A DNA stretch of 22,906 bases from a virus: the IMG/VR virus record IMGVR_UViG_3300035211_000102; one strand, 5' to 3'. Numbering within the stretch: position 1 is the stretch's first letter; the number at the start of each line of letters is the position of its first letter. Shown here in pieces: positions 1 through 22,906 of this stretch. The translations under genes were made by a program, and so were the position numbers. The notes beneath the pieces were generated by a model, which saw nothing but the letters and a program-made list of their open reading frames with translations, was not told where the DNA came from and did no database searches.

Positions 1-124
1 GTGCTCATAAAAGCATTTCTGGCCCATCTTTCCCTCCTTCATCTTCACTCAGCTTCGCAACCAGTAACTTTATTCTTGACTGCGCCCGCTCCTCGGACTT
101 CACCTTCTCTTCGTAATCCTCCGG

Positions 125-1804
125 CTAGTCCCCCATGAGTCCGATGAACTGCCCTGTCTTGACTCCTAGAATGTCAAGTATTATCTCGTCATACCCACTC
201 CTTGACACACAGTAATAACTAGGAACATCTTTTACTGTTTTGTCAACACCAATTCTTGCTATTCTAGTCTCCGCCTGAGAATGAATCGCCGGACTATAAT
301 CCAACTCAGCAAACACACAACATGTCGCCCGATATTGCAACCCATCAAGACCAGCCGCCGACCTCAAACTCAACACCACGACATCCGTCTTCCGGTCCAA
401 GAACGACCGGACCGCCTTGTCCTTCTGGTTCTGCGTCTGCTTCCCTGTGATAAACACAGGCCCATATTTCGCCAGACACTCTGCCAATATCTTATGAACG
501 TCATGGTGCCACGCATATACGAGAGGTTTCTCTCCCGCCTCGACAAGCGAAGCAACGAAATCAGCAACGTACCGAGCCTTCGCAACCCCAGCCGCCCTCC
601 GCGTCTCCCCCTCGACCTCTCTGGCAAGTCGCCCCTTTTCCGTGAACGATGCCGTCAACCACGTTTTCGCCTTCTTTTTCGCCGATTCAATCAGCGAGTC
701 ATACAGATCGTCATCTTGTTGCAGATCCTTCACCATACGAGAAATCGGAGGGATGTCCATTTGAACATTCTCGTATCGTCTTCTCAACAATAACCCCTCG
801 CGCACCAGGTGACCATTTAAAGCCTTCGGATCTGATACTATCTTCTCCCCGTACCCAGTGCACCACTCCCGCGTGAAGGCGTCCCTGGAGCCCAGGCAGT
901 GAAATTCAAGGGAGTTCATGACCGACCAAATTTCAGCCCCATACCCATATACTGGAGTTCCCGAAGCCGCAAAAACATACTCAGCGTCCGATGACAAAAC
1001 AGACGCCGCAGAATACTTTGCAGTGCTCCCATGGCGAAGCTCTTGCACCTCGTCAAATATCACAGTCGGAAATACCTTCTCTCTCAACGCATCGGTCCAC
1101 CACGACAGAAGCCCGTAATGAATGATCGCGAACGGCGTGTCCGGAATGTCGTACGGCGTCCTGCTCTTCAGAATCGGCGCAAGAACCTTGCCCCTTTTTA
1201 TCGAAACATCAAAATCGGTATCGTACAAATCCCGATTGTAGTCACACGGGAGATCGAACAGCGCCCCGATGGCCCGTTGCCATTGCAACTGAACATGCGT
1301 CTGGCACACGACAAGAATTGGGTACTTCCCGGCTTGAGCCCCCGCCGCCAACGCACTCCAGGTTTTCCCGAGCCCCATACTATCCCCGAGCAGCGCTCGC
1401 ATGTTCTTCACAAGAAACGTCACCGCCGTCTCCTGGTACGGGAATAGTTTCCCTATGAATTCCGGAGGAGGTGTCGTCCGCTTCAAATCGACCCCACTGA
1501 TCCGACTCTGCCACTTTGTGACAGCCTTCTCCTTGTGCTTCTCGAACTGCTCCGGACACAGGATCTCCAGCGGAAACCGCATCATGAGCCAGTTCAGATC
1601 CCCGATCTCCCTGGTCGATCCCCCGAACAGGACCGCCGCGTCATTCCCGCGCCATGAAGTGCACCCTGGGAATACCCGCTTCGCGTACTCCAACACGATT
1701 GGCTCCCCCCTCAAGACGAACTTCCCCTTCGCGAACTTGAGTTCGCCATACTTGTGACCGGTGTTCGATGCGTCTTTTAGGTAATCAGGGATCTCTCTTT
1801 CCAC
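125..1804 (-). CDS. SNF2/RAD54-family DEAD/DEAH-box helicase (ATPase)
   Basis: 559-aa ORF. SNF2 N-terminal signature LFPYQETAVTFL, Walker A GDSMGLGKT, motif II IFDEVQEL, helicase-C motifs LSLRSAAGLDGLQ and QAETRIARIG. The start is GTG at 1804 and the first ATG lies far inside, so the 5' end is uncertain. Confidence 0.85.
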   Translation of the reverse strand: MEREIPDYLKDASNTGHKYGELKFAKGKFVLRGEPIVLEYAKRVFPGCTSWRGNDAAVLFGGSTREIGDLNWLMMRFPLEILCPEQFEKHKEKAVTKWQSRISGVDLKRTTPPPEFIGKLFPYQETAVTFLVKNMRALLGDSMGLGKTWSALAAGAQAGKYPILVVCQTHVQLQWQRAIGALFDLPCDYNRDLYDTDFDVSIKRGKVLAPILKSRTPYDIPDTPFAIIHYGLLSWWTDALREKVFPTVIFDEVQELRHGSTAKYSAASVLSSDAEYVFAASGTPVYGYGAEIWSVMNSLEFHCLGSRDAFTREWCTGYGEKIVSDPKALNGHLVREGLLLRRRYENVQMDIPPISRMVKDLQQDDDLYDSLIESAKKKAKTWLTASFTEKGRLAREVEGETRRAAGVAKARYVADFVASLVEAGEKPLVYAWHHDVHKILAECLAKYGPVFITGKQTQNQKDKAVRSFLDRKTDVVVLSLRSAAGLDGLQYRATCCVFAELDYSPAIHSQAETRIARIGVDKTVKDVPSYYCVSRSGYDEIILDILGVKTGQFIGLMGD

Positions 1805-1808
1805 GTCT

Positions 1809-2057
1809 TCAGCCTATTCTCCTCTTCAGTTCAGCAAAAATCTCATCCGCAACCCACGGAATCACTAAAAACCAATAGTCAACGGAACACCCAATCATCT
1901 TAGCCTCAAACCTGAACGTCCCTCCTTTTTTAGGCACAATATTCCATCCTCTTCGAAACATCCGACAACAGTTAAACTCATGATGCCCTGGCTTATGCAT
2001 TACCGCATCAGACTCTGCACCTACTATTATCTTACATTTCATATCGTCATCCCCCAA
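1809..2057 (-). CDS. hypothetical small Cys-containing protein
   Basis: 82-aa ORF filling the gap between the nuclease and helicase genes on the same strand; it overlaps the upstream gene by about 19 nt. No recognisable motif. Confidence 0.35.
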   Translation of the reverse strand: MGDDDMKCKIIVGAESDAVMHKPGHHEFNCCRMFRRGWNIVPKKGGTFRFEAKMIGCSVDYWFLVIPWVADEIFAELKRRIG

Positions 2058-2407
2058 TTCGAAGACAAAGAGACATACTTCACCGGCTTCCCGTTCGCTT
2101 CGTTCAGGTGCTGTACAAGTCCGCGCTCCGACACGAGGATCACAGCATTCACTTTGTCGCTGTTCGCGTACCGCCGAATCTGGGCCGCCACTGCCCTCGC
2201 GTTCGGCTTCCCCTTCTTGACCTCGATTACGATCCCACCGTAGGCCAGGATGTCAACCCGACACCCCGGCGAAACAGTCACTTCCCTTGCGAATGAAATT
2301 TTGGCTTCTGCGATTCGCTTCTCTACTTCGGACACGATCTCTGACTCAAGCCGGACGACCCCGATCCGTATCGATTTTAGGATTGAAAGGATGCTCTCTA
2401 CAGACAT
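2039..2407 (-). CDS. PD-(D/E)xK nuclease, Hjc/VRR-NUC-like (putative Holliday-junction resolvase)
   Basis: 122 aa. The core GCRVDILAY-x9-IVIEVKKGK matches the D...(D/E)xK catalytic signature of archaeal Hjc / VRR-NUC nucleases. It lies directly upstream of the SNF2 helicase, a common phage pairing. Confidence 0.6.
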   Translation of the reverse strand: MSVESILSILKSIRIGVVRLESEIVSEVEKRIAEAKISFAREVTVSPGCRVDILAYGGIVIEVKKGKPNARAVAAQIRRYANSDKVNAVILVSERGLVQHLNEANGKPVKYVSLSSNWGMTI

Positions 2408-2483
2408 CAGCCAACCATCCGTTCAGCTTCAAAACCACTGTCAACCCCCCCATCTTATCAGAACAAAAATACCCTGCAAGCCA

Positions 2484-2726
2484 CTATTCACCTGAAACTT
2501 TTTTTCTCCGGACAATCAGCATCCATCTTCCGTCCTTCTCTCGCTGCTTGAAGTATCCCTTCTTCTCTGTGTAACGCACTCTATCCCGAACAGCATTTAC
2601 CGTCACCCCGAGATCTTCCGCTGCTTTTCTCAGCGTTGGCCAGTAACCGAAAGAATTGTAATGCTTCCGCCAGTAATCAATCGTCTCCAATTGGACCCGT
2701 GTCAATGGCGCAGCCATCAATCCCAA
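2484..2726 (-). CDS. LexA-like winged-helix DNA-binding protein (no S24 peptidase domain)
   Basis: 80 aa. LTRVQLETIDYWRKHY...GYWPTLRKAAEDLGVTVNAVRDRVRYTEKKGY parallels the LexA N-terminal DNA-binding domain pattern (LT.rQ.e.....H....G..PT.rE.A..LG....NA....L..KG). Confidence 0.6.
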   Translation of the reverse strand: MGLMAAPLTRVQLETIDYWRKHYNSFGYWPTLRKAAEDLGVTVNAVRDRVRYTEKKGYFKQREKDGRWMLIVRRKKVSGE

Positions 2727-2983
2727 CTCACACGAAATTTCAGGACCTTCACATCCTTCGGGATGTCCTCGACCTTCACCTCGATCCCATCAATCATCTC
2801 TTCCTTGAATTTCCGGTGAAGAATGTCGACCTGAACCCCGTCCGGGCATGGCTCCTTATTGTCGAAAAAGTCCAAAACCTCCTTCGGAACCGAAACATCG
2901 TTCTCGCGACACGTGTCCAGAACCTTCTTCATCTTCTTCCATTTCTCATCAGGAAGCTTTATTCCTTCAATGTAAATACACAT
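2717..2983 (-). CDS. hypothetical protein
   Basis: 88-aa ORF on the coding strand, overlapping the downstream gene by 10 nt. No motif recognised. Confidence 0.4.
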   Translation of the reverse strand: MCIYIEGIKLPDEKWKKMKKVLDTCRENDVSVPKEVLDFFDNKEPCPDGVQVDILHRKFKEEMIDGIEVKVEDIPKDVKVLKFRVSWD

Positions 2984-3001
2984 CTGGCCCTCTCTTTTCG
3001 A

Positions 3002-3244
3002 TTATTCGTCCAAGTCCGACTCCATGTACCTCGTCCACAATTCCAAAACCCTTCGGTATTCGTCTTCTGAGACGTCGCACTCAGTTTGGCCGCCTTCTCC
3101 GTCGAAATCACAGTCCCAAAACAGTACCATCTTGTTTTCTCTGACACCTATCCTGTAAACGGCAGAAAGACAAAAGCTTACCTCCCATCCTCCCATCGTC
3201 TTAAACGACGCAGTCTTCTTAATTTTATCAAATGGAATCCCCAC
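3002..3244 (-). CDS. hypothetical acidic protein
   Basis: 80-aa ORF, tightly packed (2-nt gap to the upstream gene). Confidence 0.4.
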   Translation of the reverse strand: MGIPFDKIKKTASFKTMGGWEVSFCLSAVYRIGVRENKMVLFWDCDFDGEGGQTECDVSEDEYRRVLELWTRYMESDLDE

Positions 3245-3245
3245 C

Positions 3246-3590
3246 TCAATCCTCTCCTTTCACAAGCGGATCATCCGCAAAGTCCATCACTCGCGTCACC
3301 CCGTCATCCCCCGTCACCTCAATAGGATTCAGCTTGAACAGCCCAAACCCTGCATAGTTGCAAGGCCCTTTCCCCCTGGTCCCAATCGTCACTTTCGACC
3401 CCTGCGACCGACCAATGCAGTTCACCCCAATTTCACCCGGATCGGCTCCAGCATCCTTGTAGTCCTTCACGCTCATCACGTTGTCGCATGATGGACACCG
3501 AAACCGGATGTCATCAATACTGGATGGGTAACGCTTCCGCGCTTCATCTCTCCACTCTTCATTCGTCAGCTTCTTTAACTCGGACATCAC
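3246..3590 (-). CDS. hypothetical CxxC-containing protein
   Basis: 114 aa. Strong RBS: AAGGAGATAGGTG precedes the ATG at 3590. Contains a CPSC...C motif. Confidence 0.55.
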   Translation of the reverse strand: MMSELKKLTNEEWRDEARKRYPSSIDDIRFRCPSCDNVMSVKDYKDAGADPGEIGVNCIGRSQGSKVTIGTRGKGPCNYAGFGLFKLNPIEVTGDDGVTRVMDFADDPLVKGED

Positions 3591-3645
3591 CTATCTCCTT
3601 TTCCCTACGTCATCCGCAATGCCTTAACCCATCAACTCTTACATT

Positions 3646-3897
3646 CTAAGTCGCCGCATGAACGACAATAAGAAAAATACCCGACAGGATCGCCAATACA
3701 CAAAGAGCCTTCACGTACCATGGCCACCTGTATGGCTTGTATGGTACGAATCCAGATTCCCGGCTGACCCTCTCCAACTCCTTCTCAACCTCCTCTGGAG
3801 ACATCTCTCCTACGTTGATATAGTGGACATGCCTCCGAGGACGTGACCACAGCTTAGACAGATCAACGTGCTCTGGTATCATCTTCTTATCAGACAT
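3646..3897 (-). CDS. small membrane protein (C-terminal TM helix)
   Basis: 83 aa with a C-terminal hydrophobic stretch YVKALCVLAILSGIFLIVVHAAT. Its ATG at 3897 is embedded in ATGTCTGA, overlapping the stop of the upstream small ORF. Confidence 0.5.
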   Translation of the reverse strand: MSDKKMIPEHVDLSKLWSRPRRHVHYINVGEMSPEEVEKELERVSRESGFVPYKPYRWPWYVKALCVLAILSGIFLIVVHAAT

Positions 3898-4069
3898 CGT
3901 CTGTCACCATCGGCTCCCACTTCATCACATAGACAGACTCACCCCGCCTTACAACAAACCGCCCCTCTGAGTCCCTCTCGTTCCTGTCGATGTCATCGGA
4001 CGTCAAAGACACGCCATCTGGCATAGAAACATTTTTATTGAACCATTTGACAAAATCATCCTTGTCCAT
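3890..4069 (-). CDS. unannotated small ORF (59 aa), hypothetical
   Basis: Not in the ORF track (<60 aa). ATG at 4069 preceded by GAGGAGGTAAGA (SD spacing 5). Translation MDKDDFVKWFNKNVSMPDGVSLTSDDIDRNERDSEGRFVVRRGESVYVMKWEPMVTDDV. Its stop TGA overlaps the next gene's ATG, and it exactly fills an otherwise unexplained 174-bp gap. Confidence 0.45.
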   Translation of the reverse strand: MDKDDFVKWFNKNVSMPDGVSLTSDDIDRNERDSEGRFVVRRGESVYVMKWEPMVTDDV

Positions 4070-4071
4070 TC

Positions 4072-4410
4072 TTACCTCCTCGGTTTTTTTCGCCTTTTCT
4101 TCGTCATCTTCGGACGGTTACGGATCGTCTTCTTTCTCGCCGCCGGACCAAGAGGTTTCAATACAAGTCTGTCTTCCTCGATTCCCGCCACCGCGTACCG
4201 GTAATTCTTCAGCTCTACCTCCTCCCCGACCCCGAATACCGCCCACGACTTCGGTACCGGCTTCCCCTGGGCGTCCAGCAGTCCCTCGTGGAACTTTCTC
4301 TTGATTGCGTCCATCGGGTCTCCAGTAGCCTCCTGAGCCTTCTGAAAGAATTCCTCCAAACTCTTCGACGGCCTGACCTCCTCAAGCATGTTCGTTACTG
4401 GATTCATCAT
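4072..4410 (-). CDS. hypothetical protein with highly basic C-terminal tail
   Basis: 112 aa. The C-terminus AARKKTIRNRPKMTKKRRKKPRR suggests nucleic-acid binding. Confidence 0.5.
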   Translation of the reverse strand: MMNPVTNMLEEVRPSKSLEEFFQKAQEATGDPMDAIKRKFHEGLLDAQGKPVPKSWAVFGVGEEVELKNYRYAVAGIEEDRLVLKPLGPAARKKTIRNRPKMTKKRRKKPRR

Positions 4411-4422
4411 TTATTTTTCCCT

Positions 4423-4857
4423 TTATTCAATCTCACTGTCATCTACAGGAAACTTCGGCACAACCGGCCTAACAAATATATCAAAAACCAACTTTCCATC
4501 GCCTGGTTTTCTGTCTTTCATTCTAATACCAGCCTCAAACACGACACCCATGTCTGGATCAAAGTTCTTGTTCCACCTCACCCTTAGAAAAGCGATATGT
4601 TCTTTTGGCCAATTCCAAACGGGAACCATACTTCTAACCAGCCTGTCTCTCGCATCATCTTCTGATAATTTCAATTTTCCACGAATGTAATCCTCACACA
4701 TGGCATACAATCCACCAATCAATTTGTCATTAATATGGATCATAGCATCGTCTGTGATCTTGCTATTCACACTCATGGATTCGCTCACGACAGGAAACCG
4801 AATCCCTTTCTGCTTCACAATCTGACTAGAATCTAAAAAATCAGGCGTCTTTCCCAT
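4423..4857 (-). CDS. hypothetical protein
   Basis: 144-aa ORF on the coding strand; no motif recognised. Confidence 0.5.
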   Translation of the reverse strand: MGKTPDFLDSSQIVKQKGIRFPVVSESMSVNSKITDDAMIHINDKLIGGLYAMCEDYIRGKLKLSEDDARDRLVRSMVPVWNWPKEHIAFLRVRWNKNFDPDMGVVFEAGIRMKDRKPGDGKLVFDIFVRPVVPKFPVDDSEIE

Positions 4858-5380
4858 TTTGATATCTCCTTAAGTCATCCGCCAGATTCTCCAGGCCATG
4901 CTTTGGACACCTTCCCTCTCCAACCTCATCACACATACATGGGCCTTCCAGTCCAACCTTCATATACCCAAGAAAAGCCTCAAGCTTCTTGCAAACTCGC
5001 CCCCTTGACACCTCATCATCTCCGTCAGGGTCTTGACTCTCAATATCTGGCAAATCAGAAAGCTCTTTCAGGCAATCCTCAATCAAAGACACCGCAAGAT
5101 TCAACCTGTCGTACACGAATAAAAAATCACACAGAGGACAATCCACGCGGCTCCACATGTTCTTATGATCATCGCAAATTCCAAGCGGATTCTTCACCTG
5201 GTACACATTCGGCACCTCTACCACCTCATTGTCTGGAAAATCTTTTTTGTACTCTTCGATATCGTATGCTTCTTCCTCGAAACCCTCCTTCACAAAATAC
5301 AGACCAGGTTGCTTATCGAACACCAGATGCCATCTTCTCTGGCCATCAATATCGGAATTTATCCAGTAAAGATTTTCCAT
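4841..5380 (-). CDS. hypothetical Cys-cluster protein
   Basis: 179 aa with CPLCD ... CMCDEVGEGRCPKHG, a possible metal-binding cluster. Confidence 0.5.
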   Translation of the reverse strand: MENLYWINSDIDGQRRWHLVFDKQPGLYFVKEGFEEEAYDIEEYKKDFPDNEVVEVPNVYQVKNPLGICDDHKNMWSRVDCPLCDFLFVYDRLNLAVSLIEDCLKELSDLPDIESQDPDGDDEVSRGRVCKKLEAFLGYMKVGLEGPCMCDEVGEGRCPKHGLENLADDLRRYQNGKDA

Positions 5381-5388
5381 ACAATCAC

Positions 5389-5616
5389 CTATCCCCTATT
5401 CTCTTTTAGTTGTCTCAGAAAATCTACAACATCATACAGACATCCACTGTTGAACACTGTACCAGCAACAGGAAAGAAACTATATTGCCGCCACGGACCG
5501 TACCACTTGACTCTTCCAAGCTCATACCCACCGTTATTACTAATACACGACCATACGGATGTCTTTGGCTTCTTTTCAACCTCAACGAAACTTATGAAAT
5601 CATATTTTGTCTGCAT
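5389..5616 (-). CDS. hypothetical protein
   Basis: 75-aa ORF overlapping the upstream gene by 17 nt. Confidence 0.35.
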   Translation of the reverse strand: MQTKYDFISFVEVEKKPKTSVWSCISNNGGYELGRVKWYGPWRQYSFFPVAGTVFNSGCLYDVVDFLRQLKENRG

Positions 5617-5971
5617 TGACTTCCACCGAATCTGCCTTGTCTCTTAGATTTTTGGCAAAGTTATTTAGATAATTACGAATCTTCGTAGCATTCTTAAGAA
5701 TAAACTCTTCGTACCTCTCAAATGAATTACATGAACATCCGAACACCATATCCCCTACCCCGTTGACCGTCATTGTCCCAATCGTGTGGTCATGTCCGAT
5801 GTACTTCTCAGGAAACTGCTTCGCCTTCTCCTCAAGATCTTCCAGCTCTCCCTCGTCATAAAAATTCCTGTCATGGAAGTAGGTGCTGAAATGGACCCTG
5901 TCGCAAATACATCTCCTCACGATGCCACCACCATGAGAATCAAAAGCGTCTTCGAATCGCTCACTTACCAT
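5600..5971 (-). CDS. hypothetical protein
   Basis: 123 aa; no recognised motif. Confidence 0.45.
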   Translation of the reverse strand: MVSERFEDAFDSHGGGIVRRCICDRVHFSTYFHDRNFYDEGELEDLEEKAKQFPEKYIGHDHTIGTMTVNGVGDMVFGCSCNSFERYEEFILKNATKIRNYLNNFAKNLRDKADSVEVNADKI

Positions 5972-6179
5972 TATTCACCTCTTCCTCCCTAACCGCATGA
6001 ATGAGTGGCCTACCATCACGCAGATCTTTCGCGCACTCTGAGCAATAATCCTTCCCTCCGACATAGATCCACCCCGTTTTTGCCGCCCTCGCCCTCGCCC
6101 GACTTACTTTCGCCTCACCATGGCCAGTCCACTTCGGACAACCATCACACCAGATCGTTGCCTGTTTACTCCAAGTCAT
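5961..6179 (-). CDS. zinc-ribbon protein (CxxC-x24-CxxC)
   Basis: 72 aa: WCDGCPKW ... YCSECAKD. Small zinc-ribbon proteins are common phage regulators. Confidence 0.45.
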   Translation of the reverse strand: MTWSKQATIWCDGCPKWTGHGEAKVSRARARAAKTGWIYVGGKDYCSECAKDLRDGRPLIHAVREEEVNNGK

Positions 6180-6198
6180 CTATCTTTCTCCTGCACAG

Positions 6199-6612
6199 CT
6201 AAATACTCCTCTTCCCCAAAATTACTGTTGAGAAATCAGGAAGTGGATCACCTTCCAGACAGCAATACAGATGGAGACACCGAGGATGGATGTTCACATG
6301 CTCATCCTTTGGAGCGAACACCATGATGCACTTCCGGTCTTCTCCGGCCCAGTGCCGCTTCAAGTACGTCAACTCATCGTACGTCGGCATGCGCCTCCGG
6401 TGTGAAATCGACAGATGAAGCCACACGCGATCATCCCCGTATAGTGCAATCGACGCCCCTACCCTCAACAACCTCTTGTGGTTGTCCCACATCCCATCCG
6501 TCATGCCTGGTCCGCCCATTACCTGCACCCACCCAGGAGGAAGTTTCTCCCCCGTCAACGGCAAGCTGTACTGCATTGCCCTCTTCCAGGATGGATCACC
6601 GAAATCCTTCAT
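6199..6612 (-). CDS. hypothetical conserved-looking protein
   Basis: 137 aa with WLHLSISHRRRMPTYDELTYLKRHWAGE. Its ATG overlaps the upstream DnaJ-like stop (4-nt ATGA). Confidence 0.5.
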   Translation of the reverse strand: MKDFGDPSWKRAMQYSLPLTGEKLPPGWVQVMGGPGMTDGMWDNHKRLLRVGASIALYGDDRVWLHLSISHRRRMPTYDELTYLKRHWAGEDRKCIMVFAPKDEHVNIHPRCLHLYCCLEGDPLPDFSTVILGKRSI

Positions 6613-7367
6613 GAATCACCAACCTTGAACAGTCCCCTCGGAATCACAGGATTGAACATCTTCACCTCTCCTATCCCATGGCACTCCTCGCACACGAGAT
6701 AGTATGGCTTTCCATCTGTCTTGATCTCCGTCGTTCCGTCCCCGAAGCATTTTTCACAGGGTATCCCCCTCCTCTGCGTTCCAGGAATATACGGAGCCGT
6801 GGACGGCATCCGAAACCCAAAACCAAATGAATCTCTCCATTGCGAACCACGTCGCTTGTTGAACGGATAGAATTTACCCGTACCCTTGCACTTATAGCAC
6901 TCCCCGATATCTTTCTTGCTCTTCGGATGGATATATCTCCCTGTCCCCTTACATCTCTCGCATGGATAGAACTTCAGCCCGTCACCGCCGCACAAGGTAC
7001 ATTGTTCAAACTTTCCAGTTCCCGTTGACATCCCAGAATATCGCTTGAACCCCAGCCCTTCACATCTTTCACACGTCCTTGCATTCTCTGTAATCGGGTA
7101 GCCCCTCCCGAGATCTGACAGTTTCTGCCCATCAATAGTATAAAGCACCTTTTTCTGATTCTCCGCTTGCCCTTCCAGCAGCTTAAATGCTGATGTAAGA
7201 GCGCCAAACTCCTCATCTGTCCCACCATGGTCTGGATGCTTATCCATCACCAGAACTCTGTATGCCTTTTTCAGCTCTGCCCTTGAAAAATTTTCAGCAA
7301 GCAAATTCCCAAACAGCTTCTTCGCCTGATCCTTGTCCATTTTTGCCATTCCCTTGAGATCAACCAT
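6609..7367 (-). CDS. DnaJ-like co-chaperone: J domain plus cysteine-rich zinc-finger (CR) domain, no C-terminal substrate-binding domains
   Basis: The J domain ELKKAYRVLVMDKHPDHGGTDEEF carries the HPD tripeptide. Six CxxCxGxG repeats follow: CERCEGLG, CTLCGGDG, CERCKGTG, CYKCKGTG, CEKCFGDG, CEECHGIG. Confidence 0.8.
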   Translation of the reverse strand: MVDLKGMAKMDKDQAKKLFGNLLAENFSRAELKKAYRVLVMDKHPDHGGTDEEFGALTSAFKLLEGQAENQKKVLYTIDGQKLSDLGRGYPITENARTCERCEGLGFKRYSGMSTGTGKFEQCTLCGGDGLKFYPCERCKGTGRYIHPKSKKDIGECYKCKGTGKFYPFNKRRGSQWRDSFGFGFRMPSTAPYIPGTQRRGIPCEKCFGDGTTEIKTDGKPYYLVCEECHGIGEVKMFNPVIPRGLFKVGDS

Positions 7368-7480
7368 TCGAAATCAGGTTTTCATCAGCCAGAACATCCA
7401 TGACCCCAGGTACCTGCCTCAAGGCCATCTCGACATCGCTCGCAGTCCCGCCCCTCGAAGCGACCAACTCGCTCAGGATC

Positions 7481-7840
7481 TCAGTTTGGGTTTTTCTTTT
7501 CCCTTTTTCTGCCATCGTGAACCCTCAGCCTCTCAGCAACGTCATCCACGGTCAGTTCTTCATCAGCAGCCAAGCACTTCAAAGCAGAAGACCTCCACTT
7601 GTCGCGACTCGCCTCACAGACACCGCTCAGCCTCTCAAGCTCTTCATGCGCCTTCTCAAGCCTTTCGAATTGAGCCTCTAGAGACCTTTCGCTCCCCTTC
7701 AGCCTCTCAAGCTCAGTGGGATCGCACCAGGATGAAAAGACAATCGCCGACAAACACACCAAAACCGCCACAACAGACAGAATGAAAGACACGAAAGTGC
7801 CTGCCCTCATCGTGATCATCCCCCTTTCTCCATCTACCAT
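7481..7840 (-). CDS. type-II membrane protein with N-terminal TM helix and coiled coil (i-spanin / FtsB-like)
   Basis: TM segment FVSFILSVVAVLVCLSAIVF followed by a coiled-coil-like stretch ELERLKGSERSLEAQFERLEKAHEELERL. No embedded lipoprotein partner was found. Confidence 0.45.
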   Translation of the reverse strand: MVDGERGMITMRAGTFVSFILSVVAVLVCLSAIVFSSWCDPTELERLKGSERSLEAQFERLEKAHEELERLSGVCEASRDKWRSSALKCLAADEELTVDDVAERLRVHDGRKREKKNPN

Positions 7841-8019
7841 GCCGGTACCTTCTCCATGATCTCCGCGAGCTTCTTCCTCTGAGGGGCGGTCAACTCTTTC
7901 CCACTGTCAAGCCTCTCCTCGATAGAGTCTAGATAGTTGATCTCCCACTCACTGAGAGATATCTTCTCGTCCTCCACCGCGTTCCTGATTGTCTCTATGT
8001 CGTCAAAGTCTGCTTTCAT
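7834..8019 (-). CDS. hypothetical acidic protein (track ORF 7834..8136, start re-assigned)
   Basis: The ATG at 8019 forms an ATGA overlap with the stop of 8016..8342. The track's longer version would overlap the upstream gene by 120 nt. Confidence 0.35.
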   Translation of the reverse strand: MKADFDDIETIRNAVEDEKISLSEWEINYLDSIEERLDSGKELTAPQRKKLAEIMEKVPAW

Positions 8020-15972: not shown

Positions 15973-16238
15973 CTTTCCTTCAGCCTTCTCAGCCTCGCGA
16001 CAATGTTCCCGGTAAATGACTCTGGTCCACCAGGGGCCTCTATCACCCCCTCTTCCTCGTCGCAATCGAATACCCCTGAATACTCGGGATCTTCCAGCAG
16101 ATCGTCTTCGTCGTAGAAAATACCGGGCGGTATCCTGAAGTCTCCATTGGGATCCTCGCTAGATAAAACACTTCTACCCACCGAAGAACTCCTGCCCCTT
16201 TCCCCAAGGAACGCCCATCTCTGTCTAGCCTTTCCCAT
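15969..16238 (-). CDS. hypothetical acidic protein whose RBS and first 18 codons are duplicated at 17855..17921
   Basis: 89 aa, starting MGKARQRWAFLGERGRSS. AGGAAA RBS 6 nt upstream of the start. Confidence 0.45.
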   Translation of the reverse strand: MGKARQRWAFLGERGRSSSVGRSVLSSEDPNGDFRIPPGIFYDEDDLLEDPEYSGVFDCDEEEGVIEAPGGPESFTGNIVARLRRLKER

Positions 16239-16250
16239 CCAAGTTTCCTA
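16185..16250. repeat. dispersed direct repeat, copy A (RBS + start + about 18 codons)
   Basis: AGAACTCCTGCCCCTTTCCCCAAGGAACGCCCATCTCTGTCTAGCCTTTCCCAT... About 90% identical to 17855..17921. Confidence 0.7.
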
Positions 16251-16274
16251 ACCGTCCAGTGAATTAATCAAACA

Positions 16275-16583
16275 TCAATCCGCGACCTGCCTCCACCCTT
16301 CTGGAGTGTATTCCCTTTGACGAAACGCTCGGTAATCCCCTGGCGGCAATGTGATAGTTGAGTGCTCATCGTGTACAATGTCTGTTGCCTCTTGAGCACG
16401 AATATAGGCGATTCCGGCCGCTACCATCAGCGCGGCCTTCGCCCCATCACTTATTCGGTGCGTATGCCCCGTAACCTCGCCACGAACGATGATCCCGGCT
16501 TCCTGCTCTTTCGCTTCTGTCGGAATTGAATCCGTTTTCACGATAAAAATGTCACCCTGTCGATACAAATTTAGCTTACCCAT
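16275..16583 (-). CDS. hypothetical protein
   Basis: ATG at 16583 (MGKLNLYRQGDIFIVK...) preceded by CAGGAGGCG and lying 1 nt after the upstream stop. The track ORF start at 16823 would overlap the upstream gene by 240 nt. Confidence 0.5.
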   Translation of the reverse strand: MGKLNLYRQGDIFIVKTDSIPTEAKEQEAGIIVRGEVTGHTHRISDGAKAALMVAAGIAYIRAQEATDIVHDEHSTITLPPGDYRAFRQREYTPEGWRQVAD

Positions 16584-16584
16584 C

Positions 16585-17877
16585 TCACGCCTCCTGTATT
16601 GGTTCGTAGTCTTTCTCTTCCTGCCATCCGGTCCATGCAACAGCCTGATGCGCTGTCGTGCACTCGGGTGGCACTCGTAATGCATAGCGTCTATTAGTGG
16701 AAGGATCCGACACAAAAACAAATTTTGCGATAGGATCTTCCCCATCGAGGTACTCCCCGAGCCGGTCCGTACTGACGAGTGTACCATATCGGTCTGTTTG
16801 CTCAGTGGTTGCCTGAAGGTCAATTAATAAACGGTCCCACCCATATCTCTCCAGCATTACTCTCCTGATCTCCTGATTGTTTTCGGTCAGAACTTTTTGT
16901 GGCGTAATCTTTTCTGGCGACTCTATCACCCACTGTGGCACACGTACTCCATGCCACGCCCAGATGCCAAATCCGTCTGCATACTCTAAAGCCCTCCTAG
17001 ATTCATGATGCAATCTGAAATTGTCATCCCGCGTGAGAAAAATTGGACGCTCCGTAAATATCACCGCGTTATCAAGCGGCCACCACCAACCAACCTCTTT
17101 GGAAAATTCAATCATCGGCCGTAACAACTGACACTCGTCCTGCAAATATTTATAAAAATAATCATAAAATGACAGCCAACTCGAATCATGAATTCCATAT
17201 CCACATCTATGCACCTGATCCAAGACCTGATCCTTGACCTGATCCTTGACCTGAGCCTTGACTTGATCCCAGACCTGACCCCAGACCTGTTCCCTAACCT
17301 GATCCCAGACCTTAGCCCTGACCTGATCCCTGACCTGAGACTTGACCTGAGCCCATACCTGATCCCAGACCTGACCCCCTACTTGATCCCAGACCTGATC
17401 CTTGACCTGAGCCATAACTTGATCCCCGACCTGATCCCCGACCTGATCCCAGACCTGACCCCAGACCTGATCCCCGACTTGATCCCAGACCTGACCCAAG
17501 ACCTGAGCCATGACCTTATCCCCGACCTTATCCCTGACCTTATCCCTGACCTGATCCTCGACCTGAGCCCCGACCTGAGCCCAGACCTGATCCTTGACCT
17601 GAGCCATAACTTGATCCCTGGCCTTATCCTCGACCTTGCCCAGCAATACAGATCCAATCCACCCCGCTATCGGAGAGGATAACCATATTTTAATTTTTGG
17701 TGGTTCTAGCCCCGCCGACTGATAAACTGGATCAATCAGCCGTTCGCATTTTTTCCGATCACATGGTCCAGTCTGGAGACCTATTTTCAGCCATCGCTCC
17801 CGGACTCTCTGCATTCTATCTACTTGTTCCTCGTTCAATTCCGTCAATATCATCAGAACTCCTGCCCCTTTCCCCAA
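16585..17877 (-). CDS. tetrapeptide-repeat protein (x-Q-V-x)35 flanked by unique N- and C-terminal domains
   Basis: 430-aa track ORF (TTG start). About 140 central residues are in-frame [D/A/G]-Q-V-[W/K/R/M/G/E/L] repeats. The unique C-terminal domain contains WAWHGVRVPQWV...RVPPECTTAHQAVAWTGW. The true start may be the ATG at 17853 or a reinitiation ATG just after an upstream uORF. Confidence 0.6.
   Translation of the reverse strand: MGKGAGVLMILTELNEEQVDRMQRVRERWLKIGLQTGPCDRKKCERLIDPVYQSAGLEPPKIKIWLSSPIAGWIGSVLLGKVEDKARDQVMAQVKDQVWAQVGAQVEDQVRDKVRDKVGDKVMAQVLGQVWDQVGDQVWGQVWDQVGDQVGDQVMAQVKDQVWDQVGGQVWDQVWAQVKSQVRDQVRAKVWDQVREQVWGQVWDQVKAQVKDQVKDQVLDQVHRCGYGIHDSSWLSFYDYFYKYLQDECQLLRPMIEFSKEVGWWWPLDNAVIFTERPIFLTRDDNFRLHHESRRALEYADGFGIWAWHGVRVPQWVIESPEKITPQKVLTENNQEIRRVMLERYGWDRLLIDLQATTEQTDRYGTLVSTDRLGEYLDGEDPIAKFVFVSDPSTNRRYALRVPPECTTAHQAVAWTGWQEEKDYEPIQEA
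17217..17636. repeat. 35 contiguous copies of a 12-bp tandem repeat (plus-strand consensus GATCCYWGACCT)
   Basis: Directly visible in the sequence, e.g. gatccttgacct gatccttgacct gagccttgactt gatcccagacct ... The units are in frame, so the other two frames are open as well. Confidence 0.9.
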
Positions 17878-17921
17878 GGAAAGCCAACCTCTGTCTAGCC
17901 TTTTCCATCAAAATTTTCCTA
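17855..17921. repeat. dispersed direct repeat, copy B
   Basis: AGAACTCCTGCCCCTTTCCCCAAGGAAAGCCAACCTCTGTCTAGCCTTTTCCAT... This copy encodes a 30-aa uORF MEKARQRLAFLGERGRSSDDIDGIERGTSR in a different frame from the repeat-protein ORF. Confidence 0.7.
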
Positions 17922-17966
17922 TATTTTCATTGGATCTTCCTCTTACTCATGACGGCATCTCGTCGC

Positions 17967-18008
17967 CAATCTACACGCTAAATCTAATACACCCCAGTGC
18001 GTTTGTCA
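17967..18008 (-). promoter_or_regulatory. sigma70-like promoter, TTGACA-N17-TAGATT
   Basis: Minus-strand sequence TGTTGACAAACGCACTGGGGTGTATTAGATTTAGCGTGTAGATTGG. -35 at 18003-18008, -10 at 17980-17985, with a second TAGATT 7 nt further on. It overlaps the stop of the ASCH gene and lies upstream of the repeat-protein gene. Confidence 0.45.
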
Positions 18009-18766
18009 ACATTTCGGTCCACCCACGCGATAATCTCCGATTTCTCTGCCGGGATCCTCTTAAACTTTACCACCCACACCCACGGATTGCTCTCCCATGG
18101 AGCCCCACGATCCTTGTTGATCTCATCCCACTTCGCAGCGAATGCATCAACAGCATCCGATCCTGTTCCATACTTCTGGTAGGATTCAATTGAAGTGAAC
18201 TCACCATGGCTGAACTCAGGAAACCCCTCGGCAATGGCCCCTTGGTGCGTGATGTCATGAACCCGCTCGGCCCACACATCCTCGACGTCGAGAAAAATCC
18301 GAGCCATCCACTTGCACATGAACATCGAAGTGCGCCATTTCCCACGAGTTGAAATCACAGATGGACACTCTCTGAGCCCACGGCCATCTGGCCAAGAACA
18401 TTCTTCATCAGCCCTATACCAAACCGGAGGAGGAGACAGGTAAATTCCCTTGTCCCAGATAAGCCGTGGAGGACGGTCGTCGAAAAACTCGCCAGCCGCC
18501 CAGTTCTCCTTGACCCACAGCACTTCCCCCTTCTTGTACGGCTTCTTGATTACCTGCTCATCCCCCGGAACGCTCATCCTGTTGAACGACTCACGATCCT
18601 TCCTGACGCCGATCAGGACCCCGTCGTGGTCGACACTGAACATGTCAAATCTTGAGTGTCCACGGATGAGTCTCCGCGTCTCTGTCTTCTCCACGGAAAG
18701 AACCTTCAGGACAAGCTCTGGAACAAACGGGATCGGAACCATGCGCCTTCCTGTCAAGTCGAACAT
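17984..18766 (-). CDS. ASCH-domain (PUA-like) protein
   Basis: 260 aa. The N-terminal ELVLKVLSVEKTETRR matches the ASCH hallmark (L.G.KT.E.R). Confidence 0.55.
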   Translation of the reverse strand: MFDLTGRRMVPIPFVPELVLKVLSVEKTETRRLIRGHSRFDMFSVDHDGVLIGVRKDRESFNRMSVPGDEQVIKKPYKKGEVLWVKENWAAGEFFDDRPPRLIWDKGIYLSPPPVWYRADEECSWPDGRGLRECPSVISTRGKWRTSMFMCKWMARIFLDVEDVWAERVHDITHQGAIAEGFPEFSHGEFTSIESYQKYGTGSDAVDAFAAKWDEINKDRGAPWESNPWVWVVKFKRIPAEKSEIIAWVDRNVDKRTGVY

Positions 18767-18960
18767 TCGAATCTCCCCTTCGCTCTCCGCTCTCTCTCCT
18801 CCTTCGTGAACAACGTCAGTTTTCTCTCAGGAAACGGCATGGCAAGATTGTCTACGCAGTACCAAAATCCACCCTTTATGGATTCAGCCTTCGTGACATG
18901 GCCCGTACCAAATGGATAGAAGACGTAGTCCCCCACTTCGAACCTCGGCCCCCGTCCCAT
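18754..18960 (-). CDS. hypothetical protein
   Basis: 68 aa; start/stop overlap (TGATG type) with the upstream gene. Confidence 0.4.
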   Translation of the reverse strand: MGRGPRFEVGDYVFYPFGTGHVTKAESIKGGFWYCVDNLAMPFPERKLTLFTKEERERRAKGRFECST

Positions 18961-19277
18961 CAGTGCACCTTCCTATCTGGATCATCGAGATCGTACGCCT
19001 CAACCTGCCCGGCAATATAAACCTCTTTCTCTTTTCCGTGATCAGCAATCATCGCACCAAGGAACTCCATCAACATCTGAGTGCGCTCCTGTGAGCCTGC
19101 CTCTTTGTATCTCCTTCGCACGGCCTCTTCTGCCAACAGATGAGGCTTGCAGCACGAAAAGTCAGGACAGCACTCCCCATTCCCTGAATTCTCTCCGTTG
19201 TGAACAGGATCCCCTGCTACCCACCGGTCAATCTGCTCCTCTGGTGTCATTATCCGCCCCATCTTGTCCTTCTTCAT
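18960..19277 (-). CDS. hypothetical protein (CCPDFSCC motif)
   Basis: 105-aa track ORF; the start may be an internal Met (19262 or 19250). Confidence 0.4.
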   Translation of the reverse strand: MKKDKMGRIMTPEEQIDRWVAGDPVHNGENSGNGECCPDFSCCKPHLLAEEAVRRRYKEAGSQERTQMLMEFLGAMIADHGKEKEVYIAGQVEAYDLDDPDRKVH

Positions 19278-19587
19278 CTTCTCCCTCCGAGTATGTCACT
19301 TTGAATCCAAGTTTCTCCAGCCGGTCAAAGATTGTTGTCGTTCCATTCATAGCGGATTCCAGCTCCACAATCGCGTTAGCCGGTCCCTCCTCAATGGACA
19401 TAATCTTCCCGCAAAAAACCACCCCGCAACTGTCGGATGCAAGACTCCTGATCTGACACTGAGACGGATGCATCCATACGAGATGTCTATCCTCTGTCCT
19501 GAAGATCGCCGGTCTCTGCCTACCTACCGACACCCCCTTGCTACGTAGAATCTCCCATTCCACTCCCTTCGGATCAGAATCTTTCAT
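19228..19587 (-). CDS. hypothetical protein
   Basis: 119 aa; ATGA overlap with the upstream gene. Confidence 0.45.
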   Translation of the reverse strand: MKDSDPKGVEWEILRSKGVSVGRQRPAIFRTEDRHLVWMHPSQCQIRSLASDSCGVVFCGKIMSIEEGPANAIVELESAMNGTTTIFDRLEKLGFKVTYSEGEDEEGQDGADNDTRGAD

Positions 19588-19949
19588 CGAACTCCTCCTT
19601 TTCGAATCCGGAGCAATCGGTCAATTTCAGCCGCGATGAGCGCCCCGGCCTTCACCAAGAGATCTATCCTCTCACCTGGTGTATACTCTTCCGGCTTCGC
19701 TCTCACGCCCCGGTCTGAAGCTTTGCACCGGTGTCTCTTGTCATCACTCATATCCCATGGCCATGGGTCATAGAAGGATACCTGGGATGTCGTCTCCAAC
19801 ATCCTAAAGATAGGAACCGGCGCAGCGTAGCAACAAGCAGCTAGAGCTAGTTTCCCATTCTTGTGCCTATCGTCGTGCTCCGCCGTCCACCCCTCTTCTT
19901 CGATCTGACGTTTTCTCTCTTCAGCTATCAGCTCAACTCCGCTTTTCAT
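19584..19949 (-). CDS. hypothetical protein
   Basis: ATG at 19949 (MKSGVELIAEERKRQIEEEGWTAEHDD...) preceded by AAGGAG at spacing 9. The track version starts at 20009. Confidence 0.45.
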   Translation of the reverse strand: MKSGVELIAEERKRQIEEEGWTAEHDDRHKNGKLALAACCYAAPVPIFRMLETTSQVSFYDPWPWDMSDDKRHRCKASDRGVRAKPEEYTPGERIDLLVKAGALIAAEIDRLLRIRKGGVR

Positions 19950-20223
19950 CCTTCTGCTCCTTCGGAAACATCTCCTTGCATTTATCAAGAAAATCCTCTG
20001 GCTCAACATCTTTCCATTCCTCCCGGATCAGACTCAGATCGTCGAAATACGAAAGAACCCCAGTGCTCCACAGTACCAGCTTCGCAAATTTCAAATTCGG
20101 GAAGAACTTCGAAGGCGGCATCCCCGTGTTCATCCATTTCACATGGCTAGCATTCTCAATGTCTTTCAAAAGAACTGGATGCATCTTCGTGAAACAGACT
20201 ACTGTATCAAGACCCACCATCAT
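19933..20223 (-). CDS. hypothetical protein
   Basis: 96-aa ORF on the coding strand. Confidence 0.4.
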   Translation of the reverse strand: MMVGLDTVVCFTKMHPVLLKDIENASHVKWMNTGMPPSKFFPNLKFAKLVLWSTGVLSYFDDLSLIREEWKDVEPEDFLDKCKEMFPKEQKDEKRS

Positions 20224-20410
20224 TTCTCTCCATCTCTTTTTTGAAATACACTTCCCCGTCTATGTCCCGGCAACCACATTTTAGGCACCCAGTCGTAGCC
20301 ATATTTGAAATAGCATCCAAAATCCTCCATTGGCCAAGAACATTTTCATGCCCACATTTACATCGCCAAAAAGGCCCTGTAAGCCTTACTCTGTTCTGGT
20401 CGCCCATCAA
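20207..20410 (-). CDS. zinc-ribbon protein
   Basis: 67 aa: CKCGHEN ... CLKCGC. Confidence 0.4.
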   Translation of the reverse strand: MMGDQNRVRLTGPFWRCKCGHENVLGQWRILDAISNMATTGCLKCGCRDIDGEVYFKKEMERNDGGS

Positions 20411-20415
20411 TTACC

Positions 20416-21019
20416 TCATGCCCAACGCCTCACCTCTTCGCATTTTGGACACCTTCCACACCTCGATCCATTCGCCCTCGGATTTTCGCATGACCACCAA
20501 CAATGATCTGGTACCATTGCCTTTTTCAGGTCACCGATTATCTCTCTCTTGGTTTTCCATTCGAAGGGGAACTTGACCTCCGCACTGACCCCCTTCAGTG
20601 CCATCAGCGCATCGAACGCACTGACAAACTCGTGTCTGTAATGCCACATCGCATCACCCTTGATGTAAGCAAACATCACCACATCATCATCGGTGATGCA
20701 CTGAGCAATAGCCACCAACCAGATCCACATCTGTCCAGGAGGTCCAGCCTCCGACGGACCCTTGGCATCAAAGCTCCCCCCCGAACTCAATCTCCTGTGT
20801 CCTGATCCAGTACCCCTTCTTCCTAGCGAGGTCCAGGTATCTTTCCCTTGCCTTTTTCTCGGCAGACAGCTGGGTGTCCCTCAGATTTGGATATGACGAA
20901 ATCGATATTGCATGCACCGGGTAATCTTTCGACGAAACACCCGCATAATATTCGAGCAAGGCCGTTGAGTCGGCCCCACCTGACCAAACTATTACATTTC
21001 TTCCCATGAGCTTACCCAT
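20416..21019 (-). pseudogene. queC: QueC-like PP-loop ATPase (7-cyano-7-deazaguanine synthase family) interrupted by a +1 frameshift in a G7 run
   Basis: N-terminal part (track ORF 20768..21103): NVIVWSGGADSTALL is the SGGxDS PP-loop. C-terminal part (track ORF 20416..20790): CWWSCENPRANGSRCGRCPKC is the QueC-type Cys4 zinc site. The two frames meet at GGGGGGG (coding strand, plus-strand positions 20776-20782), and deleting one G fuses them. Likely start: ATG at 21019 with a GAGGTG RBS. Confidence 0.65.
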
Positions 21020-21054
21020 CCGGATGCCACCTCTTGCCATATAACGTGACCATT

Positions 21055-21309
21055 CTATGCTTTGCTGTAATCCACAGCCTTCTTGACGAACCCGAAACAC
21101 CACTCGTCCTCCGGCATGACCGGAAAAAAACCGGCCGACCCGGGCCGCTCAGACTTCGGAGGCCGCGCCTTGCAGAACCCATACCGCTTCTTCGACGCGA
21201 CAACGATCCCGAGAGTGGACAGCTTCAAATCCTTGTTGTGCTCCCACGCTCCGCAATCCTCACAGAACCCTTTGAATCCCCATGGCATCTCCTTGTCAGG
21301 CTCTCTCAT
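21055..21309 (-). CDS. hypothetical Cys-containing protein
   Basis: 84 aa: FCEDCGAWEHNKD. Confidence 0.4.
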   Translation of the reverse strand: MREPDKEMPWGFKGFCEDCGAWEHNKDLKLSTLGIVVASKKRYGFCKARPPKSERPGSAGFFPVMPEDEWCFGFVKKAVDYSKA

Positions 21310-21629
21310 CGACTCGGCTCCTGCCGACCCTGATCGGCGTACTTCTCCGGACCTCCAGGCTTTTTCTCAGGAGAAACCGGCGCATCCTTTATCTGGACCG
21401 TATCCTCGTCGCGCTTCGGTTTTACCGCCCCCTTTTCAAGGATCTCCAACTGCGGCTCATCGAAAGAATACGCCTCCACCATCTTCCCGTCTTTATCGAC
21501 CTTCGGCTGGATACTGATCCTCCTGCACCCATTGATGTACATGTGCTCTGCAACTGCGATACCCTGAAATCCAGATGCAATATCCCGAACCTTGTCACCC
21601 AGTTCAACTTTTCCCTGTTTGCTTCCCAT
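21306..21629 (-). CDS. hypothetical small protein
   Basis: ATG at 21629 (MGSKQGKVELGDKVRDIASGFQGIAVAEHMYINGCRRISIQPKV...) preceded by AGAGG at spacing 7. The track start at 21674 is a TTG. Confidence 0.45.
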   Translation of the reverse strand: MGSKQGKVELGDKVRDIASGFQGIAVAEHMYINGCRRISIQPKVDKDGKMVEAYSFDEPQLEILEKGAVKPKRDEDTVQIKDAPVSPEKKPGGPEKYADQGRQEPSR

Positions 21630-21645
21630 CTTTAAACCTCTTTCT

Positions 21646-22275
21646 TCAACGCCTGACGAAGTCAAGCTCTCCAAATTGCCCCCTAAAACACGGCTTCATC
21701 CGGACAGGAATCCACTGCCCAAGATCTCCGTCATCCGAACCAACTATTTCAATCGAAATCGGAACGCCCGACTCAATCATCTTGGCAACCGCTTTCAGGC
21801 CATGATTGTTGTACGCCTTGTCGTCGTACGGGACGATGTTCGTGAAACTCACCTCCGCCTCAGGAGAGCACTTGACATACGCCGTGGAACCATCCATGGA
21901 TCTCATCTTTATTCCGCAGACCTCCATACTCTCCTCCCTATGCGACTCATCTATCACAAAAATCTTCTTTCCAATGACATCGACCTTGAAGAACACCATC
22001 TTGCTCTCCCTGGTTATCTTGTACATCCCGTCCGAAGAAACGATCCGGACGTCCCCATAGTACGGGTCCCCCACATACACATACTGGTCACCGTCCACGC
22101 GATAACGAAACCTCTCACCCATCCTCTCAGTATCGGTCTGCGTCACCTGGAAAATTGATCCATCCAGAAACGACCCGTCAACCTTCAGGCGATCCGGGAC
22201 CTCGCGGTCAAGGACATTCCCAATCGACCTGAATGTCCCCACGAAGTCAAAAGAAAAACTCATCATATCCTCCAC
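21646..22275 (-). CDS. hypothetical protein
   Basis: 209 aa; no recognisable motif. Confidence 0.5.
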   Translation of the reverse strand: MEDMMSFSFDFVGTFRSIGNVLDREVPDRLKVDGSFLDGSIFQVTQTDTERMGERFRYRVDGDQYVYVGDPYYGDVRIVSSDGMYKITRESKMVFFKVDVIGKKIFVIDESHREESMEVCGIKMRSMDGSTAYVKCSPEAEVSFTNIVPYDDKAYNNHGLKAVAKMIESGVPISIEIVGSDDGDLGQWIPVRMKPCFRGQFGELDFVRR

Positions 22276-22304
22276 TTGTCAGCATTCAACAAAATCAAAA
22301 CTTA

Positions 22305-22341
22305 ATATCCCATAACATTCAAATTGACCCAAATTGGTCAA
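22305..22341 (-). promoter_or_regulatory. near-palindromic TTGACC-N6-GGTCAA element / promoter-like -35 (variant of the TGTTGACAA box)
   Basis: Minus-strand sequence CTGTTGACCAATTTGGGTCAATTTGAATGTTATGG. It lies in the untranslated stretch (overlapping the 3' end of the small ORF below) upstream of the gene starting at 22275. Confidence 0.3.
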
Positions 22342-22498
22342 CAGACAACTCCTCATCACCTACAATGTTTTCGAGCTTCTTTGCCTTCGCGGTTATCTCA
22401 GCTATCCTCCTCATGGCGCAATCGGCCTCTTCCGGATTCGTCCGAGGGTCGCTCGCGACAGCGACAAGCTTCTCCAGTAGCTTCGAGTAATCCATCAT
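22319..22498 (-). CDS. unannotated small ORF (59 aa), hypothetical
   Basis: MMDYSKLLEKLVAVASDPRTNPEEADCAMRRIAEITAKAKKLENIVGDEELSVDQFGSI. Starts 17 nt after the stop of 22516..22752 and fills a 240-bp gap. The RBS is weak (GGCGGAAG). Confidence 0.35.
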   Translation of the reverse strand: MMDYSKLLEKLVAVASDPRTNPEEADCAMRRIAEITAKAKKLENIVGDEELSVDQFGSI

Positions 22499-22515
22499 CT
22501 TCCGCCAAAGCCCAT

Positions 22516-22752
22516 CTACACCTCAGCCAACATGTCAGAAAGGGTCGCCCGAATGATCGCCCGATGCGTTCGAAAAATCTCATCCTGAATCTCTTCGTCC
22601 AGCTCTTCCCATGTCTGCCGGAACCCGCGCCGGTCCTTCAGATCGGCAATGATCCTCCACGTGACCCTGTCCAACGGTGATAACCCGGCGAACCTCTCAT
22701 TTTTCTTATCCAAGTCCTCGTACAGATACTCGAACAGCTCATTGTAATCCAT
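22516..22752 (-). CDS. hypothetical acidic protein
   Basis: 78-aa ORF on the coding strand. Confidence 0.45.
   Translation of the reverse strand: MDYNELFEYLYEDLDKKNERFAGLSPLDRVTWRIIADLKDRRGFRQTWEELDEEIQDEIFRTHRAIIRATLSDMLAEV

Positions 22753-22906: not shown

Follow-up and report, generated by a model that had tools for sequence, protein, structure and literature searches.

Early promoters of the host type are ordinary in phages, the classical examples read by host sigma70 being lambda PL, whose -35 region reads GTGTTGACATAAA, and the T5 and T7 A promoters. Stem-loops in 5' leaders that stabilise mRNA or aid translation are known from the T7 phi10 leader, the ompA 5' hairpin and the Bacillus 5' stabilisers. 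The asymmetric repressor sites of mycobacteriophage L5 contain TGTCAA, and most stoperators of the cluster A mycobacteriophages are not promoters. Promoter and stem-loop come together in the promoter-early stem-loop (PeSL) cassettes of T4-type phages (Arbiol et al. 2010, PMC2839356; Comeau et al. 2014, PMC4122927), defined by the presence of both elements in one intergenic motif that ends at the Shine-Dalgarno (SD) sequence and ATG of the next gene (PMC2839356). The PeSL stem-loop is built on G/C tracts (GGGG...CCCC), acts as a terminator, and varies in its position relative to the start site: upstream of it, within it or just before it (PMC2839356, PMC4122927).

We analysed a 22,906-nucleotide stretch of viral DNA (IMG/VR record IMGVR_UViG_3300035211_000102; hereafter the window), in which the 9-mer TTGTCAACA occurs in four exact copies, all on the plus strand, so that the minus (coding) strand reads TGTTGACAA (table 1). 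The preliminary description had the right number of copies, with the last one placed at 18002-18010 instead of 18003-18011. Its chance expectation of fewer than 0.1 copies was slightly low, as dinucleotide shuffles give a mean of 0.20, but the over-representation stands, since four copies were reached in none of 100 shuffles. With one mismatch allowed, the enrichment in the window is weak (11 matches against 5.7 expected). The sigma70 -35 consensus TTGACA, said to lie inside each copy, is indeed exact in all four. A conserved cassette composed of a predicted promoter and an RNA hairpin, common to many related metagenomic phages, includes two of the four copies. Our comparison identifies PeSL as its closest known kind, of which the cassette appears to be a variant not previously described.

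Table 1. Motif copies and associated features in the window.
Feature	Position	Strand	Details
Cassette 1, composite promoter-leader	17942..18021	-	58.1 bits with the cassette model; promoter scan 10/12
Cassette 1, extended -35 TGTTGACAA	18003-18011	-	hexamer 18004-18009; A-rich tract upstream
Cassette 1, -10 TAGATT	17981-17986	-	spacer 17; overlaps TAG stop of ORF 17984-18766
Cassette 1, box 2 TAGATT	17968-17973	-	at predicted transcript 5' end
Cassette 1, hairpin TGGCG-ACGAGATGC-CGTCA	17950-17968	-	
Cassette 2, composite promoter-leader	8293..8373	-	55.3 bits with the cassette model; promoter scan 11/12
Cassette 2, extended -35 TGTTGACAA	8355-8363	-	hexamer 8356-8361
Cassette 2, -10 TATTAT	8332-8337	-	spacer 18
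Cassette 2, box 2 GAGATT	8319-8324	-	
Cassette 2, hairpin CAGAGC-GAGAT-GTTCTG	8302-8318	-	6-bp stem, including one G.U pair
Plain promoter, no leader hairpin	14568..14599	-	-35 TGTTGACAA 14591-14599; -10 TAAAAA 14568-14573
Fourth exact 9-mer copy	240..248	-	within the SNF2 helicase gene (125-1804), at its 3' end
One-mismatch variant TGTTGACCA	22335..22343	-	last codons of ORF 22319-22498

The earlier reading of the motif as promoter-like sites ahead of minus-strand genes agrees with three of the four copies, on the strength of conserved architecture, strand and position in relatives. Their -10 elements were located correctly at cassette 2 and at the plain promoter and one nucleotide off at cassette 1; TAGATT and TAAAAA are individually weak. 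These sites had been said to lie in the only sizeable intergenic gaps, which is approximately correct: they fill the three largest true gaps, and smaller gaps of 51-76 nt exist without the motif (2408-2483, 3591-3645, 11324-11374). A generic promoter scan of the whole window finds no more sites than shuffles do (18 found, 16.8 expected); its two best sigma70-type matches are the sites at 18009 (cassette 1) and 8361 (cassette 2). The combination of promoter and hairpin at these two sites had been overlooked, and is the more interesting feature of the locus.

Cassette 1 has its -35 within the last codons of the upstream ORF 17984-18766, and its predicted promoter would drive a block that starts with a DUF6745 repeat-protein gene, the first long gene beginning ~95 nt downstream. 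It is orthologous to sites in two relatives (L001 9116 and L003 2876), the stem showing compensatory changes. Cassette 2 lies 10 nt past the stop codon of ORF 8374-8646 and ahead of a small Cys-rich gene (end 8016; start 8285 or 8261). The plain promoter occupies a 125-nt gap upstream of a DUF3268 zinc-ribbon gene (14075-14521), followed by the major-vault-protein (MVP) gene (11375-14053). It has an 18-nt spacer with TGTGTG at its end and reaches only 10.3 bits with the cassette model, the -35 part alone being matched. Its 31-nt block from -35 to -10 is identical at 29 of 31 positions to the orthologous site in L001 (9428), against ~50% in the flanks.

The remaining exact copy is a different matter. 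It had been proposed as a promoter for genes beyond the start of the window, a role that does not hold up, as the copy lies inside the helicase gene, 115 nt before its stop codon, and no TAnnnT is found at 16-18 nt spacing. The cassette model gives it 8.9 bits. A small hairpin, GTAT-GACGAGATA-ATAC, is located ~10 nt farther from the 9-mer than in true cassettes (61 nt from TTGACA to the GAT of the loop, against 47-52 nt), and the copy may represent a decayed cassette or a chance occurrence. The variant described at 22336-22345 exists, with coordinates 1-2 nt off; a gene starts downstream of it near 22266-22275, it has a weak -10 (ATGTTA or TGTTAT), and the cassette model does not detect it.

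The cassette has a constant order: an A-rich tract, tgTTGACAAA, 17 nt, TAnnnT, ~7 nt, and, where the transcript is predicted to begin, (T/G)AGAT; next come a hairpin of 5-7 bp whose RRGAT loop is conserved, an SD sequence and a start codon. Downstream of the predicted start site, the loop keeps a fixed distance of 47-52 nt from the -35. Stems vary in sequence between sites yet remain paired, while the loop sequence is conserved. Pairing is found in 72.9% of stem cells, against 52.7 +/- 4.1 in shuffles (none of 500 reaching the observed value), and the covariation score is 0.60 against 0.27 (again 0/500); registers slid along the alignment are 35-52% paired. At least six contiguous pairs form at 11 of 14 sites, compared with 4.8% of 4266 background GAT positions. 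Over 30 sites, at least five contiguous pairs are obtained in 26 when sense-strand G.U pairs are allowed, in 10 with Watson-Crick pairs only and in 11 with antisense wobble, G.U accounting for 29 of 169 stem pairs. Because the G.U pairs needed exist only on the sense strand, the hairpin is an element of the RNA (or of the non-template strand). A search of the window against Rfam 15 gave no match at gathering score; at E<=1, the same search of L004, L052, L077 and L041 returned only tRNAs and one weak YrlA-like match (L052), which does not overlap a leader.

Relatives of the phage were collected through homology of the MVP protein (56-68% identity; GC 33-46%) and not through the motif. At equivalent gene boundaries of this MVP clade we find gTTGACAAA, always in the coding-strand orientation; over 15 aligned sites TTGACA itself is invariant, and the G before it and the AA after it are invariant or nearly so. 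Across 33 sites, the first, second and sixth positions of the -10 are T in 30, A in 32 and T in 30, respectively, and the spacer measures 17 nt in 22, 16 nt in 7 and 18 nt in 4. The cassette model, run on the window and the MVP-clade relatives, yields 17 strong matches, all of them on the coding strand and all in the interval that separates one called gene's stop from the start of the next. In L095, the direction of the cassettes follows that of the genes, with a divergent back-to-back pair at the orientation switch. The assignment to sigma70-type promoters, which is predictive, rests on conserved architecture, strand and intergenic position, beyond resemblance to the consensus.

At least 11 other viral contigs of IMG/VR (33-65% GC) have the same cassette. 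The DNA patterns used for this search specified only the -35, AGAT and AAGATG, and 14 of 28 distinct matches carry stems of at least 5 bp, mostly of new sequence. In 12 of these 14, AGGAG and ATG follow directly, L084 and L086 being the exceptions. Because GTTGACAAA(C) was fixed in these patterns, they bias how conserved the extension looks outside the MVP clade. We found no cultured relatives; for the helicase, the best matches belong to unrelated phages, at ~35% identity.

How far does the likeness to PeSL go? As in PeSL, the composite motif extends between the stop codon upstream and the SD/ATG of the next gene, joins an A/T-rich tract and a consensus sigma70-like early promoter to an adjacent stem-loop with G.T pairs, and is repeated many times, mostly ahead of small genes of unknown function. 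Promoter and stem-loop share a single intergenic motif, as the PeSL definition has it (PMC2839356); no T4 hallmark gene is found in the window. In a strict PeSL scenario, the stem-loop would terminate or attenuate upstream transcription and the repeat would be a site of homologous recombination that shuffles gene cassettes. The succession of stop codon, A-rich tract, sigma70 promoter, stem-loop, SD and ATG before small ORFans agrees with this (PMC2839356), as do the variable gene order near cassettes (in the window DUF6745 and its cassette come after a 260-aa gene, in L001 after RlaP) and a 62-nt direct repeat that brackets the DUF6745 gene. However, that repeat is not the cassette itself. The order of genes near the cassettes is not the same in the window as in L001, with no junction traced to a cassette. 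In contrast to the PeSL terminator, the stem-loop here is short (5-7 bp), is not based on G/C tracts, is followed by a T-run in one orthologous group only, and sits in a fixed position downstream of the predicted start, so that it would itself be transcribed (~+6 to +23). Its stem is variable, whereas the RRGAU loop and the 5' AGAU are conserved, which suggests recognition rather than termination. We regard the strict PeSL scenario as unlikely.

A conserved-loop hairpin next to a linear box also recalls the lambda nut (boxA/boxB) and HK022 put sites, in which the loop and not the stem is conserved and which are likewise promoter-proximal and repeated at early operon starts. The leader might then equip RNA polymerase with an antitermination or processivity factor at the start of long early operons, as would suit a purine-rich conserved pentaloop fixed just past each promoter, in a window where promoters are few and all genes have the same direction for >22 kb. 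The analogy with boxA and boxB is architectural, without sequence similarity or an Rfam match, and this role seems unlikely: no gene resembling N, Q or NusG was recognised, and terminator-like sites to be overridden are not clearly above chance in the window (19 against 12.6 +/- 3.0 expected), most of them lying inside genes. Unlike nut and put sites, the cassettes are also numerous, several per 20 kb, each directly abutting the ribosome-binding site. Quite improbable, in our view, is that the 9-mer serves mainly as an operator or stoperator-like site of a DNA-binding phage regulator and overlaps a -35 only secondarily. The sites do resemble the L5-type stoperators of cluster A in being asymmetric, over-represented TGTCAA/TTGACA motifs in short intergenic gaps with one orientation to transcription; their conservation reaches past the hexamer (G before, AA(A/C) after), and the window encodes a LexA-like wHTH protein (2484-2726), which the preliminary description had suggested as binder of the extended motif. 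That suggestion finds no favour in the data: the motif is without the dyad symmetry that a wHTH dimer would need, and tblastn finds no wHTH relative in L001, L004 and L008 (the syntenic stretch being covered in L004 only). Moreover, the motif is kept in L004, L007 and L010, whose HTH gene upstream of the helicase is unrelated and of the Xre type, and it persists in phages of 33% to 65% GC. Nearly every site also has a TAnnnT at 16-18 nt, the spacing of a promoter, which a stand-alone operator would not need. Finally, the reader of the sites could be a sigma factor or RNA polymerase encoded by the phage in place of the host housekeeping sigma, given that the -35 flanks and positions +1 to +5 are more conserved than is usual in host promoters. 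The exact fit to the housekeeping consensus TTGACA-17-TAnnnT and the A-rich upstream tract argue against this, neither the window nor the examined loci showed a gene for a sigma factor or RNA polymerase, and we consider such a reader very improbable.

In this context, we put forward that TGTTGACAA is probably the extended -35 of strong sigma70/sigmaA-type promoters, by which an uncultivated large phage has the host RNA polymerase transcribe its early/replication-region genes. The holoenzyme would bind the A-rich upstream tract, TTGACA, and the TAnnnT 17 (+/-1) bp downstream, its sigma subunit presumably the housekeeping sigma70/sigmaA of the host, to judge from the consensus. Transcription is predicted to start ~7 nt after the -10 element. 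The lambda PL, T5 and T7 A promoters share the TTGACA -35, the 17-bp spacer, the TAnnnT -10, the A-rich tract and the capture of host RNA polymerase, which is predicted here; unlike in those, conservation across very different GC contents extends to the first transcribed bases and to the flanks, with G preceding the hexamer and AAAC following it. The conserved G and AA(A/C) go beyond the known need of sigma region 4, and a second reader of the -35 region is therefore possible.

The transcripts of both cassettes would open with (N)AGAU, and nucleotides ~+6 to +23 would fold into a 5-7 bp hairpin with the conserved RRGAU pentaloop, the SD and first gene usually following after ~0-15 nt and later at some sites. 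We favor the reading of the hairpin as a 5' leader element that would set mRNA stability and translation of the first gene. The T7 phi10, ompA and Bacillus leaders, which belong to highly expressed genes, similarly have a hairpin a few nucleotides from the 5' end, directly upstream of the SD, but lack a conserved loop or a conserved single-stranded 5' box. In the cassette, moreover, 4-6 nt are unpaired at the predicted 5' end, more than in a classical 5'-terminal stabiliser hairpin. Given the sequence conservation of the loop and of the 5' AGAU, the hairpin is probably also a recognition site for an RNA-binding factor acting on all such transcripts.

For the large clade of uncultivated MVP-carrying phages, the promoter model allows early transcription units to be delimited from sequence alone. 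The cassette itself, with its UP-like tract, consensus promoter, defined 5' end, hairpin and SD, appears to be a compact and portable unit over a very wide GC range, and as such may be of interest to synthetic biology. It also contributes a small, covarying, conserved-loop RNA hairpin, at a fixed distance from its promoter, that is absent from Rfam. More tentatively, the AGAU box and the 6-bp hairpin with its RRGAU pentaloop might represent a new class of phage leader RNA, the common operator of a phage- or host-encoded RNA-binding factor that coordinates stability, translation or elongation of every early transcript in a widespread uncultivated phage clade (contigs up to ~125-180 kb; hosts GC 33-65%). 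If a dedicated factor does read the hairpin, all early genes of these phages would share a new control point, acting post-transcriptionally or on elongation.

The over-represented 9-mer TTGTCAACA, from which the preliminary description started, is confirmed. Its four exact copies on the plus strand (TGTTGACAA on the minus strand; table) compare with a mean of 0.20 in dinucleotide-preserving shuffles, none of 100 of which reaches four. The signal for one-mismatch copies is weak (11 versus 5.7 expected). The variant reported earlier is present, at 22335-22343, and two of the coordinates first given were off by one. The window covers 22.9 kb of a 25.4-kb JGI metagenome contig, and its genes form an array running in one direction, with a GC skew of about -0.3 throughout. 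Since every plausible gene lies on the minus strand and all copies read on that strand, the motif is always co-oriented with genes. The strand asymmetry is very strong and uniform over the whole window, with a G-rich coding strand, and the relatives share this asymmetry, having a skew of +0.28 to +0.42 on their coding strand. The three -10 candidates previously proposed are present, and the sites with TATTAT and TAGATT score highest among sigma70-type matches in the window (11/12 and 10/12); a generic sigma70-type scan of the window is, overall, not above shuffles.

Features of the window, elements of the cassette and contigs that carry it
Feature	Coordinates	Details
SNF2 helicase gene	125-1804	
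LexA-type wHTH protein gene	2484-2726	80 aa
DnaJ-like protein gene		encoded in the window
N_methyl small proteins	8374-8740 (-)	also L004 16176-16499; L007 12939-13121; L010 16015-16197
RlaP nucleotidyltransferase gene	8754-9710	
Major vault protein (MVP) homologue	11375-14053 (-)	full length; MVP shoulder and vault repeat domains; phage-like gene array
DUF3268 zinc-ribbon gene	14075-14521	precedes the MVP gene
DUF6745 protein gene	16585-17853/17877	minus strand
Copy 240	240-248	in the helicase gene, 115 nt before its stop codon; lacks TAnnnT at 16-18 nt
Site 8361	8355-8363	10 nt past a stop codon; -10 TATTAT 8332-8337
Site 14597	14591-14599	48 nt past a stop codon; -10 TAAAAA 14568-14573
Site 18009	18003-18011	-35 in the last codons of ORF 17984-18766; -10 TAGATT 17981-17986 overlaps that ORF's stop
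Box (T/G)AG(G/A)AT		about 7 nt after the -10, predicted +1 to +6
Second RRGAT		12 nt past the box; loop of a small hairpin
Further contigs with cassettes		L041/L015, L042, L052/L095, L053, L055, L077, L082/L099, L087, L089, L101, L102

Relatives were gathered by MVP protein homology, independently of the motif (L001/L002, L003, L004-L006, L007, L008/L009 and L010, hereafter the MVP clade); their MVPs are 56-68% identical to that of the window, and their GC content is 33-46%. The sequence gTTGACAAA recurs in all of them, on the coding strand and at gene boundaries. In an alignment of 15 such sites, the G, TTGACA and AA vary little or not at all. Among 33 sites, T1 of the -10 hexamer is present in 30, A2 in 32 and T6 in 30, and the spacer measures 17 nt in 22, 16 nt in 7 and 18 nt in 4, counts that carry some selection bias because the best of three spacers was picked; an A-rich tract lies upstream of the -35. 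Site 14597 and its counterpart at 9428 in L001 are identical at 29 of 31 positions from -35 to -10, versus about half in the flanks, and site 18009 aligns with L001 9116 and L003 2876. Conservation of orthologous promoters far above their flanks is what selection on the promoter would predict. Together with the geometry, it upholds the original proposal of promoters for three of the four copies; copy 240, given its place in the helicase gene and its want of a -10, is unconvincing as a promoter.

Two more elements, a box and a second RRGAT in a hairpin loop, follow the -10 at fixed distances in most sites. The resulting cassette comprises the A-rich tract, extended -35, -10, box and hairpin, followed by a Shine-Dalgarno (SD) sequence and start codon. 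TTGACA and the loop GAT are separated by 47-52 nt in 16 of 16 sites of the window and relatives, and by 61 nt at copy 240. A covariance model trained on 15 sites and run on the window and relatives returned 17 strong matches (25-69 bits), all on the coding strand and all filling the gap from a called stop to the next start. One of them, L008 969, is outside the training set and has a new stem, TGTAGA/TCTGCA. Full cassettes occur in the window only at 17942-18021 (58 bits) and 8293-8373 (55 bits), and at 14591 and 240 the -35 part alone is matched (10.3 and 8.9 bits). The remaining gaps of the window (2408-2483, 3591-3645, 11324-11374 and 22753-22906) hold no cassette; seemingly large gaps at 16208-16584, 20010-20206 and 7841-8015 are artefacts of greedy ORF choice.

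The hairpin is supported by several measures. In a fixed-register alignment 72.9% of cells are paired, against 52.7 +/- 4.1 in shuffles (0/500), and the covariation score is 0.60 versus 0.27 (0/500). Slid registers are all 35-52% paired, and double changes occur at all six pairs. When the 1-nt shifts of register found in some loops are permitted, at least six contiguous pairs surround the loop in 11 of 14 distinct sites, compared with 4.8% of 4266 background GAT positions. Over 30 sites, stems of at least five contiguous pairs form in 26 with sense-strand G.U, in 10 with Watson-Crick pairs only and in 11 with antisense wobble; G.U accounts for 29 of 169 stem pairs. Because stem pairing needs sense-strand G.U, the structure is selected on the sense strand, and a conserved loop on stems of widely different sequence (GGCGAC, CAGAGC, GGCGGC, TTGCGG, GCGGCA, TTGGC, TGTAGA and others) points in the same direction. 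The hairpin is therefore an element of the RNA or, with lower probability, of the non-template DNA strand, and not a double-stranded palindromic operator.

Other identities for the hairpin were considered and rejected. It has no T-run, as an intrinsic terminator would, except in one orthologous group. The ATG in the box or loop was dismissed as a start codon or as part of a leader peptide, since GAT is not consistently followed by G (GATT and GATA occur) and genuine SD-ATG pairs sit downstream. Most loops are AGAU rather than GGAU, contrary to CsrA-type GGA sites; the base following GAT varies, contrary to Dam-type GATC sites; and fixed coupling to promoters opposes a REP/RAYT-like element (GTAG plus palindrome). 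Rfam holds no family matching the leader.

To gauge its spread, the cassette was sought in IMG/VR by two pattern scans that specified only the -35, AGAT and (A)AGATG, the matches then being run through the cassette model. This identified true cassettes in no fewer than 11 additional viral contigs, which range from 23 to 176 kb in length and from 33% to 65% in GC (table); a separate 24.6-kb IMG/VR record, L103, has the same cassette sequence as L099. Half of the 28 distinct pattern matches of the second scan have stems of at least 5 bp, mostly new in sequence, and AGGAG plus ATG follows directly in 12 of these 14 (not in L084 and L086). The other 14 are coding-like sequence without a stem, and serve as an internal control. 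The wider consensus reads tTGTTGACAAAC, N13, TAnnnT, N6, AGAT(G), a 6-bp stem, AAGAT, the returning stem, (A)AGGAG, N5-9 and ATG. Contig L095 has cassettes on both strands, always in gene orientation. Four of them, two per strand, lie within 1.7 kb (5160-6789), including a back-to-back divergent pair at 6098-6244, and one has TTGCAA in place of the usual -35, which shows that variation in this element is tolerated. A few small genes are common to these contigs and the MVP clade, which thus look like one broad phage lineage. A literature search for the literal motif returned unrelated primer sequences only. At 1500-9400 of the cassette-bearing L052 (IMG/VR 3300034989_000084), at least 12 tRNA genes form an array interleaved with cassettes, and 1634-1738 gives a weak Y-RNA-like (YrlA) match (37 bits versus a gathering score of 69).

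A near-identity DNA search of deposited phages gave no match for the whole window, the MVP and helicase proteins, each scanned singly against IMG/VR, gave no relative, and the MVP protein matched among deposited phages only megaphage records about 35% identical and without annotation. Tunturiibacter phage Tunturi_5 is the best cultured helicase match; the cassette model found no match in a 41.5-kb region of it. A host inferred from the MAG holding L010 was discarded, its label "uncultured archaeon" being uninformative and probably due to mis-binning. The window MVP has thousands of metagenomic homologues, some on contigs of 100-460 kb, and phage MVPs are the subject of one report (bioRxiv 10.1101/2023.11.10.566534). 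The DUF3268 zinc-ribbon gene lies directly upstream of MVP in the window, L001 and L003, and downstream of it, after RlaP, in L004, L007 and L010; RlaP is near MVP in the window and in the relatives with long enough loci (L001, L004, L007 and L010). The small N_methyl proteins, 52-87 aa long and bearing a prepilin-type N-terminal methylation motif, are conserved in the phage clade.

The helicase on the 25.4-kb sister contig has 599 aa by the JGI gene call (window equivalent 5-1804, minus strand), which in the window would need read-through of TAG 125-127; the window ORF encodes 559 aa, and its homologues terminate around residue 556. A sequence difference or calling artefact is probably the cause, rather than stop-codon recoding. 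In L007 (19622-19860 onward) the orthologous helicase, of 1040 aa, contains an intein with a LAGLIDADG homing endonuclease. The match of ORF 20416-20790 (minus strand) to QueC (queuosine biosynthesis) is confined to the latter's C-terminal third, and the overlapping upstream ORF 20768-21103 has no Pfam match; the QueC-like gene may be split or frameshifted. Within the DUF6745 gene, a tandem array at 17213-17629 (34.8 copies of a 12-nt unit, plus-strand consensus ACCTGATCCCTG) encodes about 35 four-residue x-D-Q-V repeats in the N-terminal half of the protein. A direct repeat of 62 nt flanks the gene, its two copies being 90% identical and lying 1670 nt apart. In the upstream one (17855-17916) there is a truncated ORF of 30 aa (MEKARQRLAFLGERGRSS...), and the other (16185-16246) is the start of an 89-aa ORF, 15969-16238. 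The repeat resembles a scar left by an insertion or duplication event, which would have placed DUF6745 behind the cassette.

The preliminary description had also suggested the LexA-like wHTH protein as a binder of the 9-mer, and this is not supported: dyad symmetry is absent from TGTTGACAAAC, a -10 accompanies nearly every site, and L004, L007 and L010 retain the motif with an Xre-type HTH gene upstream of the helicase instead. By tblastn the wHTH gene has no relative in L001, L004 and L008, of which only L004 extends over the syntenic region upstream of the helicase. The flanking positions outside the hexamer are genuinely conserved in the unbiased 15-site set; this could reflect a preference of the host sigma or alpha subunit, an additional factor, or homogenisation among cassettes.

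We propose that host housekeeping-sigma holoenzyme would initiate at an A/G about 7 nt past the -10, yielding an RNA that begins (N)AGAU. The hairpin would form at about +6 to +23, with a ribosome-binding site within about 0-15 nt of it in most cassettes. The predicted 18009 leader is longer, with two mini-ORFs before the first long gene, whose best start is about 95 nt past the hairpin. The preferred reading is that the hairpin acts as a leader element setting the stability and translation of the first gene. Since loop and 5' box repeat the same AGAU, an RNA-binding factor shared by all cassette transcripts probably recognises the leader as well. We consider it less probable that the leader is a nut- or put-like loading site for antitermination, given that the window has no clear terminators (terminator-like sites 19 versus 12.6 +/- 3.0) and that no N-like protein was found.

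The closest described kind is the promoter-early stem-loop (PeSL) cassette known from T4-type phages, in which an early promoter of sigma70 consensus is combined with a stem-loop; it occupies the gap from stop codon to SD/ATG and is repeated before ORFans (PMC2839356; PMC4122927). Unlike in PeSL, the present stem-loop lies within the predicted transcript at a fixed position, is short and not terminator-like, and has its conservation in the loop instead of in G/C tracts. Because of these differences in position, loop and non-terminator makeup, the cassette is only a variant of the PeSL kind and not a member. A PeSL-type terminator or recombination site is likewise a less favoured role for the hairpin, fitting neither its position nor its makeup. 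The GTGTTGACATAAA of lambda PL, nut/boxB, the 5' hairpins of T7 and ompA, and the L5 stoperators are resemblances, to be read as analogies only. Host-consensus promoters used by a phage are the ordinary part of this system; less ordinary is a conserved, covarying leader hairpin coupled to promoters across a wide uncultivated phage lineage.

Follow-up and report, generated by a model that had tools for sequence, protein, structure and literature searches.

A putative phage J-domain cochaperone with six DnaJ-type CxxCxGxG motifs and a conserved C-terminal tail

J-domain proteins decide the targets of Hsp70. To our knowledge, Rki is the only phage J-protein that has been characterized. It is encoded by ORF 057w of the T4-like phage RB43, acts through host DnaK, and is a J-domain protein without the DnaJ zinc domain; RB43 encodes zinc-domain-like sequences as small ORFs of their own, 179c and 191c (PMC3486835). 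Cultured phages were surveyed by Barriot et al. 2020 (summarized in PMC13254874 and PMC10410713), who counted 49 unique J-proteins, 48 of them class C proteins with no other known domain (PMC13254874). For DnaJ-domain proteins of jumbo phages, recruitment of host Hsp70 has been predicted (PMC7824862), and large aquatic phages have also been reported to carry chaperone genes (PMC12619734). Here we describe a phage J-protein family with a different layout.

We analyzed the whole 22,906-nt stretch of IMG/VR record IMGVR_UViG_3300035211_000102, which we refer to as the window. Comparison of the whole window with 50,697 phage records by megablast gave no match, and no tRNA genes or Rfam families were found when it was searched from end to end. 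Its PHROG matches include a phage DNA helicase and a nucleotidyltransferase. One ORF had been predicted to encode a stand-alone DnaJ-like protein of 252 aa, and the ORF list agrees with this length. The ORF is on the minus strand, which the original prediction did not mention (Table 1). An identical protein (P0001) was called by JGI, and a second contig, an independent one from Logan, encodes it as well. The gene is part of a compact minus-strand operon. Its first ATG (M1) overlaps the stop of an upstream 51-aa ORF by 8 nt, and at the downstream end its TGA overlaps the ATG of a DUF7694 gene in the junction ATGA. Because these start and stop codons overlap, the J and DUF7694 genes are probably translationally coupled. 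Translation of the J protein may in fact start at M7 or M10 instead of M1, since the majority of homologues in a 26-sequence alignment begin at the position aligned to M10.

Table 1. Positions in the window of the J-protein ORF, its predicted parts, and the adjacent gene
Feature	Coordinates	Strand	Basis or detail
Whole J ORF: J domain, conserved linker, three zinc modules, C-terminal tail	6609..7367	-	ORF list, 252 aa plus stop
J domain, short "HPDxGG" type, residues ~10-70	7158..7340	-	Three long helices, 12-22, 29-43, 51-65
HPD tripeptide H44-P45-D46, Hsp70 ATPase-stimulating motif	7230..7238	-	Translation
Conserved linker LYTIDGQKLSDLGRGYPITENA, residues 75-96, in place of the G/F region of DnaJ	7080..7145	-	Family consensus
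Putative zinc module A: motifs 1 and 2 (C99, C123) bracketing a beta-hairpin	6963..7073	-	Pfam, DSSP, hhalign
Putative zinc module B: motifs 3 and 4 (C136, C157) bracketing a beta-hairpin	6861..6962	-	DSSP, pLDDT, hhalign
B-C linker, residues 170-203, variable, low-confidence	6759..6860	-	Spacing range, pLDDT 53-60
Putative zinc module C: motifs 5 and 6 (C204, C226) bracketing a beta-hairpin	6654..6758	-	DSSP, spacing, hhalign
C-terminal tail NPVIPRGLFKVGDS, family signature NPV[IL]P[KR]G	6612..6653	-	Conservation across 148 members
DUF7694 gene (context only), downstream of J	6199..6612	-	Pfam DUF7694, E 2.3e-20

The J domain had been said to contain an intact HPD, and it does: DKHPDHGG forms residues 42-49 of the window protein. 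The predicted fold is that of a J domain, with helices II and III flanking a loop, and H44-P45-D46 lies between these two helices. Three residues that follow the HPD in DnaJ are missing in the profile alignment, and therefore the domain has the compact HPDxGG form. Across 26 homologues, H44 and D46 do not vary and P45 is conserved in at least 90%, and the HPD is kept in 152/167 family members (91%). In about 10 of the 167, it is replaced by HTD, HSD, HVD, YPD, or RAD. These members keep the zinc modules and the tail, which hints that the C-terminal part may have a function of its own. When tested alone, the window protein scored 22.9 bits against the Pfam J domain (PF00226), below the gathering cut-off of 27.8. 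Therefore, the J-domain call rests on the relatives, the family profile, and the predicted fold. The Pfam J domain matched 24 of 26 relatives at E<=1e-3 (the best at 1.7e-9), the family profile matched J domains in the PDB with E values down to 1.7e-13, and the AF2 model is confident across the domain (pLDDT 90-96).

Six CxxCxGxG repeats had also been claimed, and all six are present, starting at C99, C123, C136, C157, C204, and C226 (in order, CERCEGLG, CTLCGGDG, CERCKGTG, CYKCKGTG, CEKCFGDG, and CEECHGIG). They account for all 12 cysteines of the protein. After 100,000 composition-preserving shuffles, more than two motifs were never obtained, and two were obtained in just 3. All 12 cysteines are invariant across 26 homologues, and 148 of 167 family members have exactly six CxxC. 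The Pfam DnaJ_CXXCXGXG model (PF00684) matched residues 93-143 with 38.0 bits (cut-off, 32.7), and it also matched 26/26 relatives. The family profile matched the Cys-rich domain of E. coli DnaJ (1EXK) at E 7.8e-6, and fold matches to the Cys region were DNAJA2 and 1EXK. A possibility raised at the outset was that profiles would assign the repeats to an unrelated zinc-finger class. This did not happen, because the Cys-rich region matches both Pfam DnaJ_CXXCXGXG and 1EXK. There was also a weak match of Pfam Anti-TRAP to residues 135-164 (E 0.2, far below the cut-off).

The motifs of DnaJ are spaced 17, 22, and 14 residues apart. DnaJ motifs 2 and 3 close a hairpin (zinc centre II), whereas motifs 1 and 4 form centre I. 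The window protein does not have this layout of four motifs in two nested zinc centres (a V-shaped hairpin); it has six motifs. Across the family, the spacing is 19-24 residues from motif 1 to 2, 13-15 from 2 to 3, 19-21 from 3 to 4, 13-74 from 4 to 5, and, in most members, 21-23 from 5 to 6. Profile alignments place motifs 1-2-3 on DnaJ motifs 2-3-4. The modules listed in Table 1 also resemble one another, with hhalign probabilities of 95.8% (A/B), 96.5% (A/C), and 97.6% (B/C), and each of them finishes in a Lys-aromatic-aromatic-Pro-like strand (KFYP, KFYP, and KMFNP). A tight beta-hairpin is predicted between both knuckles of each of the three modules, and DSSP assigned strands in the model at residues 107-110 and 115-122 (module A), 144-146 and 153-156 (module B, pLDDT 94-97), and 212-217, 222-225, and 234-238 (module C). 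Together, the spacing, the internal repeats, the predicted hairpins, the DnaJ alignment, and the variable B-C linker suggest that the six motifs are most likely three tandem units resembling zinc centre II, with pairing of 1+2, 3+4, and 5+6. A nested DnaJ-like arrangement (1+4 and 2+3) with a separate 5+6 site is possible, but it is less likely. With two knuckles closing one hairpin in each module, three zinc ions would presumably be bound per chain. The original prediction of an expanded six-repeat Cys-rich domain was therefore right about the number of repeats, but this region is probably three two-knuckle units rather than a DnaJ hairpin with two motifs added.

The sequences on either side of the zinc region are also conserved. 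The linker that precedes it has the consensus T-x-D-G-x-x-L-x-x-L-G-x-G (T, 82%; G, 89%; L, 82-90%; G, 94-95%) and a pLDDT of 82-94. The C-terminal tail signature is conserved across 148 members (N, 97%; P, 95%; V, 92%; L/I, 95%; P, 73%; K/R, 96%; G, 86%), the longer tail consensus is E-[IV]-x-[IM]-[FWY]-N-P-V-[LI]-P-[KR]-G, and 154 of 167 members have a C-terminal NP[VAIL][ILVM]. In the model, order decreases along the tail, with pLDDT falling from 89 to 64 and then 48.

Parts of DnaJ that would define a class A protein were not found. Gly and Phe make up a fraction of only 0.13 of residues 66-95, so there is no G/F region of the class A kind. There are 19 residues after the sixth motif, and Pfam DnaJ_C did not match the window protein or 26 relatives. 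This confirms the predicted absence of C-terminal beta-sandwich domains; the two beta-sandwich client-binding domains and the dimerization domain of class A are missing. The score against the bacterial DnaJ equivalog, TIGR02349, was 45.3 bits (cut-off, 377.2). NCBIfam returned just DnaJ models far below their cut-offs and TIGR02642, a hypothetical phage family (18-28 bits versus 101). Because the G/F region, the C-terminal domains, and the equivalog score all failed these comparisons, the protein is, by its domain content, not a class A DnaJ. It has a J domain without the full domain set of class A or class B, and so by exclusion the sequence classifies it as a class C (type III) J-domain protein. 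Its retention of a DnaJ-type Cys-rich region makes it an unusual class C protein.

With a word-indexed search, we obtained another 25 full-length relatives (210-288 aa, 28-53% identity) that share this layout. In addition to the 12 cysteines, H44, and D46, the invariant positions of the 26-sequence alignment are several motif glycines, R37, and N239. When 1.84 billion representative proteins were searched with a profile, at least 250 matches (clusters at 50% identity) were obtained with E<=1e-30, and nearly all of the best 150 of these are 200-260 aa long and cover the whole profile. The J protein is a member of one coherent large family with a fixed architecture. Several relatives are present in IMG/VR, and for ten members that were checked the sources were metagenomes only. 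A pattern scan of 185,579 species-representative genomes found one relative. This relative is on a contig of 65 kb, assigned to an "uncultured archaeon" bin, whose phage gene set is that of the window. No match at E<=1e-3 was found when the window protein and another member (P0021) were searched by tblastn against 50,697 deposited phage records. At E<=10, the same records gave partial matches to the J domain or to a single knuckle, none of which covered 80% or more of the query. PHROG has no family that spans the full length of the window protein.

All of the genomic contexts that we examined are phage-like, on contigs that reach 129, 169, and 318 kb. The J-bearing contigs have long co-directional runs of small unannotated ORFs, as well as HNH endonucleases, thymidylate kinase/synthase, helicases, and anti-restriction-like genes. 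In one of them (L011), terminase, portal, and capsid genes are 2-9 kb downstream of the J gene. In most loci, the J gene is among co-directional small early/middle genes, beside genes for DNA and nucleotide metabolism. We compared 11 distinct J-bearing loci, with approximately 10 kb of flank each. The J family was the sole gene family found in more than three of them, no Hsp70 genes were seen in the flanks, and a search for conserved neighbors across the 11 loci gave no partner gene. Because no neighboring gene is conserved across these loci, the partner of the J protein is probably encoded by the host. DUF7694 was considered as a conserved partner. A DUF7694 homologue is near J in one other distinct phage, approximately 1 kb downstream (L013), and in L030 and L033 DUF7694 is present without J nearby. 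It was rejected as a candidate, being near J in only two distinct phages.

We think it probable that the protein is a phage J-domain cochaperone of class C architecture that works with host DnaK/Hsp70 in early or middle infection, in a specialized rather than a general role. The conserved sequence and the fold suggest that its short N-terminal J domain would dock on ATP-bound DnaK and trigger hydrolysis through the HPD. The string of three zinc modules, with the linker and the tail, might then select one or a few partners, or a site of action, and bring DnaK there. This part would not be a general client binder like the beta-sandwich domains of DnaJ. From its context, the role is likely to be host takeover or support of phage replication and protein production, and not replacement of DnaJ as a general chaperone. 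DnaK, and probably the client, would be host encoded or differ between phages. The setting among early/middle replication and nucleotide genes, together with the lack of general client-binding domains, favors a specialized role over general folding.

An unlikely alternative, which shares the J domain's action on DnaK, is that the protein is a DnaK trap or heat-shock inducer. The tail (a peptide such as EVKMFNPVIPRGLFK) would be a built-in DnaK substrate, and J-stimulated hydrolysis would clamp DnaK onto it. DnaK could be titrated away from sigma-32 in this way, as RB43 Rki stabilizes sigma-32, or from host DnaJ. Cysteines aside, only the HPD is better conserved than NPV[IL]P[KR]G, which has low predicted order, and the tail is hydrophobic, basic, and Pro-containing. 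It is reminiscent of known ligands of the DnaK cleft, such as NRLLLTG, proline-rich antimicrobial peptides, and the LPPVK motif of IscU (for HscA). A host target would also fit with the lack of a conserved phage-encoded partner, and there is a precedent in Rki, a phage J-protein that manipulates DnaK-sigma-32 (PMC3486835). However, the N-P of the tail motif is within a high-confidence part of the model and may simply cap module C, and the three zinc modules would be left without an obvious role. A bolder version, which we also doubt, gives them one. The J domain would fire the DnaK ATPase, NPV[IL]P[KR]G would occupy the DnaK cleft, and the rigid zinc rod would either place the captured DnaK on a particular host or phage target or just sequester it. 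This might release sigma-32 and blunt DnaJ-dependent functions, including phage sensing. If such an "Hsp70 clamp" is real, it would be a new mode of chaperone hijacking that is widespread among uncultured large phages.

The original prediction suggested that the protein might serve in folding or assembly of the large MVP-like (major vault protein-like) protein, or in remodeling of the replication complex. The MVP-like protein has 892 aa. In the window, the J and MVP-like genes are 4 kb apart, and in the related L010 they are 0.7 kb apart, even though the genes around them are rearranged. Both are also found in a third related genome, CAYUTF010000008.1, and the two genes co-occur in at least three genomes of the window's clade. 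However, in CAYUTF010000008.1, which carries L012 as well, they are approximately 30 kb apart. An exact-pattern scan of viral contigs with the MVP protein found no relatives of it, and MVP relatives were then taken from a protein homology search and three context look-ups. There are more than 3,800 MVP-like homologues, some of them in bacterial MAGs without sign of the J family. The J-family gene is absent within 10 kb of MVP at L030/L031, L032, and L033; three other phages of the same clade, among them the genome that carries L012, have a conserved MVP/pilin-like/RlaP/DUF3268/SNF2 module with no J in this range. Conversely, at eight J-bearing loci of more distant phages, no MVP homologue was found up to 10 kb from J. 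Because proximity is limited to the window and L010, a dedicated J-MVP pair is unsupported by gene neighborhood, and we regard a role as assembly chaperone for the MVP-like protein as very unlikely. Overall, the original interpretation is supported in part. A specialized J-protein is the reading that we favor, but the MVP link finds little support.

Another reading takes DnaK out of the picture. The zinc array could be a nucleic-acid-binding, transcription-regulating (Q-antiterminator-like) domain or a thiol-disulfide oxidoreductase, with a J-like N terminus that does not act via DnaK. Disulfide isomerase activity has been reported for DnaJ-type Cys-rich domains, both that of DnaJ and those of plant proteins. 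The Cys region has weak matches to "anti-termination protein Q-like" PHROGs (phrog_6060, E 9.3e-5; phrog_127, E 3.6e-4), there was a weak tblastn match to a phage antiterminator (E=1), and a minority of members do not have the canonical HPD. However, the PHROG matches span only one or two CxxC knuckles, whereas in sequence, profile, and fold comparisons the Cys region always matches DnaJ-type Cys-rich domains best, and 91% of members keep the HPD. Therefore, we consider this reading highly improbable. The least credible reading is that the protein is a counter-defense decoy that imitates DnaJ and vies with the host's own DnaJ for access to DnaK or to immune sensors that depend on DnaJ; host DnaJ is reportedly needed for phage sensing by bNACHT25 (cited in PMC12619734), and the small accessory genes around J include anti-restriction-like ones in some loci (Lar_restr_allev in L007 and L011), but there is no conserved linkage of J to known anti-defense genes in the 11 loci.

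If the cochaperone that we favor is functional, it would be a compact, tractable case of large uncultured phages redirecting host DnaK. The family is also a natural experiment on the zinc-centre-II module of DnaJ without beta-sandwich domains, and its short conserved tail peptide is directly testable for Hsp70 binding. The practical value is modest, and recruitment of host Hsp70 by a phage J-protein is already an established idea. Specific to this family, and open to testing, are the fixed zinc array, probably of three modules, and the highly conserved tail.

The family can be compared with several known systems. With class A J-domain proteins (E. coli DnaJ, yeast Ydj1, and human DNAJA1/A2), it has in common an N-terminal HPD J domain and CxxCxGxG knuckles of the same family. 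However, it has six motifs rather than four, probably as three tandem units instead of one nested V-shaped hairpin, and its zinc region is not inserted in a beta-sandwich. It has no G/F region, CTD-I, CTD-II, or dimerization domain, it is smaller (252 aa versus approximately 380), and the family-specific linker and C-terminal tail set it apart. Mitochondrial Tim14/Pam18 and the polyomavirus T antigens also have a short HPDxGG J domain, but the resemblance is limited to this subtype. The remainder of these proteins is unrelated (a membrane anchor, or a helicase or PP2A-binding region). Bacillus subtilis anti-TRAP (RtpA), plant BSD2, and related "DnaJ-like zinc finger" proteins have a stand-alone DnaJ-type Cys-rich region, but they lack a J domain, hold zinc at one or two sites instead of the three proposed here, and come from cells and not from viruses.

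Among phage proteins, Rki (PMC3486835) is alike in being a small stand-alone J-protein expected to use host DnaK. Full-length similarity to Rki or to other J-proteins of deposited phages was not found by tblastn (50,697 phage records, E<=1e-3), and so there is no detectable close relationship to Rki. The J-proteins in the surveys of phages resemble the window family in their sporadic occurrence and as predicted recruiters of Hsp70. They differ in architecture, and the combination of a J domain with six motifs has no full-length match in deposited phage genomes. We found no description of the six-motif architecture in the literature, in which the Barriot et al. 2020 survey is represented by its summaries. 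The window family is therefore a new architectural variant of phage J-domain cochaperones, seen here in phage-like contigs only.

Not all members of the J family, the relatives of the J protein found on phage-like contigs, keep the Hsp70 ATPase-stimulating tripeptide HPD of the J domain. About 10 of the 167 sequences compared have HTD, HSD, HVD, YPD, or RAD in its place (P0031, P0032, P0082, P0108, P0115, P0118, P0126, P0130, P0138, and others). These variants still have the C-terminal tail and the full set of six CxxC motifs. Another relative, P0124, is 662 amino acids long and has 17 CxxC motifs. The J-family profile matches it at five separate places, and it looks like a far longer array of the family's zinc modules.

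We also examined the genes around the J gene and elsewhere in the window (see the table). The DUF7694 family of the downstream neighbor was found again in related phages, where its genes mostly do not adjoin a J gene. A near-consensus promoter match lies upstream of the gene run that contains the J gene. Sigma-70-type promoter-like sites in the region were no more numerous than in shuffled sequences.

Features of the window and of related phages
Feature	Position	Strand	Details
SNF2-family helicase	window 125-1804; L010 (related phage) 2866-5655; L032 (related phage) from 19622 on	(-) in window	
DUF7694 protein	window 6199-6612	(-)	ATGA overlap probably couples its start to the J gene stop
Sigma-70-type promoter match, near-consensus	window 8332-8361	(-)	TTGACA, 18 nt, TATTAT; 11/12
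Small phage ORF with prepilin-type N-terminal methylation motif	window 8374-8646	(-)	Pfam N_methyl, E 1e-8
MVP-like protein, 892 aa	window 11375-14053	(-)	Pfam MVP_shoulder (E 1.6e-23) and Vault_3 domains
430-aa protein	window 16585-17877	(-)	C-terminal DUF6745 domain, E 7.5e-44
QueC-like (7-cyano-7-deazaguanine synthase) frame	window 20416-21103	(-)	Overlapping ORFs 20768-21103 and 20416-20790

In the 430-aa protein, heptad-like DQVWxQV(G/K/R) repeats make up a long low-complexity stretch ahead of the DUF6745 domain. The QueC-like frame appears to be split in two, with an SGGxDS-like PP-loop at the start of the upstream ORF and the Pfam QueC match confined to the downstream one (profile positions 132-201). 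Either a frameshift or a sequencing error may account for this, or the gene may really be split.

The contig CAYUTF010000008.1 (65,298 bp) was deposited within an "uncultured archaeon" MAG. It shares a phage gene set with the window, consisting of the J protein, the MVP-like protein, RlaP, DUF3268, SNF2, and DUF7694. Alongside this set it has a CCA/poly(A)-polymerase-like gene and one for a sigma-70-like factor. The contig probably comes from a phage and was mis-binned.

Related phages have a syntenic module in which MVP comes first, followed by a pilin-like protein, the RlaP nucleotidyltransferase, DUF3268, and SNF2. One or two N_methyl-type genes occur in the same module. The SNF2 orthologues of related phages are longer than the window copy (929 and 1,040 amino acids) and carry intein or LAGLIDADG insertions, which the window copy lacks. 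The MVP-like protein has more than 3,800 homologues, from large phage-like contigs and from Polyangiaceae and Myxococcales MAGs. It combines MVP_shoulder and Vault_3 domains and therefore resembles the eukaryotic major vault protein.

Follow-up and report, generated by a model that had tools for sequence, protein, structure and literature searches.

A duplicated gene start in an uncultivated phage genome: the probable scar of a two-gene insertion

Why should the start of a gene occur twice, in nearly the same form, at two places 1.6 kb apart on one phage contig? In the window analysed here (the whole 22,906-nt stretch of IMG/VR record IMGVR_UViG_3300035211_000102), a module of about 66 nt stands at the head of two different genes, all genes at the locus lying on the minus strand. 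A sequence-only reading had offered two interpretations: that a shared translation-initiation cassette was copied, perhaps as a recombination footprint between paralogous leaders, or that a regulatory leader peptide is reused in front of two genes, the second of which would be translated by reinitiation.

A repeat finder paired 16185-16246 with 17855-17916 (direct repeat, 62 nt, 90% identity, spacing 1670 nt), and gapped local alignment extended the repeat to 16185-16250 (copy A) and 17855-17921 (copy B), an alignment of 67 columns that contains 6 mismatches and 1 gap. The copies agree in 60 of the 67 columns, bearing out the identity of about 90% that had been reported. From the ATG onward, 50 of 54 bases are identical, and the final 27 nt are the same in both; 54 of the module's 66 nt are coding. 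The core 25-mer occurs exactly twice in the window and not at all in 100 dinucleotide-preserving shuffles. A weaker third copy (up to 3 mismatches) was sought in the window and a third copy of any kind in 153 fetched loci (1.5 Mb), without success; the count of two applies to the 22.9-kb contig rather than to the full phage genome, so more copies may lie elsewhere. A 21-mer from the module found no match in IMG/VR. A 19-mer found 11 matches among JGI metagenome contigs, all lacking flanking similarity and hence attributable to chance, in a scan that also missed the window itself and so counts only as a weak negative. No annotated phage genome matched the region 15700-18800 by blastn.

Copy A (AGGA-N7-ATG, with the ATG at 16238) supplies the ribosome-binding site and the first 18 codons, MGKARQRWAFLGERGRSS, of an intact 89-aa protein, p89 (15969-16238), as had been proposed. 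Copy B contains the same elements, an AGGA ribosome-binding site, an ATG, and 18 codons, and does indeed open a 30-codon ORF (17816-17908, MEKARQRLAFLGERGRSSDDIDGIERGTSR) in a frame other than that of the repeat-protein gene that follows. The TTG at 17877 considered as a start of that gene lies within the module.

Could a chimeric or mis-joined contig have made the duplicate? The contigs are metagenomic, and mis-assembly is able to generate repeats, but the copies differ at 7 positions, the gene order and spacing recur on a second JGI contig (9,463 nt), and a Logan contig assembled from another run matches the whole of copy A at 100% identity. Moreover, the exact 30-aa, 422-aa, 102-aa, and 89-aa products are each recorded from two contigs. 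The duplicated arrangement is not an assembly artefact; the chance that it is one is vanishingly small.

What, then, is the module? p89 is a small lineage-specific protein: a single-sequence search of 5.8 billion proteins returned only p89 itself, and no homologs were found in IMG/VR. Its orthologs were found only via synteny with the upstream neighbour, p260 (17984-18766, 260 aa, phrog_874). In the two closest relatives found, L147 and L149, an ortholog of p260 (72% and 62% identical, respectively) is followed by a homologous intergenic region and then directly by an ortholog of p89 (10929-11141 in L147, 3016-3210 in L149). Residues 5-11 of p89 (RQRWAFL) are identical in the three orthologs, with six of the seven codons differing synonymously in at least one of the three genomes, and a C-terminal motif, GNIV..LREL, is also common to them. 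Judged by this conservation, the module is the genuine 5' end of one gene, p89, comprising a weak ribosome-binding site, the ATG, and 18 codons. Each of the two relatives has a single copy of it. In both L147 and L149, the p260-to-p89 region aligns colinearly with the end of p260, the intergenic region, and copy B of the window, but not with the sequence that precedes copy A. Copy B, directly after the p260-p89 intergenic region, thus occupies the ancestral position of the p89 start, and copy A is the functional start of the intact gene. More distant relatives, L150-L153, were reached through a vault-like protein (~56% identity); since neither p89 nor DUF6745 occurs in their sampled 14-23 kb, they are uninformative on the insertion site. 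The vault-protein-like gene next door is, in its own right, a more interesting peripheral lead.

The segment between the two module copies (16251-17854, 1,604 nt) consists of exactly two genes and 24 nt of 3' flank. The first gene (16585-17853) encodes a 422-aa protein with Pfam domain DUF6745 (E = 7e-44), and about 35 tandem repeats of 4 residues (12 nt each), in an array at 17213-17632 that encodes tetrapeptides of the type xQVxD. The second, p102 (16275-16583, 102 aa, phrog_27831), is its conserved partner: in 35 of 54 IMG/VR loci, on unrelated phage contigs and in either gene order, p102 adjoins the DUF6745 gene. The pair is absent between the p260 and p89 orthologs of both L147 and L149. 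L147 nonetheless carries it at 16115-17736, after the gene encoding RlaP, about 5 kb off and behind another promoter, and there neither the module nor any long repeat flanks it; the window's own site downstream of RlaP is at about 8284-8753. The cassette is 69.5% identical at the nucleotide level between the window and L147, and the backbone is about 70% identical. Because the two values are equal, the comparison suggests that the cassette moved within the lineage rather than being imported from a distant phage.

PADLOC and NCBIfam searches with the cassette, and PDB sequence searches with its proteins, gave nothing credible on function, and no papers mentioning DUF6745 were found. The model of the DUF6745 domain is confident (pLDDT 95) and resembles no solved structure, nucleases and recombinases included; the single-sequence model of p102 (pLDDT 36) is unusable. 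A pair so widespread, with a confident fold that has no solved match, is another peripheral lead more interesting than the module itself.

These comparisons make it very probable that the module pair is the p89 start, duplicated when the two-gene cassette inserted, a scar and not a purpose-built regulatory module. In the ancestor, p89 would have stood directly after p260, behind the intergenic promoter. A promoterless DUF6745-p102 cassette of 1,604 nt, most likely from another site in the same phage lineage, would have inserted at the p89 start by two staggered, non-homologous joints about 66 nt apart, so that the sequence separating them would have ended up both before and after the insert. 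Copy A would thereby have kept p89 complete with its own ribosome-binding site, while copy B, at the old position, would have been cut down to a p89 start whose frame continues, out of register, into DUF6745 for a total of 30 codons. Illegitimate recombination, or a template switch in replication, is the probable cause, rather than an enzyme encoded by the element. The mechanism is only inferred, since neither the donor site nor the precise joints can be recovered; with L147 standing in for the donor, microhomologies of TAGGA at the right joint and GTTC at the left are possible. The part of the earlier proposal that saw a copied initiation region and a footprint of recombination is thus retained. 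The paralogous leaders are not: the module exists in two copies only because the cassette inserted between them.

The insertion would also account for the start of the DUF6745 gene. A single nucleotide of the insert precedes the ATG at 17853, which puts this codon one base beyond the repeat; 5 nt upstream of it is AGGAG (17859-17863), which in copy B is part of p89 codons 16-17. This is likely the Shine-Dalgarno sequence of the DUF6745 gene, and a survey of start regions showed that genes of the window commonly use GGAG, AGGAG, or GGAGG 5-9 nt upstream. DUF6745 homologs (n = 14) keep an N-terminal motif, M-x(2-5)-I..LT.EQ, that lies upstream of the ATG at 17812-17814, and an independent gene call on the second contig chose the 422-aa start. 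Since the homologs' N-terminal motif, the spacing AGGAG-N5-ATG, and the independent call all agree, the gene most likely starts at ATG 17853, with a Shine-Dalgarno sequence that the insertion would have borrowed from p89.

It had been proposed instead that the repeat protein begins by reinitiation, and the geometry on which the proposal relied is real: the 30-codon ORF ends in TAG (17816-17818), and one base later (A, 17815) there is an ATG (17812-17814) in frame with the repeat protein. If the module were a deliberate regulatory leader placed before two genes, one might point as well to the promoter, ribosome-binding site, and open frame that the 30-codon ORF retains and to the identity of the last 27 nt of the copies. 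But a start at 17812-17814 would cut away the conserved I..LT.EQ N-terminus; the methionine there (M14) is not conserved among the homologs; and that ATG has no usable Shine-Dalgarno sequence within range, as against AGGAG-N5 at ATG 17853. At copy A, the supposed leader is fused in frame to p89, hence there is no separate upstream ORF. In the relatives the module is single-copy and is simply the p89 start, a result that speaks directly against a leader peptide reused before two genes. Nor did a search of related genomes for further copies, recommended by the sequence-only reading, find any, or a comparable leader, before DUF6745 in the 23 other evaluable loci with the gene pair (L147 and 22 IMG/VR loci). 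Neither copy, on either strand, folds better than shuffled sequences (z from -0.3 to +0.3), and Rfam gave no match at E <= 1. Taken together, these observations leave a purpose-built leader with termination and reinitiation highly improbable, and the juxtaposition of TAG and ATG is probably coincidental. A structured RNA or riboswitch-like leader was rejected on the same grounds, a folding z of about 0 and no Rfam family. Also rejected was a programmed frameshift from the 30-codon ORF into the DUF6745 frame: it would have to be +1, and no slippery heptamer in register was seen on reading the sequence.

As a remnant of an insertion, the 30-codon ORF is readily understood. Its first 18 codons are the p89 start and its last 12 come from the DUF6745 gene, read out of frame; its overlap with the DUF6745 ORF is 38 nt, and it has been called as a gene on two JGI contigs. 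Its translation is plausible because the p89 promoter and ribosome-binding site have been kept, and it is probably translated. Still, it appears to be a by-product, with nothing pointing to its evolution as a regulator. Both amino-acid changes between the copies, G2E and W8L, are in copy B, at positions conserved in the p89 orthologs (W8 is invariant), which fits relaxed constraint on a relic.

How would a promoterless cassette be expressed? Between p260 and p89 lies an intergenic element (17925-18016, minus strand) that combines a promoter with a conserved GAGAT...GAGATG leader. A promoter scan found a sigma-70-like site, TTGACA-17-TAGATT, at 18009-17981, and the element is conserved in L147 and L149. 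A scan found no terminator-like site between this promoter and p89, and neither promoter-like nor terminator-like sites within the ends of the insert. Presumably the old p89 promoter now drives all four reading frames: the 30-codon ORF, DUF6745, p102, and p89.

The promoter-leader element occurs again in the window (8284-8368) and in L147 (16083-16175). The lineage therefore has repeated promoter-plus-leader elements, and in both genomes the cassette lies just downstream of one. Perhaps, then, the module was itself a regulatory cassette already repeated at several sites, and homologous recombination between such cassettes carried DUF6745 and p102, as a circle, to their present place, for which there is a precedent in the PeSL cassettes of T4-type phages (PMC2839356). 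Another locus, L005, could be cited in favor: a block with DUF6745 and p102 at its end lies there between copies of a 79-nt intergenic repeat that are 91% identical. However, the repeat in the window is p89 coding sequence rather than a promoter element and is single-copy in L147 and L149. It has neither promoter nor stem-loop, the promoter lying upstream of copy B only; just two copies of it are known; and the L147 cassette, as noted, lacks such flanks. Movement by way of a repeated module is accordingly very unlikely.

Might the pair instead be autonomously mobile, inserting at gene starts with long target-site duplications of variable length as the result? It is a conserved pair scattered over unrelated phage contigs in either order, it sits at different sites in the window and L147, and target-like direct repeats flank it both in the window (66 nt) and in L025, another IMG/VR locus. 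The L025 repeat is 17 nt long, CATGACCACAGAYCAAC; it likewise holds a gene start, the ATG plus 5 codons of the gene downstream, and a mini-ORF of 6 codons is left upstream. The case parallels that of the window and supports the reading as an insertion scar as well. Against this, no terminal inverted repeats were found in the window, and no transposase, integrase, or nuclease family was matched in Pfam, PHROGs, NCBIfam, or PADLOC, nor does the modelled DUF6745 domain look like a solved nuclease or recombinase. In 20 of the 23 other evaluable loci, L147 among them, flanking repeats amount at most to short multi-copy intergenic motifs, and the left boundary varies, from exactly at the ATG in the window to 36 nt upstream of it in L025. 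An autonomous element is thus very improbable, to about the same degree as a repeated module. Only slightly less of a long shot is the wider proposition that the pair is either self-propagating or specifically mobilised, inserting at the 5' ends of resident genes and duplicating their initiation regions over 17 to ~80 nt. If that were true, the window, L025, and perhaps L005 would represent three footprints of one insertion mechanism, one that hijacks the resident promoter and ribosome-binding site while leaving the resident gene intact.

To return to insertion by ordinary recombination, when did it take place? The copies have diverged by about 7-10%, as against about 30% for orthologous DNA in L147. 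Because the copies differ far less, the duplication would appear to be younger than the split from L147. Two qualifications apply. The empty site is known from two genomes only, both about 30% diverged at the DNA level, and a closer relative, with or without the insert, was not found. Gene conversion between the copies could also make the duplication look younger than its true age; the event might then have been a loss of the cassette from the relatives, with the repeats recombining, and not a gain by the window. Exact look-ups of the hybrid p89 and hybrid 30-codon-ORF peptides expected from recombination or conversion between the repeats found none, a weak negative. The identical final 27 nt, which now hold the Shine-Dalgarno sequence of DUF6745, could reflect selection on a function of copy B.

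For annotation, the 89-aa ORF should be regarded as a real, conserved small gene and the 30-aa "gene" as a remnant, and the start of the repeat protein is most likely ATG 17853, not TTG 17877 or M14. The locus shows cleanly, and in a form that can be dated, how an uncultivated phage may gain or relocate accessory genes and leave the gene they land in undamaged: duplication of the target restores the start of the resident gene, gives a promoter and a Shine-Dalgarno sequence to a cassette without a promoter, and leaves a relic ORF behind. No new regulatory principle is called for; this would be an ordinary by-product of phage genome shuffling.

Several known systems resemble the locus in part. 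As in translational coupling by termination and reinitiation in phage ORFs, a short upstream ORF overlaps the next start, and its stop lies beside an in-frame ATG; a scanning model of reinitiation was reportedly put forward by Adhin and van Duin for the MS2 lysis gene. Here, however, a conserved start with its Shine-Dalgarno sequence is available 38 nt upstream of the stop, and the arrangement is conserved in no homologous locus and is explained by the history of insertion. As with transposons, the target is directly duplicated on both sides of the insert. Target-site duplications made by transposases are usually 2-15 bp, and the 66 nt of the window are far longer, without terminal inverted repeats or an encoded transposase.

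PeSL cassettes of T4-type phages are multi-copy intergenic units, each a promoter plus a stem-loop, that undergo homologous recombination (Arbiol et al. 2010, PMC2839356). There, too, short repeats ending in a Shine-Dalgarno sequence and start codon flank mobile ORFs in plastic regions, and the lineage of the window likewise has repeated promoter-leader elements, with the cassette beside one. The module differs in having two copies, in being mostly coding, in lacking promoter and stem-loop, and in being single-copy in relatives. Morons, in the concept of Hendrix and Juhala, are extra genes between genes that are adjacent in related phages (summarised in PMC3029335), a description that suits the cassette. 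Yet classical morons bring their own promoter and terminator, whereas the cassette starts at its ATG and would depend on the promoter already in place, its Shine-Dalgarno sequence coming from the duplicated target.

The locus also resembles genes 43-46 of mycobacteriophage LRRHood. This 1.35-kb insert of four genes has 29-bp direct repeats at its sides, and relatives have just one copy of the repeat (Pope et al. 2011, PMC3029335). In both cases relatives lack a segment of several genes and have one copy of the repeat that encloses it, and both cases can be read in two ways, as gain by recombination or as loss in the relatives through recombination between the repeats. The repeat in the window is longer (66-67 nt) and about 10% diverged; it is made up of the ribosome-binding site and first 18 codons of the gene downstream, creates a short ORF, and appears to donate a Shine-Dalgarno sequence to the incoming gene; and the cassette is also present at another site in a relative. 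With repeats at both ends, an empty site in relatives, and the same segment found independently elsewhere, the finding belongs to a known kind: phage inserts flanked by direct repeats.

The window is a complete metagenomic contig of 22,906 nt with essentially all of its plausible genes on the minus strand. Its content is phage-like, including a SNF2 helicase (phrog_62), a DnaJ-like protein, and an RlaP-type nucleotidyltransferase (phrog_388), along with many small ORFs without known relatives. The helicase gene (125-1804) carries no intein; its 1,040-aa ortholog in a distant relative (L152, 19622-19860 and beyond) carries one, with LAGLIDADG domains. Annotated phage genomes yielded no match to the region considered here. 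On the minus strand, p260 (named, like p102 and p89, for the length of its product; 17984-18766) comes first, followed by 75 nt of intergenic sequence carrying a sigma-70-like promoter (TTGACA, 17 nt, TAGATT; 18009-17981), module copy B (17855-17921), the DUF6745 repeat-protein gene (16585-17853), the p102 gene (phrog_27831; 16275-16583), a 24-nt spacer, the p89 gene (15969-16238), whose start is module copy A, and then p61, p215, and further genes. The two-gene unit of DUF6745 and p102 is exactly bracketed by the module copies.

Copy A (minus strand, 16250 to 16185) reads TAGGAAACTTGGATGGGAAAGGCTAGACAGAGATGGGCGTTCCTTGGGGAAAGGGGCAGGAGTTCT and copy B (minus strand, 17921 to 17855) reads TAGGAAAATTTTGATGGAAAAGGCTAGACAGAGGTTGGCTTTCCTTGGGGAAAGGGGCAGGAGTTCT. 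They agree in 60 of 67 aligned columns and, from the ATG on, in 50 of 54 bases, the final 27 nt without any difference. The core 25-mer occurs twice in the window and in none of 100 shuffles, and a search of the window for a third copy of the module found none. A second JGI contig shows the same arrangement again, and a Logan contig is identical throughout copy A. The near-identical module at two gene starts is thus borne out, and the ORFs described by the sequence-only reading are all present; its interpretation finds support in part.

The arrangement is best explained, with fairly high probability, as the scar of an insertion. Single-sequence searches detected no homologs of p89, and p260 has two close relatives, 72% and 62% identical. 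The contigs of p260 relatives (L147, L148, and L149) were fetched and compared by synteny and direct reading. Behind the p260 ortholog of L147 come a homologous promoter-bearing intergenic region and a 70-aa ORF (MRTSRQRWAFLKDG...GNIVSRLRELKDR); in L149, a 64-aa ORF (MGTARQRWAFLHDP...GNIVAWLRELRKTQ) follows the p260 ortholog. These ORFs are orthologs of p89, and residues 5-11 (RQRWAFL) are the same in all three proteins. Six of the seven codons nevertheless show synonymous differences in one genome or more, which marks the peptide as the conserved entity, as opposed to a DNA or RNA element. Copy B, together with the intergenic region and the end of p260, can be aligned colinearly with the corresponding stretches of L147 and L149, whereas what lies upstream of copy A cannot; copy B therefore occupies the place where p89 began in the ancestor, and L147 and L149 show the empty site.

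By this account, the module would be the ribosome-binding site and first 18 codons of p89, duplicated on either side of an insert of 1,604 nt (16251-17854), which is joined on the left one base ahead of the DUF6745 ATG and on the right 24 nt past the p102 stop codon. Duplicating a translation-initiation region would both restore the resident p89 and give the incoming DUF6745 gene its Shine-Dalgarno sequence. The two amino-acid differences between the copies are both in copy B (G2E and W8L, the latter replacing an otherwise invariant tryptophan), which fits a relic under relaxed constraint. The proposal that a regulatory leader was reused in front of two genes fails: the module is not conserved as a leader, RNA structure offers it no support, and it is single-copy in the relatives.

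Where does the repeat protein begin? Fourteen DUF6745 homologs start M-x(2-5)-I..LT.EQ, in agreement with the family consensus, and the corresponding motif in the window, MILTELNEEQ, starts at ATG 17853. Five bases upstream, within copy B (p89 codons 16-17), lies AGGAG, in keeping with how other window genes use Shine-Dalgarno sequences, and the gene caller picked the same ATG on the second contig. TTG 17877 is a weaker candidate, without a Shine-Dalgarno sequence. ATG 17812-17814 (M14), to which translation was supposed to reinitiate after the uORF, is unconserved, has no Shine-Dalgarno in range, and would forfeit the conserved motif. Since ATG 17853 is better supported than either, the TAG-A-ATG geometry, though present, is most likely incidental. 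Ribosomes probably translate the 30-codon ORF opened by copy B, crossing the DUF6745 start site as they do so, since this ORF retains the p89 promoter and ribosome-binding site.

A DUF6745 gene and a p102 homolog adjoin each other, in one order or the other, in 35 of the 54 IMG/VR loci (L002-L055) retrieved with p102, which suggests that the two form a conserved gene pair. In DUF6745 proteins, 4-residue (12-nt) units repeated in long arrays separate a conserved N-terminal region from the C-terminal domain (window 16585-17853; L002 3659-5002; L005 2992-4872; L147 16115-17425). The unit varies (xQVxD in the window and L147, [RDG]QSL in L002, xAVxD-type in L005) at constant period, in about 25 to about 70 copies. 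p102 has a histidine-rich motif (GEVTGHTHR...HDEH) that might, by its look, bind a metal.

In L147, the pair lies about 5 kb downstream, directly after the RlaP gene and preceded by another promoter-leader element of the kind found ahead of copy B. Nucleotide identity between the two cassettes (69.5% over 1 kb) equals that of backbone genes (67-74%), which suggests one cassette relocated within the lineage rather than acquired from a distant phage. Divergence between the module copies is only about 7-10%, against about 30% for orthologous DNA, so the duplication would be younger than the split from L147, unless gene conversion homogenised the copies. The slot downstream of RlaP is variable (window 8016-8753; L147 16093-17776, where the cassette lies). 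In the window it holds a 54-aa cysteine-rich ORF, a pilin-like ORF (minus strand, 8374-8565; N-terminus type IV pilin-like, MKRGFTLIELMIVIVIVGILA...), a promoter-leader element, and an ORF of about 90 aa (8016-8286), with no cassette remnant seen. In the more distant relatives L150 and L152, the same region contains, upstream of the RlaP gene, one or two small ORFs with an N_methyl domain.

The promoter-leader element (window 17925-18016 and 8284-8368, minus strand; L147 10832-10930 and 16083-16175; L149 2869-2960) consists of TGTTGACAAA, 17 nt, TAnnnT, about 6 nt, GAGAT(T/A), 6-7 nt, and a sequence like GAGATGTC, after which come the Shine-Dalgarno sequence and start codon; its first base falls at the upstream gene's stop codon. 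It resembles PeSL cassettes in composition and may serve a phage regulator as operator or leader. In the window, as in L147, one copy lies immediately ahead of the DUF6745-p102 cassette. A PeSL-like homologous mechanism (PMC2839356) is attractive, given that repeated promoter-leader units do occur in the lineage, but the repeat flanking the cassette is p89 coding sequence, not such a unit.

Elsewhere in the window (11375-14053, minus strand), directly downstream of a DUF3268 gene as in L147 and L149, lies the gene for an 892-aa protein that has the shoulder and repeat domains of Major Vault Protein (Pfam MVP_shoulder, E = 1.6e-23; Vault_3), 66-68% identical in those relatives. It matches 3,833 database proteins at E <= 1e-50, among them proteins of bacterial metagenome-assembled genomes and of phage-like contigs of about 97 kb (L152) and 125 kb (L150). 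Vault-like proteins are unusual in phages and merit study of their own.

Is the cassette itself an autonomous element? Neither an enzyme nor terminal repeats support this. Flanking duplications around the pair were surveyed at 23 other evaluable loci against a shuffle control, and 18 had none above it. In L025, a 17-nt repeat on both sides (3595-3611 and 5341-5357) comprises the downstream gene's ATG plus five codons and leaves a mini-ORF of six codons upstream. L005 has a repeat of about 95 nt (2053-2146 and 5250-5347) that surrounds a five-gene block ending in the pair and combines 79 nt of intergenic sequence (91% identity) with a 17-nt RBS-ATG motif, variants of which occur at about eight sites, mostly gene starts. 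Short intergenic motifs are present in three copies in L004 and L035. The survey keeps open a small probability of a preferred mode by which the cassette inserts at gene starts.

Among documented cases, mycobacteriophage LRRHood comes closest: there, a 1.35-kb four-gene segment lies between direct repeats of 29 bp, of which relatives have a single copy (PMC3029335). The multi-gene insert described here, with flanking direct repeats likewise single-copy in its relatives, belongs to the same type, with the added detail that the duplicated target is a translation-initiation region.

Follow-up and report, generated by a model that had tools for sequence, protein, structure and literature searches.

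On the minus strand of this 22,906-nt stretch of viral DNA (the window hereafter), two overlapping ORFs each resemble part of a QueC-like protein, which raises the questions of whether they are one gene or two, what the enzyme might do, and how the gene came to be broken. The N-terminal ORF (20768..21103) contains VIVWSGGADSTALL and ends in ...EIEFGGEL-TGA, with its stop codon at 20768-20770; the C-terminal ORF (20416..20790) contains CWWSCENPRANGSRCGRCPKC. Searched separately by blastp, both halves pointed to one and the same intact ORF in each of 10-14 related loci, the best E-values being 1e-33 (N-terminal half) and 1e-69 (C-terminal half). Since both halves match the same unbroken ORFs in relatives, the split-gene signal lies far beyond chance. 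Removing one G from the homopolymer at the junction opens the uninterrupted frame ...QEIEFGGSFDAKGPSEAG... and restores ...IEFGGSFDAKGP...; about 50 homologues without a break are colinear with this sequence. In the nearest of them the junction reads IEFSGSFDAKGP, and its SFDAK is reproduced by the G6 translation. The two ORFs are the halves of one gene, whose repaired product, after removal of the one-base shift, is about 200 aa long (Table 1). This agrees with the earlier note, which had joined the two ORFs into one QueC-superfamily gene, placed the one-base break in the G7 run and taken G6 as the intact form.

Translation probably begins at one of two ATG codons, at 21019 or 21007, rather than at the GTG at 21103. 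As an independent start for the C-terminal ORF, we considered and rejected both the TTG at 20790, which has AGGAG just 1 nt upstream, and the next ATG, which would cost residues up to 96. An intron, an intein and a programmed -1 shift were also rejected, because the offset is exactly one base and there is no inserted sequence. In an AF2 model of the merged protein (pLDDT 87), the junction sits in a low-confidence surface loop, residues 79-94.

Table 1. Positions in the window of the QueC-like gene, its two segments and the sequence elements discussed.
Feature	Position	Strand	Remarks
Whole QueC-like gene	20416..21019	-	Merged translation colinear with 8 intact homologues; start and stop codons verified
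N-terminal segment, frame 0, Rossmann-like PP-loop half	20768..21019	-	83 aa plus stop
C-terminal segment, +1 frame	20416..20775	-	Q96..W100, YIKGD..WH, FPFEWKTK, Cys4 site
G7 homopolymer (C7 on the plus strand), site of the one-base offset	20776..20782	-	In frame if G6
CTT TGA, last sense codon and stop of the upstream frame	20768..20773	-	G-run 3 nt upstream
Shine-Dalgarno-like GAGGTGG	21027..21033	-	7 nt upstream of the ATG at 21019
PP-loop SGGADS (ATP pyrophosphatase motif)	20966..20983	-	At least 90% conserved in 66 family members
Cys4 zinc motif C-E-x8-C-x2-C-x2-C, CENPRANGSRCGRCPKC	20440..20490	-	4/4 Cys invariant in 66 members

Profile and homology searches show to which family the repaired protein belongs. 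It scores 44.2 bits (E 2e-11) against Pfam PF06508, for which the gathering threshold is 22 bits, and the same profile is matched by 64 of the 66 family members. A match to phrog_1550, labelled in PHROG as 'QueC-like queuosine biosynthesis', spans the junction and covers residues 5-197 of the merged protein (E 3e-25). Eight intact homologues of 182-215 aa are 37-72% identical to the merged protein, and uncultured phage contigs, at 46-72% identity, are closer to it than Bacillus phage SP-15 (30%). The gene is one unbroken ORF at about 50 related loci, the sole other exception being a distant relative, L014. At E<=1e-10 the subfamily comprises 669 clusters at 50% identity and is recognizable by the motif set WSGGxDST / Q...W / GYIxxDxFWH / FPxEWxxK / CxWxCE-x(7-9)-CGxCxxC, in which the PP-loop and the Cys4 zinc site, both already pointed out from the sequence by the earlier note, are present and conserved. 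A search of 185,579 species genomes returned a single family match, on a 183-kb MAG contig, and in a phage genome collection the only match was the 'singleton QueC' of Bacillus phage SP-15. We place the gene in a separate and largely viral branch of the QueC superfamily, that of the 'singleton phage QueC-like' proteins (PHROG 1550), a subfamily that is almost exclusively viral and kept under purifying selection. When we looked for a named family by running NCBIfam, Pfam and PADLOC on the protein and 66 relatives, only weak QueC, TilS or LarE matches were obtained.

The earlier note had placed the gene in the preQ0 pathway, and such a genuine QueC would convert CDG to preQ0 and feed a phage 7-deazaguanine DNA modification whose other genes lie outside the window. 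The Pfam match and the PHROG label point that way, the QueC structures 2pg3 and 3bl5 are among the best fold matches (TM ~0.6-0.66), and since the window is only 22.9 kb of a probably much larger phage genome, distant partners are possible. Canonical QueC (TIGR00364; PDB 2PG3, 3BL5) also shares with the window protein the Rossmann-type PP-loop fold, the SGGxDS loop, a conserved Lys after PF and a C-terminal CxnCxxCxxC zinc site. However, the window protein is only 16-20% identical to canonical QueC, is about 20-30 residues shorter and has no queD/queE linkage. It fails the QueC equivalog TIGR00364, reaching 30.3 bits over the C-terminal third only against a cut-off of 150.3 bits, which leaves it 120 bits short, and none of the 66 family members comes near the cut-off (best E-value 6e-9). 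In E. coli QueC, the substrate motifs are YxQxHxxE, VPxRN and YPDC, and Y35, R99 and Y131 are essential, with F partly tolerated at Y131 of YPDC (PMC13329287). All three motifs are absent here. In a profile alignment to 2PG3, 'isvskhpnl' stands opposite FDYGQRH; PPGQM (lPGQm in the alignment), with a Q96 that is near-invariant in the family, stands opposite VPGRN; and DAMWHY (lWHy in the alignment; family consensus D-d-F-W-H) stands opposite SGYPDC. Three motifs with experimentally essential residues are thereby replaced, and from sequence the protein is assigned to the QueC superfamily but not to canonical QueC.

The neighbourhood of the gene likewise argues against the preQ0 reading. FolE, QueD, QueE and TGT/DpdA domains were not found in the 20 other window proteins scanned, which bears out the earlier observation that the window holds no queuosine or Dpd genes. 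Among the annotated neighbours of five related contigs there was no queD, queE, folE or dpdA, and 25 families listed of the 35 formed by 139 neighbouring ORFs at 12 related loci included no queD, queE, folE or dpdA/tgt. Family members instead stand alone in phage replication and nucleotide-metabolism modules. The SP-15 protein (SP15_114 / AMM44912), 30% identical over 94% of the length and a member of the same subfamily, is likewise encoded on its own among replication and nucleotide-metabolism genes, with no deazaguanine genes in that region; its gene differs from the copy in the window, which is broken by a one-base shift. The SP-15 gene is on record as a singleton, and Hutinet et al. 2019 (PMC6884629) left it out of the deazaguanine systems as probably functionally unrelated to QueC; in their similarity networks it was unconnected to QueC/Gat-QueC. 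Altogether, a genuine QueC serving DNA modification would be very improbable at this locus, and the 7-deazaguanine interpretation given earlier does not hold.

As a possible guide to function, we also asked which genes accompany the family. All-against-all ORF clustering at 14 and then 22 loci and a Pfam census of 139 neighbours revealed no conserved partner fixed beside the gene and no clue to the substrate; DUF5131, DUF1643, MT-A70, HNH, dCTP-deaminase-like and dUTPase genes recur loosely. The gene is accessory, with a patchy distribution and no fixed neighbours. A role as a sugar amidotransferase, suggested by a distant homologue (P0008) in a glycosylation gene cluster, was not adopted because that context is not common to the closer phage relatives.

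Structural comparison brings in another candidate, a protein modifier of the Cap9/QatC type that would deazaguanylate the N terminus of a partner, as phage-carried defence or as a counter to type IV CBASS/Qat. The best PDB match of the model is Cap9 of type IV CBASS (9nto_B, TM 0.66/0.72), and both proteins are minimal versions of the fold of ~190-200 aa (about 200 aa here, ~185 aa for Cap9). A PADLOC QueC model matches at E 6e-10, and the features PF(x)4K and CE...CxxCxxC are common to the phage protein and Cap9. On the other hand, Cap9 has retained the QueC catalytic core, Y/FxQx5E, RN and Hx4YxDCxxxF (PMC13329287), and these motifs are absent from the family consensus, so that the ancestral core (Y/FxQx5E, RN, YxDC) is kept by Cap9 but not by the phage family. 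QatC of QatABCD is a protein of ~400 aa with N- and C-terminal extensions, and the 200-aa window protein lacks both those extensions and the QatC motifs. Cap9 is encoded in a bacterial defence operon with a CD-NTase and Cap10, whereas the present gene is phage-encoded and its family almost wholly viral. Neither the window proteins nor the families listed around related loci included a match to PF18144 (CD-NTase) or TGT; Cap10/TGT, QatA, QatB and QatD are missing nearby on the same scope, with no KAP ATPase or TatD neighbours of the qatA/B/D type in the window, and the only nucleotidyltransferase in the window is RlaP-type and 11 kb away. We therefore consider a Cap9/QatC-type modifier highly unlikely, if marginally less so than a genuine QueC.

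What chemistry remains for the intact enzyme is suggested by its fold and motifs and by what QueC, Cap9 and further enzymes of the PP-loop class do. It would most likely adenylate a substrate carboxylate using ATP, followed by transfer to an amine or ammonia. Its pocket for the substrate has been remodelled, which makes 7-carboxy-7-deazaguanine an improbable substrate. The enzyme may act without a dedicated neighbouring partner, within the replication and nucleotide-metabolism module of large phages.

We next turn to the extra G. If the gene had been broken for long, the sequence past the break should have drifted, and we found that it has not. The protein retains every one of the 5 invariant and 14 near-invariant residues of the family, of which 14 lie beyond the break, and non-synonymous divergence is as low in the downstream half as in the upstream half (pN 0.16-0.23; pS 0.68-0.93). 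We use only the pN/pS contrast and no dN/dS, since synonymous sites are saturated. With the half past the break undecayed, an old pseudogene remnant is ruled out; a decayed remnant with orthologues that are also split, the outcome against which the earlier note had weighed its proposal, is not what the relatives display, as about 50 related loci are unbroken (L014 excepted). Relatives carry no G-run at the junction and read, for example, TTT AGC GGG TCT TTC or TTT GGT GAT GGA TTC. Together, these findings suggest that the extra G is either a homopolymer-length error of sequencing or assembly, or a very recent slipped-strand insertion. We give a probability of roughly 0.7 to the explanation as a whole, namely a gene meant to be read in a single frame, belonging to an orphan phage branch of QueC-like proteins, with an extra G from error or recent slippage and an adenylation chemistry suggested by fold and motifs.

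A less likely but still serious possibility is that G7 is real and the gene knocked out, either as a recent null allele, fixed or segregating, or through a reversible G6/G7 slipped-strand switch. The G7 is the only G/C run of at least 7 bases in coding sequence of the window (the other C7 run, at 2445-2451, is intergenic), and no spontaneous frameshift is commoner than an indel in a run of this kind. Across 9.9 kb of homologue-supported genes in the window we counted 42 runs of at least 5 bases, and none of them causes a frameshift; this indicates that homopolymer errors are not a general problem of this assembly, and the apparent accuracy of the data somewhat favours a real G7. L014 is likewise one base out, at a G5 run, and the gene is accessory, patchy in distribution and free of fixed neighbours. 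Yet the lack of decay past the break means that any inactivation would be extremely recent, and one Rossmann-type domain made as two separate pieces is unlikely to work. As to a switch, G7 runs are rarer than expected (2 against 7.5 in shuffles) and none occurs at the site in relatives, so there is no sign of an evolved contingency locus. Near-identical contigs in which the G-run could be compared were sought by megablast against phages, by exact matching of two neighbour proteins, by 24-mers in IMG/VR and by pattern in JGI metagenomes, and none was found. Whichever origin applies, the break is an ordinary event.

A real G7 need not silence the gene, and we considered whether it could still be expressed by a +1 ribosomal frameshift of the prfB (RF2) type. 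The coding strand at 20768-20782 reads GGGGGG-GAG-CTT-TGA, followed by T; its 3-nt spacing is that of the prfB consensus, AGGGGG-NNN-CTT-TGA-C (PMC12421855). The likeness extends to the G-rich Shine-Dalgarno-like run, the 3-nt spacer, the CTT-T slippery sequence, the TGA and the need for a +1 shift; three of the four elements of a prfB site are present in the shifted frame and the weak stop context, C after TGA, is missing. In such a scheme, the ribosome would pause with CUU in the P site and UGA in the A site, the G-run 3 nt upstream would pair with the anti-Shine-Dalgarno, tRNA-Leu would slip from CUU to UUU, and translation would resume as ...EIEFGGEL-DAKGP..., giving the full-length 200-aa enzyme in a yield dependent on host RF2 activity. 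Where 0.04 copies of GGGGGNNNCTTTGA would be expected in the window, one is observed; it lies right at the break and in the frame required, and 52 related loci have none. Strong Shine-Dalgarno sequences are used by window genes, and the shifted product would have the same length as the G6 product and differ only by SF -> EL, in the low-pLDDT loop. With three of the four prfB elements in place, a real G7 allele could be leaky.

Several observations nevertheless speak against recoding. No homologue is frameshifted at the same position, so this is not a conserved programmed event. The likeness to prfB is explicable as a by-product of a G insertion before AGC-TTT-GAT: given the conserved S-F-D, a +1 G insertion yields CTT-TGA in about 1/6 of codon choices, which makes the resemblance a moderately likely coincidence. 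With T as the next base, the stop sits in a strong termination context, where prfB has a conserved weak C, and TGA is the main stop codon in the window (24/37). Judged from these sequence features, continued expression of a real G7 allele through such a shift would be improbable, and a little more so the fuller version in which the full-length enzyme is made only by the prfB-like shift and carries out a QueC-superfamily chemistry not yet described.

For annotation, we recommend a single CDS flagged for a frameshift, and the gene is not evidence for 7-deazaguanine DNA modification in the source phage. Labels such as 'QueC' or '7-cyano-7-deazaguanine synthase', as on the SP-15 copy, claim too much for what is a separate subfamily. 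Only a frameshift that is both real and leaky would be of consequence. Were the recoding version true, the phage would make this orphan QueC-like enzyme in step with the RF2 available in its host, through a newly arisen RF2-sensing recoding site outside prfB, and the enzyme would act on a nucleotide, DNA or protein by a chemistry new to the QueC superfamily. Biochemical work on the orphan phage branch would be reasonable now that the QueC relatives Cap9 and QatC have recently been found to conjugate nucleobases to proteins.

Two consecutive ORFs, offset by one base at a run of seven Gs, were read in the earlier note as a single QueC-like gene, and re-reading and translation confirmed their coordinates, sequences and repaired junction. 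Removing one G gives an unbroken frame (...QEIEFGGSFDAKGPSEAGPPGQMW...), and the resulting 200-aa protein matched phrog_1550 ("QueC-like") over residues 5-197, including the junction (E = 3e-25). It aligned end to end with eight intact proteins of 182-215 aa at 37-72% identity, and the junction was gap-free between the nearest homolog (GIEFSGSFDAKGP) and the repaired protein (EIEFGGSFDAKGP). Since both halves also matched the same single ORF in each of 10-14 loci, the pair is one gene. The earlier note called for comparison with related genomes, where we found the gene unbroken in ~50 loci (IMG/VR, JGI metagenomes, ENA, Logan and one MAG), with the sole exception of a distant relative at 28% identity, L014, whose frame is displaced by one base where a G5 run (GCGGGGGCTTCC) lies in a different codon. 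The C-terminal Cys4 motif of this relative is also missing. The gene likely starts at ATG 21019, which has GAGGTGG upstream; ATG 21007 is an alternative that fits homologs starting MGRN(V/I)IVWSGG. GTG 21103 is an unlikely start.

Coordinates of features in the window and in related loci
Feature	Position	Strand	Remark
DnaJ-like protein	6609-7367	-	J domain and CXXCXGXG zinc finger
RlaP/phrog_388 nucleotidyltransferase	8754-9710	-	
MVP-like protein	11375-14053	-	892 aa
62-nt direct repeat	16185-16246 and 17855-17916		90% identical
DUF6745 protein gene	16585-17877	-	430 aa
12-nt tandem repeats	17213-17629	-	~35 copies
141-aa protein	19584-20009	-	two genes downstream of the QueC-like gene
QueC-like gene, downstream ORF	20416-20790	-	includes CWWSCENPRANGSRCGRCPKC
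QueC-like gene, upstream ORF	20768-21103	-	includes VIVWSGGADSTALL; ends ...QEIEFGGEL, then TGA
Homopolymer	20776-20782	-	G7 on coding strand, C7 on plus strand
GAGGTGG	21027-21033	-	
Split relative in L014 (IMGVR_UViG_3300037851_000461)	10230-10387		
Homolog P0008 in related locus L018	7494-8120		
Homolog P0008 in related locus L019	418-1044		

At the junction, the DNA reads TTT AGC GGG TCT TTC in the related locus L001 and TTT GGT GAT GGA TTC in L002-L004, and there is no homopolymer at this site in these relatives; the G run is therefore particular to the window lineage, and the in-frame length is G6. Across 66 aligned family members, 5 positions are invariant and 14 near-invariant; the window protein keeps all of them, including 14 conserved positions downstream of the shift. 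When contrasted with three homologs, for which synonymous sites were saturated (pS 0.68-0.93), pN in the N- and C-terminal halves was low and equal (0.23/0.16 against L001, 0.23/0.22 against L002 and 0.33/0.32 against L016). These sequence comparisons indicate purifying selection on the downstream half essentially until the present, and therefore the break is an artifact, a very recent event or bypassed in expression. An old pseudogene is ruled out by the same observations, and the decayed remnant considered in the earlier note finds no counterpart in any decay beyond the break.

No contig near-identical to the window was found in INPHARED, IMG/VR, JGI metagenomes or the gene-position index. 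A sequencing or assembly artifact with a true run of G6 is put at a probability of roughly 45%; in its favor, G7 is the only G/C run of at least 7 bases within coding sequence of the window, and residual consensus errors concentrate at G/C runs of such length. However, none of the 42 runs of at least 5 bases in 9.9 kb of homolog-supported genes carries a frameshift, so the window sequence is not generally error-prone, and the same count speaks somewhat for a real G7. A real G7 as a null or heterogeneous allele is in our view a rather doubtful second reading. An evolved phase-variable tract is disfavored, since G7 runs are rarer than expected (2 vs 7.5 in shuffles) and the relatives lack one at this site. 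Least probable of the three is a real but leaky G7 from which full-length product is still made; other explanations take up the remainder. Whether artifact or real, the break is an ordinary one-base homopolymer frameshift, and, if real, certainly a recent one.

If G7 is real, a plausible source of leakiness would be the layout at the break, which the earlier note did not remark on: the shifted frame of the coding strand reads GGGGGG GAG CTT TGA T. The consensus of the prfB programmed +1 site is AGGGGG, a 3-nt spacer, CTT, TGA and then C. With the SD-like run of prfB paired to 16S rRNA, tRNA-Leu moves from CUU to UUU and the ribosome reads past the stop; for B. subtilis the efficiency was measured at ~53%, for M. 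smegmatis at ~7% (PMC12421855). Like prfB, the QueC-like gene needs a +1 shift, and strong SD sequences are used by window genes. The predicted shifted product (...EIEFGGEL followed by DAKGP...) would equal the G6 product in length and differ only by SF to EL, in a loop with pLDDT 63-74 in the AlphaFold model. The window has a single copy of the motif GGGGGNNNCTTTGA, where 0.04 would be expected, and none was found in 52 related loci. We did not adopt an evolved recoding signal, since no homolog is shifted at this position, the stop is followed by T in place of the conserved weak-context C of prfB, and TGA is the dominant stop in the window (24/37), a dominance that in bacteria accompanies motif loss. 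Moreover, by our estimate, a G inserted before AGC-TTT-GAT (conserved S-F-D) creates CTT-TGA in ~1/6 of codon choices.

The protein scored 44 bits against Pfam PF06508 (cut-off 22), aligning over its C-terminal third only, and 30.3 bits against the QueC equivalog TIGR00364 (cut-off 150.3), whose best E-value among the 66 relatives was 6e-9. Against PDB, the family profile reached QueC 2PG3 (E = 0.005) and Cap9, a type IV CBASS relative of QueC (E = 0.037). The structures closest to the AlphaFold model of the repaired protein (pLDDT 87.4, pTM 0.86) were Cap9 9NTO_B (TM 0.66/0.72) and QueC 2PG3 and 3BL5 (TM ~0.6-0.66), at 16-20% identity, followed more distantly by the PP-loop enzymes TilS, NcsA, argininosuccinate synthase and LarE. 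Features retained in the repaired protein are its PP-loop, a Lys following PF (in FPFEWKTK, which fits PF(x)4K) and a zinc site, CE-x8-C-x2-C-x2-C. The catalytic signature of true QueC consists of YxQxHxxE, VPxRN and YPDC; replacing Y35, R99 or Y131 by alanine abolishes activity (Libby et al. 2026, PMC13329287). In the profile alignment all three give way to other residues, with isvskhpnl for FDYGQRH, lPGQm for VPGRN and lWHy for YPDC, and the family has a signature of its own, WSGGxDST, Q...W, GYIxxDxFWH, FPxEWxxK and CxWxCE...CGxCxxC. At 50% identity the family comprises 669 clusters at E<=1e-10 and 1,599 at E<=1e-3, a small total for a profile that could be expected to draw in canonical QueC; so few clusters are consistent with a distinct branch of the superfamily. 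Thus, a QueC-superfamily gene split at G7 stands from the earlier note, while the proposed preQ0/7-deazaguanine role does not, given the TIGR00364 score, the three replaced motifs and the lack of partners in the window and among the families listed near relatives.

A domain scan of 20 window proteins found no FolE, QueD, QueE or TGT/DpdA, as the earlier note had observed for queuosine and Dpd genes, and none occurs among the families listed near relatives; the gene gives no evidence of 7-deazaguanine DNA modification in the phage. Window genes are all encoded on the minus strand and resemble phage genes; they include an SNF2 helicase, DUF3268, DUF6745 and a major-vault-protein (MVP) homolog, as well as the DnaJ-like protein and RlaP-type nucleotidyltransferase, which are unconnected with the QueC-like gene. 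In related contigs the neighbors belong to replication, recombination and nucleotide metabolism (DnaB, RecA, SNF2, MT-A70, HNH, DUF5131, DUF1643, dCTP-deaminase-like, dUTPase and Mom), with no fixed neighbor across them. Among 185,579 species genomes there was one match, on a 183-kb MAG contig, and the sole match among 50,697 phage records was Bacillus phage SP-15 SP15_114, labeled "7-cyano-7-deazaguanine synthase", solitary and downstream of a DNA polymerase gene. SP-15 is known for hypermodified thymidine. Singleton QueCs, including that of SP-15, were set apart by Hutinet et al. 2019 (PMC6884629) as likely having no functional relation to QueC, and a 2026 survey of PF06508 did not cover the singleton phage branch. 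The homolog P0008 (37% identical) lies within a large glycosyltransferase/epimerase/PIG-L deacetylase/radical-SAM cluster, unlike the replication-module setting of closer phage relatives, which hints that the family is functionally heterogeneous.

Elsewhere in the window, the MVP-like protein carries the Pfam domains MVP_shoulder (E = 1.6e-23) and Vault_3, is the size of MVP and matched PDB chains of eukaryotic MVP over residues ~499-860 (E = 2e-18). Its homologs in the phage collection (35-36% identity, 93-95% coverage) are confined to huge uncultured phages, LR756501/LR756503 (735 kb) and LR756500 (462 kb), and a literature search for viral MVPs gave one 2023 preprint (10.1101/2023.11.10.566534). 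The 12-nt repeats encode a (D/x)QV(W/x)-type tetrapeptide run in the N-terminal half of the DUF6745 protein. Each 62-nt copy spans the 5' end of a minus-strand gene together with the leader upstream of it, and both ORFs start LGKGAGVL; the repeat may have arisen by duplication of a promoter or leader. The 141-aa protein matches C-terminal domains of at least nine PHROGs of unrelated length and unassigned function (E 1e-10 to 5e-19), which suggests a domain widely shuffled among phages.

By analogy with other PP-loop enzymes, the protein would most likely use ATP bound at SGGADS to adenylate a carboxylate of its substrate, after which an amine or ammonia would resolve the acyl-adenylate; the pocket would be shaped by the Cys4-zinc module. 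The remodeled pocket residues (Q96, W100, Y118, D122, W125 and H126) argue for a substrate other than 7-carboxy-7-deazaguanine, the substrate of QueC. Our leading guess is a nucleotide or DNA-linked substrate, because the setting is one of phage DNA metabolism and SP-15 carries a member of the family. Protein conjugation or counter-defense, as with Cap9 or its Qat-system relative QatC, is conceivable, but the motifs and partners of both systems are missing. Altogether, the gene is an additional member of a known, uncharacterized phage subfamily of the QueC superfamily, and its interest lies in this orphan enzyme family and in the fortuitously prfB-like site of the break.
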